Shown: in pieces, positions 1-64,000 of the stretch
Layout: each line of letters begins with the position of its first letter
Position numbering within the stretch: the first letter of the stretch is position 1
NCBI GenBank assembly: GCA_052387235.1
Contig: JBQTJJ010000033.1
Location: 4,052 to 68,051 of the forward strand
Source of the DNA: Actinomycetota bacterium
Lineage (GTDB): Bacteria > Actinomycetota > Acidimicrobiia > Acidimicrobiales > GCA-2861595
Direction: 5' to 3'
DNA length: 64,000 nucleotides
Made by a program: the position numbers and the translations under genes
Notes under the pieces: generated by a model
Database searches by the model: none
The model's input: only the letters and a program-made list of their open reading frames with translations
Told to the model about the DNA's origin: nothing

Positions 1-1
1 C

Positions 2-121
2 AAGACCCTCGACGTCCACGTCAAGCGGCTCCGGGCCAAGCTGGAGCTCGACCCTTCCCAGCCCCGGCGCATCGTCACCATCCGCGGGCTGGGCTACCGC
101 TACGAGCGGCCCGGCCCGTGA
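2..121 (+). CDS. OmpR/PhoB-family response regulator, C-terminal winged-helix fragment (5' end outside window)
   Basis: The frame reads [39 protein letters not shown], a typical end of an OmpR-type wHTH domain. The TGA at 119-121 overlaps the phoU GTG (GTGA). Identity as the Pho regulator is inferred only from the phoU/pst context. Confidence 0.8.
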
Positions 122-861
122 GGGACGCCCACGGGGTCCTCCAACCGTCTGCGACACTTGACGACGTGGTCGAGACCCGGAAGCGCTACCACGAGCAGCT
201 GGCCCGGATGAAGTCCGACACCGTGCGCCTGGCGGCCATGGCCACCGAGCAGATCGCGGCCGGCACCAGGGCCCTGCTCGACGGGGAGCTGTCGGCGGCG
301 GAGCGTGTCGTGGCCGCCGACCGCGACATGGACGACCTCACCCACGAGATCGAGGCCAGCGCCCATCTGGTGCTGGCCCGCCAGAGCCCCCTGGCCAGCG
401 AGCTGCGGGCCGTCATCACCATCCTGCGGGTGATCCACGAGGTGGAGCGCTGCGGCGACCTGATGGTGAACGTGGCCAAGGCCACCCGGCGCCTGTACCC
501 CCGCGGCCTCGATCCCAGGATCCGCGGCCTCATCGACCGCATGGGGACCCAGGCGGTGGACCAGCTGCGCCTCGCCATCACCGCCTTCGAGGCCGAGGAC
601 GTGGAGCAGGCCGCCGCCCTGGTCGACATGGACGACGTGATGGACGACCTGCAGAAGACGTTGTTCCGGGCCATCTTCAGCGCCGGCGCCGCCGACGAGG
701 AGTCGGTGCAGCGGGCGGTGCAGGTGGCCCTGGTGGGGCGGTACTACGAGCGGATCGCCGATCACGCCGTCAACGTGAGCGAGCGGGTCCGCTTCATGGT
801 CACCGGGGCGTGGCCCGGGGACCATGACGAGCCGGAGGAACCGGTGGCGCCGGATCGGTGA
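118..861 (+). CDS. phoU: Phosphate signalling/transport regulator PhoU
   Basis: 247 aa with two PhoU repeats ([12 protein letters not shown]... and [16 protein letters not shown]). GTG start overlaps the upstream regulator's stop. Confidence 0.9.
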
Positions 862-875
862 GCCGGCGGCGCGCC

Positions 876-1772
876 CTACCCGAACCGCCCGGTGATGTAG
901 TCCTCGGTGCGGCGGTCGGCCGGCGCCGTGAAGATCCGCTCGGTGCGGTCGAACTCCACCAGCACACCGGTTCGCTCGGCCCCGTCGGCGCTGACCTCGG
1001 CCGTGAAGAAGGCGGTGCGGTCCGAGACGCGGGCCGCCTGCTGCATGTTGTGGGTGACGATCACGATGGTGTAGTCCCGCTTCAGCTCGATCATGAGCTC
1101 CTCGATCCGGTTGGTGGCGAGGGGGTCGAGGGCGGAGCACGGCTCGTCCATGAGGATGACGTCGGGGCGCACCGCGATGCACCGGGCGATGCAGAGGCGC
1201 TGCTGCTGGCCTCCCGACAGCGAGAACGCGCTCTTGCGGAGCTTGTCCTTGACCTCGTCCCAGAGGGCCGCCTTGCGGAGCGACTCCTCCACCAGGTCGT
1301 CCATGCTCGGCGGCTTGTGGTTGTTGACCTTCGGTCCGAAGGCGACGTTGTCGTAGATCGACTTCGGGAACGGGTTCGGCTTCTGGAACACCATGCCGAT
1401 GCGGCGGCGGACCTCGATGGGGTCGACGTCGTCGCCGTACAGATCCTGCCCGTGGTAGCGGATGCGGCCCTCCACCCTGGTGCCGGGGATCAGCTCGTTC
1501 ATGCGGTTCAGGCAGCGGATGAAGGTGCTCTTGCCGCAACCCGACGGCCCGATGATGGCGGTGATCCGGTTCCCCGCGATGTCCATCCTGATGTCGCGGA
1601 TGGCCAGGAACGGCCCGTAGAAGAACCGGAGGTCCTCGACCGTGAAGACCGGGTCGCCGGTGTGCTCCGGCGTGCCGGGCTCGGCTGCCGGGACCTCGGG
1701 CCGGCGGGTGGGGCCGGGCGGGTCCGCCTGGTCACTCAGCGGCTGGTTCAACGTTGCGGGTGTGTCGGGCAC
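876..1772 (-). CDS. pstB: Phosphate ABC transporter ATP-binding protein PstB
   Basis: Walker [10 protein letters not shown], signature [13 protein letters not shown], Walker B ILMDEP and a PstB-type N-terminus ([11 protein letters not shown]). Confidence 0.95.
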
Positions 1773-1776
1773 AGGG

Positions 1777-2685
1777 TCACCACCGGGTCGTGAATCGGTT
1801 CCTGAGGAAGATGGCGACGGCGTTCATCGCCAGCAGCATGGCCAGCAGGACGATGCCGGCGGCGGCCGCCGCCTCGGCGAAGGCGGCCTGGGGCCGGCCG
1901 GTCCAGTTGAAGATCAGGATGGGCAGCGCCGAGAAGGGGTCCCGGACGTCGTCGGGCGTGTTGAAGATGGCCACCGCCGCCCCGATCACCAGGAGCGGTG
2001 CCGTCTCCCCGATGGCCCGTGACAACGACAGGATCACCCCGGTCATGGTGCCGGGCATGGCGGCCGGGAGCACGTGGTGGCGCACTGCCTGCCACCTTGT
2101 CGCGCCCAGGGCGTAGGCCGCCAGCCGGATGGACTCGGGGACGGCACGCAGCGACTCCCGGGCCGCGATGATGATGAGGGGAAGGCTCATGACCGCAAGG
2201 GTGAGCCCCCCGGCCAGCAGGCTCGGGCCCATCTCGAAGAAGCGCACGAACACGCCGAGCCCGAGGATGCCGTAGACCACCGACGGTACGCCGGCCAGGT
2301 TGGCGATGTTGGCCTCGATCAGGTTGGTGAGGCGGTTGCGCGGCGCGAACTCCTCCAGGTACACCGCGGCGCCGACGCCGACGGGGAAGCTGAAGGCGGC
2401 GGTGAGGCCCATCAGCCAGAGCGTGCCGTGGATGGCGGCCTTGATGCCGGCCCGGGCCGGGAACCGGGAGACGAAGTTCCCGAGGAACGCTCCGGGATCG
2501 GCGATGAGCCGGTCCCATCCCCGGTCGTAGAGGTTGAACAGGAGCAGGCCCAGGGCGACGACGCCGAGGAAGGTGCCCAGGAAGAGGGCCGAGGCGAACG
2601 CGCCGTCGAGGGCCAGCGCCATGGTCCGGCGGCTGGTGCCGCGGCCCAGGCGGGGGACGGGACGAGGGACGGCTGTCGTGGTCAC
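1777..2685 (-). CDS. pstA: Phosphate ABC transporter permease PstA
   Basis: The C-terminal 300 aa of track ORF 1777..3531 is a PstA-type permease (EAA-loop-like [10 protein letters not shown]...). The longer ORF is a shadow extension through pstC. Start is set at the GTG overlapping the pstC stop (GTGA at 2682-2685); an alternative ATG lies at 2622. Confidence 0.88.
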
Positions 2686-3620
2686 TGGTAGGTCTGGCGG
2701 AAGCGGCGGACGAGGCGGATGCTCAGCAGGTTCATGGCCAGGGTGATGACGAACAGTGTCGCCCCCACCGCGAACAGCGACTGGTAGCGGGTGGTCCCGG
2801 ACGCCGCCTCGCCGCTGACGGTCTGGGCGATGAAGGCGGTGAGCGTCTGGATCGACTCGAAGAAGCTGGTCGTGATCCGGGGGGTGTTGCCGGCCGCGAT
2901 GGTGACGGCCATCGTCTCGCCCACTGCCCGCGAGACGCCGAGGATGACCGAGGCCGCGATGCCGGACAGGGCGGCGGGCACCACCACCCGGAGGGCCACG
3001 ACCCGCTTGGTGGCCCCCATGCCGAAGGCGGCCTCCCGGAGCGAGTTCGGGACGGCGCGCATGGCGTCCTCGCTGATCGAGGCGATGACCGGGAGGATCA
3101 TGAGGCCGACGGCGACGGCCCCGGCGGCGGCGTTGAAGATGAACACCCGGTCCTCGCCGAACACCGGACGCAGCAGGGTGGGCGTGACGAAGTTCAGGGC
3201 GAAGAACCCGACCACCACCGTCGGTATCCCGGCCAGCACCTCGAGCACGGGCTTCACCACCGCCCGTACCCGGGGGTGGGCGTACTCCGACAGGTAGATC
3301 GCGGTGGCCAGGCCCAGCGGCAGCCCCACCACCAGCGACCCCAACGCGATCATGAGCGACCCGTTGAGCAGCGGGAGGACGCCGTACTCGCCCCCGTCGG
3401 CGCCGCCCGTGGGCGCCCAACGGGTTCCAGTGAGGAAGTCGACGATGGACTCCTTGGCGAAGAACCGCAGGGCCTCCTCCGCCAGCACGGCCACGATGCC
3501 CACCGTGACCAGGACCGACAGGGCGGCGCACACGAACAGGAGGCCGACGACGATGCGCTCCCCGGGACGGGAACGTCGGCGCTCGATGCCGAGCTCGGGG
3601 GATGGGGCGGAGATCGCCAT
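2682..3620 (-). CDS. pstC: Phosphate ABC transporter permease PstC
   Basis: 312-aa polytopic permease with a PstC-like motif ([20 protein letters not shown]), located between pstS and pstA. Confidence 0.9.
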
Positions 3621-3677
3621 GAGCGGGACCAGCCGATGCTAGCTACTGGGCCGGTCCGTGCGCCGGTGCCGGCCGGC

Positions 3678-4655
3678 TCAGGCGCCGGCCTCCAGCTTGG
3701 CCAGACCCTCCTCGTAGTCCTCGGAGGGCGCCGGCGTGTAGCCGACGTCCTTGATGATGTCGGGGGTCGTCTCGAGGTAGAACTTCACGAACTCCTTCAC
3801 CTCGGGCCGCTCCAGGGACGAGTTCTTGACGTAGATGAACAGCGGCCGGCTGAGCGGGTAGTCGCCGGACTCCACCGTCTCGTCGCTCGGTGCCACGCAG
3901 GTGCCGTCCTCGCCCGACACCTTGATGTCCTTCAGGACGTCCTCGTTCTCGGTGAAGTAGGCGAAACCGAAGTAGCCCCAGGAGTTCTTCTCGCCCTTGA
4001 TCCCCTGCACGAGGGTGTTGTCGTCTTCGGAGGCGGTGTAGTCGGTCCGCGGCTTGAGGCTCTCGGGCTTCTTCGGATCGCCCAGGACCTCCTCCACGAA
4101 GAAGTCGTACGTGCCCGAGTCGGTGCCGGGGGCGAAGATGGCGATCTTCTCCGCCGGGAACTTGGGGTCGACCTGGTTCCACGTCGTGGCGCCGCCCTCT
4201 TTGAAGATGGAGCCCATCTGCTCCACGCTCAGGCACTCGAGGAAGGTGTTCTCGGCCGAGGTCACCACGGCCAGGCCGTCGAGGCCGACGCGAAGCTCCG
4301 AGAACTCGATCCCCTTGGCCGCGCAGGCCTGGGCCTCCTCGTCCTTGATGGGCCGGGAGGCGTTGGAGATGTCGGTCTCGCCGGCGCAGAACTTCTGGAA
4401 CCCGCCTCCGGTGCCGGACGTGCCCACCGGGACCTGCACGCCTGCCTGCACCAGTTGGAACTCCTCGGCGATGGCCTCGGTGATGGGGGCCACGGTCGAC
4501 GACCCGTCGATCACCACCGATCCCGAGAGGCTGCCCCCTCCCCCCCCGGTCCCGGCCGTGCCGGCGTCGTCGTCGCCGCCGCAGGCGCCGAACACCAGCG
4601 CCAGCGCCAGCGACGCCCCCGCCAGGCGCGCCCGCCGTCCACCGAATCCCGTCAT
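3678..4655 (-). CDS. pstS: Phosphate-binding lipoprotein PstS
   Basis: PBP-like domain (GSSTVAPITEAIAEEF, GTSGTGGGFQKF). Lipobox LVFGAC follows a basic N-terminus. Start is set at the internal ATG at 4655, preceded by GGGGGAGG; the track ORF extends to 4709. Confidence 0.9.
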   Translation of the reverse strand: MTGFGGRRARLAGASLALALVFGACGGDDDAGTAGTGGGGGSLSGSVVIDGSSTVAPITEAIAEEFQLVQAGVQVPVGTSGTGGGFQKFCAGETDISNASRPIKDEEAQACAAKGIEFSELRVGLDGLAVVTSAENTFLECLSVEQMGSIFKEGGATTWNQVDPKFPAEKIAIFAPGTDSGTYDFFVEEVLGDPKKPESLKPRTDYTASEDDNTLVQGIKGEKNSWGYFGFAYFTENEDVLKDIKVSGEDGTCVAPSDETVESGDYPLSRPLFIYVKNSSLERPEVKEFVKFYLETTPDIIKDVGYTPAPSEDYEEGLAKLEAGA

Positions 4656-4768
4656 CCGGACCTCCCCCTGTCTCCGACCGCACCCGGCCGGTGGCCTTTC
4701 TGGACGCACCCTGCGCCCCCGCCTACCCGGCGACCACGCTACGAGGGGCTCCTGGCGGCGAGGCCACC

Positions 4769-4801
4769 GGGAGATGGACGGCAGGTGAACGAGGCCAGAA
4801 C
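4769..4801 (-). promoter_or_regulatory. PHO-box-like operator: three contiguous 11-nt direct repeats upstream of pstS (also upstream of divergent ppx)
   Basis: The minus strand reads GTTCTGGCCTC GTTCACCTGCC GTCCATCTCCC, 114-146 nt upstream of the pstS ATG. This matches the GTTCACC-type 11-nt direct-repeat units known for actinobacterial PhoP. The same three-unit layout recurs upstream of ppk1. Confidence 0.6.
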
Positions 4802-4857
4802 ATCCGGCGTCGCCCCTTCCGAGCAGGTAGTTGACTCGCAGGCCCTAGCGTGCCGCT

Positions 4858-6417
4858 GTGCGGATTGCCGCCCTTGACCTCGGCAGCAACTCGTTCCACC
4901 TCCTCGTGGCCGACACCAAGCCGGACGGCACGTTCACGCCGGTGCTGCGGGAGAAGGAGATGCTGCGCCTCGGCGACGTGGTGGCCCGCACCGGCCGGCT
5001 CACCGACGAGGCGTGCGAGCGGGCGCTGGAGTCGGTGGGCCGGTTCCGGGCCCTGGCCGAGGCGGCCGGCGTCGACCAGATGGTCGCCTGCGCCACGGCC
5101 GCCATCCGGGAGGCCGAGAACGGGGCCGAGCTGGTGTCCCGCTTCTTCACCGAGGCGGGCGTGGCCGTCCGGGTCATCAGCGGGCGGGAGGAGGCGGCCC
5201 TCATCTTCCGGGCCGTGCAGGCCAGCGTCCTCATCGACCCGGGGCCGGCGCTGTGCCTCGACCTCGGCGGCGGCAGCCTCGAGATCGTGGTGGGCGACGC
5301 CCGGGCCCAGGCCTGGGCCACCAGCGTCAAGCTGGGCGTGGGACGCCTGACGGCCGAGCTGGTGCAGAACGACCCCCCGAAGCAGGGCGACCTGCGCCGG
5401 CTCCGGGACCGCATCGTGCCCGTGCTGGGCCAGGTGGCGGTGGAGGTGGCCCCGTTCAGGCCCCGGCTGCTGGTGGGGACCAGTGGCACCTTCTGCGACC
5501 TGGCCCGGATGGCGGCGGTGCAGGAGACGGGCACCGTCCCCATCTCCGTCAACCAGCTCCACGTGGCCGCCGCGGCCCTGGCGGCGGTCCACGAGAAGCT
5601 CGTCTCGATGACCGCGTCGCAACGCCGGAAGCTGCAGGGCCTCGATGCCCGCCGGGCCGAGCTGGCGCCGGCCGGGTCGCTGCTGGCCCTCGTGGCCCTC
5701 GAGCTGTTCGGGTTCGAGGAGCTGGTGGTGGGCGACTGGGCCCTCCGGGAGGGCATGGTGCTCGATGCCATCGGGCACCAGGAGCCGGACCAGGGCGACC
5801 CCCGGGTCATCCGGACGGCGTCGGTGCTCGACCTGTGCGCGCGCTGCGGCTGGCAGGAGGAGCACTCCCGCCAGGTCGCCCGCCTGGCCACGAGGTTGTT
5901 CGATCTCACGGCCGGCCTGCACGAGCTGACCGACAGGCACCGGGAGCTGCTGGAGCACGCCGCCCTGCTGCACGACATCGGCGAGCACGTGTCCAGCGAG
6001 GGCCACGACAAGCACACCGCCTATCTCATCCGGCACGGCCGGCTGCGGGGCTTCTCCCCCCAGGAGGTCCACGTCCTGGCCACGCTGGGCCGCTACCACC
6101 GCCAGGGCGAGCCCAAGGCCTCGTTCGAGTCCTTCGCCGCCGTGGACGAGGACGAGCGCCCGGCCGTCCGGACCCTCACCGCCCTCCTGCAGGTGGCCGA
6201 CGGGCTCGACCGGGCCCACGCCGGCGCGGTGGAGGACCTCGACGTCGAGATCGACGACGAGCGGGTGGGGATCCTGGTCCGGGCGTCCACCGACGCCGAC
6301 CTCGAGCTGTGGGGCGCCCGCCGCAAGCGGGCCCTGTTCGAGCAGGTCACCGGGCGCCGGCTGGACCTGGCGGCGACCCAGCCCGCCGGCGACGCCGAAC
6401 GCCCGCGCAAAGCCTGA
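4858..6417 (+). CDS. ppx: Ppx/GppA-family exopolyphosphatase / pppGpp phosphohydrolase with C-terminal HD domain
   Basis: N-terminus IAALDLGSNSFHLLVAD (ASKHA fold), and an HD-domain motif ALLHDIGEHVS later. 519 aa, GTG start. Confidence 0.9.
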   Translation: MRIAALDLGSNSFHLLVADTKPDGTFTPVLREKEMLRLGDVVARTGRLTDEACERALESVGRFRALAEAAGVDQMVACATAAIREAENGAELVSRFFTEAGVAVRVISGREEAALIFRAVQASVLIDPGPALCLDLGGGSLEIVVGDARAQAWATSVKLGVGRLTAELVQNDPPKQGDLRRLRDRIVPVLGQVAVEVAPFRPRLLVGTSGTFCDLARMAAVQETGTVPISVNQLHVAAAALAAVHEKLVSMTASQRRKLQGLDARRAELAPAGSLLALVALELFGFEELVVGDWALREGMVLDAIGHQEPDQGDPRVIRTASVLDLCARCGWQEEHSRQVARLATRLFDLTAGLHELTDRHRELLEHAALLHDIGEHVSSEGHDKHTAYLIRHGRLRGFSPQEVHVLATLGRYHRQGEPKASFESFAAVDEDERPAVRTLTALLQVADGLDRAHAGAVEDLDVEIDDERVGILVRASTDADLELWGARRKRALFEQVTGRRLDLAATQPAGDAERPRKA

Positions 6418-6506
6418 CCGCCCGCCCGGCGCCGGCACCGCGGGGCCCGGCCTCGAAGGCGTGATCCGGATGGTCCGGGGCGGCGCCGTCGCGTACCTTC
6501 GCCCAA

Positions 6507-7367
6507 ATGGACTCCGGCGGTGGTGAGGGCGCCAGCGCGGCGGCCCGCGCCGTGGCCGCCGCCTGCCGCGTGCTGGACGCCGAGGAGTGCCTCCCGACCC
6601 TGGCCGAGCTGGGCCGGCGGGTCGGCATGAGCCCGTCGCACCTGCAGCGCAGCTTCAAGCGCCTGCTCGGCATGACGCCCCGCCAGTACGGGGCCGAGGT
6701 GCTCCTGGAGCGGGCCCGGCGGATCCTGCGGACCGGCGCACCCGTCACCGACGCCCTGTTCGAGGCCGGCTACGGCTCCTCCCGGGCGTTCTACGAGGGC
6801 GCCCGGGCCGGGCTCGGCATGACGCCGTCGGCCTACCGCCGCCGCGGCCTGGAGCAGCGCATCACCTACACGGTGGTGGCCTCGGGGCTCGGCGACGTCC
6901 TGGTCGCCACCACGCCCGAGGGGGTGTGCCTCGTGCGCTTCCTCGACGCCCGGGCCCGCGACGTCCTGGCGGCCGAGTTCCCCGCCGCCGCCATCGAGCG
7001 GGACGACGGCGCGCTGGCCGAGGTGGCGGCCCGGGTGGTGGCGGCCGTCGCCGGCGACGACGGGCCCGGCGCCGAGCTCCCCCTCGACGTGCGGGCCACC
7101 GCCTTCCAGCTGCGGGTGTGGCAGGCGCTGCGGGCCATCCCCCGGGGGCAGACCCGCTCCTACGCCGAGGTGGCCGCGACCATCGGGCGACCGACGGCCG
7201 TGCGGGCCGTGGCCGGCGCCTGCGCCGCCAACCCGGTGGCCCTGCTCGTCCCCTGCCACCGGGTGGTGGCGTCGGACGGCAGCCTGGCCGGCTACCGCTG
7301 GGGCACCGGCCGCAAGCGGGCCCTGCTCGAGGCCGAGGGTTGGGCCGGCCCGGGGAGCGCCCCGTAG
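6507..7367 (+). CDS. AraC-type HTH fused to O6-alkylguanine-DNA methyltransferase (Ada/Ogt-like)
   Basis: The AraC HTH (MSPSHLQRSFKRLLGMTPRQY) is followed by an MGMT domain with the PCHRVV active site. The N-terminal Zn-Cys Ada domain is absent. Confidence 0.85.
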   Translation: MDSGGGEGASAAARAVAAACRVLDAEECLPTLAELGRRVGMSPSHLQRSFKRLLGMTPRQYGAEVLLERARRILRTGAPVTDALFEAGYGSSRAFYEGARAGLGMTPSAYRRRGLEQRITYTVVASGLGDVLVATTPEGVCLVRFLDARARDVLAAEFPAAAIERDDGALAEVAARVVAAVAGDDGPGAELPLDVRATAFQLRVWQALRAIPRGQTRSYAEVAATIGRPTAVRAVAGACAANPVALLVPCHRVVASDGSLAGYRWGTGRKRALLEAEGWAGPGSAP

Positions 7368-7507
7368 GGCCGGGTCCCCGAAGGGTTCGGGTGTCCACCA
7401 CGACCACCGGCCGGGCTGGCATGGTTGTCGACGGATGATGCTCGTTCCCACTCGGGGCCGACGCTGCGGCCCCGGCCGCGCCGGCCCCCGCCCCTGAGGA
7501 GCGCCCA

Positions 7508-8890
7508 GTGATGGCCTCGTCGACCGACCGCCCGCCCGCCCCGCCGAGCGCGCCCGCCAAGACGGTGGTGCTCGACACCTCGGTGCTGGTGGCCGACCCC
7601 GACGCCCTCCAGCAGTTCGCGGGCTGCGCCCTGAAGGTGCCGCTCACCGTGATCGAGGAGCTGGACGGGCTCAAGGCCCGTCCCGACGGCGTGGGCCGCT
7701 CGGCCCGTGAGGCACTGCGGGGCATCGAGGCCCTGCGGGTGGGTGCCGGCGGGTCGCTGGCCGACCCGGTCACCCTGGGCCACGGCGGGACGCTCGCCAT
7801 CATGGTCAACGGGGTGAACCAGGCCCTGCTGGGGGAGCACTACCTGGACCCCGCCAGTCCCGACAACCGCATCATCGGCGCCGCCCTCGGCCTGGTGCTC
7901 GACGGGATGGAGGTGGAGGTGGTGTCCAACGACGCCGCCCTGCGCATCAAGGCGGCCCACGTGGGCCTGGCCGCCAAGGAGTACGTGCCCATCTCCGCCT
8001 ACGGCCGCGAGCTCGGCTCAGCCGGCTGGCACACCCTGGCCGGCCTCGATGCTGCCCTGATCGACGGCCTGTTCGCCGACCGCGCCGTGGCCGCCGCCGG
8101 CGTGCCCGGGGCCGGGATCGTGCACGAGAACGAGTTCGCCGTGCTCCGCGCCGGCCAGCAGTCGGCCCTCACCAGGCGTAAGGGCGACCAGCTGTGCCTG
8201 CTCCGCCAGGGCCAGGAGGCGTTCGACCTCAAGCCCCGCAACGTGGAGCAGCGCCTGGCCCTCGACCTGCTGCTCGACCCGGACGTGTCGGTGGTGGCCC
8301 TGGACGGCCCGGCCGGCACCGGCAAGACGCTGCTGGCCATCGCGGCCGGGCTGGAGCAGGTCTGGAACCACCCGAGCTCGCGCCGCTACGAGCGCCTCGC
8401 CATCTACCGGCCGGTGGTGGCGGTGGGCCGCCAGGACCTCGGCTACCTGCCCGGCACCCTGGACGAGAAGCTCGATCCGTGGATGGGCGCCATCCACGAC
8501 GCGGTGGTGGCCATGAGCGACGGCCGGCGCAAGAGCGCGGCCGACGAGACCATCGCCCAGATCACGGCCGAGGGCCGGCTGACCATGGAGTCGGTCACCT
8601 ACCTGCGGGGCCGGTCGCTGCACGGCACCTGGGTGCTGCTGGACGAGGCCCAGAACCTCGAGCCCAGCCTGGCCAAGACCGTCCTCACCCGGGCCGCCGA
8701 GGGGACCAAGGTGGTCTTCACGGGCGACACCAGCCAGATCGACGCCCCGTTCCTCTCGGCCGAGACCAACGCCATGTCCGTGCTCACCGCCGCCCTGGGC
8801 GGGGGCCGGGGGGGCGGCCTGTTCGGCCACATCCGCCTCACCCAGGGCGAGCGAAGCCCGGTGGCCACCATGGCGGCCGCGCTGCTGTAG
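7508..8890 (+). CDS. phoH2: PhoH2: PIN-domain RNase fused to PhoH-like ATPase
   Basis: N-terminal PIN domain (VVLDTSVLVADPDAL...). The PhoH domain has Walker A GPAGTGKT and Walker B VLLDEAQN. Confidence 0.85.
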   Translation: MMASSTDRPPAPPSAPAKTVVLDTSVLVADPDALQQFAGCALKVPLTVIEELDGLKARPDGVGRSAREALRGIEALRVGAGGSLADPVTLGHGGTLAIMVNGVNQALLGEHYLDPASPDNRIIGAALGLVLDGMEVEVVSNDAALRIKAAHVGLAAKEYVPISAYGRELGSAGWHTLAGLDAALIDGLFADRAVAAAGVPGAGIVHENEFAVLRAGQQSALTRRKGDQLCLLRQGQEAFDLKPRNVEQRLALDLLLDPDVSVVALDGPAGTGKTLLAIAAGLEQVWNHPSSRRYERLAIYRPVVAVGRQDLGYLPGTLDEKLDPWMGAIHDAVVAMSDGRRKSAADETIAQITAEGRLTMESVTYLRGRSLHGTWVLLDEAQNLEPSLAKTVLTRAAEGTKVVFTGDTSQIDAPFLSAETNAMSVLTAALGGGRGGGLFGHIRLTQGERSPVATMAAALL

Positions 8891-8920
8891 CGAGCGGCTC
8901 GGGGCAGCCGCGCCGCGCGC

Positions 8921-9670
8921 TCAGCCCGCGGGCCAGAGGCGGCCCGCCACCTCGGACCACAGGTCGTGGAAGGCCCGGGCGGCGGCGGTGGTGGGGGCGA
9001 AGTGGCCGATGGGCGCCCGCTCCACGCCCATGCGCTCGACGGCGCTGGCGTTCGGGATGGCGGTGGCGAGGAAGGCCGGCCACCGCCCGGCCAGCGCCTC
9101 CAGCAGCTCGCGGTGCAGCCGCTTCCGCCTGTCCACCATGGTGAAGTGGGGGAGCAGGCCGGGGGCGTCGGCGCCCTCGTCGAGGAACCGGGCCAGCTGG
9201 TCGAGGGTGCGGGCCGACAGGGTCGTGGGGATGACCGGCACCAGCAGGTGGCGGGCCGCCCCGAACACGCTCTCGCTGGCGAGGGAGATGCTGGGCGGGC
9301 AGTCGAGGAAGGCGACGTCGTAGCCGCCGGCGAGGGGGTCGAGCAGGCCGGCCAGCCGCTCGGTGGGGCGTTTGGTGGCGTCGAGGTGCAGATCGAGATG
9401 GCGGAGGGAGAAGTCGGCGGGGACGAGGTGGAGCCCGGGCACGTCGGTGGCCCGCACGTGGGCCGCCAGCTCGCCGTGGGAGCCCACCAGCCGCTCGGTG
9501 CCGCCCTTGACCTTGGCCTTTACCCGGAAGTAGTAGCTGGCCGCGCCCTGCGGGTCGAGGTCCCACACCAGGACGCGCGCCCCCGAGCGGGCCGCCTCGA
9601 ACGCCAGGTTCACGGCCGACGTGGTCTTCCCCACGCCACCCTTGATGCTGTAGGTGGCGAGCACCTTCAT
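8921..9670 (-). CDS. Orphan ParA/MinD-family ATPase (deviant Walker A), no HTH and no parB partner
   Basis: The 249-aa tail of track ORF 8921..11515 reads MKVLATYSIKGGVGKTTSAVNLA...VWDLDPQG. The ATG at 9668-9670 overlaps the TGA of the upstream CHAD gene (ATGA). Confidence 0.85.
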   Translation of the reverse strand: MKVLATYSIKGGVGKTTSAVNLAFEAARSGARVLVWDLDPQGAASYYFRVKAKVKGGTERLVGSHGELAAHVRATDVPGLHLVPADFSLRHLDLHLDATKRPTERLAGLLDPLAGGYDVAFLDCPPSISLASESVFGAARHLLVPVIPTTLSARTLDQLARFLDEGADAPGLLPHFTMVDRRKRLHRELLEALAGRWPAFLATAIPNASAVERMGVERAPIGHFAPTTAAARAFHDLWSEVAGRLWPAG

Positions 9671-11202
9671 CCGCGGCCGCCCGCCGACGACAGGAGCTCG
9701 GTGAAGGTGCGCGCCGTCTGCTTGGTGTCGTACGCGCTGAAGCGCTGGGCGAACTCGTCGCGGGCGGACCGGCGGCGCTGCTCGAGGTGCTCGGTGAGCC
9801 GGCCCATGGCCACCAGCGTGTCCGGCCCCACCCCCGGCCTGCCGTGCAGCTCGGCCGCGACGTGCGCCAGCTGGTGCACGTGGACCTCGGCGTCCTGGTG
9901 CTCGCCCAGGTTGTCCTGGAGGGCCTTGAGGCGCTGCACGAAGGCCTTGCGGGGGCCCGGGGCGTAGAGGCTGCCGAAGCACTCGAGGAGGTAGCGCAGC
10001 TTCTTGGCGTCCTTGCGCAGCTCGTGCAGCACCTCGGCCGGGGTCTCGGGGCCGATGGAGCGCCCCCGCTCCAGGAGCTGCGCCTGCGCCTTGGCCGTCC
10101 GGCCGGCGGCGACCCTGCCGATGGCCGGGCCGGTCCCGGCGACCTCGTCCCCGGTCCCGCCTCCCTGCAGCCATCCCTGCCACCCGGTCATGAGCTTGCG
10201 GTAGCGGGCCGACCGCAGCACCTTGGCCAGGGCCACGTGCTCCGCCCGCCGGCGACCCGAGATGTGGGCCAGGACGGGAGCGAGCTGGCTCGACCCCTCC
10301 GGTCCGAGGGGTGCCACGTACCCGCTCCACTCGATCACGTAGACGTCGAGGTCCCGGGCCGGACCGGTTGCGCCCCCCAGCCAGCCGAAGCCGTCGCGAT
10401 AGCTGTCGCGCACGGCCGGCGGCAGCACGCCCTTGCCCTGGGCCAGCACCGACCGGGTGCGGCGCACCGCCACCCGCAGGTCGTGGAGGAACTCGGGGTC
10501 GACGTCGTCCACCGTGCCCTGCCAGTTGGCGTCGACGGTGGCGGCCAGGTTGGCCAGCACCCGCCGGAACGCCTGCAGCGCCGGCTCCCTCCGGTCCAGG
10601 GGGACGGTGGGCGATCCCTTGAAGCCGGTCAGGTCGATGCCGGCCGCCGCCGCGGCGGCGGTGAGGACGCCCGCTCCGTCGGCGAGTCCGAGCGACACGA
10701 GCAGGCTCCGGGCGCCGGCCGCATCCTTCGGGTACCCGGCCAGCTCGCCGACCTGCACCGCCCAGATCGGACCCACCTCGTCGTGGCCCTCCACGGTGAC
10801 CCCGTCGTGGACCTCGACGGCCACCCGGGCCTTGCCGGCACGGTCCCGGCGCACGCCGCGGGTCGCACTGGCGGTGACGGTCATCACCCGCAGGAGGGCC
10901 CGGATGTCGGTGTGGGCCAGGAGGCGGGCGCGGAAGGGGCCGGCCGGCAGGTCGGCGGCGAAGCGGGGCGCGCCGTCGACGCTGAGCCCGACCGGGCTGG
11001 TCCCCTCGGCGTCGAGGACCAGCTGGTGCGACCCGGCCTGCTCCCGAAGCTCCAGGCGCATGCCGGCCCCGGCCAGGCGCCCGTCGAACGTGTCGAGCAC
11101 CGTGCGGCGTACCCGGCGGCTCGGGCCGAGCTCGTAGCCGGCGCCGGCCAGCGCCGACAGCACGCCGGCGGGATCGACGTCGGGTGAGGTGTAGGCGTCC
11201 AT
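9667..11202 (-). CDS. CYTH-like / CHAD domain protein (YgiF-like architecture; CHAD is a polyphosphate-granule binding module)
   Basis: 511 aa. The N-terminal ~200 aa is CYTH-like (VLDTFDGRLAGAGMRLELRE) but has no N-terminal ExExK motif. The C-terminal half has CHAD helices (LHDLRVAVRRTRSVL, LHELRKDAKKLRYLLECF). Confidence 0.85.
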   Translation of the reverse strand: MDAYTSPDVDPAGVLSALAGAGYELGPSRRVRRTVLDTFDGRLAGAGMRLELREQAGSHQLVLDAEGTSPVGLSVDGAPRFAADLPAGPFRARLLAHTDIRALLRVMTVTASATRGVRRDRAGKARVAVEVHDGVTVEGHDEVGPIWAVQVGELAGYPKDAAGARSLLVSLGLADGAGVLTAAAAAAGIDLTGFKGSPTVPLDRREPALQAFRRVLANLAATVDANWQGTVDDVDPEFLHDLRVAVRRTRSVLAQGKGVLPPAVRDSYRDGFGWLGGATGPARDLDVYVIEWSGYVAPLGPEGSSQLAPVLAHISGRRRAEHVALAKVLRSARYRKLMTGWQGWLQGGGTGDEVAGTGPAIGRVAAGRTAKAQAQLLERGRSIGPETPAEVLHELRKDAKKLRYLLECFGSLYAPGPRKAFVQRLKALQDNLGEHQDAEVHVHQLAHVAAELHGRPGVGPDTLVAMGRLTEHLEQRRRSARDEFAQRFSAYDTKQTARTFTELLSSAGGRG

Positions 11203-11264
11203 GGGCGGCGCTCGGTTTCGGCTGCGTCGTGCGCCCGGCCGCCGCCTGGCCCAAGCTTGGCGCC

Positions 11265-11738
11265 ATGGCCGTCGAGATCGAGCGGAAGTTCCTTGTGACC
11301 GCCGTGCCCGGGCCCGAACTGCTCGGTCCCGGCGTGCGGCTGCGGCAAGGGTACCTGGCCGAGGACGGCCCGGTGCAGGTGCGGGTGCGCATCACCGAGG
11401 CGGCGGCGGTGCTGACGGTGAAGGCGGGACGGGGCCTCAGCCGCACGGAGGTGGAGCTGCCCGTCGGGCCGGACGAGGCCGAGTCGTTGTGGGCCCACAC
11501 CGGCGGGCGGCGCATCGAGAAGGTGCGCTTCCACGTGGACGCGGGCGGCCATGCCGTCGAGGTCGACCTCTACGCCGGCGCCCTCGACGGCCTGTGCACG
11601 GCGGAGGTCGAGTTCGCCTCGGTGGAGGAGGCCGAGCGGTTCGTCCCGCCCCCGTGGTTCGGGCCCGAGGTCACCACCGTGGCCGGCTGGGACAACGCCT
11701 CGCTGGCCAGGAGCGGCCGGCCCGAGCCGCTCAGCTGA
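11265..11738 (+). CDS. Stand-alone CYTH (triphosphate tunnel metalloenzyme) protein
   Basis: MAVEIERKFLV carries the canonical ExExK motif. 157 aa. Start is set at the ATG at 11265; the track ORF starts at 11184. Confidence 0.85.
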   Translation: MAVEIERKFLVTAVPGPELLGPGVRLRQGYLAEDGPVQVRVRITEAAAVLTVKAGRGLSRTEVELPVGPDEAESLWAHTGGRRIEKVRFHVDAGGHAVEVDLYAGALDGLCTAEVEFASVEEAERFVPPPWFGPEVTTVAGWDNASLARSGRPEPLS

Positions 11739-12147
11739 GGCGCTCCTCGAACACGTCGAGCACCTGGCGGTCGCGCGGGTAGGAGAGCAGCTCCCGGGCC
11801 TGCCCCACCGCCAGCCAGCGGATCTCGTCCACCTCGGGCCCCGGCTCGAAGCCCCCTCCGAGCGGGCGCATGGCCCAGTACCGGGCCACCTTGGCCCGCT
11901 GCCGGCGGTCGGCGTATGCCACCTCGGTGAGGTACGGGCCCAGCTCGCAGCGCAGCCCGGTCTCCTCGGCCACCTCCCGCAGGGCGCAGTCCTCGTCGCT
12001 CTCACCGGGGTCGGCCTTCCCCTTGGGCAGCGTCCAGTCGTCGTACCGGGGCCGGTGGACCAGGAGCACCTCGCGGCCGCCGCCACTCGCCCGCCACACC
12101 CCGCCGCCGGCGGCGCGGACGAGCTCGCCCCGGCCCGGCCCCGTCAC
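11731..12147 (-). CDS. Nudix hydrolase (MutT1-like Nudix half)
   Basis: Nudix box GKADPGESDEDCALREVAEETG. GTG start overlaps the stop of the upstream histidine phosphatase (GTGA at 12144-12147). Track ORF 11731..12615 is an over-extension. Confidence 0.85.
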   Translation of the reverse strand: MTGPGRGELVRAAGGGVWRASGGGREVLLVHRPRYDDWTLPKGKADPGESDEDCALREVAEETGLRCELGPYLTEVAYADRRQRAKVARYWAMRPLGGGFEPGPEVDEIRWLAVGQARELLSYPRDRQVLDVFEERLS

Positions 12148-12605
12148 TCCGGCGGCGTCAGGTAGCGGCCCACGATCCTCGACGTGGCGTCGCGCTCGAG
12201 CACCCACACCGACCCCTTCTGGCACCGGTCGTCGCCGAGGCGGGCGCCGTTCCCGTCGAGGTGGGCCAGCAGGTCGGCGATCACGTCGCCATGGGTGCAC
12301 AGGACGGTGTGGCCGGGATGGCCGAGCAGCGAGTGCACGAGGGCGGCGGCCTGCTCGCCCGCGCCCTCGGCCAGCGCCTCCGACGCCCCCACGGCGAGGC
12401 CCAGGGCGGCGGCGGCCGGCGCCAGCGTGTCGACGCAGCGCACGGTGGGGCTCGAGACGAACCGCGTGACCGGGAACCCGGAGAGGACCCCGACCAGCCC
12501 GTCGGCCTGGCGCCGGCCCCGCTCGTTCAAGGGCCGGGCCGGATCCTCGCCGGCCCACGCGCTCCGGGGCAGGGCGACGGCATGGCGGACGACGAGGACG
12601 GGCAC
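12144..12605 (-). CDS. SixA-like histidine phosphatase (MutT1-like C-terminal half encoded separately)
   Basis: N-terminus VLVVRHAVA (RHG/A catalytic motif), with a conserved THGD later. 153 aa. Confidence 0.8.
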   Translation of the reverse strand: MPVLVVRHAVALPRSAWAGEDPARPLNERGRRQADGLVGVLSGFPVTRFVSSPTVRCVDTLAPAAAALGLAVGASEALAEGAGEQAAALVHSLLGHPGHTVLCTHGDVIADLLAHLDGNGARLGDDRCQKGSVWVLERDATSRIVGRYLTPPE

Positions 12606-12687
12606 GAGGGTGCATTGTGCCCCTCCCGCCGGCCGTCTCCGAATCCGGCCGGGGCGCGGCCGCCCGGCGCAGTCCGGAGGTCCGCGA

Positions 12688-14847
12688 CTACAGCGAGCTC
12701 TCCGACGCGTCGGCGGCCAGGTCCTCGGCCTCCCGCCGCCGGCGCACCCGCTCCTCGGCCAGCTGCTGGAGCCGCACGTGCGACGACAGCCCCTCGGTGG
12801 TGGCCACCTTGGACCAGGACCCGTCGGACGCCAGCTGCCAGGCCAGGACGTCGTCGGCCAGCTCCACGTCCAGGATCTCCCGCAGCCGGTCCTGCAGGTC
12901 CGGGGCCTCCACCGGCACCAGGACCTCGATGCGCTTGTCCAGGTTGCGGGCCATCATGTCGGCCGAGCCGATGAGGTACCGGACCGGGCCGTGGGCGGGG
13001 TCGCCGAAGGCGAAGATCCTCGAGTGCTCCAGGTAGCGCCCGACGATGGAGCGGACCCGGATGTTCTCCGACAGCTCGGGCACGCCGGGCCGCAGGCCGC
13101 ACATGCTGCGCACGATCAGGTCGACCGACGTCCCGGCCGCCGAGGCCAGGTAGAGGGCGTCGATGACGGCCTTGTCGACCAGGCTGTTGACCTTCATCAC
13201 GATGCGCCCGGGCCTGGGCCCCGAGCACTCCCGCTCGATCAGCTCCACGATGCGGGCCCGCAGGTGGGTCGGCGCGAGGAGGACCTTGCGGTACCGCTGC
13301 TGGCGGCTGTAGCCGGTGAGGAAGTTGAACAGGTCGGTGAGGTCGGCGCCCAGGTCGGCGTCGGCCGACAGCAACCCGATGTCCTCGTAGATCCGGGCCG
13401 TCTTCGGGTTGTAGTTGCCCGTGCCCACGTGGCAGTAGCGACGGATGCCGTCCTCCTCCTGGCGAACGACGAGCGCCGTCTTGCTGTGGGTCTTGAAGCC
13501 GACCAGGCCGTACACGACGTGGACGCCCGCCTCCTCCAGGGCCCGGGCCCAGGCGATGTTGGCCTGCTCGTCGAAGCGGGCCTTCAGCTCCACCAGGGCC
13601 GAGACCTGCTTGCCCCGCTCGGCCGCCCGGATGAGCGACTTCACGATCGGGCTGTCGCCCGACGTGCGGTAGAGCGTCTGCTTGATGGCCAACACCTTCG
13701 GGTCGGAGGCGGCCTGGCGGATGAACGCCTCCACGGTGGTCTTGAACGACTCGTAGGGGTGGTGGACGAGGATGTCCCGCTCCCGCAGCGCCGCGAACAC
13801 GTCGGCCCGGTCGTTGTCGTCCGCCGCCAGCTCCGGGGGCGTCACCGGATGCCAGGGCTCGTCCTTGAGATCGGCGCGGTCCAGCTCGTGCAGGGCCCAC
13901 AGGCCACCGAGGTCGAGCGGCCCCTGCACCTCGAACACGTCGTTGGGCTCGACCTCCAGCTCCCGCTCGAGCAGCTGGCGGGCCTCGGACGACATGCCGG
14001 CATCGACCTCCACCCGCACGGCCTGCCCGAAGCGGCGCCGGCGCAGCTCCATCTCCACCGCCGCCAGCAGGTCGTCCGCCTCCTCGTCCTCCTCCAGGGT
14101 GAGGTCGGTGTTGCGGGTGACCCGGAACGGGTACTGGCACTCGATCTCCATGCCCGGGAAGAGGGCGTCGAGGTGGGCCGCGATCACCTGCTCGAGGGGC
14201 ACGAACCGCTCGCCATCCGGGAGGAACACGAAGCGGGGCAGGAGCGGTGGGACCTTCACACGCGCGAAGCGGCGCTCGCCCGTCACCGGGTCCCGGACGA
14301 TCACGGCCAGGTTGAGCGAGAGGTTGGAGATGTAGGGGAAGGGGTGGCCGGGGTCGACCGCCAGCGGCGTGAGCACCGGGAACACGTCGTCGAACACCCG
14401 CTGCAGCTGCTTGCGGTCATCGTCGCCGAGGGTGGCGAGGTCGCACATACGGATGCCGGCCGCGGCCAGGGCCGGCACCACGCGCTCCAGGAAGACGCCG
14501 GACTGGCGGTCGACGAGGGTGGCGATGCGCTGGCGGATGGCGTCGAGCTGCTGCGCCGGCGTGAGCCCGTCGGCCGTCGCCGACGACATCCCGGCCGCCA
14601 CCTGGTCCTTGAGCCCGGCCACCCGCACCTGGAAGAACTCGTCGAGGTTGGTGGAGAAGATGGCCAGGAACTTGGCCCGCTCGAGCAGGGGGAGGGACTC
14701 GTCCTCGGACAGGGCCAGCACCCGTTCCTGGAAATCGAGGAGGGACAGCTCCCGGTTGATGTAGGGCGGCAGCTCGCCGGCGGCGGCCGGCGGCGGGGTC
14801 GGGGCAGGCTCCTCGATGAGCTCTTCCAGCTGCCGTGCCATCCCCAA
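12688..14847 (-). CDS. ppk: Polyphosphate kinase 1
   Basis: 719 aa with a PPK1 N-terminus (YINRELSLLDFQERVL...FLAIFSTNLDEFFQVRVAGL) and PLD-like C-terminal domains. The track start at 14847 is TTG; the ATG at 14841 (MARQLEEL) is equally likely. Confidence 0.95.
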   Translation of the reverse strand: MGMARQLEELIEEPAPTPPPAAAGELPPYINRELSLLDFQERVLALSEDESLPLLERAKFLAIFSTNLDEFFQVRVAGLKDQVAAGMSSATADGLTPAQQLDAIRQRIATLVDRQSGVFLERVVPALAAAGIRMCDLATLGDDDRKQLQRVFDDVFPVLTPLAVDPGHPFPYISNLSLNLAVIVRDPVTGERRFARVKVPPLLPRFVFLPDGERFVPLEQVIAAHLDALFPGMEIECQYPFRVTRNTDLTLEEDEEADDLLAAVEMELRRRRFGQAVRVEVDAGMSSEARQLLERELEVEPNDVFEVQGPLDLGGLWALHELDRADLKDEPWHPVTPPELAADDNDRADVFAALRERDILVHHPYESFKTTVEAFIRQAASDPKVLAIKQTLYRTSGDSPIVKSLIRAAERGKQVSALVELKARFDEQANIAWARALEEAGVHVVYGLVGFKTHSKTALVVRQEEDGIRRYCHVGTGNYNPKTARIYEDIGLLSADADLGADLTDLFNFLTGYSRQQRYRKVLLAPTHLRARIVELIERECSGPRPGRIVMKVNSLVDKAVIDALYLASAAGTSVDLIVRSMCGLRPGVPELSENIRVRSIVGRYLEHSRIFAFGDPAHGPVRYLIGSADMMARNLDKRIEVLVPVEAPDLQDRLREILDVELADDVLAWQLASDGSWSKVATTEGLSSHVRLQQLAEERVRRRREAEDLAADASESSL

Positions 14848-14869
14848 CGGTACTGCCGGGCCGCCTGCG

Positions 14870-14902
14870 CCGAGATGGCGCGGCGGTGAACGATCGGCGA
14901 AC
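14870..14902 (-). promoter_or_regulatory. PHO-box-like operator upstream of ppk1
   Basis: The minus strand reads GTTCGCCGATC GTTCACCGCCG CGCCATCTCGG, 29-61 nt upstream of the ppk ATG. It has the same three-unit pattern as the pstS site (GTTC-, GTTCACC-, -CCATCTC-). Confidence 0.5.
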
Positions 14903-14910
14903 TCTCCGGG

Positions 14911-15618
14911 TCAGCCGAGACGCAGCACCGGCCAGCCGGCCGAGGTCGCGGCCTGGCGCAGCCGGCGGTCGGGGTTGACCGCCACCGGCCGCCCGCAGGC
15001 CGCCAGCAGGGGCAGGTCGGACCCGCTGTCGGCGTAGGCGGTGGCGCTGGCCAGGTCGACCGGGCCCAGCTCCGCTTCGAGCCGCTCGAGCTTGCCCGGG
15101 CCGTGGCAGAAGGGGCCGTCGAGGCGGCCGGTGAGCCGCCCGTCCACCACCTCGGCCCGGGTGCCCACGGCACGGTCGGCGCCCAGGGCGTGGCCCACGG
15201 CCTCGACCAGCTCCTGGGGACTGGCCGACAGCACCACGCAGGTGTCGCCGGCCGCCTTGTGGCGGGCCATGAGCCAGCGGGCGGCGGGGTAGGCCGAGGA
15301 GGCGATCTCGGGGGCCACCTCCCGGGCCACCGACGCCAGCTGTTCCTGGTCGCGGTCGGCGGCTGCGGCCAGCAGGCTCTCCCGCAGGCGGGCGATGCGG
15401 GAGTCGGCCATGCCGCGGCGGGCGAAGCCGGCGGCCCGCACCGCGTGGCGGGCGACGGTGGTGCGCTGGATCACCTTGCGGTCGGCGAGGGCCCGGCCGA
15501 GCTCCATCAGGCTGGAGCCGGGCACGAGGGTGCGGTCGAGGTCGAAGATGGCGACGGCGCGGACCGGCTGCGTGCGGGTCCGCGGAGGGCGGCGTGCGGC
15601 GAGAGTTGCGCGTGTCAT
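14911..15618 (-). CDS. HAD-IB family hydrolase (SerB-like phosphatase fold)
   Basis: Motif I FDLDRTL, C-terminal motif YADSGSDLPLL. Start is set at the ATG at 15618; the track ORF extends to 15855. Confidence 0.8.
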   Translation of the reverse strand: MTRATLAARRPPRTRTQPVRAVAIFDLDRTLVPGSSLMELGRALADRKVIQRTTVARHAVRAAGFARRGMADSRIARLRESLLAAAADRDQEQLASVAREVAPEIASSAYPAARWLMARHKAAGDTCVVLSASPQELVEAVGHALGADRAVGTRAEVVDGRLTGRLDGPFCHGPGKLERLEAELGPVDLASATAYADSGSDLPLLAACGRPVAVNPDRRLRQAATSAGWPVLRLG

Positions 15619-15668
15619 GGCTCGATGGTGGAGGCGCCACGTTGCGAGCGGATGTCGGCCGCCGCCCA

Positions 15669-15701
15669 TCCGCGTGAACGGCGATGGGCGGCTCCGTGAA
15701 G
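15669..15701 (-). promoter_or_regulatory. Weaker PHO-box-like 11-nt periodic repeats upstream of the HAD-IB gene
   Basis: The minus strand reads CTTCACGGAGC CGCCCATCGCC GTTCACGCGGA, 51-83 nt upstream of the start. Unit order and register differ from the pstS/ppk sites. Confidence 0.3.
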
Positions 15702-15734
15702 GGGCGGCGGCGGGCTCCGCCCGGGACGCTGTGT

Positions 15735-16160
15735 TCAGGTGCCGGGAGGCGGCGGGACGAACCCCAGCTGCTGCAGCATGCCCAGCTGGTCCACGACCCC
15801 CCAGTGCTCGCGGATCTGGCCTCCGGACATGCGGGCGATGTGGATCTCCTCCCACGTGGCCGACCTGCCGGACGCCGGCATGCCGAGGAAGTCGCCTGTC
15901 ATCGTGGCCGTGACGCGCACGTGGCCGATGTGCATGTCGCCGTCCTGGAACTGACCGACCACGTCGTAGCGGACGTCGGGGAAGGCCGACCGCAACGCGG
16001 TGGTGAACAGGTGCACGCCCTCGCGCGTGGCCGGCACCCCCGGCGGGAGGGAGATGTGCTCGGCGTAGTCGTCGGCGAAGAGCTCGTCGATCAGCTCCGT
16101 CCGGCCCTCGTTGAAGATCTCGAGTGGGACGCGGCGAAAGTTGGCAGCGTCATCAGCCAT
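15735..16160 (-). CDS. SnoaL-like ester cyclase / NTF2-fold protein
   Basis: 141 aa with an ester-cyclase pattern (IFNEGRTELIDELFADDYAEH...GQIREHWGVVDQLGMLQQLG). ATG at 16158-16160. Confidence 0.8.
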   Translation of the reverse strand: MADDAANFRRVPLEIFNEGRTELIDELFADDYAEHISLPPGVPATREGVHLFTTALRSAFPDVRYDVVGQFQDGDMHIGHVRVTATMTGDFLGMPASGRSATWEEIHIARMSGGQIREHWGVVDQLGMLQQLGFVPPPPGT

Positions 16161-16471
16161 GGGCCTTCCTCCTCGTTTCCCGGGTGCGGTGCCCTCCCCG
16201 GATGCGACCGACGCTACGCCCCGGCGCAGGCTCGTGCGCCGGGTGACTCGATCCCGTCGTCGTTGGTCACGAGGACCCGGATCGGCGAGTCCCCCTCCGG
16301 TCCTCGGCCTCCCTCCTGCCAGGTCGTGGATCGGCGGGAGGGAGGCACGAGGACGACGGTACGCCCCCTCCCTTACGACCCGATTGCCGCGCCGGCACGT
16401 CGACGTGACATCGAGGTGAATCCCCGGATCGCCCGGCGGGCGCACTCGATGACCTGCCGCACCGGGTAGCC

Positions 16472-16864
16472 CTACCCGTCGGGGGGAGGAGGTGCCGCCG
16501 GGACGTCGACCGCATGCTCCCGGAGGATGGCGAGGGGCACGATGTCGAGGACGCGCTCGTTGGTGGACGCGAGGACCACGAAGGCGGCGGCGCCGTCGGC
16601 GTGGGCGCGCAGCCAGTTCACCGCCGTCACGCACCACCTGTCGCCGGGCACCAGGCCCGGGAAGTGGAACTCCGGCCTCGGGGTGGAGAGGTCGTTCCCG
16701 ATGCTGCGCTGGTGCTCCAGGAACTCAGACGTCACCACCGCACAGATCGTGTGGCTTCCCCGGTCGTCCGGCCCGGTCCGGCAGGACCCGTCCCGGTAGA
16801 AGCCTGTGAGCGGGTCGGTGCTGCACTCCTCCAGCTCGCCCCCGAGGACGTTGCGATCACCCAT
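16472..16864 (-). CDS. DUF2237-family protein
   Basis: 130 aa. NVLGGELEECSTDPLTGFYRDGSCRTGPDDRGSHTICAVVTSEFL matches the conserved DUF2237 core as I remember it. Confidence 0.75.
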   Translation of the reverse strand: MGDRNVLGGELEECSTDPLTGFYRDGSCRTGPDDRGSHTICAVVTSEFLEHQRSIGNDLSTPRPEFHFPGLVPGDRWCVTAVNWLRAHADGAAAFVVLASTNERVLDIVPLAILREHAVDVPAAPPPPDG

Positions 16865-16906
16865 GCCGGCAAGTATCGCGAGCAGCGGGGCCGCTAGGGT
16901 CCGGCT

Positions 16907-17263
16907 GTGCGGATGTGGCGTCGAGCGGCACTCCTGTCCCTCCTGGTGTGGGTCCTCGCCGTCGGGTCCTGGGCCAACCGCTCGTGGACCGAGAGCGTCC
17001 CGCTCGTGACGCCGCCCGACGTCGAGGCCGAGTCCCGATCGTTCGTGTGCGGCGCGCCACTGGGATCCCGAACCGTCCACCCGAGGCCGCCCATCGAGCG
17101 CCCCTACCCGCTCTCCCGTGAGCCCTGCCGCCTCCACGACGAGCGTCGAGCCCTTGCCGTGGTCGACCTGCTGATCGGCGTGGCCGGGGTGGTGGCCCTC
17201 GTCTACTTCGGTGCGCGCCACGCCGCCCGGAAGGAGCCGGACCCGGCCCTCCCGGTCGCCTGA
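16907..17263 (+). CDS. Hypothetical small membrane protein (two predicted TM helices)
   Basis: 118-aa GTG ORF with mostly G/C third positions and hydrophobic segments at both ends. No recognisable family. Confidence 0.4.
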   Translation: MRMWRRAALLSLLVWVLAVGSWANRSWTESVPLVTPPDVEAESRSFVCGAPLGSRTVHPRPPIERPYPLSREPCRLHDERRALAVVDLLIGVAGVVALVYFGARHAARKEPDPALPVA

Positions 17264-17349
17264 ACCTCTCCGGTCCCGCCGTGCCAGGCACGCGTCGCGA
17301 ACAGCCGGCGCCCTGTCAAGGCCAGGGTCGGTTCCTCCGATAGGGCCTG

Positions 17350-18462
17350 ATGGAGCATGTTCGCGTCGGCCGGATCGTCGTGATCGCCCTTCTCGCCGCC
17401 GCCGCGGTGGGGGCAACCCTGGCCGGCGCCCTGGATCGCATCGACGAGGACGGCCAGGGGCTGGACCTGGCCAGGGGTTCGGTGGTCCTGCGCCGCCTGG
17501 CGCCCTCCGGGGACGGCGTCGTGGGGGTCGGGTACGTGGACGACCGCGCCGTCACCACTGGTGTCTGGCGGCGGGACGCCGACCGGTGGGTGGCGCTCGG
17601 CTCGCCCGCGCCCATGGCGGAGCTGCATGACGCCCTCGCAGCCGGCGACCGCATCCTCGCCGTCGGGACGGACGGGGGCACCCCGGCCGTGTGGTCCCGT
17701 TCCCACCGGGGGGCCTGGCGGACCGAGGTCGCCCTCGATCCGGCCGCGGCCGGCCTGGACTTCGGCTCCCTCGTGGCCGTCGCCGAGCACGCGGGGACCA
17801 TCGTCGCCGCCGGCACCCTCACCGGCGACGGCCGCCAGCAGCTCGTAGCGGCGGTGTCGGTGGACGGCGCCCCGTGGCGGACCGTGCCCATCGCCGACGG
17901 CTGGATCGTGGTCGGCGCCGTGCGCCACGTCGGAGGCGAGTTCATGGTGGTCGGCGGCTCGAACGGCGCGCAGGGCGTCCGGCCCGCCGTCTGGCGCTCC
18001 GCCGACGGGCTGAGCTGGACCCCCGACACCACGGTCGCGCCGGACGCCCGCCGCCCAGGTGCCGACCACGGCTGGATCCAGGACGTCGTCGCCACCGCCG
18101 ACGGCGGTGCCCTGGCCGTCGGCATGTGGTCCCACCGCCCGACCACCTGGACCAGCACCGGGGACGGATGGCGCCCGGGCGGCGACCTCCCGACCACCGC
18201 TGCCGGGTTCAGCGTGCGCCGGGTGATCAGCCCGGGGCCGGACCGGTTCCTCGCGGTGGGCACGGTGATCGAGGTCGGCGGTGACCAGCGGGGGGTGACC
18301 TGGACCTCGGCCGACGGGCGGATCTGGTCGGCGACCCTCGTCGACGAGGCTGACTACGACGGGATCGCCGATGCCCTCGTCGTGGGCGGCCGGACCGTCC
18401 TGCTGGCCAACACCCTCGCCGGCCGGCGGGCCGAGCCGGTGCTCCTGGACCCGCTGGCCTGA
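17350..18462 (+). CDS. Membrane-anchored protein with Asp-box/BNR-like beta-propeller repeats
   Basis: N-terminal TM segment (IVVIALLAAAAVGATLAGA). Repeated W-x-S-x-DG-x-x-W motifs (VWRSADGLSWTP, TWTSADGRIWSA, VSVDGAPWRTV). Confidence 0.65.
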   Translation: MEHVRVGRIVVIALLAAAAVGATLAGALDRIDEDGQGLDLARGSVVLRRLAPSGDGVVGVGYVDDRAVTTGVWRRDADRWVALGSPAPMAELHDALAAGDRILAVGTDGGTPAVWSRSHRGAWRTEVALDPAAAGLDFGSLVAVAEHAGTIVAAGTLTGDGRQQLVAAVSVDGAPWRTVPIADGWIVVGAVRHVGGEFMVVGGSNGAQGVRPAVWRSADGLSWTPDTTVAPDARRPGADHGWIQDVVATADGGALAVGMWSHRPTTWTSTGDGWRPGGDLPTTAAGFSVRRVISPGPDRFLAVGTVIEVGGDQRGVTWTSADGRIWSATLVDEADYDGIADALVVGGRTVLLANTLAGRRAEPVLLDPLA

Positions 18463-18465
18463 ACC

Positions 18466-19518
18466 TCAGGGGTCCCGTCCCGTCCCGGCCGTCATCTGCC
18501 ACAGGTCGCCGCCCCAGTTGTCGTCGGCGCCGGTGTGCTTGCCGCTGAAGATCCAGATCCTGTCCCCGAAGACGACGGCGACGGGGCTCCTCGGGGCCCA
18601 GGGGGCGTGGTCGGTCTGGCGAGTCCAGCTTGCACCGTCGCTCGAGTGCCAGATGTCGTTGCGCGCGTTGGTGGACGTCCCGGTCCAGCCGCCGAACACC
18701 CACAGCTTCCCGTCGAAGGCCACCCGGGCGTACCCGGAGCGCGGCTTCCATCCGGCCTCGGCCACGAGTCGGGTCCAGTCCCGGCCGTCGTCGGACCGCC
18801 ACACGTCGGCCCTCCCCTCTCCCCCCACGACGTAGAGGGCGCCGCCCAGCACCACGGCGCCGGCGCCGTGCCGTGGCGACCAGGGGGCGGCCCCGGTCAC
18901 CTGCTCCCACTCCAGGCCGTCCTCCGACACCCACACGTCGTTCAGGAACCGGTCGGGGGAGCGGTCCTCTCCGGCGTGGTCCGCGCCGCCGAGCAGCCAC
19001 AGCCGGTCGCGGTGGACGACCAGCGCGTGGCCACCCCGCCCCGACCACGCGGCCCTGCCCACCTCCGACCACGAGCTGCCGTCCGCCGACGACCAGATGT
19101 CGTCGAGGAAGGCACCGGTGCGGTAGTCCATGCCGCCGTACATCCAGAGCCGGCCCCGGAAGTAGGCGACGGCCGAGTAGATCCGCTCGCCCCAGTCCGC
19201 CTTGTCGTGCTGCGTCCACGTGAGGCCGTCGGGAGAGGAGTAGGCGTGCTGCTGGGCCACCATCCACAGCTCGCCGCCGAACGCGACGTGCGGCGTCAGC
19301 GTCAGCGGGAACCGCCCGGGTTCCCACAGGGGCCGGTTCTGCGACCCGGGCGCGGGCGGGAACCCCCCGTTGCCGGGCGGGAGGACCTGCTGCCAGCAGC
19401 CCCCGGCCGCGCAGGCCGGCTGCGGGCCGGACGTGGCGGCCGGCGGCACGCCGGCGTCCCGGCTGCAGGCGACGGGCAGCATGAGGAGCGCCACGAGACC
19501 GAGCCGCCGGGCAACCAT
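18466..19518 (-). CDS. Kelch-repeat beta-propeller lipoprotein
   Basis: Lipobox LPVACS follows MVARRLGLVALLM. Repeated Kelch-like units (LWMYGG, LWLLGG, LYVVGG, LWVFGG, IWIFSG) alternate with SxDGxxW. Start is set at the ATG at 19518. Confidence 0.75.
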   Translation of the reverse strand: MVARRLGLVALLMLPVACSRDAGVPPAATSGPQPACAAGGCWQQVLPPGNGGFPPAPGSQNRPLWEPGRFPLTLTPHVAFGGELWMVAQQHAYSSPDGLTWTQHDKADWGERIYSAVAYFRGRLWMYGGMDYRTGAFLDDIWSSADGSSWSEVGRAAWSGRGGHALVVHRDRLWLLGGADHAGEDRSPDRFLNDVWVSEDGLEWEQVTGAAPWSPRHGAGAVVLGGALYVVGGEGRADVWRSDDGRDWTRLVAEAGWKPRSGYARVAFDGKLWVFGGWTGTSTNARNDIWHSSDGASWTRQTDHAPWAPRSPVAVVFGDRIWIFSGKHTGADDNWGGDLWQMTAGTGRDP

Positions 19519-19630
19519 GCCTCCACAGTGCCGCCCGGGCGGGGCGAAGACCACCGCGAGGGCCGCCGCGGAGCATTGGCTCCCGGTCGGGCCGCCACCC
19601 CCGCCGTTCCGTGCGAGCCTGAGGTCCGAG

Positions 19631-20548
19631 GTGACCGCCCCCACCGTCCGCGCCGAGCTGCCGTCCCTGCTCCCCGGCTACGCCGCGGTCGTGGCCGCAG
19701 CCGCCCTGTGGGCCGTGGCGGCGGTGGTGGCCAGCCGCCTGTTCGACGACGGCATCAGCGTGGTGGAGCTCACCGAGTCACGGGCGCTGATCGCCGTCGC
19801 CGGGTTCTCGCTCGTCCCGGGCGCGTGGCGGGCCCGGCCCGGGGGCGGCGCAGCCGGGCAGCTCGTGGCCCTCGGCGCCGCGCTGGCCCTGGTGAACGTC
19901 TCCTACTACGTGGCCATCTCCCGCATACCGGTGGCCGTGGCCCTCGTCATCCAGTACACGGCGCCGGCCCTGGTGGTGGGCTGGGCCGGCCTGGCGGCAC
20001 GGCGGGCCCCGTCGTTCGAGGTCATCGCCGCCCTGCTGGCCGCCCTCGTCGGGGTCGTGCTCGTCGTCGACCTGGCATCGGGCGCCGTCGGGCGCATGGA
20101 CGGGGTCGGTGTCGCGGTGGCCGTGGCGTCGGCCGTCTTCTTCGCCACCTACACCGTGCTGGCCCAGTCGACGGGCGCGCGCTACGGGTCGAGCGGCGCC
20201 ATGCTCCGGGGCTTCGCCGTGGCCAGCGTCCTCTGGGTCGCCTTCCAGGCCCCCCGGGGGTTCCCGGCCGAGCTGCTCGAGCCGGCGAACCTCCCGGAGG
20301 TGCTCTACGTCGGGGTGGCCGGCACCCTCGCCCCGTTCCTCCTCTTCGCCTGGGGCGTGGCACGGGTGCGGGCCGAGCGGGCCGCCATCGCCGCGACCCT
20401 GGAGCCGGTGGTCGCCGCCGCCGTGGCCTGGGTGTGGCTCGGCCAGAGCCTCTCGGCGCCCCAACTGGCCGGCGGGGCGCTGGTGATCGCGGCCGTGGCC
20501 TTCCTCCAGGTGCGCGGCGGGCGGCCGCCGGCCCCGCCCGACGTGTAG
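19631..20548 (+). CDS. EamA/DMT-family transporter
   Basis: About ten hydrophobic segments forming two EamA-like halves. Start is set at the GTG at 19631 after GAGG; the track ORF from 19370 overlaps the divergent gene. Confidence 0.8.
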   Translation: MTAPTVRAELPSLLPGYAAVVAAAALWAVAAVVASRLFDDGISVVELTESRALIAVAGFSLVPGAWRARPGGGAAGQLVALGAALALVNVSYYVAISRIPVAVALVIQYTAPALVVGWAGLAARRAPSFEVIAALLAALVGVVLVVDLASGAVGRMDGVGVAVAVASAVFFATYTVLAQSTGARYGSSGAMLRGFAVASVLWVAFQAPRGFPAELLEPANLPEVLYVGVAGTLAPFLLFAWGVARVRAERAAIAATLEPVVAAAVAWVWLGQSLSAPQLAGGALVIAAVAFLQVRGGRPPAPPDV

Positions 20549-20572
20549 CCGGCCGGCGGGTGCACCCGGTGC

Positions 20573-21013
20573 TCAGCCGGCGGGGGCGAAGGTGAAGAAG
20601 ATGCGGGCGTCGCAGACGGCCCTGCCGTCCACCTCGGCCCGGGCGTCGCCCCACCCGCCCCGTGCGCTCAGGCGGTCGATGGTGATGCCGAGGACCATCT
20701 CGTCCCCGGGGCGCACCATGCGCCGGAACCGGGCCTTCTCCACCCCGCCGAACAGGGGGAGGCGGTCGGCGTAGTCGGGGTGGGCCCGCAGGGCGATGGC
20801 GCCGATCTGGGCCAGCGCCTCGAGCTGCAGCACGCCCGGGACCACCGGGTTGCCCGGGAAGTGGCCGGCGAGGAACGGCTCGTCGCCCGTGACCCGGTAG
20901 CGGCCCTGGCACGACGCGCCCGGCTCGCAGCTGTCGACGCTGTCGACGAACAGGAAGGGCGGGCGGTGCGGCAGGAGGGCGACGAAGTCGATGTTCCCGA
21001 CCCCGGCCGTCAC
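20573..21013 (-). CDS. fabZ: 3-hydroxyacyl-ACP dehydratase FabZ
   Basis: LLPHRPPFLFVD...FLAGHFPGNPVVPGVLQLEALAQ hot-dog fold signature. 146 aa. Confidence 0.85.
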   Translation of the reverse strand: MTAGVGNIDFVALLPHRPPFLFVDSVDSCEPGASCQGRYRVTGDEPFLAGHFPGNPVVPGVLQLEALAQIGAIALRAHPDYADRLPLFGGVEKARFRRMVRPGDEMVLGITIDRLSARGGWGDARAEVDGRAVCDARIFFTFAPAG

Positions 21014-21768
21014 GCCGGCAACCCGGCGTCCAGGCGGCGGCCCGAGACCTCCCGCTGGAGGGCCTCCAGCTCGGCGCCGGTGCCCAGCCGCTCCAGCTCC
21101 TCCTCCACCAGGTTCAGCATCATGCGCTCGATGTTGTAGGAGATGAGGCCGCTGGCGGCCTGGACCATGAGGCGGAACGACGTGACCAGCCGCTCCGCCT
21201 CCTGCTCGGGCGTCAGGTCCGAGTCGAGGAGGGGCTGGCGCACGTACTGGAGGAACAGCTCCACCGCACCCTCGGCGACCTCGGTGGCGGCGTCGATCTG
21301 GGTGCGGGCCACGCGCAGGAACTCCTCCAGCGGCACCCCGCCCCCCACCAGGCTCAGCACCATGCGCACGGCCCGGACGTCGGCGCCGGTGTAGTGGGCG
21401 CCGGCGCCCACCCGGAGGGGCCGGACCAGCCCCGACGCCACGAGGGAGCGCAGCAGGGCCGGGGGGACCCGGGCCCGGTCCGCCACCTCGGGCAGAGTGA
21501 GGGCCTCGTCGTCGGCGCCGAGCACCGCCTCCCGGTACCGGTTGCCGGCCGGCCGGGGCGCCAGCATGGCCGCGATCACCTTCAGCGAGTGGCCCCGCTG
21601 CTTCAGATCGAGGATGGTGCGGAGGCGGTCGAGGTGCCGGCTGCTGTACACCGCGACCCGGCCGCGGTGGCGGGGCGGGGGCAGCAGCCCCTTCGACTGG
21701 TACGACCGCACGACGTCGACGGTGACGCCGGCGGCCTGCGCCAGCGCGTCGACCCGGTACTCCGCCAC
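21010..21768 (-). CDS. MerR-family transcriptional regulator with two MerR-type HTH segments
   Basis: N-terminus YRVDALAQAAGVTVDVVRSYQSKGLLPPP. A second HTH-like segment reads LTLPEVADRARVPPALLRSLVASGLVRP...YTGADV. Its stop overlaps the fabZ start by 4 nt. Confidence 0.8.
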   Translation of the reverse strand: MAEYRVDALAQAAGVTVDVVRSYQSKGLLPPPRHRGRVAVYSSRHLDRLRTILDLKQRGHSLKVIAAMLAPRPAGNRYREAVLGADDEALTLPEVADRARVPPALLRSLVASGLVRPLRVGAGAHYTGADVRAVRMVLSLVGGGVPLEEFLRVARTQIDAATEVAEGAVELFLQYVRQPLLDSDLTPEQEAERLVTSFRLMVQAASGLISYNIERMMLNLVEEELERLGTGAELEALQREVSGRRLDAGLPA

Positions 21769-21879
21769 GGCCGCACGTTAATACGAGGATCTCGAAAGTT
21801 TGGATCGATTCGTGTAACGATCAGTGAACGGTCTGGGTCAGAAGCCCCACTAGCCGACCTACTCGGAGGGGTTTTGCGC
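21769..21879. promoter_or_regulatory. AT-rich divergent promoter region between merR-fabZ and the fabD operon, with small dyads
   Basis: This is the lowest-GC stretch in the region. Dyads are CGAGgatCTCG (21784-21794) and GATCG-N10-CGATC (21803-21822). GGAGGG lies 9 nt before the fabD GTG. Confidence 0.4.
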
Positions 21880-22779
21880 GTGCCCATAGGCGTCATGTTC
21901 CCCGGCCAGGGGGCCCAGCGGGCCGGCCTGGGCGAAGAGTGGCGGGACGACGCGGCGTGGTCGGTGGTGGAGCGGGCCGAGGCCGTCCTCGACCGCACGC
22001 TCGCCCCCCTGCTGCTCGATCCCGAGGCCGATCTCTCCCGCACCGAGGACGCCCAGCTGGCCGTCCTGCTCAGCTCCCTGATGTGCTGGGAGAAGCTGGG
22101 ACCGAGCCTCGGCACCCCGGTCGCCTTCGCCGGCCACTCGCTCGGCCAGATCACCGCCCTGCTGGCCGCCGGCGCCCTGCCCTTCGACGAGGGGGTCCGC
22201 CTGGCTGCACGCCGGGCCCGCCACACGCAGCGCGCGGCCGACCGCAACGAGGGGCGGATGGTCGCCCTGCTGGGCGCCAGCACCGAGCAGGCCGAGCAGG
22301 TCTGCCGCGTCGCCCCCGACGCCTGCTGGGTGGCCAACGACAACGCCCCGGGCCAGGTGGTCGTGGCCGGCACCCCCGAGGGCGTCGATGCCGCCGTCGA
22401 CGAGGCCAGGTCGGCCGGCGTCCGGCGCACCACCCGGCTCCTCGTGGGCGGTGCCTTCCACACGCCCCTCATGGAGGAGGCCCGGGTGGCGTTCGCCGGC
22501 GACCTCGAGCACGTGCCCCTGGCCCCGTCCGCCACCCCGGTGGTGTCCAACGGCGACGCCCGGGCCTACGACGACGCCGAGGGCTGGCGCCGCCGGCTGG
22601 CCGACCACCTGGTGAAGCCGGTGCGCTGGCGCCAGTCGGTGCAGACCATGGTGGAGCTGGGCGCCACCGAGCTGGTGGAGGTGGGCCCCGGCACCACTCT
22701 CGCCGGCCTGGCCCGCCGCATCGCCCCCGACGTGCCCGTGCGCAGCACCGACGACGCCCGCCGCCTGGTGGACCGGTGA
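21880..22779 (+). CDS. fabD: Malonyl-CoA:ACP transacylase FabD
   Basis: FPGQGAQ, the GHSLGQ active-site motif and GAFHTPLM. Start is the GTG at 21880 with an SD; the track ORF from 21394 is over-extended. Confidence 0.9.
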   Translation: MPIGVMFPGQGAQRAGLGEEWRDDAAWSVVERAEAVLDRTLAPLLLDPEADLSRTEDAQLAVLLSSLMCWEKLGPSLGTPVAFAGHSLGQITALLAAGALPFDEGVRLAARRARHTQRAADRNEGRMVALLGASTEQAEQVCRVAPDACWVANDNAPGQVVVAGTPEGVDAAVDEARSAGVRRTTRLLVGGAFHTPLMEEARVAFAGDLEHVPLAPSATPVVSNGDARAYDDAEGWRRRLADHLVKPVRWRQSVQTMVELGATELVEVGPGTTLAGLARRIAPDVPVRSTDDARRLVDR

Positions 22780-23048
22780 CGGCGGTGCTGGCGCAGGGCG
22801 AGGAGCTGGGCGGCGTGCCCGAGCGGGTGATCCTGGCGCCGGCCGTCGGCGTCTTCCGGCCCGTCGAGGACGACGAGGCCCCCGAGGGCACCGTGGTCAC
22901 GGCCGGCCAGGTGGTCGGCGTGGTGGAGGCGAGCGGGCGCAAGCTGCCCGTGCGCAGCGCCTTCACCGGCCTGCTGGTGGGGATGATGGCCCATCCGGGC
23001 GAGCGGGTGCGGGAGGGCCAGCCCGTGGCCTGGCTGCGGGTGACGTGA
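22776..23048 (+). CDS. Small biotinyl/lipoyl-domain-like (BCCP-like) protein without a canonical AMKM motif
   Basis: 90 aa with near-100% G/C third positions. ILAPAVGVFRP...GQVVGVVEASGRKLPVRSAFTGLLVGMMAHPGERVREGQPVAWLRV aligns with BCCP C-terminal domains. GTG overlaps the fabD stop (GTGA). Confidence 0.6.
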   Translation: MTAVLAQGEELGGVPERVILAPAVGVFRPVEDDEAPEGTVVTAGQVVGVVEASGRKLPVRSAFTGLLVGMMAHPGERVREGQPVAWLRVT

Positions 23049-23061
23049 GATCGGGCGCAGC

Positions 23062-24009
23062 TTGAGCACCGGGGCCGTCCTCGGCCTGGGCATGGCGGTG
23101 CCCGAGTCCCGGCTCACCAACGCCGACCTGGAGCGGATGCTCGACACGAGCGACTCCTGGATCGTGGAGCGCACCGGCATCCGCGAGCGCCGGGTCGCCG
23201 GCCCCGACGAGAGCACCGCGACCCTGGCCGCCGCCGCCGGCGTGGCCGCCATCAAGGACGCCGGCCTGGCGCCCGACGACATCGGCCTGCTCATGGTCGC
23301 CACCTGCACGCCGGTCCAGGTGCTGCCCTCCACCGCGTCGCTCGTGCAGGACTCCCTGGGCCTGCGGTGCGGCGCGCTCGACGTGGGCGCGGCCTGCGCC
23401 GGCTTCGTCTACGGGCTGGTGGCGGCGTCGGGGATGCTCACCCCGGGCCGGCCCTCGCTGCTCATCGGGGCCGAGACCCTGACCCGCATCACCGACCCGG
23501 ACGACCGCTCCACCCGCATCCTGTTCGGCGACGGCGCCGGCGCCGCCGTCATCGGGCAGCCCACCGAGCCCGGCTCCGGGCTGCTGGCGTGGGACCTGGG
23601 CTGCGACGGGTCGCTGGCCCCCCTCCTCGAGGTGCCCATCGACGACCGCTACATGCGCATGGAGGGCAAGGAGGTCTTCCGCCGGGCCGTGCGCATCGTG
23701 GTGGAGTCGGCCCTGGTCACGCTGGAGCGGGCCGGTCTCGGCCCCGCCGACGTCGACCTCTTCGTGCCCCACCAGGCCAACCTCCGCATCATCGAGGCCA
23801 GCTGCAGCCGGCTCGGCATCCCGATGGAGAAGGCGGCCGTCAACCTCGACCGCTACGGCAACACGTCGGCCGCGTCCATCCCGATGGCCCTGGCCGAGGC
23901 GGCCGAGGCCGGCCGCCTGCACCCCGGCTCGGTGGTGCTCCTGTCCGGCTTCGGGGCCGGGATGACGTGGGCCAGCGCCGTGCTGCGCTGGGACAAGGTG
24001 GCGCCGTGA
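23062..24009 (+). CDS. fabH: 3-oxoacyl-ACP synthase III FabH
   Basis: DTSDSWIVERTGIRERR, active-site region ACAGFVYGL, HQANLRI and GNTSAASIP. TTG start. Confidence 0.9.
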   Translation: MSTGAVLGLGMAVPESRLTNADLERMLDTSDSWIVERTGIRERRVAGPDESTATLAAAAGVAAIKDAGLAPDDIGLLMVATCTPVQVLPSTASLVQDSLGLRCGALDVGAACAGFVYGLVAASGMLTPGRPSLLIGAETLTRITDPDDRSTRILFGDGAGAAVIGQPTEPGSGLLAWDLGCDGSLAPLLEVPIDDRYMRMEGKEVFRRAVRIVVESALVTLERAGLGPADVDLFVPHQANLRIIEASCSRLGIPMEKAAVNLDRYGNTSAASIPMALAEAAEAGRLHPGSVVLLSGFGAGMTWASAVLRWDKVAP

Positions 24010-24752
24010 GCGCCGGCGACGCTCCCGTGCCGCGGGTCGCCCTCGTCACCGGCGGCTCGGGCGGGATCGGCCAGGCCACCACCGCCGCCCTGGCCGCGGC
24101 CGGCATGCGGGTGGCGGTGGGCTACGCCGGCAACCGGGAGGCGGCCGAGAAGGCGGCGGCCGGGCTCGACGGCGCCGCCGTGCACATCGACGTCACCGAC
24201 CCCGCCTCCGTGGACGCCGCCTTCAAGGAGGTGGAGCAGGGCCTCGGCCCGGTCGACGTGCTGGTGAACAACGCCGGCGTCACCGCCGACGGCCTCCTCC
24301 TGCGCATGGGCGACGACCAGTGGCGGCGGGTCATGGCCACCAACCTCGACGGTGCATTCCACGCCTCCCGCCGGGCTGCGGCAGGCATGGTGCGCCGGCG
24401 CTGGGGCCGCATCGTCAACATGGGCTCGGTGGTGGGCTCCACCGGCGCCGCCGGCCAGGCCAACTACGCCGCCACCAAGGCCGGCCTGATCGGCCTCACC
24501 CGCTCGCTGGCCCGCGAGCTCGGGTCGCGGGGCATCACCGTGAACCTGGTGGCGCCCGGGCCCATCGCCACCGCCATGATCGACGCAGTGAGCGAGGCGC
24601 GGCAGGCGGATATGACTGCGGCCGTCCCGCTTGGGAGAATGGGCACGCCCGAGGAGGTCGGAGCCGTCGTGGCGTTCCTCTGCTCCGCAGAAGCCGCCTA
24701 CGTCACGGGAGCCGTGGTTCCCGTGGACGGCGGTCTGGGGATGGGTCATTGA
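24006..24752 (+). CDS. fabG: 3-oxoacyl-ACP reductase FabG
   Basis: SDR motifs TGGSGGIG, NNAG and YAATKAG. GTG overlaps the fabH stop (GTGA). Track ORF 23367..24752 is over-extended. Confidence 0.9.
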   Translation: MSAGDAPVPRVALVTGGSGGIGQATTAALAAAGMRVAVGYAGNREAAEKAAAGLDGAAVHIDVTDPASVDAAFKEVEQGLGPVDVLVNNAGVTADGLLLRMGDDQWRRVMATNLDGAFHASRRAAAGMVRRRWGRIVNMGSVVGSTGAAGQANYAATKAGLIGLTRSLARELGSRGITVNLVAPGPIATAMIDAVSEARQADMTAAVPLGRMGTPEEVGAVVAFLCSAEAAYVTGAVVPVDGGLGMGH

Positions 24753-24827
24753 CGCCACCCCCCTTCCCCATCGACAGCGTGTCCGGCCGAGCCGTTCGGC
24801 CGTGCGAAGAACGACAAAGGAGCAAGC

Positions 24828-25079
24828 ATGGATCGAGCTGAGGTTCTGACCGCGGTCAAGGAGTCGGCCGTCGAGGTGCTCGGCGTGGGTGCCGATGCGG
24901 TGGTCGAGGAGGCCAACTTCAAGGACGACCTCGACGCCGACAGCCTCGACCTGGTGGAGCTGGTCATGGCCCTCGAGGAGCGGTTCGAGGTCACCATCCC
25001 CGAGGACGAGCTGGGCGGCATCGCCACCGTCGGCCAGGCCGTCGACGTGGTCCTGGGCAAGCTCCAGGTGGGTACGTGA
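24828..25079 (+). CDS. acpP: Acyl carrier protein
   Basis: 83 aa with the DLDADSLDLVELVMALEE phosphopantetheine-attachment motif. AAAGGAG lies upstream of the start. Confidence 0.95.
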   Translation: MDRAEVLTAVKESAVEVLGVGADAVVEEANFKDDLDADSLDLVELVMALEERFEVTIPEDELGGIATVGQAVDVVLGKLQVGT

Positions 25080-25118
25080 CCGTCCCGGGGGCGGCCGGAG
25101 CCGCGCCGGAGGGATGAG

Positions 25119-26363
25119 ATGACGGCCACCGACCAACGCGGCCGGCCCCGGGTGGCGGTCACCGGCCTCGGGGTGAAGACGCCGGCCGGCACCGACCTGG
25201 ACCGGTTCTGGGCCACCCTGCTCGAGGCCCGGCCCACCGCCGCGCCCATCACCCGCTACGACGCCACGGCCCAGCCCGTCGGCTTCGCCTGCGAGGTGCG
25301 GGACTTCGACGCGGCCGCCTACCTGGGCCACAAGGAGGCCCGGCGCACCGACCGCGTCACCCAGCTCGGCTTCGCCGCCGCCACCGACGCGCTGGCCGAC
25401 GCCGGCGACCTGGGCACCGACCCCGGCCGCTGCGGCGTGGTGGCCGGCACCGGCGTCGGCGGCCTCTGGACCCAGGAGGAGGAGGAGCGGGTCCTCTTCG
25501 AGCGGGGCCCCACCAGGGTCAGCCCGTTCCTGGTGCCCATGATGATGGCCAACGCCACCGCCGCCTTCGTGGCCATGCGCCACGGCTGGAAGGGCCCCAA
25601 CATCTGCATCGCCACCGCCTGCGCGGCCGGCACCCACGCCGTGGGCGAGGCGGCGCGCTTCATCCGCGACGGCTCGGCCGACGTGGTCCTGGCCGGCGGG
25701 GCCGAGGCCGCCATCACCCCCGTGGCCATGGCCGCCTTCGCCCGCATGGGGGCCCTGAGCTCGCGCGCCGACGCCCCCGAGAGGGCCTCGCGCCCGTTCG
25801 ACCCCGAGCGGGACGGCTTCGTGATGGGCGAGGGCGCGGCCTTCCTGGTGCTGGAGCGCTGGGACCGGGCCGTGGCCCGCGGCGCCCGCATCTACGGCGA
25901 GCTGCTGGGCTACGGGCGCAACTCCGACGCCCACCACATCACCGCTCCGTCCCCCGACGGCAGCGGCGCGGTGGCGTGCATGGAGCTGGCCCTCGAGGAC
26001 GCCGGCATCGGCGCCGCCGACATCGGCCACGTGAACGCCCACGGCACCTCCACGCCCCTCAACGACGCGGCCGAGGCCGAGGCCCTGGTGAAGGTGTTCG
26101 CCGGGTCGCCTCCGCCGGTCACGTCCACCAAGGGCGTCACCGGCCACCTCATCGGTGCCGCCGGCGCGGTGGAGGCGGTGGCCTCGCTGCTCGCCATCCG
26201 GGACGGGGTGGTGCCGCCCACCGCCAACCACGAGCGCACCGACCCGGCCGTGACCCTCGACGTGGTGGCCGGCGAGCCCCGCTCCCTCACCGGGCCGGTG
26301 CTGTCGAACTCGTTCGGCTTCGGCGGCCACAACGCCACCCTGGTCCTCGCCGCCCCGGAGTGA
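25119..26363 (+). CDS. fabF: 3-oxoacyl-ACP synthase II (KAS II; FabF/KasA-like)
   Basis: ATACAAG active-site Cys region, the HITAP / NAHGTSTP His pair and FGFGGHNATL at the C-terminus. Confidence 0.95.
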   Translation: MTATDQRGRPRVAVTGLGVKTPAGTDLDRFWATLLEARPTAAPITRYDATAQPVGFACEVRDFDAAAYLGHKEARRTDRVTQLGFAAATDALADAGDLGTDPGRCGVVAGTGVGGLWTQEEEERVLFERGPTRVSPFLVPMMMANATAAFVAMRHGWKGPNICIATACAAGTHAVGEAARFIRDGSADVVLAGGAEAAITPVAMAAFARMGALSSRADAPERASRPFDPERDGFVMGEGAAFLVLERWDRAVARGARIYGELLGYGRNSDAHHITAPSPDGSGAVACMELALEDAGIGAADIGHVNAHGTSTPLNDAAEAEALVKVFAGSPPPVTSTKGVTGHLIGAAGAVEAVASLLAIRDGVVPPTANHERTDPAVTLDVVAGEPRSLTGPVLSNSFGFGGHNATLVLAAPE

Positions 26364-27784
26364 CCCGGGCCCCCGACGTCCTGCCGGCCGGCGCCGGCGG
26401 TGGGATGGCAGGCATGCGCGCCGTGCCGGTGGCGGCCCGGCGGTCCTCGGCCGCCTCGGCCCGGATCGCCGAGCTGGAGGGCCGCCCCGTCGGCCTGTTC
26501 CGGCTGGGCGGCGGCGAGCACCGCGGCGCCATCGGCCCGTCCGAGGGCGACACCGTGACCCGCCTGATCGAGACGGCCACCGAGCTGGGGATCCCGGTGG
26601 TCGGCCTGATGGCCACGTCGGGCGCCGACGTGACCCACGGCGTCGACTCCCTCCACGCCTGGGGCCGCATCGCCCGCGCCCTCACCAACGCGTCGGGCGT
26701 GGTGCCGGTGGCGATGGTGGTGGAGGGGCCGTGCCTGTCCGGGCCGGCCCTGCTGCTGGGCCTGGCCGACGTGGTGGTGGTGACGGCCGGCTCCTACGCC
26801 TACGTGAGCGGGCCGGCGGTGGTGCAGGGCTTCACCGGCCAGACCGTCACCCACGACGCCCTCGGGGGCCCCGGCGTGCACGCCGGCCGCACCGGTGTGG
26901 CCTGGACCGAGGCGGCCGACGAGGACGAGGCCCTGGCCGTGGTGCTGGACGTGCTGTCGTACCTGCCGCCCAACAACGCCGAGGAGCCGCCCACCCGGTG
27001 GCTCGCCGACCCCGTGGACCGCGACACGGCGGTGGCGGCCGGGGCCGTGCCCGGGAAGGCCACCGCGTCCTACGACGTCCGGGTGGTGATCGAGGACGTC
27101 GTGGACGAGCACTCCTTCCTGGAGGTGCGCCGCCTCCACGCCCCGAGCATGGTCACGGGCCTGGCCACGATCGCGGGCCAGCCGGTGGGCGTGGTGGCCA
27201 ACCAGCCGCTCACCATGGCGGGCACGATCGACATCGACGCGTCCCGCAAGGCGGCCCGCTTCGTCCAGCTGTGCGACGGGTTCAACGTGCCGCTGCTCAC
27301 CTTCGTGGACACCCCCGGGTTCCAGCCCGGCAAGGACATCGAGTGGCGGGGGATGATCCGCCACGGGGCCGAGCTGGTGCACGCCTACGCCGCCGCCACC
27401 GTGCCCCGGGTGTCGGTGGTGCTGCGCAAGGCCTACGGCGGCGCCTACATCGTGATGGACTCCCTCGGCCTCGGCGGCGACGTGGCCCTCGCCTGGCCCG
27501 GTGCCGAGGTGGCGGTGATGGGCCCGGCCGGCGCCGTCAGCGTGCTGCACGGCCGGCGCCTGGCCGCCATCGAGGACGAGGCCGAGCGCGACCGCGTCCG
27601 CCAGGAGCTGGAGGCGGACTACCAGGCCCGGTACTGCTCCTCGCTGGTGGCGGCCGAGCGCGGGTTCGTCGACGACGTGATCGAGCCGGTGGACACGCGC
27701 CGGGCCGTGGCCGCCGCCTTCGCCGCCCTGCGGACCAAGCGCGAGCAGCTCCCGCGCCGCCGCCATGCCAACACCCCCCTGTAA
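26360..27784 (+). CDS. accD: Acyl-CoA carboxylase carboxyltransferase beta subunit (AccD6-like)
   Basis: Two crotonase-like CT halves (FVDTPGFQPG, VLRKAYGGAYIVM). It sits after fabF as in mycobacterial fabD-acpM-kasAB-accD6. GTG overlaps the fabF stop; ATG alternatives lie about 45-55 nt downstream. Confidence 0.88.
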   Translation: MTRAPDVLPAGAGGGMAGMRAVPVAARRSSAASARIAELEGRPVGLFRLGGGEHRGAIGPSEGDTVTRLIETATELGIPVVGLMATSGADVTHGVDSLHAWGRIARALTNASGVVPVAMVVEGPCLSGPALLLGLADVVVVTAGSYAYVSGPAVVQGFTGQTVTHDALGGPGVHAGRTGVAWTEAADEDEALAVVLDVLSYLPPNNAEEPPTRWLADPVDRDTAVAAGAVPGKATASYDVRVVIEDVVDEHSFLEVRRLHAPSMVTGLATIAGQPVGVVANQPLTMAGTIDIDASRKAARFVQLCDGFNVPLLTFVDTPGFQPGKDIEWRGMIRHGAELVHAYAAATVPRVSVVLRKAYGGAYIVMDSLGLGGDVALAWPGAEVAVMGPAGAVSVLHGRRLAAIEDEAERDRVRQELEADYQARYCSSLVAAERGFVDDVIEPVDTRRAVAAAFAALRTKREQLPRRRHANTPL

Positions 27785-27792
27785 GGAGAGCC

Positions 27793-28560
27793 ATGCTGCT
27801 CGACGGCAAGCGCCTGCTCATCACCGGTGTGCTCACCGAGTCGTCCATCGCCCATGCGGTGGCCAGGGTGGCCCAGGAGCAGGGGGCGGAGATCGTGCTC
27901 ACCTCCTTCGGCCGGCCCATGAACCTCACCAGGCGTGCGGCCAGGCGCCTGCCGCGGCCGCCCGACGTGCTGGAGCTCGATGTCACCGACCCCGAGCACC
28001 TGGGCCGGCTGGCGGGCGAGCTGGAGCAGCGCTGGGACCGCCTCGACGGCGTGGTGCACGCCATCGGCTTCGCGCCCGAGGCCTGCCTGGGGGGCGACTT
28101 CCTGCGGGCCGGCTGGGACGACGTGGCCACGGCCCTGCAGGTGTCCGCCTACTCCCTCAAGGCCCTCACCGAGGCCGCCCTGCCCCTGATGAAGGGAGCG
28201 GGCGGGTCGGTGGTGGCGCTCGACTTCGACGCCCGCCAGGCCTGGCCCGGCTACGACTGGATGGGCGTGGCCAAGGCCGCCCTGGAGTCCACGGCCCGCT
28301 ACCTGGCCCGCGACCTCGGGCCCCTCGGCATCCGCGTGAACCTGGTCTGCGCCGGCCCCATCCGCACGGTGGCGGCCCGCTCCATCCCCGGCTTCGCCGC
28401 CTTCGAGGACGCGTGGGCGGCCCGCGCCCCCCTCGGCTGGGACGTCGGCGACGCCGAGCCCGTGGCCCGGGCCTGCGCCGCCCTGCTGTCCGACTGGTTC
28501 CCCGCCACCACCGGCGAGATGGTCCACGTGGACGGCGGCTACCACGCCATGGGCGCGTGA
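27793..28560 (+). CDS. fabI: Enoyl-ACP reductase (NADH), FabI/InhA type
   Basis: LLDGKRLLITGV...SIA, Y-x6-K region (YDWMGVAKAALES), and a HVDGGYHAMG end. AAGGAG SD before the ATG at 27793. Confidence 0.9.
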   Translation: MLLDGKRLLITGVLTESSIAHAVARVAQEQGAEIVLTSFGRPMNLTRRAARRLPRPPDVLELDVTDPEHLGRLAGELEQRWDRLDGVVHAIGFAPEACLGGDFLRAGWDDVATALQVSAYSLKALTEAALPLMKGAGGSVVALDFDARQAWPGYDWMGVAKAALESTARYLARDLGPLGIRVNLVCAGPIRTVAARSIPGFAAFEDAWAARAPLGWDVGDAEPVARACAALLSDWFPATTGEMVHVDGGYHAMGA

Positions 28561-28607
28561 GGTCGGTCCCGCCCCGCCGCCTCCAGCGACGCCGGTAGCA
28601 TCGGGCA

Positions 28608-29102
28608 GTGGTCGCCGCCCTCGACTCCCTGTTGGCGCGTTCGCGTACGCCGGGCGGGAAGAAGGCGGTGCGCTACATGGCCGTCTCGGTCGTCACCGTG
28701 GCCGTGAGCCAGGTGGCGCTCTTCGGGTTCTACGTGGGCCTGCACTGGACGGCCCGGTCCTCCAACATCGCCGCCTGCGTGATCGGCGGCATCCCGTCGT
28801 ACTACCTCAACCGGCGGTGGACATGGGGGAAGAAGGGCCCCTCCCACCTCCTCAAGGAGGTGCTGCCCTTCTGGGGGCTGGCCTTCCTCGGCCTGGCCTT
28901 CTCCACCTGGGCCGCCGACTTCGCCGAGAGCTGGGCCCACGACGTGACCTCCAGCCGCCTGACCCAGGCCATGATCATCAACACCGCCGTGATCGCCGCC
29001 TTCGGCGTGCTGTGGGTGGCGAAGTTCTTCATCTTCAACAAGGTGCTGTTCGTGCAGGACGAGGACCTGCGGGCCGCCCTGGCCGACGAGATCGTCGCCT
29101 AG
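28608..29102 (+). CDS. GtrA-family membrane protein
   Basis: 164 aa with four TM segments. YYLNRRWTWG and a KFFIFNK end are typical of GtrA-like proteins. Confidence 0.8.
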   Translation: MVAALDSLLARSRTPGGKKAVRYMAVSVVTVAVSQVALFGFYVGLHWTARSSNIAACVIGGIPSYYLNRRWTWGKKGPSHLLKEVLPFWGLAFLGLAFSTWAADFAESWAHDVTSSRLTQAMIINTAVIAAFGVLWVAKFFIFNKVLFVQDEDLRAALADEIVA

Positions 29103-29137
29103 CCGGGCGCCTGGGGCGGTTGCCGTCCCGGGTCGTG

Positions 29138-29166
29138 GGGAAGGAACGCGGACGCGTCCTTTTCCC
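29138..29166 (+). terminator. Candidate intrinsic terminator after the gtrA-like gene
   Basis: Imperfect hairpin GGGAAGGAACGCG-GA-CGCGTCCTTTTCCC with a T-run on the 3' arm, 36 nt after the stop. Confidence 0.35.
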
Positions 29167-29250
29167 GCACCGCTGCGGCCGTGCACCGGGGGTCACAGCT
29201 GCTGCTCCTCCCTCGCGCCCGGAAGCGGCCGAGCGGCTCAGAGCAGAGGA

Positions 29251-29841
29251 GTGATCATGGCTGACAAGAACGGCTTCTGGACCAGCACCAGCGGCGTGGC
29301 CACCGGCCTGGCAGGAACCCTCACCGGCATCGTGGGGATCGCGACCCTCGCCAGCCAGATGGGCTGGATCGGCGACGACGGTGGCGGCACCACCCCCGAC
29401 TCGACCGGGGCGGACGCCGGCTCGTCGTCCGCCACCACCGCGACGGCGGCGGGCGGGGACGGGCCGAGCGGGCTCGGGGACCGCACCAGCTCGTCGTCCC
29501 GGGCCGGCCGGAGCGACGCCGCCGCCGCTCCCTCCTACACGGTGGAGCCGTCCGCCGTCAGCTTCCAGGCGCTCGGCGGCCGCACCGCCACCGTGACGCT
29601 GCGCAACACCGGCACCGTGGACCTCGACGTGGAGGAGATCAGCGTGGACGGGGACGATGCCGGGCAGTTCTCGGTCGAGGCGCCGGCGTGCACGTCGGCC
29701 AGCCTGGGCCCCGGCCGCAGCTGCACCGTCGAGGTGTCGTTCACCCCGGAGGGGAGCAGGGCCGAGGCGGTGCTGGTGGTCGAGGCCGACGGCGCCCCGG
29801 CCCGGGAGGTGGCGCTGTCCGGGCCGTCGTCGCTGCTGTGA
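29251..29841 (+). CDS. Hypothetical membrane-anchored protein with a C-terminal beta-sandwich (choice-of-anchor-D / HYDIN-ASH-like) domain
   Basis: N-terminal hydrophobic segment and a Gly/Ser/Thr/Ala-rich linker. The C-terminal ~100 aa follow the pattern VTLRNTGTVDLDVEEISV.G....F......C.....L.PG.SC.VEV.F.P. The ATG at 29257 is an alternative start. Confidence 0.5.
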   Translation: MIMADKNGFWTSTSGVATGLAGTLTGIVGIATLASQMGWIGDDGGGTTPDSTGADAGSSSATTATAAGGDGPSGLGDRTSSSSRAGRSDAAAAPSYTVEPSAVSFQALGGRTATVTLRNTGTVDLDVEEISVDGDDAGQFSVEAPACTSASLGPGRSCTVEVSFTPEGSRAEAVLVVEADGAPAREVALSGPSSLL

Positions 29842-29856
29842 GCCGGCAGGAGCGGG

Positions 29857-30855
29857 TTGCTCCCATGGGGCCGGCCGCCGGCGCGGCTGCTGCCGCCGGC
29901 CCGGATACGACAGACTCCAGGGGTGGCCAACCCGCTCGGTCGCCTGTCGCTGATCGTGAACCCGCGCGCCGGCGGGCGCCGGTCGAGGGCCGCGCTCCAA
30001 GCCGTGGTGCGGGCCCTGCAGGCACAGGGCCTGGAGCACGACGTGTGGCTCACCGAGAGCCCGGGCCACGCCGGCGCCATCGCCCGCCGGCGCCTGCTGG
30101 AGGGCGGGCGGTTCCTGGTGGCGGTGGGCGGGGACGGCACCGTCCACGAGGTGGTGAACGGGATGCTCGAGGGCGCCGGCGCCGTCCCGGAGGGCGACCG
30201 GCCCGTGCTCGGTGTGGTGGCGGCGGGATCGGGGTGCGACTACATCCGGACCTTCGGCCTCCCGGCCGAGCCGGCCGCGGCCGCGGCCCGGCTGGCAGGC
30301 TCGGCGGTGGTGCCGGTGGACGTGGCCCGCGTCGGCTACGTCGACCGGGACGGCCAGCCGGCCTCCCGACACTTCGTCAACATCGCCGAGGCCGGGCTGG
30401 GCGGGTCGACGGCGCGGCGGGCCGCCGGGCTGCCCCGGTCCCTCGGCCAGAGCCGGTACCTGGTTGCCTTCTGGGCCGTGCTCCCGTCCTACCGGGCCGG
30501 CGACGCCCGCATCGAGGTGGACGGCGAGGCGGCCTACGAGGGCCGGGCCGTGAACGTGGTGATCGCCAACTGCCGGTACTTCGGCGGGGGCATGCACGTC
30601 AGCCCGCGGTCGGAGCCGGGCGACGGGACGCTCGAGCTGCTCGTCTTCAACGGCCGCAAGACCGACTCGTTCACGATGCTGCCCAGGGTCTACCGGGGCC
30701 GGCACCTGCCCCACCGCAACATCGTGGAGCTGCGGGGCCGGCGGTTCGTGGTGGCGGGGGAGCGTCCGCTGGAGGTGGAGGCCGACGGCGAGGTGCTGGG
30801 GACCGGCCCGCTCACCGTCGAGGTCGTGCCCGCCGCCCTCTCCCTCAAGGTCTGA
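29857..30855 (+). CDS. Diacylglycerol/lipid kinase family protein (YegS/BmrU-like)
   Basis: LIVNPRAGG...VAVGGDGTVHEVVNG is the DAGK catalytic motif. Start is uncertain: TTG at 29857 or GTG at 29923. Confidence 0.8.
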   Translation: MLPWGRPPARLLPPARIRQTPGVANPLGRLSLIVNPRAGGRRSRAALQAVVRALQAQGLEHDVWLTESPGHAGAIARRRLLEGGRFLVAVGGDGTVHEVVNGMLEGAGAVPEGDRPVLGVVAAGSGCDYIRTFGLPAEPAAAAARLAGSAVVPVDVARVGYVDRDGQPASRHFVNIAEAGLGGSTARRAAGLPRSLGQSRYLVAFWAVLPSYRAGDARIEVDGEAAYEGRAVNVVIANCRYFGGGMHVSPRSEPGDGTLELLVFNGRKTDSFTMLPRVYRGRHLPHRNIVELRGRRFVVAGERPLEVEADGEVLGTGPLTVEVVPAALSLKV

Positions 30856-30922
30856 GCGCGGTGTCTGCGGGGGTTGGAACGATCATCGACGGTATGGCCC
30901 GAAACGAGCATGGAGGTGCCCT

Positions 30923-31183
30923 GTGAAGTGCCCCGTTGACAGCGCGACGCTGCTCATCTCCGAGCGCCAAGGCGTGGAGATCGACTACTGCCCCGAGTGC
31001 CGCGGTGTGTGGCTCGACCGCGGCGAGCTCGACAAGCTCCTCCGCCAGGCCGACGACGGCTGGGACGACGATCCCAGGTCACGACACCAGCCGGAGCAAC
31101 GCCGCGACCATGATCGCCACGACGCCTCTCCACCCAGGAAGAAGAAGAAGGGGTGGCTGAGCGACATGTTCGAGCTCGACTGA
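30923..31183 (+). CDS. TFIIB-type zinc-ribbon protein
   Basis: KCPVDSATL...IDYCPECRGVWLDRGELDKL (CPxx...CPxC ribbon), then a charged tail ending KKKKGWLSDMFELD. 86 aa, GTG start. Confidence 0.75.
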   Translation: MKCPVDSATLLISERQGVEIDYCPECRGVWLDRGELDKLLRQADDGWDDDPRSRHQPEQRRDHDRHDASPPRKKKKGWLSDMFELD

Positions 31184-31255
31184 CCGCGTCCGCTCCACGG
31201 GGCGCCGATCGCCGCCACCAGCCGGCGGGCGGGCCCGGCGCGGGATACTGGCCCG

Positions 31256-32368
31256 GTGGACGCGCGCCGCCGGATCGTGGAGCGGGGGCTGGTGGCGGAT
31301 GCCGTCTCGCTGCTCGCCGACCGGGCCCTGGGGGCGCTGCCCCTCGAGGCCCTGGGGCCCACCAAGGCGCTGCTGAAGCGGTACTTCTCGGTCGCCGGCT
31401 GGGGGCCGGGAGACGACGACGCCCTGGCCGCCGCCGTGGGCCCGGGAGAGGGGTGGTGGCGCGAGCCGCTGGCCGGCGACCTGGCCCTGGTCTTCGGGTG
31501 GGAGGGCGGCCGGTTCCGGCTGGCGGCCGAGGGGACCGGGGAGGCGCCACCGGGACCACGGGCGCCGGCGACCTCGGCCCTGGCGGCCTCGTTCGAGGGG
31601 CCCATCGTGCCCGAGGCCACGCCCAACCCCCGGACCCTGGTGTTCCGCACCGGCGCCATGGCAGAGGGCGAGAGCCGCGAGTTCCGCTCGGGCGAGGAGG
31701 CGGGCGACCCAAGGGTGCGCCGGCTGCTGGACGCCTTCCCGGACCTGTCGACGGTGCTGGTGGCCCGGGACTTCGTGGCCCTCACGCTGCGCCACCCCGA
31801 CCGCTGGGAGGCGCTGCTGGGCCCGGTCCTGGAGGTGGTGACGGAGGAGTTCGCCGGCGCCGGGGAGCCGGTGGCCGGGCCCGACGCCGTCGCGGGCCCG
31901 GATGTGCGGGCCGGCGGCGCCGGCGGCTCGCACGAGGGTCGCGACCGCCAGACCAGGCTGGACCGGGCCTGGGCCGAGCTGCGCCGGCTGCGGCCCGGGC
32001 TGGAGGCCGACCTGGCCGTGCTCCTCGAGGCCGCGTCCGGCCCGGACGCGGCCCGCCGTCAGGTTGCCGCCGGCCTGCTGGGCGAGGCCCGGCCCGAGGC
32101 CGCCCTGGCGGCGTGGACGGCGCTGGTGGGCGACGCCAGCCGGCTGGTGCGCCGGGCGGCCGTCGACGCGGTGGTGGACGCCGGCCGCCCCGAGCTGCGC
32201 CCCCTGCTGGAGCGGGCTCTGGCCGACGGCGACGCCTGGGTCCGCTGGAAGGCGCTGCGGGGCCTGCACGAGCTGGGGCCGGAGCCCAGCCGTCCCGCCA
32301 TCCAGGCCCGCCTCGACGACCCCGACTTCCGGGTCCGCCTGGAGGCCGAGGCCGCCCTCCGCTCCTGA
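31256..32368 (+). CDS. Nfu_N-like scaffold domain plus HEAT-repeat protein (CvfC/'virulence factor' domain-like architecture)
   Basis: The central segment TPNPRTLVFRTG...VLVARDFVALTL...W resembles the Nfu/NifU N-terminal domain. The C-terminus has HEAT-like repeats (VRRAAVDAVV, DAWVRWKALRGL, DFRVRLEAEAAL). Confidence 0.6.
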   Translation: MDARRRIVERGLVADAVSLLADRALGALPLEALGPTKALLKRYFSVAGWGPGDDDALAAAVGPGEGWWREPLAGDLALVFGWEGGRFRLAAEGTGEAPPGPRAPATSALAASFEGPIVPEATPNPRTLVFRTGAMAEGESREFRSGEEAGDPRVRRLLDAFPDLSTVLVARDFVALTLRHPDRWEALLGPVLEVVTEEFAGAGEPVAGPDAVAGPDVRAGGAGGSHEGRDRQTRLDRAWAELRRLRPGLEADLAVLLEAASGPDAARRQVAAGLLGEARPEAALAAWTALVGDASRLVRRAAVDAVVDAGRPELRPLLERALADGDAWVRWKALRGLHELGPEPSRPAIQARLDDPDFRVRLEAEAALRS

Positions 32369-32410
32369 CCCGGCCGGGCCCGCCGTCGGGGGGGCGGAAC
32401 GTGCCACCGG

Positions 32411-33160
32411 GTGGTTGCAGAGCCGGCAGGGGCGGCCGGCCCACCGGCGCCGGCCGGGCGCGGCACGGGGCGCCGGGAGGAACAGGATCGCTTCGGCCCG
32501 TCCGTGGGTAGGACGCAGCCTGTGCGCCCGAACCTGCCGGCCGTCGACGTCGTCGCGGCCGCCACCGTCTCCCCGCTGACGCTGCCGCCCGTCACCCGGG
32601 TGGCCTTCCGGGCCGCCCTGGCCCGGGAGCTGTCGCGGCGGAGCCGGGCCGTGCTTGGCGCCGTCCTCGCCACCGTCCTCGCCGCCGCCCTCCTCGTCGC
32701 CAACCGGACGCCGGCGGCGAGGGCGGAGTCGATCCGGGCCAAGGCCGTGGCCCCCTCGCCGGTCCCCTCGCCGGCGCCCGCCCCGGCCACGCCCGCCCAC
32801 CGCTACGGCGCCCTGGCCCGGCAGGCCGCCGCCACCTGCCCGGGGCTGCCCGCCGGCGTCCTCTACGCCATCGCCCAGACCGAGACCCGCCACGGGGTCG
32901 ACACCGCCGTGTCCACCGCCGGCGCCGTCGGTCCCATGCAGTTCCTCCCGGCCACCTGGAAGGCCTACGCCATCGACGGCGACGGCGACGGGAGGGCCCT
33001 GATGGGCAGCCCGGCCGACGCCGTCCACACCGCCGCCAACCACCTGTGCGCCAACGGCGGCGCCGACCCCCGCCGGCTCCGGGACGCCATCTGGAACTAC
33101 AACCACTCCGACGCCTACGTCGACGAGGTGCTGCGGATCGCGGGCTCCTACTCGCCGTGA
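32411..33160 (+). CDS. Membrane-anchored lytic transglycosylase (SLT-like)
   Basis: One TM segment and a Pro-rich linker. The catalytic region reads LYAIAQTETRHG...GAVGPMQFLPATW...YNHSDAYV. Start is uncertain: GTG at 32411 or GTG at 32522. Confidence 0.7.
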   Translation: MVAEPAGAAGPPAPAGRGTGRREEQDRFGPSVGRTQPVRPNLPAVDVVAAATVSPLTLPPVTRVAFRAALARELSRRSRAVLGAVLATVLAAALLVANRTPAARAESIRAKAVAPSPVPSPAPAPATPAHRYGALARQAAATCPGLPAGVLYAIAQTETRHGVDTAVSTAGAVGPMQFLPATWKAYAIDGDGDGRALMGSPADAVHTAANHLCANGGADPRRLRDAIWNYNHSDAYVDEVLRIAGSYSP

Positions 33161-33187
33161 CCCGCGCGGTCGGCGGGGCGGGGAGGG

Positions 33188-34663
33188 TCAGGCCCCGCGC
33201 CGGCGCCGGCCGCCCCACGCGCCGGCCACGGCGCCGGCCGCCAGTGCCAGCACCGGGAGGTCGCCGGAGCGGGTGTAGAGCGTGCGGCCGGTGCGCAGGG
33301 TCGCGGTGGTGTGGAGCACGGCCCGGGCGCCCAGGGTGGAGCGGGCCCGCACCCGGCCCCGGTTGTCGATGACGGCGCTGTAGCCGGTGGGTGCGGCCTG
33401 GAGCAGGTCGCGCCCGCTCTCGATGGCCCGCAGGCGGGCCGTGGCCACCTGCTGGCTGGGCACCTGGCTCGTGCTGTAGGAGGCGGCGTTGGTGGGCACC
33501 AGGAGCAGGTCGCCCCCGGCCCGCACCGCGGCCCGCGCCCGGCCCGCGAAGAACACCTCGTACGACACCATCACGCCGAAGTCGCCGGCCGGCGTGCGCA
33601 CCAGGCCCGGGCCCCGCCCCGGGATGGCGTCGCGCGGCACCTCCGACAGGTCGGCGAAGCGGTCGAAGAAGCGCCGGCCCGGGACGTACTCGCCGAACGG
33701 GACCCGGTGCACCTTCTCGAAGCGGTCCACGATGGCGCCGTCCGGGCCCCATGCCACCGCCGCGTTCCGGAAGCGGTCGGCGCCGGCCCCCTCGACCACG
33801 CCGGCGACCAGGGTGGCGCCGGCGGCCCGGGCCACCTCCGCCACCTGCGACCCCTCGGACGTCCGGGCCACCGGGCCCTCCACGTCGATGACGTCCTCGG
33901 GCCAGACCACCAGGTCCACCGGCCCCTGCACACCGGCGCTGGCGGCCAGGTGGCGCTCGAAGACCTCGTCCGATCCGCCGTCGACCGCCCTGAACCCGCG
34001 CGGGCCGCCGCCCTGGACCAGCGCGGCCCGCAGCGGCTCCCCGCCCCCGCCGTCGGGCGCCGCCGCCCCCCCGGCCACGCCCGCGATGGCCAGGGCCAGG
34101 GCCCCGCCCGCAGCGAGCCACCGCCGGCCCGCCGCCGCCGCCACGCCCCCGCCCAGCAGCGCCACCAGCGCCAGCACGAGCAGCGGCCCGCCCACCCGCG
34201 CCGTGCCGGCCAGCGGGCCCCCGGCCTGGCCCAGGGCCAGCCCCGCCATGGGCAGGCCCCCGAACGGCACGGCGCCCCGCGCCGCCTCTGCGATCACCAG
34301 GGCCCCGGGCAGCGCCGCCTGCCCCCGGCGACCGGGCGGCGTGGCCGCGGCCGCCGCCATGACGAACAGCGTCTCCAGCACCACCACCAGGACGGCGCCG
34401 GGCCGGCTGAACTCGCCCATCCACCACAGCCCCACGCCGAAGAAGCCGGACCCCCACGCCGCGCCCACCGCCGCCCGGCCCCTCGCCGCCCGGCCCGCCA
34501 GCAGCGCCGACAGCCCGGCCACGCCGGCGATCCCGAGCGGCCACCATCCCCACGGTGGCAGCGAGAACGCCGCCACCAGCCCGGCCAGCACCGCCGCCCC
34601 CGTCCGCCCGCGGCGCGAGAGCCCGCCGCCGGCCGGCGGCGTGCCGGGTATCGGCTCGGTCAA
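33188..34663 (-). CDS. lnt: Apolipoprotein N-acyltransferase
   Basis: Polytopic N-terminus with FSLPPWGWWPL, and a C-terminal CN-hydrolase domain (VMVSYEVFF, LLLVPTNAASY). TTG start overlaps the upstream stop (TTGA). Confidence 0.85.
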   Translation of the reverse strand: MTEPIPGTPPAGGGLSRRGRTGAAVLAGLVAAFSLPPWGWWPLGIAGVAGLSALLAGRAARGRAAVGAAWGSGFFGVGLWWMGEFSRPGAVLVVVLETLFVMAAAAATPPGRRGQAALPGALVIAEAARGAVPFGGLPMAGLALGQAGGPLAGTARVGGPLLVLALVALLGGGVAAAAGRRWLAAGGALALAIAGVAGGAAAPDGGGGEPLRAALVQGGGPRGFRAVDGGSDEVFERHLAASAGVQGPVDLVVWPEDVIDVEGPVARTSEGSQVAEVARAAGATLVAGVVEGAGADRFRNAAVAWGPDGAIVDRFEKVHRVPFGEYVPGRRFFDRFADLSEVPRDAIPGRGPGLVRTPAGDFGVMVSYEVFFAGRARAAVRAGGDLLLVPTNAASYSTSQVPSQQVATARLRAIESGRDLLQAAPTGYSAVIDNRGRVRARSTLGARAVLHTTATLRTGRTLYTRSGDLPVLALAAGAVAGAWGGRRRRGA

Positions 34664-35592
34664 GCGAGGCGGGGCAGCGATTGCTCGAGCTCGTCGAGCG
34701 GGGCGAACAGGTCGCCGTGCTCCGCCACCCGGGCCGCGACGGCGCCGGCGTCGAACACGAGCCGGTCCGGATCACCCGACTCGGCCGTGGCCGCCACCTC
34801 GTCCCACGTCACCGGCGTGGAGACGGTGGGCCGGGGCCGGGCCCGCAGCGAGTAGACGCACACGGTGGTCTTGTGCCGGTCGTTCTGGCTCCAGTCGATG
34901 AACACCTTGCCGCCGCGCAGCTCCTTCTTCATGCTCGACACCACCAGGTCCGGCGACTGGCGCTCCAGCAGCTGGGCCACGGTGAGGGCGAAGTCCTTGG
35001 TGCCGCCCTCGTAGGTGACGGGCGTGTTGAGCGGCGCGTAGAGCTGGAGGCCCTTGGAGCCCGACGTCTTCGCCATGCTCTCGAGGCCGAGCTGCTCGAA
35101 CAGCTCGCGGATGCGCAGCGCCACCCGGCAGCACTCCACCACGGTGGCCGGCGGCCCCGGGTCGAGGTCGAACACGACCATGGTGGGCTGCTCGATCCTG
35201 GCGGCCCGGGACAGCGACGTGTGCAGCTCGAGCGCCGCCAGGTTGGCCACCCACACCAGGCCGGGCAGGTCGTCGATCACGCAGTACGACACCGTGTCCT
35301 GGTTGCGCCCGCTCCGGATGGGCGCCACCTGCACCCAGTCGGGCCGATGCTTGGGGCAGCGCTTCTCGTAGAAGAACTGGCCGTCCACGCCGTCGGGGTA
35401 GCGCTTGAGGGTGAGGGGCCGGCCCCGCAGGTGTGCGACGAGGGCCGGCGCCACCTGGCGGTAGTAGTCGATCACCTGGCCCTTGGTGAAGCCGACCTCG
35501 GGGTAGAGGACCTTGTCGAGGTTGGACAGCCCGAGCCGGCGGCCCTCGACCTCGACGGTGAGCGTGGTCGACTGGGCCGGCCGCTCAGGCAC
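34660..35592 (-). CDS. Stand-alone LigD polymerase/primase (PolDom) for NHEJ
   Basis: The LSNLDKVLYPE...TKGQVIDYY...LTLKRYPDG...FFYEKRCP...SGSKGLQLY pattern is characteristic of LigD Pol domains. 310 aa. Confidence 0.9.
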   Translation of the reverse strand: MPERPAQSTTLTVEVEGRRLGLSNLDKVLYPEVGFTKGQVIDYYRQVAPALVAHLRGRPLTLKRYPDGVDGQFFYEKRCPKHRPDWVQVAPIRSGRNQDTVSYCVIDDLPGLVWVANLAALELHTSLSRAARIEQPTMVVFDLDPGPPATVVECCRVALRIRELFEQLGLESMAKTSGSKGLQLYAPLNTPVTYEGGTKDFALTVAQLLERQSPDLVVSSMKKELRGGKVFIDWSQNDRHKTTVCVYSLRARPRPTVSTPVTWDEVAATAESGDPDRLVFDAGAVAARVAEHGDLFAPLDELEQSLPRLA

Positions 35593-35616
35593 GAGCGGCG
35601 GCCACCGGCCGGAGCG

Positions 35617-36450
35617 TCACGACGCCTTCTGCTCCTTGCCGCCCTCGGCCTTGGCGCCGTCCTTCGCCTTCTCTCCCTTGGCCGCGGCCAGGGAGGCCTC
35701 GAGCGCGGCCATGAGGTCGACCACCGGTGTGGCCGCCCTGGTCTCGGGCTGGGCCACCAGCTCCTTGCCCTCCGCCTTCTGCTCGATCATCTCCAGGACC
35801 TTCTCCCGGTACGTGTCCTCGTACTTGGAGGGGTCGAAGTCGCCGGAGAGCGACTCGATCAGCTGCTGGGCCATCTTGAGCTCGCGGTCGCTCACGTTGG
35901 CCGACGGGCCGGGGAGGCCCTCGAGCTCGCTCTCGGGCACCACCTCGTCGGCGAAGTTCATGGTGGACATGACCAGCGCGTTCTCCACCGGCCGGATCGC
36001 CACCAGGTACTGCTTGGTGCGCATGACCACCCGGGCGATGCCCACCTTGCCCGAGTCGCGCATGGCCTCCAGCAGCAGCCGGTAGGCCTTCTCGCCCCGG
36101 TCGTCGGGCAGCACGTAGTACGACGAGTCGAAGAAGAGCGGGTCGATCTGGTCCAGGTCCACGAAGTCCTCGATGTCGATCGTGTGCGTGCTCTCCGGGT
36201 CGAGGGCCTCCAGCTCCTCGGGATCGATGAGCACGTACTGGCCCTTTGCGATCTCGTAGCCCTTGACGATGTCCTCGTACGCCACCTCCTCGCCGTCGGC
36301 CGAGCACACCCGCTTCTGGTTGATGCGGGCCCCGTCCGAGCGGTGCAGCTGGTGGAACCGCACGTCCTTCTTGCGCACGGCGGTGAACAGCTTCACGGGG
36401 ACGTTCACCAGCCCGAAGCTGATGGCGCCACCCCATATCGACCTGGCCAT
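35617..36450 (-). CDS. ku: Ku DNA end-binding protein
   Basis: MARSIWGGAISFGLVNVPVKLFTA is the canonical bacterial Ku N-terminus, with a Lys/Ala-rich basic tail. Confidence 0.95.
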   Translation of the reverse strand: MARSIWGGAISFGLVNVPVKLFTAVRKKDVRFHQLHRSDGARINQKRVCSADGEEVAYEDIVKGYEIAKGQYVLIDPEELEALDPESTHTIDIEDFVDLDQIDPLFFDSSYYVLPDDRGEKAYRLLLEAMRDSGKVGIARVVMRTKQYLVAIRPVENALVMSTMNFADEVVPESELEGLPGPSANVSDRELKMAQQLIESLSGDFDPSKYEDTYREKVLEMIEQKAEGKELVAQPETRAATPVVDLMAALEASLAAAKGEKAKDGAKAEGGKEQKAS

Positions 36451-36494
36451 GGCTCCATTGTCCCCCGGAACGGTGCCGGGCTACCAGGGACGGG

Positions 36495-37526
36495 TCACAG
36501 GCGGACGCGCAGGCCGGGCGGGCGCAGGTCGAAGGCGGCCTGCAGATCCTCGTCGGCCACGACGGCGGCCGGGTCGAGATCGGTGCGGAACCCCTGCAGG
36601 GTGGGGTGGCGCAGAGTGCCCCCCTCGGTGACCTGGGAGTAGCCGACCTCGGCCACCAGCAGCGGCTCCACGAAGCGCACGCCGTCGAGGGGGTCGGCGA
36701 ACGGGTTCTCGCTCCGGGCCGTCCGCTCGAACACGGTGGCGAGCTGGCGGATCCAGGCCTCGGTGAGGCCCGATCCCACCGCGCCGGTGAAGCGCAGCCG
36801 GGCGTCGCTCCCGCCCGTGGCGCGGTCGAGCCCGTACAGCCCCACCGCCAGCGACCCGATCGACCCCCGCCGGCCGCCCGAGCCCGGGACCCAGCCCCCC
36901 ACCACCAGCTCCCGGCGCCGGACGCACTTGAGCTTCACCCACGCCGTCGACCGCCGCCCCGGGAGGTAGGGGGCGTCGGCCCGCTTGATCATGCAGCCCT
37001 CCATGCCGACCAGCCGGCACGCCTCCAGCAGCTCGTCCACCGGCGCCGGCGGCATGAGCGGGGTGGTGCGCCAGGGTGGGGCGTCGATGCCCAGCTCCTC
37101 CAGCGCGGCCCGGCGCTGGGCGGTGGTGCGGCCGGTGAGGGCCTCGCCGTCGAGCCAGAGGAGGTCGAACACGATGCCCTCCACCGGCACCCGGGCCACG
37201 AGCTCGGCGGTCGGCGAGCTCACGTGCATGCGCCGCTGGAGTTGCTGGAAGCTGGGACGGCCCTTGCCGTCGAACGTGACGATCTCCGCGTCGAGCACGG
37301 CCGACCGCCCTCCCAGCGCCGCCGCCAGGCCGGCCAGCTCGGGGTAGTGCGAGGTCACGTCCCGCCCGTTGCGGCTGGTGAGGCGCACGGCGCCGTCGTG
37401 GACGGTGACGATGACCCGGACACCGTCCCACTTCGGCTCGACCAGGTGGCCCGACAGGTCGCGGGGCGCCCGGGTGCCGCCGGCCAGCATGGGCGCCAGG
37501 ACGGGGGGCGCCGGCGGGGTGGCCAC
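36495..37526 (-). CDS. ATP-dependent DNA ligase (LigD ligase-domain / LigC-like)
   Basis: Adenylation motif I EPKWDGVR, followed by an OB-fold region. 343 aa. Adjacent to ku. Confidence 0.9.
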   Translation of the reverse strand: MATPPAPPVLAPMLAGGTRAPRDLSGHLVEPKWDGVRVIVTVHDGAVRLTSRNGRDVTSHYPELAGLAAALGGRSAVLDAEIVTFDGKGRPSFQQLQRRMHVSSPTAELVARVPVEGIVFDLLWLDGEALTGRTTAQRRAALEELGIDAPPWRTTPLMPPAPVDELLEACRLVGMEGCMIKRADAPYLPGRRSTAWVKLKCVRRRELVVGGWVPGSGGRRGSIGSLAVGLYGLDRATGGSDARLRFTGAVGSGLTEAWIRQLATVFERTARSENPFADPLDGVRFVEPLLVAEVGYSQVTEGGTLRHPTLQGFRTDLDPAAVVADEDLQAAFDLRPPGLRVRL

Positions 37527-37549
37527 GCCCCGAGGCTACGGGCCCGGCG

Positions 37550-39022
37550 TCAGCACACCTTCCGGCGGGCGGCGTCGGCCCGGTGGCCCGAGAGGGACCA
37601 CGACGGCAGGTCGCCGGCGCCGTCGTCCGGCGTGGCGCACAGCCGGTCCAGGACCACCCGGCGGGCGACGGGGTCGAGGCGGGGGAGGGCGTCGACGAGA
37701 GCCGGGACGGCGTCGTCGGACAGGCCGAGCAGGGTGCCGGTGTCGAGGCGCCCGGTCCGCTGGTAGTTGGCCACGTTCCGCTCCACCACCACCGCCTCCA
37801 GGCCCATCACGTTGAGGGCCAGGAGGCAGAGCAGGCCGGCGCCGACGGCGGCCGGCACCAGCCACCGCCGGCGCCGGTGCACCCCGGCCAGGGAGAGCGC
37901 CAGCAGCACGAACACGGCGCCGACCCACACGGCGAACACCACGGCGAAGAGGCGGGCCAGCGTGAGCCCGTACGCCTGCTCGTAGAGGTGGAGCCGGCGC
38001 ACCGCCACGACCACGATCACCAGGGTCAGCGCCACCGCCGCCTCGGCCAGGATCGTGAAGGTGCGCCGCCGGCCCGGGGTGTCGAGGTCGGCGGCGGCCC
38101 GCACCGACAGGAGCACGCCGAGGGTCAAGGTGGCGGCGGCGAGGAGCTGGAAGAAGCCGGACCGGGCGTACTCGGCGTAGGTGAGGCCGGCCGTGTCGAG
38201 CACGTGCCGGGCCCCGCCCGCCAGCGTGACCAGCTGGGACACCCCGAAGGCGGTGTAGAGGGCCACCAGGGCGCCGACGACGGTGGCCGCCTCGACGTAG
38301 CCCAGCCGGGAGCGGGGCGCCGGCAGGGGCGCGGGGCTCACGGACGACGCCATGCGCAGCAGGCCGGCGCCGCCCCACACCCCGAGCCCGAGGAGGACGG
38401 CATGGACCACCAGGTCGCCGGCGTCGAAGCTGAGGTCGAACCACGACGCGAACACCGGGTCGGCGGCGCCGAGCAGCAGGCCGAGGAGCAGGACCAGCGG
38501 CGCCGCCAGCAGCGCCCCCCGGGCGGCCGGGGCCCAGGCCCGGGGCCGGTCCTCACGGTGGGAGAGCGACGGCCCTCCGCCCCCGAGGAGGAAGGCGGGG
38601 CCGGCGGCGCCGTGGGCCACGGCCACGAGGCCCCGGCGGGCCAGGTCGGGAAGGGTGAGGTCGAGGGGGTCGCCACCCCGGGCCAGCGACGCGGCCAGGG
38701 CCAGGAGGCCGGCCGCCGCGCCCATGTCCAGGAGGACGACGGGCGCGCTGGCCCGGACGGCGAGGAACAGCCCGAACACCGGCGCGGCCAGGGCCAGGAG
38801 CCGGGCCGGCGGGTTGACCAGGCGGCCGCTCCCCACCAGGCCGGCCGCCACCACCACCACGAACAGGGAGCCGGCCAGGGTGGGCGGACCCGACCAGCCG
38901 ACCAGGTCGGTTGCCACGGCCATGGCCGCGACGGCCACGAGGGCGGTGCGGTCCACGCTGCGCACCACGGTGAGGTCGGTGACCAGGTCGGGCGGGGCCA
39001 GCTCGGGGCGGGCCGTGCTCAC
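37550..39022 (-). CDS. Polytopic membrane protein (DUF4153/DUF4173-like)
   Basis: 490 aa with more than 10 TM segments. The soluble C-terminus VVERNVANYQRTGRLDTGTLLGLSDDAVPALV resembles that family. GTG overlaps the kinase stop. Confidence 0.6.
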   Translation of the reverse strand: MSTARPELAPPDLVTDLTVVRSVDRTALVAVAAMAVATDLVGWSGPPTLAGSLFVVVVAAGLVGSGRLVNPPARLLALAAPVFGLFLAVRASAPVVLLDMGAAAGLLALAASLARGGDPLDLTLPDLARRGLVAVAHGAAGPAFLLGGGGPSLSHREDRPRAWAPAARGALLAAPLVLLLGLLLGAADPVFASWFDLSFDAGDLVVHAVLLGLGVWGGAGLLRMASSVSPAPLPAPRSRLGYVEAATVVGALVALYTAFGVSQLVTLAGGARHVLDTAGLTYAEYARSGFFQLLAAATLTLGVLLSVRAAADLDTPGRRRTFTILAEAAVALTLVIVVVAVRRLHLYEQAYGLTLARLFAVVFAVWVGAVFVLLALSLAGVHRRRRWLVPAAVGAGLLCLLALNVMGLEAVVVERNVANYQRTGRLDTGTLLGLSDDAVPALVDALPRLDPVARRVVLDRLCATPDDGAGDLPSWSLSGHRADAARRKVC

Positions 39023-40023
39023 CGGGCGGCTCCCGGGAGCACCACGACCATGCGGCAGCCGTGCGGCTCACGTCGCTCGGGACGGATCTCGCCGCCATGC
39101 AGGTCGACGATCCAGCGGGCGATGGCCAGGCCCAGCCCGGCGCCCCCACCGCGGGAGGAGCGGGCCGCGTCCGACCGGTAGAAGCGCTCGAAGACGCGCA
39201 CCGCCTCGTCGTCGGGGATGCCGGGCCCGTCGTCGCTCACCTCGATGGTGACCCGGGACCGGTCCGAGCCCGTGGCCCGGAGCTGGACGCGGCCGCCGGC
39301 CGGCGAGTGGCGCACGGCGTTCTCCAGCAGGTTGGCCACGACCTGGCGTACCCGGTCGGGGTCGCCGTCGACGGACAGGTCGGCCGGCTCCACCGCCAGC
39401 TCCAGCTCGACGGCCGGCGCATGGAGCCGGCACTCCTCCGCCGCGTCGGCCAGCACCTCGTCCAGGCGGAACGGCCGGCGCTCGAGCGGGGCCGCGCCCG
39501 ACTCCAGCCGGGACAGGTCGAGCAGCTGGGCCACCAGCCGGCCCAGGCGCTCGACCTGGCGCAGCATGGCGGCCATGGTGTCGGGGTCGGGCGGCTCCAC
39601 CCCGTCCACCACGTTCTCGAGGACGGCCTGGAGGGCGGTGATGGGCGTGCGCAGCTCGTGGGAGGCGTTGGCCACCAGGTCGCGGCGGGCCCGGTCCACC
39701 GCTGCCAGCTCGGAGGCCATGGCGTTGAAGGCCCGGGCCAGCTCGCCCACCTCGTCCTGGGACGAGGCCGTGACCCGCCGGCCGTAGTCGCCGCCGGCCA
39801 TGGCCCGGGCCGCGCCCGCCATCTCCCGCAGCGGCGACGTCATCCCCCGGGCCAGGAGCTGCACCATGGCCAGGGCCAGTGCGGCCGAGATGACCGGCCT
39901 GAGCAGCAGGGGGACGCCGAGGCGGAAGCCCACCGAGCTGACCAGGGTGCTGACGGCGACGGCCACCACGATGGCGACGCCCAGCTTCATCTTGATGGAC
40001 GGGAGGCGGTCGAGCGGCCTCAC
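39019..40023 (-). CDS. Sensor histidine kinase (two TM segments with a minimal loop, HAMP, HisKA, HATPase_c)
   Basis: H-box ASHELRTPITAL, N-box LLENAVRHSP, G-boxes DDGPGIP / GGGAGLGLAI. GTG overlaps the regulator stop. Confidence 0.9.
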   Translation of the reverse strand: MRPLDRLPSIKMKLGVAIVVAVAVSTLVSSVGFRLGVPLLLRPVISAALALAMVQLLARGMTSPLREMAGAARAMAGGDYGRRVTASSQDEVGELARAFNAMASELAAVDRARRDLVANASHELRTPITALQAVLENVVDGVEPPDPDTMAAMLRQVERLGRLVAQLLDLSRLESGAAPLERRPFRLDEVLADAAEECRLHAPAVELELAVEPADLSVDGDPDRVRQVVANLLENAVRHSPAGGRVQLRATGSDRSRVTIEVSDDGPGIPDDEAVRVFERFYRSDAARSSRGGGAGLGLAIARWIVDLHGGEIRPERREPHGCRMVVVLPGAAR

Positions 40024-40694
40024 GCGTCGGGCTCCGCCGCGTACCCCACGCCGTGCACGGTGCGGATCGTCCCGGCGCCGAGCTTGCGGCGCAGCGACCG
40101 GATGTGGGAGTCGACGGTGCGGGCGCCCGAGCCGTCCCGGTAGCCCCAGACCTCGGCCAGCAGCTGGTCCCTGGTGAACACCACCCCGGGCCGCCCCGCC
40201 AGCAGGGACAGCAGGTCGAACTCGGTGGGGGTGACGTGGACGGACTGGCCCCGCAGCCGCACCCTGCGGCTGGCCGCCTCGATCTCCACCTGGCCCAGCC
40301 GGGCCGGGGCGCCGGCGGCGTCGGCCCGCTCCACCCGGCGGAGGATGGCCCGCACCCGCGCCACCAGCTCGCGGGGGCTGAACGGCTTGGTGAGGTAGTC
40401 GTCAGCCCCCACGGCCAGCCCCACCAGCAGGTCGGTCTCGGAGTCGCGGGCCGTCAGCATCAGCACCGGCACGGGCCGGTCCTTCTGGATGCGCCGGCAC
40501 ACCTCCAGCCCGTCCATGCCGGGCAGCATCAGGTCGAGAACGACCAGGTCGGGCGCTGTGCGCGCCACCAGCTCCACCGCCGCCGGCCCGTCATGGGCGA
40601 CCGCCGTCTCGAAACCCTCGCTCCGGAGCCGGGCCTCGACGGCGGCGGCGATCTCCTCCTCGTCGTCCACGATGACGACGCGCGGCGCTCCCAC
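40020..40694 (-). CDS. OmpR-family response regulator
   Basis: Receiver VVIVDDEEE...DLVVLDLMLPGMDG...DDYLTKPF, and a wHTH ending TVHGVGYAAEPDA. Start is set at the GTG at 40694; the track ORF extends to 41876. Confidence 0.9.
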   Translation of the reverse strand: MGAPRVVIVDDEEEIAAAVEARLRSEGFETAVAHDGPAAVELVARTAPDLVVLDLMLPGMDGLEVCRRIQKDRPVPVLMLTARDSETDLLVGLAVGADDYLTKPFSPRELVARVRAILRRVERADAAGAPARLGQVEIEAASRRVRLRGQSVHVTPTEFDLLSLLAGRPGVVFTRDQLLAEVWGYRDGSGARTVDSHIRSLRRKLGAGTIRTVHGVGYAAEPDA

Positions 40695-40765
40695 GGACCC
40701 GAGGATACGGAGCGCCTGTCGAGATGTCCCCGGCGGGGCGTGGAGATCCGGTGCAGACCGGGCGG

Positions 40766-41797
40766 TCAGGGGGCGGCGGTGGTGGAGGTGGACGAGGTGG
40801 TGGTCGACGCCGGCGGCTGGGTGGTCGTGGTCGTCGCCGGCGCGGTGGTCGTCGTGGTGGGCGTGGGGGGCGTGGGGGGCGTGGGGGGCGTGGAGGTGGC
40901 CGGCTCGGGGGGGACCGTCGTGGTGGGGACCGCCACGATGGTCGTCGTGGGCGTGGCCGCGGTCGTGGAGGTGGTGGCGGCGGGGGCGGTGGACACTCTC
41001 CGGAGGGGTACCGGGGCCGCCGTGGTGGCCGGCAGGGTCGTCACGGCCGTGGTCTCGGGAACGGGCTGGACCGGCGCCTCGCCCAGGGCCGGAGCGGTGG
41101 CGGGAGGCGAGGCCTCGAGGGGCGTGGGGGTGGTGGCCGGGGCGGTCGGCGGCGCTGTGGTCGTGATCTCCCGGGATGGCGTGTCCCGCAGGCCGGGCAG
41201 GGTGGCCCCCGCCGCCGTCACCGCCAGCACGAAGGCGGCGGCCACCAGGACGCGGGGCCGGCGGCCGCGCCTGCGGTGGCGCCGGCGGCCGGGCCGGCGG
41301 GCCGGCGCCGGGAGCGGGGGAGGCACCGGGTCGTCGAGCCCGTCGAGGTCCACGTCGTCCTCGTCGTCGCCCGCCCGGTCCGGGCCATCGAGGTCGGCGC
41401 CCAGGGTGTAGAGGGTGGCAGCGTGCAGCAGGGACATGGTCCCGGCCCACCGGCCGTCCTCGTCGCCGGCCCCGTCCTCGTCGCCGGTGGGGGCGTACCC
41501 GGCGCCGGCCCACGTCGCCTCGGCGGCCCGGTCGGACGGGTCCCCGGCGCCGGCGGGGGGAGCGCCCTCGCCGAAGACGGCGGCGTCCCAGGCGTCCGAT
41601 CCCAGGGTGTAGAGGGTGGCGGCCCGCAGCAGAGGGAAGCCGGCCTCGTCGCCGGCGTCCTCGAGCGGCCGGCCCGGGCCGGCGGCCGGCCCGGACTCGT
41701 CCCCGGCCGGATGGGCCCCGCCCGACGCGGCCCAGTCGGGTCCTTCGTGGCGGCGCCGGCCCGGCGCCGCCCGCCGGTGACGGAGGCGGAGGGGCAC
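40766..41797 (-). CDS. Hypothetical single-pass protein: acidic N-terminal region with a duplicated LL(R/H)AATLYTLG motif, TM segment, Pro/Thr-rich C-terminus
   Basis: This is the C-terminal part of track ORF 40766..43351. It has a TM segment (VLVAAAFVLAVTAAGATL), a PT-rich tail (TPPTPPTPPTP) and high G/C third positions. The 5' end is uncertain: GTG at 41797/41803, or a minimal ATG at 41437. Confidence 0.4.
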   Translation of the reverse strand: MPLRLRHRRAAPGRRRHEGPDWAASGGAHPAGDESGPAAGPGRPLEDAGDEAGFPLLRAATLYTLGSDAWDAAVFGEGAPPAGAGDPSDRAAEATWAGAGYAPTGDEDGAGDEDGRWAGTMSLLHAATLYTLGADLDGPDRAGDDEDDVDLDGLDDPVPPPLPAPARRPGRRRHRRRGRRPRVLVAAAFVLAVTAAGATLPGLRDTPSREITTTAPPTAPATTPTPLEASPPATAPALGEAPVQPVPETTAVTTLPATTAAPVPLRRVSTAPAATTSTTAATPTTTIVAVPTTTVPPEPATSTPPTPPTPPTPTTTTTAPATTTTTQPPASTTTSSTSTTAAP

Positions 41798-42057
41798 TCG
41801 CACTTCTTCGGCAGGCCGGGGGCGCAGTAAAGCGGTACTGCGCCCGATCCGGCCGATCTTCGGCCTTGCGCGGCATTCGGGTGCCCAGGGCGTTTCGTGG
41901 TGGACGCCGGCGCGGACCGTTTCGTCGATCTTGGGCACCAACTGCCCGGCGGAGGCGTAGTATTCCGGTGGAAGTTCCGGCGGCGGACGGTAGTCCCGTC
42001 CGGCGACCGAACGGCCGCCCCCGCGGGACGGTACCCGCCTGCCGTCCTGCGGGGGAC

Positions 42058-43410
42058 CTATCCGGCCCGGCCCACGGCCCGGCGGGCGGCGGCCCGCCCC
42101 TGGGCGACGCAGGCCGCGATCCCGAGGCCCCGGTAGGCGGCGCCGGCCAGGGTCACCGCCGGCAGGTCGCGCGCCAGCGCGTCCTCCACCCGGTCCACCC
42201 GGGCCAGGTGGCCGGGACGGTACTGGGGAAAGGCGTGGACCCAGCGGGTCACCCGCGCCACCCTGGGCCGGGCCTCGAGGCCGAGGGCCTGGGCCAGCTC
42301 GCCGTGGAGGTGGCCGGCCAGGGCGTCGTCCGTCATCGACAGGGCCCGCTCGTCCCCCCACCGCCCGGCCGACGCCCGCAGCACCAGCTCCCCGGGCCCG
42401 GCCCAGTGGGGCCACTTGGCCGAGGCGAAGGAGCAGGCGGTGAGGAGCCGGCCCTCGGAGGCCGGGACCAGGAAGCCGGTGCCGGCAGGTGGCCGGGGGA
42501 GGGCCGACGAGGGGTAGACGAGCACGGCCATGGCCACCGACGCGTACGCCACGTCCCGCAGCTCCGCCGCGGCCGCCGGGCTGGCCGGCTCCACCAGCCC
42601 GGCCGCGGCCGCGGCCGGCGTCGTGACCACGGTGGCGTCGAACCCGGGGACGGGCACCGCCTCCACCGCGTGGCCCGTCGCCACCGCCACGCCCCGGGCC
42701 CGCAGCTCCTCCTCCAGGCGGGTGACGAGCCGCCCGAGGCCACCCCGCAGCGACGCGAACAGCGGAGCGCCGCCGCCGCCGGCGGCCGGCTCCCGCACGC
42801 CCCGGAGCCCCCGCAGCAGGCTGCGGGAGCGGGCCGCGTCGGCCAGCTGGGCCGCCGCCGCCCGCGCGCTCAGCAGCTCGGAGGGGCCGGCGTGGATGCC
42901 GCCCACCAGGGGGTCCACCACCCGGGCGTGCACCTGCCGCCCGAGGCGGCGCCCCACCACGTCGGCCACCGACGGGTCCGCCGGCCACCGGGTGGCCGGG
43001 AGCACGAGGTCGAGGGCGGCCCGGGCCGCACCGGCGGGCGTGACCAGCCCGGCCCGCACGAGCCGGGCCAGGTGGCCCGCCCCGGCCGGCGCCCCGAGCA
43101 CCAGGCCGGGCGGCAGCGGCCGCAGCCTCCCCCGGGTCCAGATGGCGGCCCCCTCGGCCGCCGGGTGCACCAGCTCGGCCTCCAGCCCCAGCCGGTGGCA
43201 CAGCTCCAGGGCGTGGGGGACGCGGGCCAGGAAGGCGTCGGGGCCCAGGTCGACGGGCCGGCCGCCGACGTCCTCGGTGAGGATGCGGCCCCCGAGGCGG
43301 GGCCCGGCCTCGAACAGCGTCACCGAGGCGCCGGCCTCCACCGCCTCCCACGCCGCGGCCAGGCCGGTGATGCCGCCGCCCACCACGGCCACGGCCGGGC
43401 CGGGGCTCAC
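42058..43410 (-). CDS. hemY: Protoporphyrinogen/coproporphyrinogen III oxidase (HemY/CgoX)
   Basis: FAD motif VAVVGGGITGLAAAWE, 450 aa. GTG overlaps the ferrochelatase stop (GTGA). The track ORF to 44409 is over-extended. Confidence 0.85.
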   Translation of the reverse strand: MSPGPAVAVVGGGITGLAAAWEAVEAGASVTLFEAGPRLGGRILTEDVGGRPVDLGPDAFLARVPHALELCHRLGLEAELVHPAAEGAAIWTRGRLRPLPPGLVLGAPAGAGHLARLVRAGLVTPAGAARAALDLVLPATRWPADPSVADVVGRRLGRQVHARVVDPLVGGIHAGPSELLSARAAAAQLADAARSRSLLRGLRGVREPAAGGGGAPLFASLRGGLGRLVTRLEEELRARGVAVATGHAVEAVPVPGFDATVVTTPAAAAAGLVEPASPAAAAELRDVAYASVAMAVLVYPSSALPRPPAGTGFLVPASEGRLLTACSFASAKWPHWAGPGELVLRASAGRWGDERALSMTDDALAGHLHGELAQALGLEARPRVARVTRWVHAFPQYRPGHLARVDRVEDALARDLPAVTLAGAAYRGLGIAACVAQGRAAARRAVGRAG

Positions 43411-44321
43411 GGGGACGCGAGCCGGTCGCGCACCACCGAGGCGAGCAGGGCCACGAACCCGGGGTCGTCGTCGAACGACGCGGTGCGCTCCAGGGCCAGC
43501 CCGGCGCCCTCGGCCACCCGGCGGGCCTCGATGTCCACGTCGTAGAGGACCTCGAGGTGGTCCGACACGAACCCGGCCGGGCACACCACCACGCCTTCCA
43601 CCCCCTCGGCCGGGAGGGCCCGGAGCACCTCCAGGATGTCGGGCCCGATCCAGGGGTCGGCGGTGCGCCCCGCGCTCTGCCACGCCACCCGCCACCGGTC
43701 CAGCCCGGCTGCCGCCGCCACCGCCCCGGCCGTCTCCTCCAGCTGGCTCGGGTAGGAGGGCAGGTCCAGGTGGCGGGCCCGCTCCGGCAGGGAGTGGGCG
43801 GTCACGAGCGTCTCCACCACGGCGCCGGCCGCCACCGGGAGACGGGCCCGCGCCGCCGCCACCCGCCCGGCCAGCAGCCGGATCAGCTCCGGGTGGCGGT
43901 GCCAGGCGCCCACGCCCCGGTAGGCGGCGCCGCCGGCCGCCGCCGCCCGGTCGTGGTACTGGCCCACGCTGAGGGCCGAGTAGTGGGGGGCCAGCACCAG
44001 GCCCACCACCTCGGTGGCGCCGGCCTCCACCAGCTCGGCCATGCCGTCCTCCACGTAGGGGGCGGCGTGTTTCTGGCCCAGGGCCACCACGAACCCGTCG
44101 CCGAGGGCGGCGGCCAGGCCCGAGACCTGGGCCCGGGTGCGGGCGGCCAGGGGCGAGATGCCGCCGATGGCGTCGTAGCGGCGCCGCAGGTCGGCCAGCA
44201 GCTCCGGCGTGGGCGGCCGCCCCCGGCGGATGTGGGTGTAGTACGCCTCGACGTCGTCGGGCGAGGCCGGCGTGCCGTAGGCCATCACCAGCACGCCGGT
44301 GGGGCGCCCCCCGTCCCCCAC
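43407..44321 (-). CDS. hemH: Ferrochelatase (coproporphyrin ferrochelatase type)
   Basis: VLVMAYGTP...YYTHIRRGR.P, and later HSLP and FVSDHLEVLYDVD. Confidence 0.9.
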   Translation of the reverse strand: MGDGGRPTGVLVMAYGTPASPDDVEAYYTHIRRGRPPTPELLADLRRRYDAIGGISPLAARTRAQVSGLAAALGDGFVVALGQKHAAPYVEDGMAELVEAGATEVVGLVLAPHYSALSVGQYHDRAAAAGGAAYRGVGAWHRHPELIRLLAGRVAAARARLPVAAGAVVETLVTAHSLPERARHLDLPSYPSQLEETAGAVAAAAGLDRWRVAWQSAGRTADPWIGPDILEVLRALPAEGVEGVVVCPAGFVSDHLEVLYDVDIEARRVAEGAGLALERTASFDDDPGFVALLASVVRDRLASP

Positions 44322-44323
44322 TG

Positions 44324-45364
44324 CTACCCGCCGGCGCCCGCCGGCCAGGCGTGCACCAGGTCCACCACCCGGGCCAGCACGCCGGGGTCGGTGTCGGGCA
44401 GCACGCCATGGCCGAGGTTGAACACGTGGCCCACGCCGCCGCCGGCGGCCAGGACCTTCGTGGTCTCAGCCGCCACCACCTCGTCCGGCGCCAGGCAGAT
44501 GGCGGGGTCGAGGTTGCCCTGGAGGGCCCTGCCCGGCCCGACCCGGCGCCGGGCCCGGTCCAGCGGGACCCGCCAGTCCACGCCCACCACGTCGGGACCG
44601 GCCGCGCCCAGCAGCTCCAGCAGCTCGCCGGTGCCCACCCCGAAGTGGATCCGGGGCACGTCGAGGTCGGCCAGGCCCTCGAAGATGCGCCGGCTGGCCG
44701 GCAGCACCAGCTCGGCGTAGTCGGCCGGCGACAGGGCGCCGGCCCAGCTGTCGAAGAGCTGCACGGCCGAGGCGCCGGCCGCCACCTGGGCCCGGAGCGA
44801 GGCCAGCGCCATGTCGGCCAGCGCCTCCAGCAGCGCCGCCCACGTGGACGGCTCGGCGTGCATCAGGGCCTTGGTGCGGGCGTAGGTGCGGGACGGCCCG
44901 CCCTCGATCAGGTAGCTCGCCACCGTGAACGGGGCGCCGGCGAAGCCGATGAGGGGGACGTCCAGCTCGGCCGTGACCAGCCGCACCGCCTCCAGCACGT
45001 AGGGGACGTCGGCCTCCGGCTCGAGGGGGCGCAGCCGGGCCAGGTCGTCCTTGGTGCGGAAGGGGTCGGGCACCACCGGGCCCACGCCGGGCACCACGTC
45101 CACGCCGAAGCCGACGGCGGCCACCGGCACCACGATGTCGGAGTAGAGGATGGCGGCGTCGACCCCGTAGCGCCGCACCGGCTGGAGGGTGATCTCGGCC
45201 GCCAGGTCGGGCTGGCGGATCACGTCGAGGATGCTGCCCACCCCGCGGATCCGGCGGTACTCGGGGAGCGAGCGCCCGGCCTGGCGCATGAACCACACCG
45301 GCACCCGCGGCGCGGGCCGGCCCCGGCAGGCCAGGAGGAACGGGTCGTCGTCGGGCGCGGCCAC
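44324..45364 (-). CDS. hemE: Uroporphyrinogen decarboxylase
   Basis: [16 protein letters not shown] signature, 346 aa, GTG start. Confidence 0.95.
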
Positions 45365-45427
45365 CCGTCGACCCTACCGGCGCCCGGGGCCGCCGGGCCC
45401 GGCGCCGGTCCCCCCACTACACTGCAA

Positions 45428-45448
45428 CGTTCCCTCGTGCAGGGAACG
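45428..45448. promoter_or_regulatory. Perfect 8-bp inverted repeat in the hemE/helD divergent intergenic region
   Basis: CGTTCCCT-cgtgc-AGGGAACG, 25 nt upstream of the helD GTG and 64 nt upstream of the hemE GTG. Confidence 0.3.
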
Positions 45449-45472
45449 AGGCCGTTCGGTCGAGAGGAGTTC

Positions 45473-47635
45473 GTGGCCTCACATCCGGACCTGCAAGCGG
45501 AGCAGGCGCACATCGACCGCGCCTACGGGCGGGTGGCGGCGCTGCGCGCCGCCGCCTCCGAGCTGCTGGAGACCGTCCTGCGCCAGCGGGGGGCCACGCC
45601 GGGGTCCCTGGCCGAGCGCGACGTCATCGTCCGCACAACCCTGGCCCGCCTCGAGCAGCTCGACGTGGGCCGGGAGTCGCTCTGCTTCGGCCGGATCGAC
45701 CGGGAGGACGGCGAGGCCTTCCACATCGGGCGCCTGGCCGTGTCGGCCGAGGACCAGGAGCCCCTGGTCGTGGACTGGCGGGCGCCGGTGGCCGAGCCGT
45801 TCTACCGGGCCACGGGCGTGGCGACCATGGGCCTGGTGCGCCGGCGCCACTTCCTCACCGAGGGCCGGCGCCTGCTGGGCATCGAGGACGAGGTCTTCGG
45901 CCGCCTCGACGGCGGGAGGGCCGGCGAGGGCGACACCCTCGTGGACGGCCAGCCCGGGTCGGGCGCCCTGCTCGGGGCCCTGGAGCGGGTGCGATCGGGG
46001 CGCATGCGCGACATCGTCGCCACCGTCCAGAAGGAGCAGGACGAGGTCATCCGGGCCGACCTGCCCGGCGTGCTGGTCGTGCAGGGCGGGCCGGGTACCG
46101 GCAAGACGGCCGTGGCCCTCCACCGGGCCGCCTACCTGCTGTACACCCACCGCTTCCCCCTGGAGCGCCAGGGCGTCCTGGTGGTGGGCCCCAACCCGCT
46201 GTTCCTGCGCTACATCGAGCAGGTGCTGCCCTCGCTCGGGGAGAGCGGCGTGGTCCTCACCACCATCGAGGGACTGGTCCCGGATGCCCGGGTGCGGGCC
46301 GCCGACACGGCCGAGGCGGCCGCCCTCAAGGCCGACCCCCGCATGGCGGACCTGGTGGCCAACGCCGTGGCCGACCGCCAGCGCGGCCTGCGCCACGACG
46401 TCGAGGTCGGCTACGAGGGCTTCCTGCTGCGGATCACGGCCGCGGCCAGCCGGCGGATCGTGGCCGGCGTCCGGCGCCGGCCCGGCACCCACAACGCCCG
46501 CCGGCGCCAGGTGGAGACCCTGGTGAGCCGCATGCTCCACCAGCAGTACCAGGAGGGGGTCGAGCGCCGGAGGCGCGTGGGCCTGGGCCGGGCCGGCGAC
46601 GAGGACGACGGGGGCGACGAGCTGGGCCAGGCCACCATCGGCGAGCAGGAGCTGTGGGGCACGCTGCGGGCGATGCCGGCGGTGGCCGGCGCCCTGCAGC
46701 GGATGTGGCCCGTCCTCCTTCCCGAGGAGCTGCTGCACGACCTGTACGGCGCCCCCGCCCTGGTGCGACTGGCCGCCCGTGGCCGCCTCGACGAGGCCGA
46801 GCAGGCCCTGCTGGTCCGGCCCCGCAGCGAAGTCCTCGAGCAGATCCCGTGGACGGCGGGCGACCTTCCCCTGCTGGACGAGGCGCGGGTGCTGCTGGGC
46901 CCCCGCCGGCCCGGTGCCCGCCGCGGCGGCGAGATCCGCTCCTACGGGCACATCGTGGTCGACGAGGCCCAGGACCTCACGCCGCTCCAGCTGCGCATGC
47001 TGTCGCGCCGCTCGCTGTCCGGGTCGATGACGGTGGCCGGCGACATCGCCCAGGCCACCGGTCCCCGGGCCCTGTCGCGCTGGGACGAGGTCACGTCGTT
47101 CCTTCCCGCGGCCCGCCCGCACCGGGTGGTGGAGCTGAGCGTGAACTACCGCACGCCGGCCGAGGTGATGGCCCTGGCCAGCCGGGTGCTGGCCGTGACC
47201 GCCCCCCACCTCCGCCCGCCCCTGTCGGCCCGCAGCACGGGCCGGCCGCCGGCGACGGTGGCGGCCGAGGGGCCGTGCCTGGCGTCGCGGGCGGCCGAGG
47301 TGGCGGCCGGGGAGGCGGCGGCAGTGGTCCCCGGCACGGTGGCGGTGGTGGTCCCCCCGTCGCTGCACGCCCCGGTGGAGCAGGCCCTGGCCGACGCCGG
47401 CGTGGACTTCGCCCCCGCCGGCCGCGACAACCTCGACGCCCCGGTCACCCTCATCCCGGTGAGCATGGTCAAGGGCCTGGAGTTCGACGCCGTCGTGGTG
47501 GTGGAGCCGGCCCGGCTGGTGGCCGAGGCACCCCAGGGGCTGCGGGCCCTGTACGTGGCCCTGACCCGGGCCACCCAGCGCCTCACCCTCGTACACGCCG
47601 ATCCGCTGCCCGAGGTGATTCGACCCGAGGGATGA
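45473..47635 (+). CDS. helD: HelD-type (helicase IV-like) UvrD superfamily ATPase
   Basis: N-terminal coiled region with CFGRID...HIGR...VDWRAP..EPFY, then Walker A GGPGTGKT. The C-terminus has VVDEAQDL and GLEFD. Start is the GTG at 45473 after GAGAGGAG; the track ORF N-terminus (44351-45472) is antisense to hemE. Confidence 0.85.
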   Translation: MASHPDLQAEQAHIDRAYGRVAALRAAASELLETVLRQRGATPGSLAERDVIVRTTLARLEQLDVGRESLCFGRIDREDGEAFHIGRLAVSAEDQEPLVVDWRAPVAEPFYRATGVATMGLVRRRHFLTEGRRLLGIEDEVFGRLDGGRAGEGDTLVDGQPGSGALLGALERVRSGRMRDIVATVQKEQDEVIRADLPGVLVVQGGPGTGKTAVALHRAAYLLYTHRFPLERQGVLVVGPNPLFLRYIEQVLPSLGESGVVLTTIEGLVPDARVRAADTAEAAALKADPRMADLVANAVADRQRGLRHDVEVGYEGFLLRITAAASRRIVAGVRRRPGTHNARRRQVETLVSRMLHQQYQEGVERRRRVGLGRAGDEDDGGDELGQATIGEQELWGTLRAMPAVAGALQRMWPVLLPEELLHDLYGAPALVRLAARGRLDEAEQALLVRPRSEVLEQIPWTAGDLPLLDEARVLLGPRRPGARRGGEIRSYGHIVVDEAQDLTPLQLRMLSRRSLSGSMTVAGDIAQATGPRALSRWDEVTSFLPAARPHRVVELSVNYRTPAEVMALASRVLAVTAPHLRPPLSARSTGRPPATVAAEGPCLASRAAEVAAGEAAAVVPGTVAVVVPPSLHAPVEQALADAGVDFAPAGRDNLDAPVTLIPVSMVKGLEFDAVVVVEPARLVAEAPQGLRALYVALTRATQRLTLVHADPLPEVIRPEG

Positions 47636-47650
47636 GGCAGGCCCTTAGTC

Positions 47651-48040
47651 TTAGGGGCCGCCGACGACGGCCTCGGCCTCGATCTCGACCTTCCAGCGCG
47701 GGTCCAGCAGGTCGGCCACCACCACGATGGTGGACGCCGGCGAGGTGGCGCCCAGGGCGGCCCGGTGCGCCTCCCCCACCGCGTCGGCGTAGCCGGCGCT
47801 GGTGACGAACATGCGGGTGCGCACCACGTCGGCCATGGAGGCGCCGGCGTCCGCCAGCGCGGCGGCGATGATCTCGATGCAGCGGCGGGCCTGGGCGCCC
47901 GGGTCGGGGTCGCACCCGCCGTCGGGCCAGATCGGCGCCGTTCCCGACACCAGCACCCGGTCGCCCACCCGCACGGCCCGGCAGAAGCCCAGGGCCGCCT
48001 CGTAGGGCGAGCCGGACGTGACCCGCCGGCGTTCGGCCAT
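47651..48040 (-). CDS. RidA/YjgF-family protein
   Basis: 129 aa with the GDRVLVSGT...VRTRMFV...PA.T.V.V..L..P...VEIEAEA pattern. Confidence 0.85.
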   Translation of the reverse strand: MAERRRVTSGSPYEAALGFCRAVRVGDRVLVSGTAPIWPDGGCDPDPGAQARRCIEIIAAALADAGASMADVVRTRMFVTSAGYADAVGEAHRAALGATSPASTIVVVADLLDPRWKVEIEAEAVVGGP

Positions 48041-48116
48041 GCGGGTCAGGCTAGGGGACCGGTGTCCTTGCCCGGCGGCGGCGTCAGAGCCGCGACAGGA
48101 GCCGGCCTCCTGGGGT

Positions 48117-48974
48117 TCAGGCCGAGATCGAGGTGGGGAACGGGCGGGGGGTGCCCAGCCGGTCCCGGAAGTTCGAGGCCGAGGCCACGGCGGCGACGTA
48201 GGCAGCCTTGCGCCGGGCCACGCGGGGGCTGTCGCCGGCGTCCTTGACGGACTCGGGGTCGAGCTGGGAGGTCATGCCGTCCTTGAGCAGGGCCATGGCC
48301 TTGGAGCGCATCTGGGAGATCCGGGAGGCGCTGACGCCGAGGTCGTCGGCCAGCTCCTGCATGGACCGCTCCTCGAAGAAGTAGCCCACCACCACCTGGC
48401 GCAGGCGCTCGGGCAGCGCCGAGACGGCGTCGAGCAGGTAGGAACGGCGTTCCCGTTCGAGCAGGACGAGGTCGGGGCTGCGGTCATCGGCCGGCAGCGA
48501 CCACTCGCTCGTGCCGTCGATGACGATGGACTCGTAGTTGAGGACGACGGAGCGGTGGATGTCGTCGGTGAGGGCGTGGACGGCCTGGTCGGCCATGCCC
48601 AGCTTGGCGGCCAGCTCCGGAGTGGTGGGGGTGCGGCCCAGCTCGGCGGTGAGCTCGTCGGTCGCGGCCAGCATGGCGCGGGCCTTGGTGCGCACCGAGC
48701 GGCTGGCCCAGTCGCGGCTGCGCAGCTCGTCGAGCAGGGCGCCGCGGATGCGGGCCGAGGCGTAGTGGTCGAAGCTGATGTCGCGGTCGGGGTCGAACGC
48801 CCGGGCCGCCTGGGCCAGCCCGGCCATGGCGGCCGATACCAGCTCGTCCCTCGGCACGTGTCTGGGGAGGCGGTTGAGGAGGTGGTTGACGGCGTAGTCC
48901 ACCAGGGCAAGGTTGTCCCGCACGAGCGCCGCCTCGAGGTCCCGCCTGCCCTGCTCCACCGCAATCGTTGCCAT
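48117..48974 (-). CDS. FliA/WhiG-family (group 3) RNA polymerase sigma factor
   Basis: 285 aa. GLAQAARAFDP...F..YASARIRGALLDELRSRDWASRSVR (regions 2-3) and LRQVVVGYFFEERSMQELADDLGVSASRISQMRSKA (region 4). ATG at 48972-48974; the track ORF extends to 49814. Confidence 0.85.
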   Translation of the reverse strand: MATIAVEQGRRDLEAALVRDNLALVDYAVNHLLNRLPRHVPRDELVSAAMAGLAQAARAFDPDRDISFDHYASARIRGALLDELRSRDWASRSVRTKARAMLAATDELTAELGRTPTTPELAAKLGMADQAVHALTDDIHRSVVLNYESIVIDGTSEWSLPADDRSPDLVLLERERRSYLLDAVSALPERLRQVVVGYFFEERSMQELADDLGVSASRISQMRSKAMALLKDGMTSQLDPESVKDAGDSPRVARRKAAYVAAVASASNFRDRLGTPRPFPTSISA

Positions 48975-49044
48975 GGAGCAAAAGGTCACCGAAAAGGGGC
49001 ATCCGGCGCATCGGCCGGAGGGCTGAACCTGTCCGCCGCACCCA

Positions 49045-49077
49045 TCCGATCGGGCCATGCCACAAGGCCCGATCGGA
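49045..49077. promoter_or_regulatory. Perfect 12-bp inverted repeat between the sigma-factor gene and the divergent atypical regulator
   Basis: TCCGATCGGGCC-atgccacaa-GGCCCGATCGGA, 71 nt from the sigma ATG and 66 nt from the regulator GTG. Confidence 0.35.
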
Positions 49078-49142
49078 CTAGTCATTCCGGCGCGGGCCGG
49101 TCGTCGGGGGCCGCGCCGGCATGGCGACAGTAGAGTGGCGGC

Positions 49143-49805
49143 GTGGACCAGCACGGCCCGCCGTCCGCGGTCGTGGTCGACGAGTGGCCGCTCGTCCGGG
49201 TGGGTATCGCACAGACGCTGCGGAGCCTCGACATCGACGTGCTGGCCGAGGTCTCCCAGGGCGAGGAGGCGGTGCGGGCGGTCGAGGCCGGCCGGGCCCG
49301 GTACCTCCTGATCGGCACGGCCCGCGACCTGTCGCTGCCGGAGACGGCCCGCCGGGCCCGGGCCCTGCAGGCCGCGCCGAAGATCCTGGTGCTGGTCGAC
49401 CAGATCGGGCGGGACGACGTGGACGCGCTGCGCGCCGTCGGCATCGACGCCCTGCTGCCCCGGTCGGTGAGCCCGTCCGACCTGGCCGACGCCGTGTCCC
49501 GGGTGAGCCGGGGCGAGCGGGTGGTGGCACCTGCCCTGCTGTCCATGCTGGTGGGCTTCCTCGGCCCGTCCGGGAACGGCGAGGAGCCGCCGCTCCCGGC
49601 CGGGCATCCCGAGGCGCTCACCCGCAAGGAGCTGGAGGTCCTGGCCCGGCTCTCCGAGGGACGCACCAACCGGGAGATCGCCGACGCCCTGTACATCACG
49701 CCGGCCACCGTGAAGTCCCATCTGGCGCACATCTACGTGAAACTGGGCGTCACCGGCCGCCAGGAGGCCATGGCGAGGGCCGTGGCCCTCGGACTTCTGG
49801 GCTGA
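49143..49805 (+). CDS. Atypical NarL/LuxR-family response regulator (degenerate receiver; WhiI/BldM-like class)
   Basis: C-terminal LuxR HTH (LTRKELEVLARLSEGRTNREIADALYITPATVKSHLAHIY). In the receiver, the phospho-acceptor position aligns to Gly (YLLIGTARD) and the conserved Lys position to Pro/Arg (ALLPRS). Confidence 0.8.
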   Translation: MDQHGPPSAVVVDEWPLVRVGIAQTLRSLDIDVLAEVSQGEEAVRAVEAGRARYLLIGTARDLSLPETARRARALQAAPKILVLVDQIGRDDVDALRAVGIDALLPRSVSPSDLADAVSRVSRGERVVAPALLSMLVGFLGPSGNGEEPPLPAGHPEALTRKELEVLARLSEGRTNREIADALYITPATVKSHLAHIYVKLGVTGRQEAMARAVALGLLG

Positions 49806-49845
49806 AGCACTCACAGCCTGGCCGTTCGCGCCGATCTGAGACTAC

Positions 49846-50361
49846 GTGGCAGACCGGCTCAGCGACCTCTCGGAGGTGCTCTGGCGGGAGCGTGAGGCCC
49901 TCGAGCTCGTGGTCTTCAAGTTGGAGGAGCAGCGGCTGTTGCTGCGCGAGGGGCGGTGCCGGTGGCTGGGACACGCCAGCCGCGAGGTCGACGTCGTCCT
50001 CGACCAGCTGACCGAGATGGAGCTCAACCGGGCCGTGGCCTCCGCCGCGGCCGCGGCCGAGCTCGGCGTCGCCGACAGCGCCCAGCTGTGCGTGCTGGCC
50101 GCCGCTGCGCCGTCGCCGTGGCCGTCGGTGCTGGCCCGCCACATCGAGGCCCTGCGCCGCCTGGCCGAGGAGATCCTCGTGCTCGCCGACGAGAACCGCC
50201 GGCTGCTGCGGGAGGGCCTGGCCTGCGTCCGGCGCACGATCGGCGCCCGCCCCGGGAGGGCGTCCACCCGGATGCTGGTGGACGCCGCATCCTTCCAGGC
50301 CGCGCTGTCCACCAACGAGCGGGTCCTCCACCCCTCCCTGGTCGACGCCGTCCGGGGTTGA
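49846..50361 (+). CDS. FlgN-like coiled-coil protein (flagellar export chaperone family resemblance)
   Basis: 171 aa. LSEVLWREREALELVVFKLEEQRLLL...RWL..ASREVD.VL resembles actinobacterial FlgN as I remember it. GTG start. Confidence 0.5.
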   Translation: MADRLSDLSEVLWREREALELVVFKLEEQRLLLREGRCRWLGHASREVDVVLDQLTEMELNRAVASAAAAAELGVADSAQLCVLAAAAPSPWPSVLARHIEALRRLAEEILVLADENRRLLREGLACVRRTIGARPGRASTRMLVDAASFQAALSTNERVLHPSLVDAVRG

Positions 50362-50403
50362 GCGCCGTCCGGGGTCGAGCGCCGCTGGTCGTAGGCTGGC
50401 CCC

Positions 50404-50742
50404 ATGGGGTTCACCCGCCGCCCGCAGGCACCTGAGGTCGACACCGCCGAGCTGGCCTCGGCCCTGGACGAGGGCGCGGTCCTGGTCGACGTGCGCATGG
50501 CCGACGAGTACGAGGAGATGCACGTCCCCGGCGCCCGTCTCATCCCCCTCCCCGAGCTGGGCAGCCGCACCGACGAGGTCCCCGGCAGCCAGCGGGTCTA
50601 CGTGATCTGCGCCTCCGGGAGCCGCAGCCTCGCCGCGGCCGAGGCCCTCAACCGGGCCGGCTGGGACACGGTGTCGGTGGCGGGCGGCACCAGGGCGTGG
50701 GCGGCCGAGGGCCGTCCCGTCCGCACCGGCCCCGACGCCTGA
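50404..50742 (+). CDS. Single-domain rhodanese sulfurtransferase
   Basis: 112 aa. VLVDVRMADEYEEMHVPGARLIP, and an active-site loop ICASGSRS. Confidence 0.85.
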   Translation: MGFTRRPQAPEVDTAELASALDEGAVLVDVRMADEYEEMHVPGARLIPLPELGSRTDEVPGSQRVYVICASGSRSLAAAEALNRAGWDTVSVAGGTRAWAAEGRPVRTGPDA

Positions 50743-50750
50743 CCCGGCCC

Positions 50751-51533
50751 CTACGGAGCCGCGCCGGCCCGGTCGGCGCGGCGGTCCTCCCTGGCCGCCT
50801 GGCGCTCCTCGTGGCCCATCCACTGGGCCGCCACCACCAGGACCGCCACCAGGCCGAGCAGGTCGCCGCCGGCCCAGAGCACGGCGGTGCCGGCCCGGTG
50901 GTCGGCGAGGGTGTGCTCGGGCGCCAGCGGGCGGGCACCGAGCAGGGCCATCCCGAGCACGGCGTGGAAGGGGATGGCGAGGAACACCATGAGCAGGCGG
51001 GCGCCGTGCGGCAGGCGCCGCGGCGCCGGGTCGACGCCGAGGACGGGCCAGAAGAACAGGGCGCCGGCGACCAGGAAGTGGACGTGCAGCAGCTCGTGGA
51101 GCCAGGCCGACTCGAGTGAGAGCCGGTAGAGGGGAGTGAGGTAGAGCGCCAGCAGCGAGCCCCCGAACAGGGCCCAGACGGTGAGGGGATGGGCGGCCAC
51201 CGCCGCCGGCCGGCTGTGGAGGACGGCCAGCATCCGCCGCCTGGTGGCGCGCCCGCCGGCCTGGAGGGCGAGGGTCACGGGGGCGGACAGGGCGAAGAGG
51301 GCGGGCGCCACCATCCCGAGCAGCAGGTGCTGGACGGCGTGGCCGGCGAAGCTGCGCTCCCCGTCCACCAGCAGGGCCGCCGCGACCGCCCCCGCCCCGG
51401 CCGCGAAGGACGCGGTGCGGGCCGGGGGCCACGAGCGCCGCACCCGGCGGCTGGCCGAGACGTACCAGATCAGGGCGAATGCCAGGAACGGGCCGGCGGC
51501 CACGCCGGCCACTGTAAGGTCTCGCCGTGACAC
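50751..51533 (-). CDS. ctaG: Cytochrome c oxidase assembly protein (caa3-type CtaG family)
   Basis: Polytopic. FAGHAVQHLLLGMVAPALFALSAPVTLAL and HELLHVHFLVAGALFFWPVLG are typical motifs. The GTG at 51533 overlaps the divergent ctaE start, so the true start may be the GTG at 51512. Confidence 0.75.
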   Translation of the reverse strand: MSRRDLTVAGVAAGPFLAFALIWYVSASRRVRRSWPPARTASFAAGAGAVAAALLVDGERSFAGHAVQHLLLGMVAPALFALSAPVTLALQAGGRATRRRMLAVLHSRPAAVAAHPLTVWALFGGSLLALYLTPLYRLSLESAWLHELLHVHFLVAGALFFWPVLGVDPAPRRLPHGARLLMVFLAIPFHAVLGMALLGARPLAPEHTLADHRAGTAVLWAGGDLLGLVAVLVVAAQWMGHEERQAAREDRRADRAGAAP

Positions 51534-52102
51534 AGCCCGTCACGGTCGGACACGATGCCTCGAGGCCCTCCATGCTCGGCGTGGGCACCATGGTGTGGCT
51601 GGCGTCGGAACTGATGTTCTTCAGCGGCCTCTTCGCGGCGTGGTTCACCCTCCGGTCCGCGGCCGCGTCGTGGCCGCCCGCCGACGTCGACCTCGAAGTG
51701 GCCCGGGGCGCCCTGTTCACGGCCGTCCTGCTCTCGTCCAGCGGCTCCATGCAGCTGGCGGTGTGGGCCATCGAGCGGGGTGACACGGCCAGGGCCCGGC
51801 GCTGGCTCGTCCTCACCGCCGCCCTGGCCGTGGTGTTCCTGGGCAACCAGGCCAGCGAGTGGCTGTCGCTCGAGTTCACGCCGTCCACCCACGCCTACGG
51901 CTCGATCTTCTACCTGCTCACCGGCTTCCACGGCATCCACGTGCTGGGCGGGGTGCTGGCCATGGGCGCCGTGCTCGGCCGGCTGGCCGGCCGGGTCCCC
52001 GACCCCGGCGCCGTGCCGGTGGTGCAGGTCGTCGGGTACTACTGGCACTTCGTCGACGTGGTGTGGATCGCCGTCTTCTTCACGGTGTTCCTGCTCGGCT
52101 GA
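51527..52102 (+). CDS. ctaE: Cytochrome c oxidase subunit III
   Basis: HDASRPSMLGVGTMVWLASELMFFSGLFA aligns with the N-terminus of actinobacterial CtaE, and YYWHFVDVVWI lies near the C-terminus. Confidence 0.9.
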   Translation: MTQPVTVGHDASRPSMLGVGTMVWLASELMFFSGLFAAWFTLRSAAASWPPADVDLEVARGALFTAVLLSSSGSMQLAVWAIERGDTARARRWLVLTAALAVVFLGNQASEWLSLEFTPSTHAYGSIFYLLTGFHGIHVLGGVLAMGAVLGRLAGRVPDPGAVPVVQVVGYYWHFVDVVWIAVFFTVFLLG

Positions 52103-52851
52103 TGGGCAGGCGGCGGACGGCGGCGCTGGTGGTGTGCGGCGGCCTGGCGGCCCTGGGCCTCACCGCCGGGTCGCCGCCGGCGGCCCGGGCGCAGGCCGAG
52201 ACCCCGCCGCCTGCGGACGACCGGGGCCGCACGCTCTACACCACGGGCTGCTCGAGCTGTCACGGGATCGACGCCGAGGGCACCGAGCAGGCCCCCCGCC
52301 TGCAGGGTGTGGGGGCGGCGTCGCTCGACTTCTGGCTGTCCACCGGGCGCATGCCGCTGAAGACGAACCAGCGCCAGGCCGTGCGCAAGCCGCCCGCCTA
52401 CGACCGGGAGCAGATCGACGCCATCGTCGACTACGTCACGTCGCTCGCGCCGGGCGGCCCCGAGATCCCGGAGCTGGACGTGGCGGGCGCCGACCTGGTC
52501 GAGGGCGGCGAGCTGTTCCGGGCCAACTGCGCCGCCTGTCACGGGGCCGCCGGCATCGGCGGCGCCCTGGCCTCGGCCCGGCACGCCCCGGCCCTGCGCC
52601 CGGCCACGGCCCGCCAGGTGGCGGAGGCCGTGCGCATCGGCCCGGGTGCCATGCCCGCCTTCGGGCCCGACACGTTCACGGACGAGCAGGTGGCTGCGAT
52701 CGTGAGGTACGTCGAGGACCTCGACCACCCCGACGACGAGGGCGGCTTCGGCCTCGGCCACGCCGGCCCCGTCCCCGAGGGCTTCGTGGGCTGGCTGCTG
52801 GGCCTCGGCGCCATGCTGCTGGCCTGCTACTGGATCGGCGAGAGGGAGTGA
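52102..52851 (+). CDS. qcrC: Dihaem cytochrome c subunit of the bc1 complex
   Basis: Two CxxCH motifs (CSSCH, CAACH), a signal/TM N-terminus and a C-terminal TM anchor. ATG overlaps the ctaE TGA by 1 nt. Confidence 0.9.
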   Translation: MGRRRTAALVVCGGLAALGLTAGSPPAARAQAETPPPADDRGRTLYTTGCSSCHGIDAEGTEQAPRLQGVGAASLDFWLSTGRMPLKTNQRQAVRKPPAYDREQIDAIVDYVTSLAPGGPEIPELDVAGADLVEGGELFRANCAACHGAAGIGGALASARHAPALRPATARQVAEAVRIGPGAMPAFGPDTFTDEQVAAIVRYVEDLDHPDDEGGFGLGHAGPVPEGFVGWLLGLGAMLLACYWIGERE

Positions 52852-53741
52852 GGCCCACCACCGACGCCGAGCGCCGCACCGAGCGGGCCGTGGGCGTCGC
52901 CCTCGTGGTCAGCGCCGCGGGCGCACTGGGCCTGGCCGCCGTGTTCGCGGCCGGCGGCCAGCCCCAGGCCGAGGGCGTCCTGCTGTTCGTGTCGCTGGGC
53001 TCGCTGGGCTACGCCCTGGCCGCGTGGGGCAAGCACCTCCTGCCCCCCGGCCCCTTCGTCCAGCAGCGCCACCCCCTCGACGAGGTCGACCCGGCCCCCG
53101 CGCCGGTGTCCCGGCTGGTGCGCCCGGAGACGGGCGAGCCCGGGCCCGGGCCCGACGCCGAGCCGGTGGCCGAGGTCTTCGGCCGGCGCCCGTTCCTGAC
53201 CAAGCTGCTCCTCGGGGCCATGGGCGCCCTGGGCCTGGCGGCGCTGTTCCCCATCCGCTCCCTGGGGCCCGACCCCGGCCGCAGCCTGTTCCGCACGAAC
53301 TGGCGCAAGGGCTCGCTCGTCGTCACCGAGGAGGGACGCCCGGTGAAGGTGGGCGATCTGGAGGTGGGCGGCGTCCTCACCGTCTTCCCCAAGGGCTTCG
53401 TGGGGTCGGCCGACTCCCAGACCCTGCTCATCCGCGCCGTGGAGGACGACCTCGTCACCCGCCCCGGGAGGGAGGGCTGGGCGCCCGGCGGGCACGTGGC
53501 GTACTCCAAGGTCTGCACCCACGCCGGCTGCCCCGTCGGCCTCTACCAGGTGGGCACCAAGGAGCTGCTCTGCCCCTGCCACCAGTCGCTGTTCGACGTG
53601 GTCGACGGGGCCCGGCCCGTGTTCGGCCCCGCCACCCGGTCGCTGCCCCAGCTCGCCCTCGAGGTGGACGGGGACGGGTACCTCCGGGCCCAGGGCGACT
53701 ACCGCGAGGCCATCGGCCCCGCCTTCTGGGAGCGCCCGTGA
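52848..53741 (+). CDS. qcrA: Rieske iron-sulfur subunit of the bc1 complex
   Basis: CTHAGC...CPCHQS Rieske motifs, with N-terminal TM helices. GTG overlaps the qcrC stop (GTGA). Confidence 0.9.
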   Translation: MRPTTDAERRTERAVGVALVVSAAGALGLAAVFAAGGQPQAEGVLLFVSLGSLGYALAAWGKHLLPPGPFVQQRHPLDEVDPAPAPVSRLVRPETGEPGPGPDAEPVAEVFGRRPFLTKLLLGAMGALGLAALFPIRSLGPDPGRSLFRTNWRKGSLVVTEEGRPVKVGDLEVGGVLTVFPKGFVGSADSQTLLIRAVEDDLVTRPGREGWAPGGHVAYSKVCTHAGCPVGLYQVGTKELLCPCHQSLFDVVDGARPVFGPATRSLPQLALEVDGDGYLRAQGDYREAIGPAFWERP

Positions 53742-55144
53742 TCAAGCGGGCCAACCGCTGGTTCGACGAGCGCCTCGGTGTGTCCGGCTTCGTCCGCACC
53801 GCCTTGAACAAGGTCTTCCCGGACCACTGGTCGTTCATGCTGGGCGAGATCGCGCTCTATTCGTTCCTCGTCCTGCTCATCACCGGCGTCTACCTCACCT
53901 TCTTCTTCGAGCCCAGCCTCAAGGAGGTCGTCTACGACGGGTCCTACGGGCCGCTCAAGGGCGTGGAGATGTCCCAGGCCTACGAGTCCACCCTGAGGAT
54001 CAGCTTCGAGGTGCGCTCGGGGATGGTGATGCGCCAGATGCACCACTGGGCCGCCCTCGTGTTCCTGGCCGCCATCGTCGTGCACGTGGGCCGGGTGTTC
54101 TTCACCGGCGCCTTCCGCCGGCCCCGGGAGCTGAACTGGGTCGTCGGGGTCACCCTGCTGATCCTGGCCATGGCCAACGGCTTCGCCGGCTACTCCCTTC
54201 CGGACGACCAGCTGTCGGGCACCGGCCTGCGCATCGCCTACTCCATCGCCCTGTCCATCCCGTTCGCCGGCACCTGGGTGGCCTACCTGCTCTTCGGGGG
54301 CGAGTTCCCGGCCGAGTCGATCATCTCCCGCCTGTACGTGATCCACGTGCTGCTCCTGCCGGCCGTCATCATGGGGCTTCTGGTGGCCCACATGGCCATC
54401 CTGTGGCGCCAGAAGCACACCCAGTTCCGGGGCAGGGGCAAGACGGAGGAGAACGTGGTGGGGTCGCGCCTGTGGCCCAGCTACGCCCTCAAGAGCACGG
54501 GGTTCCTCTTCATGCTGGTGGCGGTGCTGGGCGCCCTCGGGGGGCTGGCCCAGATCAACCCCGTCTGGCTCTACGGGCCCTTCCGGCCGGCCGACGTGAG
54601 CGCCGCCTCCCAGCCCGACTGGTACGTGGGCTGGCTCGACGGCGCCCTCCGCCTGTTCCCGGCGTGGGAGATCCGCGCCTTCGGCCGCACCGTCCCGGCC
54701 GTGTTCTTCCCCGGGGTGCTGCTGCCGACCGTCAGCTTCGGGCTGCTGTACGCGTGGCCGTTCCTGGAGGCCCGGTTCACCAAGGAGAACGACCGGGAGT
54801 ACCACCTGCTCGACCGCCCCCGGGAGCGGCCGCTGCGGACCGGCATCGGGACGGCCGTGATCAGCTTCTACGTGGTGCTGTTCTTCGCCGCCGCCACCGA
54901 CGTCCTGGCCACCGTGTTCGAGGTGTCGGTCACCGGCCTGCTGGTGGCGTTCCGGGTGCTGCTGCTCGGGCTGCCGCCGGTGGTGGGCTACGTCACGTAC
55001 CGGCTGTGCAGGGAGGCGGCGGCCCTGCCGGACCAGGAGGCGGGGCCGCCGCAGGTGCGGCGCTCGCCCGCCGGCGGCTACGAGACCGTTTCCACCGGAG
55101 AAGCGGTCGGCGGGAGTGGGCACGAGCCGGCCGAGGGGAAGTAG
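53738..55144 (+). CDS. qcrB: Cytochrome b subunit of the bc1 complex
   Basis: FPDHWSFMLGEIALYSF...RQMHHWAA and later haem-ligand His residues. 468 aa. GTG overlaps the qcrA stop. Confidence 0.95.
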   Translation: MIKRANRWFDERLGVSGFVRTALNKVFPDHWSFMLGEIALYSFLVLLITGVYLTFFFEPSLKEVVYDGSYGPLKGVEMSQAYESTLRISFEVRSGMVMRQMHHWAALVFLAAIVVHVGRVFFTGAFRRPRELNWVVGVTLLILAMANGFAGYSLPDDQLSGTGLRIAYSIALSIPFAGTWVAYLLFGGEFPAESIISRLYVIHVLLLPAVIMGLLVAHMAILWRQKHTQFRGRGKTEENVVGSRLWPSYALKSTGFLFMLVAVLGALGGLAQINPVWLYGPFRPADVSAASQPDWYVGWLDGALRLFPAWEIRAFGRTVPAVFFPGVLLPTVSFGLLYAWPFLEARFTKENDREYHLLDRPRERPLRTGIGTAVISFYVVLFFAAATDVLATVFEVSVTGLLVAFRVLLLGLPPVVGYVTYRLCREAAALPDQEAGPPQVRRSPAGGYETVSTGEAVGGSGHEPAEGK

Positions 55145-55279
55145 CGGCCCGCCGGCGTTTCTCGTCTCAGTTTGCGCCCCGTGAGGGCGGTAACTGCACG
55201 CGGAATGCCCCGGTAAGACCGGCGCGGCCTGGCACCGCCCGTGGGGGGGCCTGGTCCGCGCCCCGCGCGGGTGGACTGT

Positions 55280-55663
55280 TCAGCGGGGGCGGCTGGACAC
55301 GATGGCGCCGCACGCCGCGATCACGATGAGGGCGGCGCCGGGGACGGCCGGCCAGATGCCGAAGGCGATGCCGTTGGCGGCCAGCACGGCGCCGGTGGCG
55401 AGCAGCACGGGCCAGGCGGTGGGCCCCGGGAACGACCCCACCCGCCCGGCGCCCTCGGCCATGGCGGCGTCGGTGCGGTCCTCGGGGCGGGGCGCCATCC
55501 GCCGGGCCCACCACAGGAGCCACGCCCCGGGCATGAGCCCGAGGCCGATGGTCACCAGCAGCATGGTGGAGCCGGCCACCTCGTAGCTGGTGAACCAGTA
55601 GAGGGCCGTGATCACCGAGAAGAAGGCGGCCGTTCCGAGGAAGACGAGGCCCTCGGTCCTCAC
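55280..55663 (-). CDS. ctaF: Cytochrome c oxidase subunit IV (actinobacterial CtaF)
   Basis: 127 aa with four TM segments ([17 protein letters not shown]...). GTG overlaps the ctaD stop (GTGA). Track ORF 55280..57271 is a shadow extension. Confidence 0.8.
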
Positions 55664-57345
55664 TCCGCCCCCACCCCGTCGGCCCGGGCCCCGTCGGGCC
55701 GGTCCTGGCGGCCGGCGGCGGCCATGCGGGCGTCGAACACGGGCCGGTCGGAGCGGATCGGGGGGAGGCTGTGGAAGTTGTGCTCGGGTGGTGGCGACGA
55801 GGTGGCCCACTCCAGGGTGTGCCCGCCCCACGGGTCGTCGCCGGCCGGCGCGCCGCTGCGGATCGAGCTCACCAGGTTCCAGAGGAAGGGCAGGGTGGAG
55901 ACGGCGAGGAGGCCGGCGCCGGCGCTCGACAGCATGTTCAAGAAGTTGAGCCCCAGGTCGTCGCCGTAGTCGGGGACCCGGCGCACCATGCCCCGCAGCC
56001 CGAGCAGGTGCTGGGGGAAGAAGGTGAGGTTGAAGCCGATGAACAGCAGCCAGAAGTGGACCTTGGCCAGGCCGGTGCGCAGCATCCTCCCGGCCCACTT
56101 GGGGAACCAGAAGTACACGGCCCCGAAGCCGGCGAACACGGCGCTGCCGAACAGCACGTAGTGCATGTGGGCCACCACGAAATAGGTGTCGTGGGTGGCG
56201 AAGTCGACCGGGGCGGACGCCAGCAGCACGCCGCTCAGGCCGCCCAGGAGGAACACGAGCAGGAACCCCACCGCGAACAGCATGGGCGGCTCGAAGCTGA
56301 TCTGGCCCCGCCACATGGTGCCGATCCAGTTGAAGAACTTGACGCCGGTGGGGACGGCGATCAGGAACGAGATGCCGCTGAAGAACGGCAGCAGCACGGC
56401 GCCGGTGGTGAGCATGTGATGGGCCCAGACGCCGACGGACAGGCCGGCGATGGACAGGGTGGCGAAGACGATGCCCTTGTACCCGAAGACCGGCTTGCGG
56501 GAGAACACCGGGATGATCTCGGTGACCACCCCGAAGAAGGGCAGGACGATGATGTACACCTCGGGATGGCCGAAGAACCAGAACAGGTGCTGCCACAGGA
56601 TCGGGACCCCGCCGCCCTCCACGTCGAAGATGTGGGTGCCCATGTGGCGGTCGGCGAACAGCATGGCCAGGGCGCTGGTGAAGATGGGGAAGGCCAGCAG
56701 CACCAGGAGCGACGTGACGAGCATGTTCCAGGTGAAGACGGGCATGCGGAACATGGTCATCCCGGGCGCGCGCAGGCAGAAGACGGTGGTGATGACGTTC
56801 ACGGCCGTGGCCACCGCCGACACCCCCGACAGGAGCAGGCCGGCGATCCAGAGGTCGGCGCCGGCGCCCGGCGAGTGGATGGCGGTGGAGAGGGGGGCGT
56901 AGGCGGTCCAGCCGAAGCCGGCGGCGCCCCCCGAGGTGATGAAGCCGGCGGTGACGGTGAGGCCGCCGCCCAGGTACAGCCAGTAGGACAGGGCGTTGAG
57001 GCGGGGGAAGGCCATGTCGGGGGCGCCGACGTGGAGGGGGATGAGGTAGTTCGCCAGCCCGAAGCCGAAGGGCGCCGCGAACAGGTACATCATCATCGTC
57101 CCGTGCATCGTGAACAGCTGGTTGTACTCGGACCGGTTCACGATCTGGAGGCCCGGCTCGGCCAGCTCGGTGCGCATCAGCATGGCCAGGAGCCCGGCCA
57201 GCAGGAAGAAGCCGAAGGCGGTCCAGATGTAGCTGAGCCCGATCGCCTTGTGGTCGGTGGTGGTGAGCCACTTGAGCAGCCCCGAGGGCTCGGGGTGCCC
57301 GGGCGGGGGCGGGGAGGCGGGCCGGGGCCGCTCCAGGACCGTCAT
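55660..57345 (-). CDS. ctaD: Cytochrome c oxidase subunit I
   Basis: [37 protein letters not shown] and the HHM..TG haem-copper signatures. The ATG at 57345 overlaps the ctaC stop (ATGA). Confidence 0.95.
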
Positions 57346-58100
57346 CCGGCCGGCGCTCCGGCGGGGGCGGCGACCCCGGCCGGCGCCCGCCCGGCCAGCC
57401 ACCGGTCGAAGGTGGCCTCGTCGACCGCCTCCACCACGAAGTCCATGCTGTCGTGGAGCAGGCCGCAGAACTCGGCGCAGCGGCCGTCGTAGCGCCCGGG
57501 CTTCACGACCTCGAGGTCGACCTCGTTGCGGATGCCGGGCACCGTGTCCCGCTTGAACAGGAAGGCGGGCACGTAGAACGAGTGCTGCACGTCGGTGGAC
57601 TGCAGCACCAGGCGCACCTTGGCGCCGGTGGGGACCACCATCACCGGATCCTCGTCGGGCGTGCCCACCACGTCGATCCCGGCCTCCTGGTAGTGGAACC
57701 GCCACTGCCACTGGAAGGCGGTGACCTCGATGGTGAGGTCGGGCTCGCCCTTCACCTCGTCGACGTCCCGCTGGACCCGCACGGTGAAGGCGAAGAGCAC
57801 GGCCACGATCACGAGCGGGGTGGCGGTGTAGAGCACCTCGAGCGGGATGTTGGCGTGGGTCTGGGTGGGGAGGTCGTCACTGCGCCGGCGGTAGCGGAAG
57901 ACGGCGAAGAGGATCAGTCCCCACACCAGGGCGCCCACGGCCACCGCCGTCCACATCGAGCCCTGCCACAGCTCGAAGATCTCCCGGCTCTGCTCGGACG
58001 CCCCCCGCGGGGCCCCGAACGAGGGCCCGTCGTCGCCGCACGCAGCCAGCAGGGCGAGGCCGGCCCCCGCCACCGCCAGGTTCCGCCGTGGATGATCCAC
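57342..58100 (-). CDS. ctaC: Cytochrome c oxidase subunit II (lipoprotein)
   Basis: Lipobox LLAAC, two TM segments and the CuA site HSFYVP...[12 protein letters not shown]. Confidence 0.9.
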
Positions 58101-58139
58101 GCCGGCGAACGCTAGTGCGCCGGCGACGGCCCGGGCGCC

Positions 58140-58301
58140 CTACGGCGTGGGCTGGCCGATGTCCTCGCCTGCGTCCGAGGCACCGGCGTCCATGAGCTCG
58201 ACCTCGAGCTCCTCGCGGCTGGTGACGGGGTCGTCCTCCTCGGTGGCGGCCTCCTCCCGGACCTCTTCCTGGGTGGCCTCTTCGGGATCGCGCTCGTTCA
58301 T
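58140..58301 (-). CDS. Candidate small acidic protein (53 aa), below the ORF-track length cutoff
   Basis: ATG...TAG reads MNERDPEEATQEEVREEAATEEDDPVTSREELEVELMDAGASDAGEDIGQPTP. Third codon positions are mostly G/C. It lies 39 nt upstream of ctaC. There is no clear SD and no known family. Confidence 0.35.
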   Translation of the reverse strand: MNERDPEEATQEEVREEAATEEDDPVTSREELEVELMDAGASDAGEDIGQPTP

Positions 58302-58316
58302 GCCACAGTTCTACCC

Positions 58317-58910
58317 GTGCCCGGGCTCTCCATCGCCATCGTCGTGTTCCCCGGCGCCGAGGAGCTGGACTGGGTCGGCCCCTGGGAGGTCCTGTCGGGT
58401 TGGGCCGGTTCCTGGCCCGGCGACGACGTGCGGGTCTTCACCGTGGCCGACACCGCCGGCGTCATCACCTGCGCCCGCCGAGCCCGCGTCCTGGCCGACC
58501 ACACGTGGGAGACGGCGCCGGCCTACGACCTGCTGCTGTACCCGGGCGGTCCCGGCGTGCGCGACCTGCTCGGGGACGAGGCGGTACGGGCCCGGGTGCG
58601 CCAGGCGGCGGCCGACGGCGTGGTGCTGGCCAGCGTGTGCACGGGGGCGCTGGTGCTGGCCGATGCCGGCGTGCTCGACAACCGCCCCGCCACCACCTAC
58701 TGGTCGTCGTTCGACGACCTGTGCAAGCTGGGCACCAACATCGAGCCCCGGCCCGACGACCGCTTCGTGGACGACGGGAACGTGGTGACGGCGGCCGGCG
58801 TGTCGGCCGGGATCGACATGGCCCTGCACCTGGTACGGCGCTTCTCCTCCGTCGAGCGGGCGCGCGAGGTGCGCCGCTTCATCCAGTACGACCCCGAGCC
58901 CCCGGTCTGA
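58317..58910 (+). CDS. DJ-1/PfpI-family (class I glutamine amidotransferase-like) protein
   Basis: IAIVVFPGAEELD, nucleophile elbow ASVCTGALVLA, and VTAAGVSAGIDMAL. 197 aa. Confidence 0.85.
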   Translation: MPGLSIAIVVFPGAEELDWVGPWEVLSGWAGSWPGDDVRVFTVADTAGVITCARRARVLADHTWETAPAYDLLLYPGGPGVRDLLGDEAVRARVRQAAADGVVLASVCTGALVLADAGVLDNRPATTYWSSFDDLCKLGTNIEPRPDDRFVDDGNVVTAAGVSAGIDMALHLVRRFSSVERAREVRRFIQYDPEPPV

Positions 58911-58927
58911 GCGGACCGGGAGCCTCG

Positions 58928-59152
58928 TCATCCGTCGGCGGGCGGCAGCAGCTCGGCGGCGGCCTGGAGGGCCCGGGCCACGTCGCCGCCGCCCGCCGCC
59001 CACCGTCCCGCCAGGTAGGTGGCGAGGGGGGCGTTCCTGCGCTCCGTGCCGTGGGCCACGACCCGGGCCAGGTCGAGGAGGGCCTCGGCCTCCGCCGGGT
59101 CGATGGGGGAGATGTCCAGCGCGTCGGCGAATCGGTCGAGCCAGGGGTCCAT
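58928..59152 (-). CDS. DUF6457-like small protein
   Basis: 74 aa. The WLDRFADALDI....EALLDLARVVAHGTERRNAPLATYLAG pattern matches that family. It is the tail of track ORF 58928..60319. Confidence 0.6.
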   Translation of the reverse strand: MDPWLDRFADALDISPIDPAEAEALLDLARVVAHGTERRNAPLATYLAGRWAAGGGDVARALQAAAELLPPADG

Positions 59153-59184
59153 GGTGACAGCCTGCCTCGCGGCCCGGCCGGCGG

Positions 59185-60918
59185 TCAGCCCGGGACCCGG
59201 AAGGAGGCCTTGAACGCCTCGAACAGGTCCTGGGACCCCTCCCAGCGCTGCTCGTGGGTCTGGAAGTTGAGGGCGAAGCCGTGGGTACCGGTGACGAACC
59301 CGAGGTTCACGGCGTGGAGACGGGCGCCGCCGGCCGAGTAGGCGTACTCCCACACCGCCGCGTCGAAGCCCTTGTAGGACGTGGGATCGATGCCGATCTC
59401 CTCGTACTGGTCGTGGCGGGAGCCGAAGCTGCGGGACTGCGCCTCCCACGCCCCTTCCGGCGACGGCCCCGGGGTGTCCGTCCAGTCGATCCGCAGGTAG
59501 CTCCGGGTACGGGGGTCGGTGATGTCGGTGCGGGTGCCGTCGAGGGCCCGCACCCGCCAGCCGGGGGGGTGGGCGATCGTGTAGCCGACCTTGGGGTCGG
59601 TGTAGGTGACCCAGTCGCGGGGCACGTCGCGGGCGCCGTCGCCGGCCTGCGTGCTCGGGGCGACCGCGCCGGCGTCCCCGTTCCCGCCCTCGTCGCGGGT
59701 GGCGCTCCACACCAGGGCAGCGAGGACCACGGCCACCACGGCCAGGAGGGCGGCGAGGGTCGTGGTGACGGGGCGTGTGAGCAGCCGGCGCCGGCCCGGC
59801 GCCGGCCCGGCGCCGGCGCGGGGCCCGGTCGGGGGGGGCGCGGGGCCAGGCTCGGTCACGGCCCGGGGCTCGGGCGGTGGGGGCGCGGGGACAGGCTCGG
59901 TCACGGCCCGGGGCCCGGTCGGTGGGGGCGCCGGCGCCGGCCCGGTCACATCGCGGGGCCCGGCCGGTGGGGGCGCCGGCGCCGGTCGGGGCTGCTCGGC
60001 GCCCTCGGCGTTCTCCGTGCCAGTGGGCGCCCGCGCCCCGGTGGTGGGTGCGCCGGCCGGGTCCGACCCCCCGACGATCGTGGCCGCGGCCTCGCCGGCG
60101 TGGGCCGCCCGCTGCAGCGCCTCCCGCAGCTCCGCCGGTCCCGGCCGCTGCGCCGGCTCCTTGTCCAGCAGCCGGGCCAGCAGCGGCGCCAGGGCTCCGG
60201 CCCGCTCCGGCGCCGCCGGCTCGTCGTGCACCACGGCGGCGAGGGTGGCCAGCGCCCCGTTGCGCTCGAACGGTGGCCGGCCCTCCACCGCGAAGTACAA
60301 GGTGGCGCCCAGGCCCCACCAGTCCACCTCCTCGCCCGACGGCTGGCTGAGGGCCTGCTCCGGTGCCATGTACGCCGGCGACCCGAGCATCTGCCCGGTG
60401 CCGGTGAGGCTGGGGTGGTCCTTCACCGAGGCGATGCCGAAGTCGGTGAGCTTCACCGCCCCGCCGGCCGGCAGCAGCACGTTGGACGGCTTCACGTCCC
60501 GGTGGACGATGCCCTGGCGGTGGGCCGCCTCCAGCGCGCCCACCAGGGCCAGGCCGAAGCGGGCGGCGGCGTCCACGGGCACGGGCCCGTCCCGCTCGAC
60601 GCGCTGGGCCAGCGTGTCCGCCTCCACCAGCTCCATGACGATGTGGACGTCGCTCTCGTCCTCCACCACGTCGAACACCGTCACCGAGGCGGGATGGCTC
60701 AGGCGGGCCGCGGCCCGCGCCTCGCGGATGACGCGGTCGCGCACGGCACCCCGGTCGGCGGCGTCGAGGGCGGCCACGGCCACGTGCTTCACGGCCACGC
60801 TGCGCTGCAGCAGCTCGTCACGGCCGCGCCACACCGTGCCCATACCGCCGCGGCCGAGCGGCTCGAGCAGGCTGTACCGGTCTCCCACCAGCTTGTGCAC
60901 GGTCTCCTCTCGTGCCAC
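59185..60918 (-). CDS. Transmembrane Ser/Thr protein kinase with Pro-rich repeat linker and extracellular sensor domain
   Basis: GRGGMGTVW, VAVK, HRDVKPSNVLL, DFG and APE. A Pro-rich repeat region is followed by a TM segment (LAALLAVVAVVLAALVW) and a ~170-aa extracellular domain. Confidence 0.9.
   Translation of the reverse strand: MAREETVHKLVGDRYSLLEPLGRGGMGTVWRGRDELLQRSVAVKHVAVAALDAADRGAVRDRVIREARAAARLSHPASVTVFDVVEDESDVHIVMELVEADTLAQRVERDGPVPVDAAARFGLALVGALEAAHRQGIVHRDVKPSNVLLPAGGAVKLTDFGIASVKDHPSLTGTGQMLGSPAYMAPEQALSQPSGEEVDWWGLGATLYFAVEGRPPFERNGALATLAAVVHDEPAAPERAGALAPLLARLLDKEPAQRPGPAELREALQRAAHAGEAAATIVGGSDPAGAPTTGARAPTGTENAEGAEQPRPAPAPPPAGPRDVTGPAPAPPPTGPRAVTEPVPAPPPPEPRAVTEPGPAPPPTGPRAGAGPAPGRRRLLTRPVTTTLAALLAVVAVVLAALVWSATRDEGGNGDAGAVAPSTQAGDGARDVPRDWVTYTDPKVGYTIAHPPGWRVRALDGTRTDITDPRTRSYLRIDWTDTPGPSPEGAWEAQSRSFGSRHDQYEEIGIDPTSYKGFDAAVWEYAYSAGGARLHAVNLGFVTGTHGFALNFQTHEQRWEGSQDLFEAFKASFRVPG
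59822..59989 (-). repeat. About 3.7 tandem copies of a 45-nt coding repeat in the kinase linker
   Basis: Units at 59822-59866, 59867-59911, 59912-59956 and a partial unit at 59957-59989. They encode PAPAPPP(A/T)GPR(D/A)VT(G/E)-type 15-aa repeats. Confidence 0.7.
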
Positions 60919-60989
60919 GGCCCCGTCCTACCCGGCCGGCGCCGATCGCACCCGCCCGGCGGGCCGGCGTGACCCCCGCTGCGCGAGAC

Positions 60990-63307
<2,318 letters not shown>

Positions 63308-63309
63308 GC

Positions 63310-63660
63310 CTACTCCTTCCCGGCGCCGGCAGCGGCGCTCAGGGTCTCGTCCAACCAGGCCCGGACCTTTGCCTCGTTGAGGTCGGCTCCGTTGATCCTC
63401 CCCACCTCCTGGCCGTCCCTGAACAGCAGGAACGCCGGCAGCCCCATCACGCGTAGCTCGATGCACAGCCGGCGGGCCTTGGGCGCCTCCAGCTTCACGA
63501 CCCTGAGCTGATCGGCCCGCTCCTCCGCCAGCCCCTCGATGAACGGCATCAGGGCCATGCAGGGCTGGCAGTCGGTGCCCCAGACGTCGACGAGCGACGT
63601 GCCCTCCGCCACCAGGTCCCGGAACGTCTCCTTTGTCGCCTCCGCGATCGCTCCAGCCAT
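63310..63660 (-). CDS. Thioredoxin-like protein with non-canonical CQPC active site
   Basis: 116 aa with a Trx fold (VDVWGTDCQPCMALMP...GLPAFLLFRDG). It lies immediately upstream of grdA, and its last codons carry the grdA SD. Confidence 0.85.
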   Translation of the reverse strand: MAGAIAEATKETFRDLVAEGTSLVDVWGTDCQPCMALMPFIEGLAEERADQLRVVKLEAPKARRLCIELRVMGLPAFLLFRDGQEVGRINGADLNEAKVRAWLDETLSAAAGAGKE

Positions 63661-63661
63661 G

Positions 63662-64000
63662 TCAGCCTCCTCCGTTTCGTTCCAGCAGCACGCTCATGCC
63701 GTCCGAGAGCTGCGACATGCGCCCGAGGAACAGGCTGCCCTTGGCCAGCAGCAGCACCCGGCCGGCGTCGCCCGTGGTGAGGCGGTCGACGGCGTGGGGC
63801 AGGTAGCACAGGGCCGACGCCAGGTGCCCCTGGGTGGGGGCGAACCCGGGCATGCCGTGGGCGGCGGCGAAGGCGGCGATGTCGGCCCGGTCGATCTCGC
63901 CCCTCTGGGCGGCCAGGGCGGCGATGGTCTTGTAGTTGCGGGCCGGCACGTCGCCCGAGCCCTGGGGCTCGGTGATCTCGGGGTTGTGCAGCTCGGTGGC
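63662..64000 (-). CDS. 3' part of a thiolase-fold/SpoVAD-like protein, possibly glycine reductase component C subunit (GrdD-like); 5' end outside window
   Basis: The open frame runs to the window edge. The C-terminus GDAGRVLLLAKGSLFLGRMSQLSDGMSVLLE resembles the SpoVAD/GrdD-type C-terminus as I remember it. It is tightly linked (TGAcATG) to trx-grdA. Confidence 0.4.
   Translation of the reverse strand, partial: ATELHNPEITEPQGSGDVPARNYKTIAALAAQRGEIDRADIAAFAAAHGMPGFAPTQGHLASALCYLPHAVDRLTTGDAGRVLLLAKGSLFLGRMSQLSDGMSVLLERNGGG

Follow-up and report, generated by a model that had tools for sequence, protein, structure and literature searches.

Two arrays of three 11-nt direct-repeat units, one upstream of pstS and one upstream of ppk1, were analysed in a 64,000-nt stretch of genomic DNA (hereafter the window), and both are very probably PHO-box operators for the orthologue of RegX3 and Streptomyces PhoP whose gene ends at base 121, beside phoU. 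This assignment follows from the fit of the units to the PhoP/RegX3 repeat and from the presence of a RegX3-like regulator gene and phoU at the start of the window. Both sites contain a consensus unit and at least two units in 11-nt register, lie in the promoter of a Pho gene and are conserved upstream of orthologs, and their unit scores (Table 1) are those of multi-unit (class II/III) operators.

The source organism is uncultured and is represented by an Acidimicrobiales metagenome-assembled genome of ~75% G+C. The gene island that carries pstSCAB and ppk1 also holds ppx, phoH2, CHAD, CYTH, NUDIX and phoU genes. As the initial annotation had proposed, the window opens with an OmpR-type regulator gene; the best match of its encoded tail in the Protein Data Bank is M. 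tuberculosis RegX3 (2oqr, E 4e-11, 26/35 residues identical), and phoU, predicted to start at GTG 165, lies immediately downstream.

Table 1. Positions of the regulator, operators, promoter elements and neighbouring genes in the window
Feature	Position	Strand	Description or basis
OmpR/RegX3-type response regulator gene, 3' end	2..121	+	last 39 codons and stop; recognition helix and wing
phoU, phosphate signalling complex protein	165..861	+	TIGR02135, 173.6 bits (cut-off 130)
pstSCAB operon	876..4655	-	predicted regulated target; NCBIfam TIGR02136, TIGR02138, TIGR00974 and TIGR00972, each over cut-off
pstB	876-1772	-	NCBIfam, over cut-off
pstA	1777-2691	-	NCBIfam, over cut-off
pstC	2682-3620	-	NCBIfam, over cut-off
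pstS	3678-4655	-	NCBIfam, over cut-off
Putative pstS -10 hexamer TAGCGT	4736..4741	-	TAnnnT conserved at fixed distance
Spacer, pstS core to -10 box, 27 nt	4742..4768	-	alignment of relatives and slot statistics of 20 promoters
pstS operator, three 11-nt direct-repeat units	4769..4801	-	sequence and unit scores
pstS U3 GTCCATCTCCC	4779..4769	-	6.8 bits
pstS U2 GTTCACCTGCC	4790..4780	-	15.5 bits
pstS U1 GTTCTGGCCTC	4801..4791	-	-3.0 bits; weak upstream extension
ppx/gppA-type exopolyphosphatase	4858..6417	+	divergent from pstS
NUDIX gene	11731-12147		downstream of ppk1
His_Phos_1 gene	12144-12605		downstream of ppk1
ppk1, polyphosphate kinase 1	12688..14841	-	predicted regulated target; Pfam PP_kinase N, middle, C1 and C2 domains
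Putative ppk1 -10 hexamer TACCGT	14847..14852	-	17 nt past U3, 5 nt before ATG 14841
ppk1 operator, three 11-nt units	14870..14902	-	sequence and unit scores
ppk1 U3 CGCCATCTCGG	14880..14870	-	-7.5 bits, Acidimicrobiia matrix
ppk1 U2 GTTCACCGCCG	14891..14881	-	12.2 bits
ppk1 U1 GTTCGCCGATC	14902..14892	-	4.5 bits
Strong stem-loop containing the site upstream of the HAD-IB gene	15658..15711	-	past the stop codon (15735) of the SnoaL-like gene

A direct reading of the sequence confirmed both 33-base sites, with units starting at exact 11-nt intervals on one strand (4801, 4790 and 4779 at pstS; 14902, 14891 and 14880 at ppk1) and lying on the coding strand, 5' of the pstS ATG at 4655 and the ppk1 ATG at 14841. 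In Streptomyces, the PhoP unit is the 11-nt sequence G(G/T)TCAYYYR(G/C)G, in which positions 1-7 (GTTCACC) are most important (PMC2275107). Agreement with this consensus reaches 10/11 in pstS U2 and 9/11 in ppk1 U2, is 8/11 in U3 of each site, and falls to 7/11 in ppk1 U1 and 5/11 in pstS U1 (GTTC plus position 8). The composite pattern GTTC-N7-GTTCACC-N2-C-N3-CCATCTC matches the window only at these two sites and was absent from 100 shuffles; as a significance test it is circular, having been derived from both sites, and an independent matrix was used instead.

The pstS promoters of other Acidimicrobiia, 11 in all, supplied this unit matrix; the window and its closest relatives were left out. 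Among the 128,000 positions on both strands of the window, the highest two-unit score, 22.3 bits, falls at 4769-4790 (pstS) and the second highest, 16.7 bits, at 14881-14902 (ppk1). By exact tail probabilities, the pstS and ppk1 scores would be reached by chance 0.0023 and 0.046 times per window, respectively, and 3e-6 and 5e-5 times per 150-nt upstream region. The ppk1 score falls inside the range of maxima from 30 random windows (mean 11.4, maximum 17.4), and support for this site therefore comes from its position and conservation. Of 11 gene starts scored in the window, belonging to phosphate or polyphosphate genes and to their neighbours, only those of pstS and ppk1 had a positive two-unit score.

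It might be argued that the two sites resemble each other by chance, at a genomic G+C content of 75%, and have no function, given that their 33-mers are identical at just 21/33 positions, that the window contains GTTCACC 18 times, and that a match of 16.4 bits lies within the phoU coding sequence. This explanation is extremely improbable and is effectively refuted by the matrix ranking, the low expectations and the conservation of both sites upstream of orthologs, where their spacing to a likewise conserved -10 box is constant. The match within phoU (450-471, minus strand), the third best in the window, is antisense to the gene; a similar but not identical antisense match is present in phoU of locus L004, and another occurs in locus L017. 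It was set aside as an operator, and its score most likely reflects the codons of a conserved PhoU motif.

Alignments of orthologous promoters reveal a footprint at each operator. At pstS, 20/33 motif columns are invariant among the window and loci L001, L163/L082 and L162, compared with 0/28 columns further upstream, and one extra invariant column directly abuts U1. At ppk1, 18/33 motif columns are invariant among the window, L161 and L166, compared with 2/28 upstream, and all three units, including the CGCCATC of U3, are kept in both relatives. The weak units are part of what is conserved at both operators, and close relatives keep the -10 boxes as well, in contrast to the diverged flanks. 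The matrix was also run over 1.6 Mb of high-GC loci picked because they carry ppk, together with a single short pstS contig from the window's own organism. Most matches of at least 16 bits in this 1.6 Mb precede genuine PstS genes (TIGR00975), and others lie upstream of a RegX3-like regulator gene (L007), a PhoR/PnpS-like kinase gene (L077 and L079) and ppk; TAnnnT is found at exactly 27-28 or 16-17 nt from such matches.

A general ppk box in Acidimicrobiia was rejected, with scores of at least 12 bits in only 1/78 ppk upstream regions across the wider class. Boxes of this kind are limited to a few close relatives, occurring in L161 and L166 and, in L163, at the second of its ppk copies; they are displaced, reduced to a single unit or absent in L001, L002, L162 and L167 (80-83% Ppk identity). 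The predicted ppk1 operator is specific to the clade of the window. L163 has its own boxes at phoH2 and ppx, unlike the window.

A common promoter architecture emerges from 20 non-redundant Acidimicrobiia promoters, in which TAnnnT stands exactly 27 nt (sometimes 28) past the core pair and the slots follow the order weak GTT unit, core, core, weak unit, GGTCA-like unit, 5 nt and -10 box. In slot A, G is found at position 2 in 16/20 promoters, C at position 4 in 16/20 and A at position 5 in 12/20; slot B resembles a unit least of all, averaging -12.3 bits. Within the pstS spacer, a DRu-like block, GCCAGG at 4756..4751, is partly conserved (relatives have GTCAGG or GTCAGA) and corresponds to the 'extension support' slot, ending 5 nt before the -10 box. 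Transcription of pstS is predicted to start near 4729, giving a leader of ~74 nt in which the ribosome-binding site GGGGGAGG precedes the ATG. At ppk1, the mRNA is likely to be leaderless or nearly so, because the putative -10 hexamer lies so close to the ATG; TA(C/G/A)(C/G)(G/T)T also occurs 5-9 nt before the ATG in the ppk promoters of nine other loci (L001, L002, L003, L074, L161, L162, L163, L166 and L167). No RNA element known to Rfam was found at the operator loci, the only Rfam match of the window being a TPP riboswitch elsewhere.

The initial annotation had described the two operators as sharing unit order, exact 11-nt phasing and orientation, all of which stand; the promoter register differs, with the -10 box 27 nt past U3 at pstS and 17 nt past it at ppk1, and no other TAnnnT occurs 17 nt past pstS U3 in any of the four species aligned. 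Since the canonical core position is 27-28 nt upstream of the -10 box, it is U2+U3 at pstS and U1+U2 at ppk1 that fill it, so that the operators are offset by one 11-nt slot and ppk1 U3 lies over the -35 position. Unit-for-unit functional equivalence of the two operators was rejected on this geometry.

The same comparison bears on the third unit, which had been suggested to be specific to this lineage. This suggestion does not hold: GTCCATCTCCC and CGCCATCTCGG agree with the Streptomyces consensus better than the first units do, and weak third units of the GTCCAYC type trail two perfect units in the more distant Acidimicrobiia L007, L012, L013 and L015. Because of its 8/11 match to the known repeat, the putative third unit (xxCCATCT) is a degenerate copy of that repeat and no new element. 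Alternatively, only two units per site might bind the regulator, with CCATCTC acting as a -35-like or sigma-contact element or as the site of a second factor, or arising from a coincidence of degenerate sequences. This alternative, which is unlikely, draws on the unequal distances of the CCATCTC blocks from the -10 box, on the negative score of ppk1 U3 and its overlap with the -35 position, and on the poor likeness of slot B to a unit. The unequal distances themselves rule out a shared -35 role, and the third unit was rejected as a common -35 element for that reason. Furthermore, CGCCATC is invariant in 3/3 ppk promoters and GTCCAYC in 4/4 pstS promoters, against diverging flanks; each block also stays in precise 11-nt phase, and Streptomyces PhoP footprints cover poorly conserved extension units of negative information content (PMC2275107).

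An unlikely extension of the operator model would treat the clade's Pho operator as a fixed module for three protomers, [GTTCnnn][GTTCACC][xxCCAYC], whose two possible registers relative to the -10 box differ by one helical turn and whose conserved CCAYC unit would have a role of its own. The registers may be 27 nt from the -10 box with a leadered mRNA (pstS) and 17-18 nt with a leaderless mRNA (ppk1). If so, CCAYC might represent, for example, an asymmetric third regulator protomer or a contact point between regulator and sigma factor, and this contact would set different activation thresholds for uptake and polyphosphate storage.

The candidate binder is the RegX3-like protein whose gene ends at the start of the window. 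It is quite unlikely that the operator, though real, serves another factor instead, such as a DevR/NarL-type PolR-like, GlnR, MtrA or AfsR-type protein, of the kinds that compete at such sites in other actinobacteria. In Microlunatus phosphovorus, DevR-like PolR, the binder tested, was reported to bind GTTCACnnnnnGTTCaC at pstS, ppk, ppgk and pit, and oxygen was the proposed signal (PMC6754071); competition between PhoP and GlnR is on record for some Streptomyces promoters (PMC3561978), and the window includes only a 39-residue tail of the RegX3-like regulator, whose receiver domain and kinase are encoded outside it. The window resembles Microlunatus, a polyphosphate-related actinobacterium, in the identical core and in pairing, under a single motif, genes for taking up phosphate with genes for making polyphosphate, whereas the adjacent regulator is here of the OmpR/RegX3 type and the phoU-pst context points to phosphate. 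Head-to-tail 11-nt repeats are moreover the signature of winged-helix proteins of the OmpR/PhoB family (PMC2275107), the unit consensus equals those published for RegX3 and PhoP, and the regulator gene adjoins phoU and pstSCAB. The same box and geometry also precede the RegX3-like gene of L007 and the PhoR-like kinase gene of L077 and L079, which is the autoregulation expected of a Pho two-component system.

A RegX3-type binder is likewise favoured by comparison with mycobacteria. There the reported RegX3 site is G(T/G)TCAcc-n4-cG (Glover et al. 2007, via PMC7884335), and in M. tuberculosis RegX3 also controls ppk1 (Sanyal et al. 2013, via PMC7884335 and PMC6754071). The window shares with the SenX3-RegX3 system a recognition helix and wing closest to RegX3, a unit equal to the RegX3 site, and ppk1 as a target, predicted in the case of the window; unlike the mycobacterial senX3-regX3 locus, its gene order is regulator-phoU-pstBACS with ppx divergent.

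Other parts of the window contribute no further operator. The initial annotation had placed a looser version of the array upstream of the HAD-IB gene at 15669-15701. This site reads CTTCACGGAGC CGCCCATCGCC GTTCACGCGGA, as had been given, but the units score -2.4, -27.1 and +8.7 bits, and only GTTCACGCGGA (15679..15669) is unit-like. No two adjacent positive units were found upstream of HAD-IB (best two-unit score, -6.1 bits), and the surrounding segment folds as RNA at -37 kcal/mol (z -3.45), with 0/200 shuffles folding as well; as one good unit in a strong hairpin, the site was rejected as an operator. All that the HAD-IB region shares with L167 is one GTTCACGCG unit, which precedes CGCAACGT by 24 nt. 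The window's ppx, phoH2, phoU, CHAD, CYTH and ParA-like genes have no boxes of their own, all scoring below 0 bits. For ppx, the best ppx-oriented score is -9.8 bits; a -10-like TAGCGT is located at 4846-4851, 6 nt before its GTG at 4858, and control of ppx by the pstS box may be conjectured.

From these elements, a mechanism can be proposed in which the phosphorylated OmpR-family regulator would bind the tandem 11-nt units head-to-tail on one face of the helix. Under low phosphate, a regulator dimer would nucleate on the two best units, those of the core position upstream of TAnnnT, and binding would then spread to the weaker units, namely U3 at ppk1 and, at pstS, U1 together with the slots further downstream; sequential and cooperative occupancy of this kind is proposed by analogy. 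Since a recognisable -35 hexamer is absent from both promoters, the bound regulator would be expected to recruit RNA polymerase at each of them. The outcome would be co-induction of high-affinity phosphate uptake through pstSCAB and of polyphosphate kinase, with the identity of the bound protein, activation rather than repression, the order of occupancy and the transcription starts being predictions of the scheme.

In E. coli, the PhoB Pho box consists of two 7-bp CTGTCAT repeats separated by 4 bp; the box takes the place of the -35 element and lies ~10 bp from the -10 box, a picture backed in outline by PMC2275107 and PMC4415409. The proposed mechanism is analogous, with 11-bp periodic direct repeats, head-to-tail winged-helix binding, no -35 element and pstS as a prime target. 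Membership in the E. coli type fails on the repeat sequence, GTTCACC rather than CTGTCAT, and on the -10 distance, the strongest pair being 27-28 nt upstream with weaker units in the gap.

The closest parallels are found in Streptomyces. Footprinted operators of S. coelicolor comprise core, unstable-extension and supporting-extension units and fall into classes I-III (Sola-Landa et al. 2008, PMC2275107), and PHO boxes at both pstS and ppk of Streptomyces are documented (PMC7866108). The 11-nt unit, strict phasing, presence of at least two units and choice of pstS and ppk as targets are shared with the PHO boxes of S. coelicolor and S. lividans, and the combination of a conserved core with weak extension units in the 20 Acidimicrobiia promoters is also that of S. 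coelicolor operators. The predicted operator is of this known multi-unit, core-plus-extension kind. Its position relative to the pstS start codon is -146 to -114, compared with -141 to -113 in S. lividans (PMC2605767). Unlike Streptomyces, the organism belongs to another class of Actinomycetota and has its regulator gene upstream of phoU on the same strand rather than divergent from it; the S. coelicolor pstS operator has two units, whereas three units are visible in the window's clade, with further slots downstream. The fixed 27-28 nt gap between core and -10 box, known here from comparison alone, and the apparently leaderless ppk1 mRNA are further differences. Overall, the identification of the sites as Pho operators of the actinobacterial GTTCACC direct-repeat type, first made in the initial annotation, is upheld by the independent-matrix ranks, the conservation of orthologous promoters and the fit to the published consensus (PMC2275107).

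These results extend a well-known phosphate-regulon system to a new lineage, Acidimicrobiales, with no new mechanism, and the general understanding of Pho regulation is unchanged, the unit, the multi-unit operators and the pstS/ppk targets being established in Streptomyces, mycobacteria and Microlunatus. What the phosphate regulon of Acidimicrobiia gains is an operator model backed by comparison, which specifies unit sequence, slot architecture and a fixed -10 distance for a group that is abundant in soil, water and wastewater and almost wholly uncultured. In the window's clade, high-affinity phosphate uptake and polyphosphate synthesis are linked under one predicted regulator, within an island holding ppk1, ppx, CHAD, CYTH and phoH2, and this link bears on phosphorus cycling and on polyphosphate-accumulating actinobacteria.

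The two 33-nt arrays that the initial annotation had described upstream of pstS and ppk1 were read in the window precisely as given, in both sequence and 11-nt phasing. The pstS array lies in the 202-nt intergenic region between pstS and the divergent ppx gene, at a distance of 114-146 nt from the pstS ATG, and the ppk1 array, whose end is 29 nt from the ATG, occupies the 69-nt gap between the HAD-IB gene and ppk1. The shared pattern of the two motifs has no third occurrence in the window, although this test is circular, the pattern having been made from the sites.

The window belongs to an uncultured member of the Acidimicrobiales. An independent matrix was obtained from relatives, all of them Acidimicrobiales or Acidimicrobiia metagenome-assembled genomes, with 80 loci fetched around ppk homologues (species-representative genomes) and 80 around pstS homologues (metagenomes). 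Many Acidimicrobiia pstS promoters contain two perfect GTTCACCnnnn units followed, after exactly 27 nt, by a TAnnnT hexamer; the 11-nt unit matrix was built on 11 such promoters, leaving out the window and its closest relatives. When both strands of the window (74.7% G+C) were scanned with a two-unit model, the top match was pstS units 2 and 3 (4769-4790, 22.3 bits) and the second was ppk1 units 1 and 2 (14881-14902, 16.7 bits). Random Markov windows gave maxima of 11.4 +/- 2.5 bits (largest 17.4), and exact tail probabilities yielded 0.0023 (pstS) and 0.046 (ppk1) expected chance matches for the window, and 3e-6 and 5e-5, respectively, for an upstream stretch of 150 nt. Among 11 gene starts examined in the island, pstS and ppk1 alone scored above 0. 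The motif observation is clearly confirmed as non-random. The third match, GTTCACCATCAGGTCGCCGCAG (450-471, minus strand, 16.4 bits), runs antisense within the phoU coding sequence and is probably a by-product of the codons for a conserved PhoU motif (..CGDLMVN..) and not a site. Among the numbered comparison loci, a similar antisense match lies within phoU by its coordinates in L004, and another, possibly within phoU, occurs in L017.

Features of the phosphate and polyphosphate region in window coordinates
Feature	Position	Strand	Remarks
OmpR-family response regulator, last 39 codons	2-121		tail of gene
phoU	~165-861	+	
pstB, pstA, pstC, pstS	876-4655	-	
pstS start	ATG 4655	-	lipoprotein signal; ribosome-binding site GGGGGAGG
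pstS operator, units 1-3	4801..4769	-	GTTCTGGCCTC GTTCACCTGCC GTCCATCTCCC, strict 11-nt phasing
ppx -10-like TAGCGT	from 4846	+	6 nt before GTG 4858; no Shine-Dalgarno
ppx/gppA	GTG 4858	+	divergent from pstS
ada-like gene			listed with phoH2, between the ppx/gppA and CHAD entries
phoH2	7508-8890	+	
CHAD gene	9667-11202	-	
CYTH gene		+	weak
NUDIX and His_Phos_1 genes			near ppk1
ppk1	12688-14841	-	
ppk1 -10-like TACCGT	14852..14847	-	5 nt before ATG 14841; no Shine-Dalgarno
ppk1 operator, units 1-3	14902..14870	-	GTTCGCCGATC GTTCACCGCCG CGCCATCTCGG, strict 11-nt phasing
HAD-IB hydrolase	14911-15618	-	
SnoaL-like gene	15735-16160	-	

Both motifs are conserved in close relatives. The pstS motif aligns gap-free across four promoters, those of the window, L001 (JAHFUS01), L163/L082 (Ga0247717_1000011) and L162, and 20 of its 33 columns are invariant (TGTTC, CGTTCA-CT, GTCCA-C--CC), against 0/28 further upstream; a -10 hexamer TA(G/C)(C/G)GT follows 27 nt past unit 3 in all four. 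Of the closer ppk relatives retrieved via a protein collection, two share all three units and carry GTTCACCATCC GTTCGCCGTTG CGCCATCTGGA, 17 nt and TAGCGT (L161) or GTTCAGGCGGC GTTCACCTGGC CGCCATCGAAA, 18 nt and TAACGT (L166). Together with the window they share 18/33 invariant columns, including CGCCATC, as against 2/28 upstream. The ppk1 box is clade-specific. Across the wider class, just one of 78 sequences upstream of ppk reached 12 bits or more. At ppk, the two GTTCAC units of L001 are spaced 10 nt apart and lie 34 nt from the -10 box, L167 (HAD-ppk gene order as in the window) has a single good unit, L162 has irregularly spaced units without any match of at least 9 bits, and a clear box is absent from the ppk promoters of L002 and L003. 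L163 encodes two ppk1 paralogues (4245-6392 and 10001-12121), with a PHO-type box at the second only, and bears boxes before phoH2 and ppx (16605-16626 and 19802-19823, both minus strand), exactly 27 nt from TACGGT or TACCGT; from this distribution, regulon membership varies among close relatives.

The arrays also occupy a defined place relative to the promoter. A set of 20 non-redundant Acidimicrobiia promoters, each containing a strong pair, was divided into 11-nt slots numbered backwards from 5 nt upstream of the -10 box. One architecture emerged, consisting of a weak upstream unit beginning GTT (12/20, 11/20 and 13/20 at positions 1-3), two core units, a slot of low conservation (mean -12.3 bits, n=20; random sequence gives -18.5 bits per unit) and a GGTCA-like slot (G at position 2 and C at position 4 in 16/20 each, A at position 5 in 12/20). 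In L012, L013 and L015, two perfect units are followed by GTCCAC(C/T) or GTCCATG, and in L007 three perfect units precede GTCCACC, which falls in that same slot when measured from the -10 box.

At pstS, the core slots hold units 2 and 3, with unit 1 as the weak upstream unit; at ppk1 they hold units 1 and 2, with 28 nt separating them from the -10 box, and unit 3 overlies the -35 position in the slot next downstream. The unit-for-unit alignment of the two operators proposed initially thus stands for sequence and phasing but not for position relative to the -10 box, where they differ by one slot. This different register excludes the shared CCATCTC as a common -35 element, because none of the four species has an alternative -10 box 17 nt past unit 3 of pstS. 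Nor was support found for the third unit as a special element of the lineage: at both genes it agrees with the Streptomyces consensus unit in 8 of 11 positions, retaining xxxCAYYY, and the third units are best read as degenerate, clade-conserved repeat units. They do not form a novel class of element.

Whether or not they carry a box, ppk promoters have a TA(C/G/A)(C/G)(G/T)T hexamer 5-9 nt before the ATG. Since the ppk1 hexamer directly precedes the ATG, the ppk1 mRNA is probably leaderless or nearly so. In the window, a hexamer at the start codon and the lack of a Shine-Dalgarno sequence at both ppk1 and ppx suggest leaderless mRNAs for both polyphosphate enzymes. The hexamer-at-start arrangement recurs in nine relatives for ppk and in one (L163) for ppx.

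A wider scan covered 1.6 Mb of high-GC loci chosen for ppk, plus one short pstS contig, with the training set excluded. Matches of at least 16 bits were mostly upstream of genuine PstS genes (TIGR00975); the remainder preceded genes for a RegX3-like regulator (L007) and a PhoR/PnpS-like kinase (L077, L079), as well as ppk genes, and a few had no assigned downstream gene. A TAnnnT hexamer was located 27-28 or 16-17 nt from these matches. Boxes before regulator and kinase genes would represent the autoregulation expected of a Pho two-component system.

The looser copy claimed upstream of the HAD-IB gene (15669-15701) did not hold up. Its units score -2.4, -27.1 and +8.7 bits, and with a best two-unit score of -6.1 bits the stretch fails as a PHO operator. 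It is included in a G+C-rich stem-loop (15658-15711, minus strand; -37 kcal/mol, z -3.45, 0/200 shuffles as stable) that starts 24 nt past the SnoaL-like stop codon and lacks a U tract; this may act as a terminator or as a hairpin that stabilises mRNA, placed between the SnoaL-like and HAD-IB genes. The HAD promoters of the window and L167 have in common a single GTTCACGCG unit followed, after 24 nt, by CGCAACGT, which may be meaningful. Upstream of the SnoaL-like gene, an unusually long intergenic region (16161-16471, minus strand, ~310 nt) contains a weak two-unit box, ATTCACCTCGA TGTCACGTCGA (16400-16421, 8.8 bits), 38 nt before TACCGT, and a GGGAGGG...CCCTCCC inverted repeat; these could represent either an additional weak Pho site or a leader structure unconnected with it. 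In addition, GTTCACCGTTCGTTACCGATCC resembles a PHO unit pair (13.6 bits) and is conserved in L161 (5576-5597) and L166 (4510-4531) between a fabD-like operon and a MerR-type regulator gene; its context is fatty-acid synthesis, unrelated to phosphate, and it may be the site of another regulator.

The OmpR-type regulator proposed as the binder is indeed at the window start, with its tail alone inside the window. The best solved relative of this tail is M. tuberculosis RegX3 (2oqr, E 4e-11), with 26/35 identical residues over the recognition helix and wing. In Streptomyces, PhoP recognises 11-nt direct repeats, G(G/T)TCAYYYR(G/C)G, requires at least two units and nearly loses binding when one base is removed from the period; its operators comprise two units (pstS), three, or a core with weak extensions footprinted via cooperative binding, as in the phoU-phoRP operator with its core, unstable extension and supporting extension (PMC2275107). 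Both pstS and ppk have upstream PHO boxes in Streptomyces (PMC7866108), and those of S. lividans pstS span -141 to -113 relative to the start codon (PMC2605767), compared with -146 to -114 in the window. The mycobacterial RegX3 site is given as G(T/G)TCAcc-n4-cG (Glover 2007, cited in PMC7884335), and M. tuberculosis ppk1 is described as under RegX3 control (Sanyal 2013, cited in PMC6754071). In Microlunatus phosphovorus, GTTCACnnnnnGTTCaC occurs at pstS, ppk, ppgk and pit, but the binder examined there was the DevR-like PolR (PMC6754071), whereas the adjacent regulator here is RegX3-like.

The surrounding polyphosphate gene island (8838-15618) comprises HAD-IB, ppk1, His_Phos_1, NUDIX, CYTH (weak match) and CHAD genes and the unassigned ORF 8838-9566, and continues through phoH2, ppx, pstSCAB, phoU and the regulator. 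This ORF has no Pfam match; relatives have a ParA/CbiA-like gene at the same position. L162, L163 and L167 contain the same island, locally rearranged and with PhoX added. Elsewhere in the window, a TPP riboswitch (Rfam RF00059, 56.5 bits, above the gathering score; 60987-61096, plus strand) overlaps the listed start (61066) of a 594-aa ORF (61066-62847, plus strand), presumably a thiamine biosynthesis gene.

The comparative evidence supports well the proposal that both sites are Pho-regulon operators, with the neighbouring OmpR-type regulator as their predicted binder. When phosphate is limiting, the regulator, of RegX3/PhoP type and phosphorylated, would first occupy the core pair, 27-28 nt upstream of the -10 box, as a head-to-tail dimer, then spread cooperatively to weaker adjoining units and recruit RNA polymerase to promoters without a -35 hexamer, so that pstSCAB and ppk1 would be induced. 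An action of the pstS box on divergent ppx, which has its own -10-like TAGCGT and no box in its own orientation, is conjecture. Given the matches in unit sequence, periodicity, multi-unit layout, targets and regulator type, the sites fit an established system and are a known kind of regulatory site in a new lineage. Mildly new are the slot architecture with fixed -10 spacing in Acidimicrobiia, the one-slot offset between the pstS and ppk1 operators, and the clade-restricted recruitment of ppk1, probably leaderless, to the regulon.

Follow-up and report, generated by a model that had tools for sequence, protein, structure and literature searches.

Almost all bacteria form polyphosphate (polyP) granules, which several species space evenly or pass on faithfully to daughter cells. 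The mechanism of their positioning is still termed undefined in recent reviews and in a study from 2026, and whether it costs energy has been posed as a question. For Caulobacter, a ParA-like model was put forward in 2013. The deletion of phosins in several species reportedly disturbed granule formation little, and S. elongatus, which has a single ParA-family ATPase, is reported to space its polyP independently of it; a ParA-based system would hence not be universal. The same problem, i.e. the spacing of storage granules along the nucleoid, is addressed by AlgP, a histone-H1-like protein that spaces polyP granules in P. aeruginosa, and by the PHB tethers PhaM, PhaF, and PhaH. These proteins bind DNA as passive tethers, and no energy input is known for them. 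In contrast, the module described here, found in a 64-kb stretch of DNA (the window), includes an ATPase, and no AlgP-like protein is part of it.

The McdA-McdB system of carboxysomes resembles the window locus in that a small Soj-like ParA adjoins the gene for its cargo partner, with neither parB nor parS. The proposed logic is also alike: an ATPase on the nucleoid and a stimulator on the cargo would yield self-organized spacing. The parts themselves differ. The window ParA matched a solved McdA with an E-value of only 6e-10, over the N-terminal half, and orthology to McdA was rejected. McdB is small and disordered or coiled-coil, whereas the window partner is a folded TTM-like/CHAD protein of 511 aa, and the carboxysome presents a protein shell as cargo, whereas the presumed cargo here is an inorganic polymer granule. 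A closer relative is found in the Soj/ParA-Spo0J/ParB-parS system: T. thermophilus Soj was the top match (E = 1e-18, TM 0.87–0.90), and both the deviant Walker A motif and the arginine of the DxR motif are conserved in the window ParA. The identity to Soj-type ParAs is only about 30%, however, and the window protein falls in a separate clade, lacks ParB and parS, and has a CHAD protein as its conserved partner.

The upstream protein shares its two-domain architecture and fold with E. coli YgiF and other TTM-CHAD proteins, and the phosins PptA and PptB also count among its nearest known counterparts. Its polyP gene neighborhood recalls the ppk-pptA-nudix operon of Streptomyces. What defines the window subfamily is the ParA gene directly downstream; none has been reported for YgiF or Streptomyces PptA. 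The initial annotation knew of no dedicated ParA for polyP granules. Indeed, none is named in the literature that we examined, but the adjacency itself had already been drawn: the folD-ppk-parA-(CYTH-CHAD) cluster of Acidithiobacillus has a conserved parA between ppk and the CYTH-CHAD gene, and the papers describing it label parA a chromosome/plasmid partition protein and assign it no role (PMC6416229, PMC10892726). This cluster is the only prior mention of a ParA-CHAD adjacency found in the literature examined, and it was drawn without interpretation. Its parA is a candidate member of the clade described below.

The ParA and CHAD proteins of the window

The ParA-CHAD pair is set inside a pst/phoU/ppx/ppk1 neighborhood (Table 1). 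The initial annotation had described this phosphate and polyP context, and Pfam bore it out for phoU, pstB, pstC, pstS, ppx/gppA, phoH2, CYTH, Nudix, and ppk1; the SixA-like part fell away, as no His_Phos match was obtained. The N-terminal 165 codons of the Nudix open reading frame resemble non-coding sequence. No second ParA or CHAD gene occurs within the 64-kb window.

Table 1. Positions of genes, domains, and motifs in the window
Feature	Position	Strand	Basis
phoU	118–861		Pfam
pstB	876–1772		Pfam
pstC	2682–3620		Pfam
pstS	3678–4709		Pfam
ppx/gppA exopolyphosphatase (context)	4858–6417	+	Pfam Ppx-GppA
PIN-PhoH	7508–8890		Pfam
ParA-like deviant-Walker-A ATPase, 249 aa, in CHAD-linked ParA clade	8921–9670	-	translation, Pfam, clade HMM, AlphaFold2
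Deviant Walker A SIKGGVGKTT, residues 8–17 (signature Lys10, catalytic Lys15)	9620–9649	-	translation and clade alignment
ATGA stop/start overlap, CHAD gene to ParA gene (translational coupling)	9667–9670	-	sequence
TTM-like/CHAD protein, 511 aa, YgiF-like architecture	9667–11202	-	Pfam CHAD, AlphaFold2, Foldseek
CHAD domain, about residues 208–508, predicted polyphosphate-binding module	9679–10581	-	Foldseek, conserved basic residues
Degenerate TTM/CYTH-like N-terminal domain, about residues 1–190, without EXEXK	10633–11202	-	hhalign, AlphaFold2, Foldseek
Small canonical CYTH/TTM gene (158 aa with MAVEIERKF) in divergent orientation, repeatedly found as an accessory beside the pair	11262–11738	+	Pfam CYTH
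Nudix domain of neighboring gene (ORF 11731–12615, true start uncertain), occasional accessory	11755–12099	-	Pfam NUDIX, 5.5e-21
ppk1 (polyphosphate kinase 1), context	12688–14847	-	all four PP_kinase Pfam domains

The 249-aa ParA translation begins with MKVLATYSIKGGVGKTT. It had been read as a deviant-Walker-A ATPase with a signature lysine and without an HTH, and these features stood. Pfam matched only P-loop families of the ParA/MinD type (AAA_31, 3.6e-29; CbiA, 3.5e-15) and detected no HTH in the protein. The Walker A motif conforms to KGGxGK[ST], N-terminal signature lysine included; its residues K10, G11, G12, V13, G14, K15, and T16 show little or no variation within the clade, and the Walker A′ and Walker B aspartates (D37, D39, and D123) are invariant among clade ParAs. 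The AlphaFold2 model (pLDDT 89.7) had Soj/ParA structures as its top matches (TM 0.86–0.90), with TM values of 0.77–0.90 over the Soj, ParA, McdA, and MinD structures. DNA-bound H. pylori Soj was among the best of these matches, and BcsQ and FlhG/FleN were also among the good ones. The invariant Arg182, within the clade motif MVDRRKxLHR, aligns with the arginine of the Soj DxR motif, which is needed for non-specific DNA binding in B. subtilis Soj; the second DNA-binding arginine of Soj has no aligned counterpart in the clade ParA. These comparisons show that the downstream gene encodes a Soj-like ParA carrying all of the motifs on which the ATP-sandwich dimer depends. Assignment to the MinD subgroup failed on the C-terminal amphipathic membrane-targeting helix, which is absent from the model: the final helix (residues 229–245) is the terminal core helix and is followed by only four residues. 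An anti-phage defense reading was also set aside, as the sole PADLOC match of the ParA was a local one to a P-loop (PDC-M28B, 33 bits, residues 4–39); PADLOC returned no match for the CHAD protein or the CYTH protein.

The operon ends with the ParA gene, which converges on phoH2 across a gap of 30 bp. At its other end, the overlap with the upstream CHAD gene noted in the initial annotation is present in the sequence: the ParA ATG (9670–9668) overlaps the CHAD TGA (9669–9667), resulting in ATGA.

The model of the upstream protein (pLDDT 92.4, pTM 0.88) matches YgiF (5A60) over the whole chain in Foldseek. Pfam places a CHAD domain at residues 215–445 (2.2e-59; 201.6 bits against a cut-off of 25.6). 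This domain superposes on the CHAD-polyphosphate complex from C. tepidum (6QVA) with a TM of 0.90 and 34% identity, and its basic residues R243, R247, R248, R250, K397, K400, and R403 are invariant. Thus, in its sequence, its fold, and a conserved basic interior with invariant Arg, Lys, and His residues, it has the features of the CHAD/phosin family. Granule localization and polyP binding in vitro have been reported for other CHAD proteins (PMC6537752). The N-terminal domain, which had been called CYTH-like, has no Pfam or NCBIfam match, but hhalign aligned its profile to those of bona fide CYTH domains fused to ParAs (probability 91%, E = 1e-6), and its predicted beta-rich fold matched the TTM structures 7NS8, 2GFG, and 3SY3 in Foldseek. 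Both methods bear out the CYTH-like reading and indicate the eight-stranded tunnel fold of CYTH/TTM proteins. All ParA-linked CHAD proteins that we examined retain this TTM-like domain. Neither the window domain nor most of the other CHAD proteins linked to a ParA contain the catalytic and metal-binding motif EXEXK, which does occur in the separate small CYTH protein, in ParA-fused CYTH domains, and in one CHAD protein (L014). Lacking EXEXK, the TTM domain of the 511-aa protein is probably catalytically inactive. We searched the CHAD partner for a conserved basic N-terminal peptide of the McdB/ParB-like kind that stimulates other ParAs and found none.

Conservation of the pair and its accessory genes

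Does the ParA-CHAD adjacency recur beyond this genome, and do the ParAs concerned form a clade of their own? The initial annotation had raised both questions, and both were answered in the affirmative. The two database scans were samples, and their counts apply among the matches listed. A clade HMM scored the window ParA at 363 bits and members at 301 or more, against 176 or less for the 63 other ParAs; identity falls from at least 42% to at most 36%, with no intermediates. A neighbor-joining tree recovers the clade as monophyletic, set off by a long stem, with CHAD linkage scattered over all of it, including the base. On this evidence, the window ParA belongs to a sharply separated, CHAD-linked clade. 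Among the genomes sampled, 10 of 17 clade ParA genes are immediately preceded by a CHAD gene, as are none of the 63 others (Fisher p = 1.2e-8, among the matches listed). Viewed from the CHAD side, a clade ParA follows directly downstream on the same strand in 68 of 77 informative metagenomic loci; the junction is a 4-nt overlap in 31 of the 77, and the genes overlap or lie no more than 20 nt apart in 61 (all among the matches listed). The pair is carried by Acidimicrobiia, Alphaproteobacteria, Gammaproteobacteria, Desulfobacterota, Planctomycetota, and Acidobacteriota.

About a third of the sampled clade ParAs (6/17) do not adjoin a CHAD gene: they are from Acidobacteria Mor1, Bacteroidota, and Steroidobacteraceae, and one lies at a contig edge. 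We likewise found no CHAD gene next to the plasmid or chromid copies of clade ParAs in Pontibacter, Marinobacter VT8, and Halomonas. The neighbors of the pair vary between genomes: CHAD and ParA are constant only with respect to each other, and no enzyme is conserved to this degree. The CHAD-ParA pairing exceeds chance, as judged from the separate clade, the adjacency counts from both sides, the spread over taxa, and the CYTH fusions described below. Gene order and spacing show the two genes to be inherited, and predict them to be expressed, as one tightly coupled unit in at least six phyla.

Many clade members are natural ParA-CYTH fusions, and these too occur directly behind a CHAD gene; one such cluster reads ppx - CHAD - ParA-CYTH - His_Phos ... 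ppk1. In another protein (P0388), a TTM-like domain is fused to the ParA N-terminus. Paracoccus carries the same parts as separate genes of one operon, CHAD-ParA-CYTH-NUDIX. A small CYTH gene orthologous to that at 11262–11738 adjoins the pair in 17 loci and in no control locus (among the matches listed). These arrangements show that an extra CYTH domain, active-looking by its sequence, is often fused to the ParA or encoded beside the pair, and the fusions are an independent link between the clade and domains predicted to bind (poly)phosphate. In Paracoccus and in Vicinamibacterales, the pair is likewise flanked by Nudix genes. As for the kinase and exopolyphosphatase, ppk1 lies near the pair and ppx precedes it in one locus (L085), ppk1 is directly upstream of the ParA gene in another (L015), and in Methylophaga ppk1 overlaps the ParA gene directly.

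Candidate role in polyP granule positioning

A functional link between the ParA and the CHAD protein is well supported by these genomic patterns. We infer that the pair may position granules, and we hold it somewhat more probable than not that the two genes form a module for polyP granule organization. Its recurrence in many bacterial phyla makes this two-gene unit a strong candidate for polyP granule positioning machinery. In this scheme, the TTM-like/CHAD protein would sit at the granule surface, and an ATP-bound ParA dimer would form on a matrix of polyanionic character, most probably the nucleoid. Contact with the granule-bound partner would stimulate the ParA ATPase, and the resulting local zone of ParA depletion would move granules apart, as McdA-McdB does with carboxysomes. 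Granule number, spacing, and inheritance would thereby be controlled under phosphate-regulated expression. If confirmed, the scheme would provide ParA/MinD biology with a new class of cargo (an inorganic polymer condensate) and a new type of partner (TTM/CHAD), the phosins with their first mechanistic role, and a function for the “orphan” ParAs to which annotation routinely, and wrongly, gives the names of chromosome partitioning or BcsQ proteins. Points against positioning are the clade ParAs without an adjoining CHAD gene, the missing stimulating peptide, the unaligned second Soj arginine, and the published findings on phosin deletion and on S. elongatus given above. The recurrent CYTH and Nudix partners could also indicate an enzymatic rather than a spatial role.

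Along these lines, the ATPase may be a regulator or assembly factor of polyP metabolism rather than a mover, gating where, when, or how many granules nucleate, or the access of Ppk1, Ppx, TTM, or Nudix proteins to polyP. FlhG/FleN, BcsQ, and MipZ act in this manner: they determine where a structure forms, or how many form, but do not transport it. Good structural matches to the window ParA include two of these, BcsQ and FlhG/FleN. The pair also recurs with enzymes (CYTH with intact EXEXK, fused or adjacent; Nudix; His_Phos; ppx; and ppk1, including the overlapping gene of Methylophaga) and not with structural proteins, and the failure to find a McdB/ParB-like peptide fits a regulator as well. 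We nevertheless regard this explanation as unlikely: the nearest relatives in sequence and structure are Soj-type ParAs, down to the position of the DNA-binding arginine, and the sole universal companion of the ParA is a granule-surface binder, the CHAD protein, whereas no enzyme is universal. Quite improbable, in our estimation, is that ATP-bound ParA binds polyP in place of DNA and coats or patterns the granules, with TTM/CHAD (and the fused CYTH) anchoring and cycling it as ATPase activator or recruiter. Clade ParAs do share an invariant stretch that is unusually basic (MVDRRKRLHR) as well as a basic loop that is conserved (FRVKAKVKGG); a fused CYTH, as a binder of triphosphate or polyP ends, would hold the ATPase on polyP permanently; and a clade ParA from Cobetia (P0133) and a CHAD partner from Rhodothalassium (L007) each carry a Lys-rich, AlgP/histone-H1-like tail. 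Yet a Soj-like fold with a conserved DxR arginine is expected to the same degree for DNA binding, and polyP binding is already provided by CHAD. If true, this arrangement would be the first ParA-type system on a matrix that is neither nucleic acid nor membrane, and the first energy-consuming organizer of the polyP granule.

In public records, these proteins bear the label “chromosome partitioning protein” or “ParA family protein”. Plasmids or chromids carry some of the clade members (one lies at a record end), and a small ribbon-helix-helix-like gene heads the Paracoccus operon. Could the window ParA then be an ordinary chromosome or plasmid partition protein that lies beside a CHAD gene by accident? 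We consider this very improbable, because the adjacency is conserved across phyla in the counts given above. In agreement with the initial annotation, no parB or other centromere-binding protein gene adjoins the ParA in the window (by Pfam) or in related loci, and a scan of the 64 kb for the parS consensus, with up to three mismatches allowed, gave no match. The window ParA reached no NCBIfam family cut-off, ParA_partition being far under its own (83.6 bits vs. 180). With no adjoining ParB gene, no parS, and no membership in a curated partition-ParA family, a ParABS system was rejected. The ribbon-helix-helix-like gene is confined to Paracoccus; there, the operon starts some 46 kb from the end of a 296-kb replicon, which is typed with a replicon cluster of its own.

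As a widespread two-gene cassette of a granule-binding CHAD protein and a ParA ATPase, the pair is a concrete candidate for granule positioning that is open to genetic tests in culture. Its cultured hosts include Paracoccus marcusii, P. aestuarii DSM 19484, and Rhodothalassium salexigens DSM 2132; Acidithiobacillus is probably another.

The gene pair in the window and its surroundings

The initial annotation had described a ParA ATPase gene directly downstream of a TTM-like/CHAD gene (TTM, triphosphate tunnel metalloenzyme, or CYTH-type, domain), and this pair as such was confirmed by its ORFs, its Pfam matches and the ATGA at 9667-9670, in which the ParA start codon overlaps the CHAD stop codon (TGA). 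A convergent PIN-PhoH gene lies 30 bp from the end of the ParA gene, leaving no space for a third gene in the operon. The phosphate and polyphosphate (polyP) surroundings also held up: Pfam identified phoU, pstB, pstC, pstS, ppx/gppA, PIN-PhoH, a small CYTH, Nudix and ppk1. A “SixA-like” domain, once assigned to the Nudix ORF, found no support. Within the window, the parS consensus had zero matches, and ParA and CHAD genes occur once each. The PADLOC defence models gave no relevant match to the module, and in NCBIfam the ParA, the CHAD protein and the small CYTH all stayed below every family cut-off. The G+C content of the window is 74.7%, and Acidimicrobiales are the closest relatives of its proteins in public records, among the matches listed. 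The mechanical ORF list (positions 1-26000, both strands) was dominated by spurious long antisense or out-of-frame ORFs; the real genes were chosen by GC3 filtering.

Coordinates of the features discussed, in the window and in loci fetched from other genomes and metagenomes
Sequence	Feature	Position	Strand	Description
Window	Ada-like fusion	6507-7367	+	AraC-type HTH + methylguanine-DNA methyltransferase DNA-binding domain
Window	PIN-PhoH (PhoH2)	7508-8890	+	
Window	ParA gene	8921-9670	-	249 aa; N-terminus MKVLATYSIKGGVGKTT; Pfam matches are ParA/MinD-type P-loop families only
Window	Spurious ORF	8921-11515		864 aa; ParA frame running on through the CHAD gene
Window	TTM-like/CHAD gene	9667-11202	-	511 aa; Pfam CHAD at residues 215-445 (2.2e-59)
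Window	Small canonical CYTH gene	11262-11738		Divergent from the pair
Window	Nudix ORF	11731-12615	-	Best match mycobacterial MutT1 (NF052459, E = 4e-39, below cut-off)
L007	C-terminus of CHAD protein	about 7800-8001		Rhodothalassium salexigens; Lys-rich tail
L015	ppk1 and clade ParA	5884-8750		Methylophaga MAG
L084	Frameshifted pair	6600-9653		
L087	Frameshifted pair	7345-9644		
L171	RHH-like gene	4299-4487		Paracoccus plasmid
L176	Borderline clade ParA	5001-5747		Marinobacter nauticus VT8 pMAQU02
L177	RHH-like gene	3288-3476		Paracoccus plasmid

The Ada-like and PhoH2 genes lie between ppx and the ParA gene, and other loci show no link between them and the CHAD-ParA module. The first 165 codons of the Nudix ORF are domain-free and resemble out-of-frame high-GC sequence; the true start probably lies further downstream than annotated. 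This ORF adjoins ppk1, and in mycobacterial genomes, too, mutT1 and ppk1 are neighbours. A ppk-pptA-nudix operon is documented in Streptomyces.

In the ParA, the signature lysine and the Walker A, Walker A' and Walker B residues are invariant. Its model (pLDDT 89.7) is matched best by Soj/ParA structures (TM 0.86-0.90), including the DNA-bound Soj of H. pylori, and the MinD-type C-terminal helix is absent. In alignment, the Soj DxR arginine falls on invariant Arg182, part of the strongly basic conserved stretch MVDRRKxLHR. The window ParA scores 83.6 bits against a cut-off of 180 for NCBIfam ParA_partition, and it matches solved Soj at E = 1e-18 only.

The N-terminal 200 residues of the upstream protein have neither a Pfam nor an NCBIfam match. 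They are assigned to a TTM/CYTH-type domain because three lines of evidence agree: a profile-profile comparison paired an alignment of this domain from ParA-linked CHAD proteins with genuine CYTH domains (probability 91%, E = 1e-6, 165 columns); a confident AlphaFold2 model was obtained with 50 homologues (pLDDT 92.4, pTM 0.88); and Foldseek matched the N-terminal part of that model to triphosphate tunnel metalloenzymes. The C-terminal part of the model matched the CHAD-polyphosphate complex of Chlorobium tepidum (6QVA, TM 0.90), and the full chain matched YgiF of E. coli (5A60). The N-domain lacks the catalytic EXEXK strand. This makes the protein YgiF-like, a TTM-CHAD protein whose tunnel domain is probably inactive.

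Linkage of a ParA clade to CHAD and CYTH domains

Does the pair recur elsewhere? We searched 1.84 billion cluster representatives exhaustively, without a profile; 425 clusters reached E <= 1e-30, and the 150 best of these are 38-69% identical to the window ParA. Three close homologues show CHAD then ParA with a 4-nt overlap, amid differing neighbours (e.g., PhoX, a response regulator, a histidine kinase). An alignment of homologues was scanned against one genome per species, a sample rather than a census. Among the matches listed, 17 loci lay at 42-67% identity and 63 at <=36%, with a gap between, and a clade HMM split these listed loci at >=301 vs. <=176 bits. A neighbour-joining tree places the 17 in one monophyletic group with a long stem; the suggestion that these ParAs form a clade of their own was thus borne out. 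The proposed enrichment beside CHAD genes was likewise found from both directions. On the ParA side, 10 of the 17 clade loci have a CHAD gene that runs up to the start of the ParA gene, whereas all 63 controls lack CHAD genes within 8 kb (Fisher p = 1.2e-8). On the CHAD side, an alignment of TTM-like/CHAD proteins was scanned against metagenomes (80 loci listed; again a sample, not a census): a clade ParA lay directly downstream on the same strand in 68 of the 77 listed loci with sufficient downstream sequence. When all pairs were taken together, the junction was a 4-nt overlap in 31/77, and the genes overlapped or lay <=20 nt apart in 61/77.

Linked loci occur in Actinomycetota (Ilumatobacteraceae, Microthrixaceae and others) and, outside that phylum, in Rhodothalassium salexigens, Rhodospirillaceae and three Desulfobacterota lineages. 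Six clade loci, about one-third of the clade ParAs sampled, lack the link (Acidobacteria Mor1, Bacteroidota, Steroidobacteraceae, a MAG of the Gammaproteobacteria, and a locus at the edge of a contig). Because CHAD linkage is found throughout the clade, its base included, the tree suggests that the link is ancestral, with secondary losses. For at least 18 of the top-120 ParA and top-120 CHAD homologues, the longest contigs are identical in size (e.g., 11605, 40808, 124333, 30667), an indirect sign that both genes share contigs throughout Acidimicrobiales.

Many clade members are ~500-550 aa long and carry a C-terminal CYTH domain with EXEXK kept. These ParA-CYTH fusions were found in Planctomycetota and in further phyla; in Vicinamibacterales (Acidobacteriota) the ParA is shorter and its extension is a degenerate half-CYTH, and in the homologue P0388 a TTM-like domain is fused at the ParA N-terminus. 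Fusion ParAs, too, stand directly behind a CHAD gene, in the arrangements ppx - CHAD - ParA-CYTH - His_Phos ... ppk1, CHAD - ParA-CYTH, and Nudix - CHAD - ParA+half-CYTH. An HMM of the ParA-fused CYTH domains had zero matches in the fetched loci; the fused subfamily differs from the stand-alone small CYTH of the window, and we therefore rejected the idea that the latter is simply a split-off of such a fusion.

The cultured Paracoccus aestuarii DSM 19484 and P. marcusii have an annotated operon of an RHH-like gene, CHAD, “AAA family ATPase”, CYTH and NUDIX, in which the CYTH is of the same type as the divergent gene of the window. A small CYTH of this type adjoins the pair in 17 loci and in 0 control loci. 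As small CYTH and Nudix genes recur beside the pair, all members of the recurrent set (TTM-like/CHAD, ParA, small CYTH, Nudix) are present in the window, differently arranged. Clustering of all neighbours at 14 linked loci gave CHAD and ParA only, with no third conserved partner. The RHH-like gene, which heads the Paracoccus operon and overlaps the CHAD start, was rejected as a general third partner, being confined to Paracoccus. Its 62-aa product has a Lys-rich N-terminal tail (MPKSK...VNTSLRLHRKTLKALKTRAIEDD...) and resembles ParG/omega-type partners or an operon repressor.

Possible roles of the module

Genetic coupling, seen in conserved overlapping adjacency and in domain fusions, ties a separate clade of Soj-like ParAs to domains of the TTM/CYTH and CHAD types, which are established triphosphate- and polyphosphate-binding modules; this coupling spans at least six phyla and involves neither ParB nor parS. 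From the sequences, our verdict is that the module would be a ParA/MinD positioning system with a new type of partner and a new presumed cargo. We lean, by a small step beyond even odds, toward a scheme in which the CHAD protein would mark polyP granules, the ParA would pattern on the nucleoid, and the pair would space or partition the granules. McdAB offers the comparison, although its cargo is the carboxysome and that of the CHAD-ParA pair would be the granule. A ParB/McdB-like stimulating peptide was looked for in the CHAD partners, and none was found. The recurrence of enzyme partners beside the pair would suit a ParA that acts as a regulatory or assembly switch for polyP metabolism, to which we assign roughly a one-in-five standing. 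That the ParA instead takes polyP itself as its binding matrix seems to us improbable, and an ordinary partition ParA, against which the conservation data speak, very improbable indeed.

The granule-positioning scheme speaks directly to an open question, and carriers of the module include cultured bacteria. According to a 2025 review and a 2026 study, the mechanism of polyP granule positioning is undefined except for AlgP in Pseudomonas, its energy dependence is unknown, and polyP spacing in S. elongatus is independent of that organism's sole ParA-family ATPase. Henry and Crosson (2013) suggested a ParA-like model for Caulobacter. Papers on Acidithiobacillus (PMC6416229, PMC10892726) drew a conserved folD-ppk-parA-(CYTH-CHAD) cluster, with the ParA labelled as a partition protein and left undiscussed, and a 2024 ParA/MinD review does not mention polyP. 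Our literature search on ParA with phosin/CHAD and polyphosphate found nothing further; Iyer and Aravind (2002) and Tumlirsch and Jendrossek (2017) were outside its scope.

Apparent fusions, appendages and variant loci

Two proteins, P0354 and P0414, have Pfam CHAD and ParA matches in one chain. We rejected them as Rosetta-stone fusions: their linkers are Arg/Pro/Gly-rich and out of frame, and a split N-domain lies upstream. Frameshifts in noisy assemblies created both, and we counted them as adjacency only. At L084, L087, L005 and L020, frameshifts split the TTM-like/CHAD gene and join its end to ParA; such contigs, from long-read-style metagenomes and MAGs, give rise to false “CHAD-ParA fusion” entries in public protein collections.

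The C-terminal 100 residues of the Cobetia sp. ParA P0133 (WP_347421318.1) form a KPAAKPASK-type Lys/Ala/Pro repeat tail, similar to the histone-H1-like tail that AlgP has. This tail and that of the ParA-linked Rhodothalassium CHAD protein could be additional DNA- or polyP-binding appendages. P0181 (metagenomic, 561 aa, from a low-GC organism) is a clade ParA fused to sucrose-6F-phosphate phosphohydrolase (S6PP/HAD) and not to CYTH.

In the Methylophaga MAG, ppk1 lies directly upstream of the clade ParA and overlaps it, and CHAD genes are absent within 8 kb; the locus has the appearance of a variant whose ParA is tied to the polyP synthase itself. The Marinobacter ParA (290 bits, 40% identity) stands alone between a pyruvate kinase gene and an ABC substrate-binding gene, with phbB (PHB synthesis) a few kb away, and may serve a different cargo.

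Follow-up and report, generated by a model that had tools for sequence, protein, structure and literature searches.

A flagellar-type sigma-28 factor, a pseudo-receiver regulator and FlgN are encoded in a compact, conserved cassette of uncultured Acidimicrobiales

The all-helical flagellar export chaperone FlgN is tied to sigma-28 control in Salmonella and E. coli, where FliA, FlgM and FlgN form one system with a flgMN operon and a sigma-28-type flgN promoter. Flagellar chaperones can double as regulators: in Salmonella, FliT acts against FlhDC and FlgN acts on flgM translation. NarL-family regulators may also stand above flagellar sigma genes, as in B. subtilis, where DegU, which is phosphorylatable and has a cognate kinase, controls together with SwrA the fla/che operon that contains sigD. 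In Streptomyces, the sigma-28 family factor WhiG acts upstream of WhiI and BldM, and the phosphorylation pocket of WhiI is degenerate. In Actinoplanes missouriensis, the orphan response regulator TcrA activates the fliA genes (FliA1-3) according to work summarized in PMC13083903 (Mouri, 2018; Hashiguchi, 2020).

The closest described relatives are the WhiG1 sigma factors, a clade without the residues that contact RsiG and c-di-GMP (Denis et al., 2026, preprint, PMC12871210). Regulation by RsiG/c-di-GMP does not extend to this clade, whose control is an openly stated gap; 38% of the WhiG1 genes lie outside flagellar clusters, and the text of the preprint mentions neither Acidimicrobiia nor FlgN (PMC12871210). 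The core of actinobacterial flagellar clusters has the arrangement fliC<-sigma<- ->flgN->flgK->flgL, as in Curtobacterium, Nocardioidaceae, Demequina and others, and was seen here in loci L013-L166. To this known flagellar sigma-flgN control unit, the locus described below adds a detached form with a gene for a non-phosphorylatable regulator between the two partners.

The DNA comes from an uncultured Acidimicrobiales bacterium, and the whole stretch that was analysed, 64 kb in length, is referred to as the window. The cassette is a 2.3-kb unit of a sigma factor gene (48117-48974, minus strand, 285 aa), a regulator gene (49143-49805, plus strand, 220 aa) and flgN (49846-50361, plus strand, 171 aa), and it is surrounded by haem, cytochrome oxidase and bc1 genes. 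The initial annotation had placed these three open reading frames and an intergenic palindrome at positions where we also found them, and it had described a compact unit in a window devoid of flagellar structural genes. Both statements hold. A Pfam scan of about 40 ORFs of the 64 kb, in which small ORFs were not exhaustively scanned for FlgM, gave no flagellar, chemotaxis or pilus domains, and tblastn with all ORFs of 12 flagellar-cluster loci detected no flagellar gene in the window besides the cassette. The unit is not only compact but also conserved, as no fewer than 13 distinct loci of Acidimicrobiales, in several differing neighbourhoods, retain it; in about 12 related loci, no flagellar, chemotaxis or motor genes occur within 10 kb of it. 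Probably, the cassette is a conserved Acidimicrobiales regulatory unit built around a flagellar-clade sigma-28 factor and flgN, which was split from the structural genes and acquired a lineage-specific regulator gene between the two. In this model, the sigma factor presumably also drives a late flagellar regulon at another site of the genome. Should the usual flagellar clusters turn up elsewhere in these genomes, the finding would be reduced to a flagellar regulon that is split in an unusual yet ordinary way.

The sigma factor is of the FliA/WhiG type, as first annotated. Its Pfam matches to sigma-70 regions 2, 3 and 4 were all above cut-off, FliA/WhiG models were its top five NCBIfam matches, and FliA and WhiG were its top PDB matches. 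The best NCBIfam model, TIGR02479 (FliA_WhiG), gave 179.9 bits vs a cut-off of 189.6, i.e., about 10 bits short, a near miss that is typical of a divergent subclade. Identity was 43-50% to flagellar-cluster sigma factors and 36-37% to Streptomyces venezuelae WhiG and two FliA structures. The placement between the FliA and WhiG clades that had been proposed as a check was carried out with a neighbor-joining tree (without support values, and with one WhiG2 and two FliA sequences), in which the protein came out as sister to 12 flagellar-cluster sigma factors and apart from S. venezuelae WhiG. The contact residues show the same pattern as in flagellar-cluster sigma factors: all three c-di-GMP contacts of WhiG are lost (K57, G61 and R62 are replaced by D, N and H), and four of the five RsiG contacts differ (T235, L236, Y239, E240 and L242 correspond to V, G, F, E and R). 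A C-terminal extension of about 50 aa with the motif ARRKAAYVAAVA (also written ARRxAYxAxVA) is common to the cassette protein and flagellar-cluster sigma factors.

From these comparisons, the sigma factor probably belongs to the flagellar-cluster WhiG1 clade and not to the Streptomyces WhiG/RsiG clade. It resembles WhiG1 proteins in the lost RsiG/c-di-GMP contacts, in grouping with flagellar-cluster sigma factors in that tree, in having a neighbouring target with a CTCA-N16-17-GCCGA motif, and in that no FlgM or RsiG was found nearby. It differs from them in lying away from flagellar clusters amid the haem and respiratory genes, in its pairing with a pseudo-receiver regulator, and in its occurrence in Acidimicrobiales MAGs.

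The third gene had been annotated as FlgN-like, with an HMM search as the decisive check. The 171-aa product matched PF05130 with 56.2 bits (cut-off 30.5) over residues 4-132, and PF05130 was present in all 56 homologs that have a precomputed domain. The AF2 model is all-helical with a pLDDT of 92. Foldseek aligned it with P. aeruginosa FlgN (2FUP; TM-score 0.71 by target length, rmsd 3.5) and also listed 5KRW among the matches, although no match reached E ≤ 0.001 and other helical bundles scored equally; a PDB profile search with the sequence returned nothing. Identity to FlgN of flagellated actinobacteria was 39-49%, vs a median of 48% among those proteins themselves. The cassette protein is thus no more diverged than FlgN of flagellated species, which indicates unchanged constraint. 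It shares the N-terminal motif LSxVLWRERExLE..FKLEE with FlgN of flagellated loci. Its lineage-specific conserved C-terminal tail, which in L167-L170 is encoded by an overlapping ORF of its own, retains an aromatic residue and a terminal LVD motif; the aromatic residue would be compatible with binding of FlgK/FlgL and the FlhA export gate, and proves nothing. As judged from sequence, the gene product is a genuine FlgN, orthologous to the one encoded ahead of flgK/flgL in flagellar clusters, and by family membership it would serve as an export chaperone for hook-associated proteins. Like the Salmonella and E. coli system, the cassette combines a sigma-28 factor, a sigma-28-type flgN promoter and a member of this all-helical chaperone family; unlike it, the cassette lacks FlgM, has flgN divergent from its sigma gene and not within a flgMN operon, is not followed by flgK or flgL, and encodes an unusually conserved FlgN with an extra C-terminal helix.

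A candidate WhiG1-type sigma-28 promoter precedes flgN (49810-49837, plus strand), with a CTCA -35 element at 49810-49813, a 16-nt spacer and the -10 element GCCGATCT at 49830-49837. It matches the published consensus CTCA-N16-17-GCCGAACT (PMC12871210), whereas a TAAA-N15-GCCGATAA type had been expected in the initial annotation; the motif found is CTCA-N16-GCCGAT. The -10 element ends 8 nt before the GTG start, the same distance as in L002. All 17 Acidimicrobiales loci that were checked have the motif in this position, as do L168 and L169; L167 has a CTTA -35 element; it is likewise found upstream of flgN in most flagellar loci outside Curtobacterium and thus spans two classes. By itself, the CTCA-type motif shows no enrichment in the window (three found vs two expected). 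The match and its conservation suggest that the sigma factor transcribes flgN from CTCA-N16-GCCGATCT, giving a leaderless mRNA.

The pairing of the two genes extends well beyond this order. Of 130 related loci, 129 have flgN divergent from this sigma gene, and the pair is therefore the core of actinobacterial flagellar clusters; flgK follows flgN in 98 of the 129, and in 92 of these 98 fliC also follows the sigma gene. Detached sigma-flgN islands occur in other actinobacteria as well, with CsrA in L023 and with a NarL-type regulator in L074. By this analysis, the divergent pair and not the flagellar cluster is the evolutionarily stable unit. With the cluster core, the cassette shares the divergent sigma/flgN order, the type of flgN promoter (outside Curtobacterium), the C-terminal extension of the sigma factor and, in some lineages, an intergenic box; it differs in lacking fliC, flgK and flgL, in the inserted regulator gene and in the duplication of the box. 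The initial annotation had hesitated between a flagellar remnant and a developmental circuit. The grouping of the sigma factor, the near-universal pairing with flgN and the WhiG1-type promoter strongly support a flagellar origin, and the developmental part of that proposal is not supported, as the sigma factor lacks the WhiG2 residues.

A rival reading is a re-purposed relic, in which flagella have been lost and the cassette survives because it is a self-contained switch, whose sigma factor drives a non-flagellar regulon, with FlgN and/or the pseudo-receiver as putative partner or anti-sigma factor, e.g., via the C-terminal extension of the sigma factor. The cassette moves as a unit among unrelated neighbourhoods, never beside a flagellar gene, and the sigma-flgN linkage is the most persistent one and survives detachment in several lineages. 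Chaperones that regulate have a precedent in FliT and FlgN of Salmonella. On the other hand, a partner role for FlgN is conjectural, the protein shows no shift in rate compared with flagellated species and has kept its chaperone-like features, and the retained sigma-28 promoter of flgN fits an ordinary late flagellar gene. One locus (L171, GCA_035536185.1) keeps the sigma and regulator genes and has a rhodanese gene directly after the latter, with flgN missing, which indicates that sigma factor and regulator can be kept as a pair when FlgN is lacking. The basal classes, Acidimicrobiia among them, have no FlgM, which fits a substitute partner, but flagellar clusters are present in 41-91% of the species of these classes (PMC10746217), and flagella are common in Acidimicrobiia. 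On balance we find loss of flagella and re-purposing possible but unlikely, and prefer the split unit in which FlgN remains a chaperone.

Identity was 48% for FlgN, 47% for the sigma factor and 37% for FlgK, the presumed FlgN substrate. Conservation of FlgN at the level of the sigma factor and above FlgK is unusual for a chaperone and speaks for re-purposing. There is a bolder proposal, which we consider improbable: FlgN may be the missing post-translational regulator of WhiG1 sigma factors in Actinomycetota that lack FlgM, a chaperone doubling as anti-sigma factor or partner, possibly through the ARRxAYxAxVA extension and in Acidimicrobiales maybe together with the pseudo-receiver. The cassette would then be a stripped-down switch, perhaps in non-flagellated cells. 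The partner of WhiG1 is explicitly stated to be not known, and the cassette offers candidates for the regulator of this clade, since it isolates the sigma factor with two candidate partners, an unusually conserved FlgN and a dedicated, phosphorylation-independent NarL-type regulator. The unit, which many uncultured Acidimicrobiales have conserved, also contains a few conserved DNA elements: two operator-like boxes, a sigma-28 -10-like block and a clean WhiG1 promoter.

The boxes lie between the sigma and regulator genes, where a perfect 12-bp palindrome, TCCGATCGGGCC-N9-GGCCCGATCGGA, had been highlighted. Its position, 49045-49077, was confirmed, and its perfect form turned out to be at chance level. 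Perfect 12-bp inverted repeats with a loop of at most 20 nt are expected about once per window of the same composition; two were observed, a number reached in 27% of simulations. Across eight orthologous intergenic regions, complementarity persists solely in the inner CGGGCC/GGCCCG and the two outermost bp; 67.6% of cells are paired, as many as in shuffles, and covariation is absent. The perfect version is restricted to this genome. No conserved RNA structure and no Rfam match were found in the intergenic region or its sigma-proximal block. A functionless chance palindrome in a region with only ordinary promoters would account for all this, but is very unlikely in view of the elements inside the repeat. 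Box 1, TCCGATCGGGCCA (49045-49057, plus strand), is the left arm and a copy of the conserved 13-bp box YCCGWWCGGRCYA; it may act as an operator ahead of the sigma promoter. Box 2, CCCGATCGGACTA (49068-49083, plus strand), overlaps the right arm (49066-49077) and runs into a near-invariant palindrome, GACTAGTC (49076-49083). Related loci have 26 copies of the box YCCGWWCGGRCYA in 44 kb of intergenic DNA on the sigma side vs one in 2.16 Mb elsewhere (an enrichment of more than 1000-fold), and its only two copies in the window are both in this intergenic region. The CTAGT adjoining box 2 is invariant in nine of nine aligned relatives despite 75% G+C. Conservation of the box extends over two actinobacterial classes. 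It also stands between the sigma gene and flgN of flagellated Nocardioidaceae-like loci, and the element GGCCCGAACGGACTAG has this position in the flagellar-cluster loci L063 and L135, with variants in L053 and L068. The palindrome as such is not beyond chance; the boxes within it are. Its perfect form seems more plausibly an accidental perfect-complement version of two boxes in one genome.

Box 1 stands at a fixed distance (alignment A2) from a conserved sigma-proximal block (49008-49026, minus strand), which may be a promoter or an operator for the sigma gene. This block contains GCCGATGC, a sigma-28 -10-like octamer (49015 to 49008), which overlaps a 16-bp imperfect inverted repeat, TCAGCC-N4-GGCCGA (49011-49026). 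Its CGCATCGGCCG is invariant in nine of nine close loci, and the wider core G[GC]CGATG[CT]G in 14 of 14. No CTCA -35 element is found at N16-17 from GCCGATGC, so that the block is at most a putative sigma-28 promoter. In the split unit that we prefer, the regulator, or another dedicated dimeric factor, would bind the two YCCGWWCGGRCYA boxes upstream of the sigma promoter region and set the sigma level. Adjacency is the one tie suggested between regulator and boxes, and the boxes are also present in flagellated loci without any such regulator nearby; both points count against this step. The arrangement would resemble the TcrA cascade, where an orphan response regulator also stands above FliA-family sigma genes, with the link in the cassette suggested by adjacency and boxes; in what PMC13083903 relates, TcrA is not reported as encoded beside a sigma gene, and the likeness is one of arrangement rather than demonstrated kinship. 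Control of flagellar sigma expression by a NarL-family regulator, as proposed here, would also parallel DegU/SwrA, but the cassette regulator is not phosphorylatable and the operon architecture of DegU is unrelated.

The regulator has a GerE/LuxR HTH domain (PF00196, 62.7 bits). Its Response_reg match (21.7 bits) is under the cut-off of 30.2, yet the protein aligns over its full length with NarL and VraR. The loss of the phospho-acceptor noted initially is a family trait: the cassette protein and each of the 119 homologs examined have Gly or a gap in place of the acceptor Asp, Val/Leu in place of Thr/Ser and Arg in place of Lys. From the acidic pocket only the first Asp is retained, the second being Glu. 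A search for the family gave 528 matches, and the named ones are all from Acidimicrobiales/Actinomycetota MAGs. Six nucleotides upstream of the GTG start lies a candidate -10 hexamer, TAGAGT (49131-49136, plus strand), and TAGAGT, TAGAAT or TAGACT is found at equal distance in nine of nine loci. The sigma-28 motif CTCA/TAAA-N15-17-GCCGA is absent from the upstream region (48975-49142). A leaderless mRNA from a housekeeping, sigma-A-type promoter is predicted, and the gene would be transcribed constitutively or autoregulated.

Because of this housekeeping-type -10 element and the lack of a sigma-28 promoter, the regulator does not look like an analogue of WhiI: unlike whiI, its gene is not a likely target of the sigma factor, and the earlier developmental analogy with WhiG/WhiI is not supported. 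The cassette does resemble WhiG -> WhiI/BldM in joining a sigma-28 family factor to an atypical orphan NarL-family regulator with a degenerate phosphorylation pocket, and response regulators are often predicted as WhiG targets; however, its sigma factor is of another clade, its regulator has lost the acceptor Asp itself and is not a predicted sigma target, and the sole sigma-28 promoter of the cassette fronts flgN. Typical NarL-type regulators encoded in flagellar loci share only about 27% identity with it, and the RsiG motif E(X)3S(X)2R(X)3Q(X)3D had no match in six frames of the 64-kb window. A Streptomyces-like developmental circuit, in which a WhiG-type sigma factor activates the adjoining WhiI-like gene, is therefore largely refuted and scarcely credible.

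Downstream of flgN, a single-domain rhodanese is encoded at 50404-50742 (plus strand; PF00581 in syntenic loci; with its promoter element, 50392-50742). Its candidate -10 element TAGGCT (50392-50397, plus strand) lies 6 nt upstream of the ATG, and TAGGCT, TAGGGT or TAGAGT is kept 6 nt before the start in nine of ten loci checked; in L089 it is farther from the extrapolated start. The rhodanese gene is a frequent neighbour of the cassette, and its membership in it is uncertain.

All three genes proposed in the initial annotation are present in this DNA of about 75% G+C: a minus-strand sigma factor of 285 residues (48117-48974; Pfam sigma-70 regions 2, 3 and 4), a 220-residue LuxR/NarL-type regulator on the plus strand (49143-49805; Pfam GerE HTH, receiver below threshold) and a 171-residue FlgN on the plus strand (49846-50361), whose FlgN-like nature is borne out by a Pfam FlgN score of 56.2 bits against a cut-off of 30.5. 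FliA/WhiG models ranked first for the sigma factor in NCBIfam, in line with the proposed type, with TIGR02479 at 179.9 bits, slightly under its cut-off of 189.6. The other genes of the window were assigned by Pfam scans, and the rest were completed from synteny with annotated contigs. They run from pst/phoU, ppx, ppk, fabD/H/acpP/F, Ku/LigD, a histidine kinase, ferrochelatase, hemE, a UvrD-like helicase and RidA upstream to rhodanese, CtaG, CtaE, QcrCAB, CtaD/C, a Ser/Thr kinase and ThiC after the cassette. Pfam scans of some 40 further ORFs gave housekeeping functions only. When the window was searched by tblastn with every ORF of 12 loci carrying flagellar clusters, only the sigma factor, flgN and generic domains matched, and therefore the statement that the 64-kb window contains no flagellar structural genes holds.

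The sigma-28 homologs of actinobacteria form two clades, described in a 2026 preprint (PMC12871210). WhiG1 factors are associated with flagellar clusters, do not bind RsiG and have no known partner; WhiG2 factors are of the Streptomyces type and under control of RsiG and c-di-GMP. In an alignment to the S. venezuelae WhiG structure, the window sigma factor has D, N and H at the positions of the c-di-GMP contacts K57, G61 and R62, and V, G, F, E and R at those of the RsiG contacts T235, L236, Y239, E240 and L242. The contact residues are likewise non-conserved in the flagellar-cluster sigma factors of Curtobacterium, Nocardioidaceae, Demequina and Kineosporiaceae, which share the R at position 242 with the window protein. 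A neighbour-joining tree with thin sampling placed the Acidimicrobiales sigma factors as sister to the flagellar-cluster sigma factors, apart from WhiG and two FliA structures. Furthermore, the cassette and flagellar-cluster WhiG1-type sigma factors have a C-terminal extension of about 50 residues past region 4.2 (48117-48270 in the window) with the motif ARRxAYxAxVA, which takes the form ARRxAY(F/V/L)AxVA across these proteins; neither S. venezuelae WhiG nor E. coli FliA has this extension. The RsiG motif E(X)3S(X)2R(X)3Q(X)3D occurs neither in FlgN or the regulator nor in any other frame of the window, and no RsiG structure was among the 50 Foldseek matches listed; an RsiG-like anti-sigma factor in the window was therefore rejected. 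The contact residues, the tree, the extension and the missing RsiG motif together point to a WhiG1-type factor of the flagellar clade.

A profile scan with the FlgN family, covering one genome per GTDB species, retrieved 6 Acidimicrobiales MAGs and 74 other loci, mostly from Curtobacterium and for the rest from Nocardioidaceae, Demequina, Frondihabitans, Kineosporiaceae and Patulibacter; scanning metagenomes with the same family added 80 further loci. Of 130 loci with sufficient flanking sequence, 129 have flgN and the sigma gene in divergent orientation. Of the loci covered on both sides, 98 carry a flgK-like gene after flgN, and in 92 of these fliC follows the sigma gene; 13 are the regulator-containing cassette, without flgK and without fliC. 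Thus, actinobacterial flagellar clusters have the divergent sigma/flgN pair as their core, and the window has this core without the rest.

The close relatives of the window FlgN are all Acidimicrobiales MAGs. In the closest ones, hemE/helicase and ctaG/qcr flank the sigma factor, regulator, flgN and usually the rhodanese gene, which keep their order, and the same trio is found in other neighbourhoods, with regulator homologs at 57-60% identity, in more distant Acidimicrobiales (L167-L170). The cassette is conserved and mobile; MAGs that carry it include JAHFUS01, DASSMA01, JBOGHQ01 and JBKJNA01. Locus L171 (Acidimicrobiales MAG GCA_035536185.1, DATLOM010000055.1, 8979-11047) has sigma factor, regulator and rhodanese in this order but no flgN, with 10 nt between the regulator stop and the rhodanese start. 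No flagellar genes lie within 10 kb of the cassette in the closest relatives, L167-L170 or L171. Detached sigma/flgN pairs in non-flagellar neighbourhoods also exist in Actinomycetia: in a Propionibacteriales MAG (L023, 8855-11029) the pair is followed by CsrA, and in Nocardioides imazamoxiresistens (L074, 5960-8359), for which a literature search found no paper, by a convergent, typical NarL-type response regulator.

The regulator aligns over its full length with VraR and NarL. The initial annotation described it as an atypical NarL-type protein without the phospho-acceptor Asp and the conserved Lys, and this applies to 119 of 119 homologs, in which the Asp is replaced by Gly or a gap, the Thr/Ser by Val or Leu and the Lys by Arg. 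The protein is a dedicated pseudo-receiver regulator. The family gave 528 matches, and every named one comes from Acidimicrobiales or Actinomycetota MAGs. The reading of the regulator as an ancestral component of the flagellar cluster was rejected, as the LuxR-type genes in the flagellar loci L063 and L129 encode typical receivers with about 27% identity to it, and the NarL-type gene adjoining flgN in L074 likewise has a typical receiver.

The window FlgN shares 39-49% identity with the FlgN proteins of flagellated species, which among themselves have a median identity of 48% (47% for the sigma factor and 37% for FlgK), so these comparisons give no sign of relaxed or altered selection on Acidimicrobiales FlgN. 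For a chaperone, FlgN is remarkably conserved. Its AlphaFold model is all-helical (pLDDT 92); Foldseek found no significant match to it, with P. aeruginosa FlgN listed at a TM of 0.71 (target length), and a sequence-profile search of the family against the PDB gave no match. The protein has a C-terminal tail (…AASFQAALSTNERVLHPSLVDAVRG) that is a lineage-specific addition. In the more distant Acidimicrobiales flgN is split into an ORF of 134-145 aa and a small ORF of 60-73 aa with a 4-nt overlap (L167, 10706-11322; L168, 5715-6310; L169, 10754-11376; L170, 10686-11278), and the end of the small ORF (…AYRAAM..ERVLHPSLVEFLGQ) matches the tail of the fused 171-aa window protein.

A predicted promoter, CTCA-N16-GCCGATCT, lies on the plus strand ahead of flgN (49810-49837), with 8 nt between it and the GTG start, and matches the WhiG1 consensus CTCA-N16-17-GCCGAACT (PMC12871210). 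It occupies the same position in all 17 Acidimicrobiales loci of one check and also in L168 and L169; L167 has CTTA as -35. The CTCA-type motif by itself is not enriched in the window (3 matches vs 2 expected), and it is the positional conservation, not the motif count, that argues for a flgN promoter. Most flagellar loci outside Curtobacterium also have CTCA-N16-17-GCCGA upstream of flgN. Curtobacterium (L013-L062) and other Microbacteriaceae have flgN without this motif of other lineages; perhaps their sigma factor reads a variant promoter, or flgN has another mode of transcription in these bacteria.

The regulator and rhodanese genes have other upstream elements. TAGAGT lies 6 nt before the regulator GTG in 9 of 9 loci, and TAGGCT, TAGGGT or TAGAGT lies 6 nt before the rhodanese start in 9 of 10 loci checked (window 50392-50404; L002-L012 and L088). 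The hexamers are housekeeping -10 elements of the usual actinobacterial kind, from which leaderless mRNAs are predicted. The two genes share the 6-nt spacing, and with flgN three consecutive genes would be leaderless (starts 49143, 49846 and 50404), each under its own promoter. The regulator having a housekeeping-type -10 and flgN a sigma-28 promoter, only flgN in the cassette looks sigma-28-dependent. This argues against the proposed analogy with Streptomyces WhiI, a WhiG target, which is left unsupported. The sigma gene has its own candidate sigma-28 -10, GCCGATGC, which is conserved, with a variable -35 position (GGAC, GAAC, ACAA) and a conserved TCA just 8 nt upstream.

The perfect inverted repeat TCCGATCGGGCC-N9-GGCCCGATCGGA reported between the sigma and regulator genes is present (49045-49077), but its perfect form is not significant: about one perfect short-loop inverted repeat of 12 bp would arise per window by chance, and in 8 orthologous regions just the innermost 6 bp and the outermost 2 bp can still pair, without covariation. 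The palindrome is neither an RNA structure nor a conserved perfect palindrome. An RNA element in the intergenic regions was rejected, since, besides the lack of covariation, Rfam gave only sub-threshold noise, inside flgN, and a terminator-like hairpin in the sigma leader had no consensus structure across 14 loci. The right arm CCCGATCG was rejected as a sigma-28 -10, lacking CTCA at N16-17 and having CGG for CGA in most relatives.

Each arm is instead a copy of a 13-bp box, YCCGWWCGGRCYA, with a core, CCGATCGG, that also forms a palindrome; the two copies, at 49045-49057 and 49068-49080, are spaced 23 bp from each other. The second copy runs into the element GACTAGTC, of which the core CTAGT is invariant in 9 aligned loci. 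Over all related loci, 44 kb of intergenic DNA on the sigma side contains 26 copies of the box vs one copy in 2.16 Mb elsewhere, and several flagellated Nocardioidaceae-like loci have a single copy between sigma factor and flgN. The boxes stand at a fixed distance from the sigma-proximal block (49008-49026; GCCGATGC plus the imperfect repeat TCAGCC-N4-GGCCGA), with its core G[GC]CGATG[CT]G in 14 of 14 Acidimicrobiales loci, and at a variable distance from the regulator's -10. We read them as a putative operator for the sigma gene, and the adjoining regulator is the obvious candidate to bind them. The sole other perfect 12-bp short-loop inverted repeat in the window, GGCCGCGTCCGG (32029-32053, 1-nt loop), lies inside an ORF with HEAT/Nfu domains (31256-32368).

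The WhiG1-type sigma factor, the sigma/flgN pair as flagellar-cluster core and the retained sigma-28 promoter support the flagellar ancestry that the initial annotation had considered for the cassette. In basal classes including Acidimicrobiia, 41-91% of species have flagellar clusters, as do several cultured Acidimicrobiia, and these classes lack FlgM (Zhu et al., PMC10746217). Given this background, and with FlgN under unchanged constraint and its sigma-28 promoter kept, the likeliest explanation is a flagellar regulon that is ordinary but dispersed. The less probable alternative, a self-contained switch that outlived the flagella and in which FlgN or the regulator would act on the sigma factor, is attractive because no partner of WhiG1 factors is known. 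We lean slightly toward a flagellated host organism; a literature search on motility of Acidimicrobiales MAGs was uninformative.

At the far end of the window, a gene for GrdA, the glycine reductase selenoprotein A (62834-63160, minus strand), scored 117 bits with PF04723 over profile positions 47-147 only, and an in-frame TGA (selenocysteine) probably separates this stretch from the N-terminal portion. The gene adjoins thioredoxin and DUF5940 genes (63310-63660 and 63662-63949, both minus strand).
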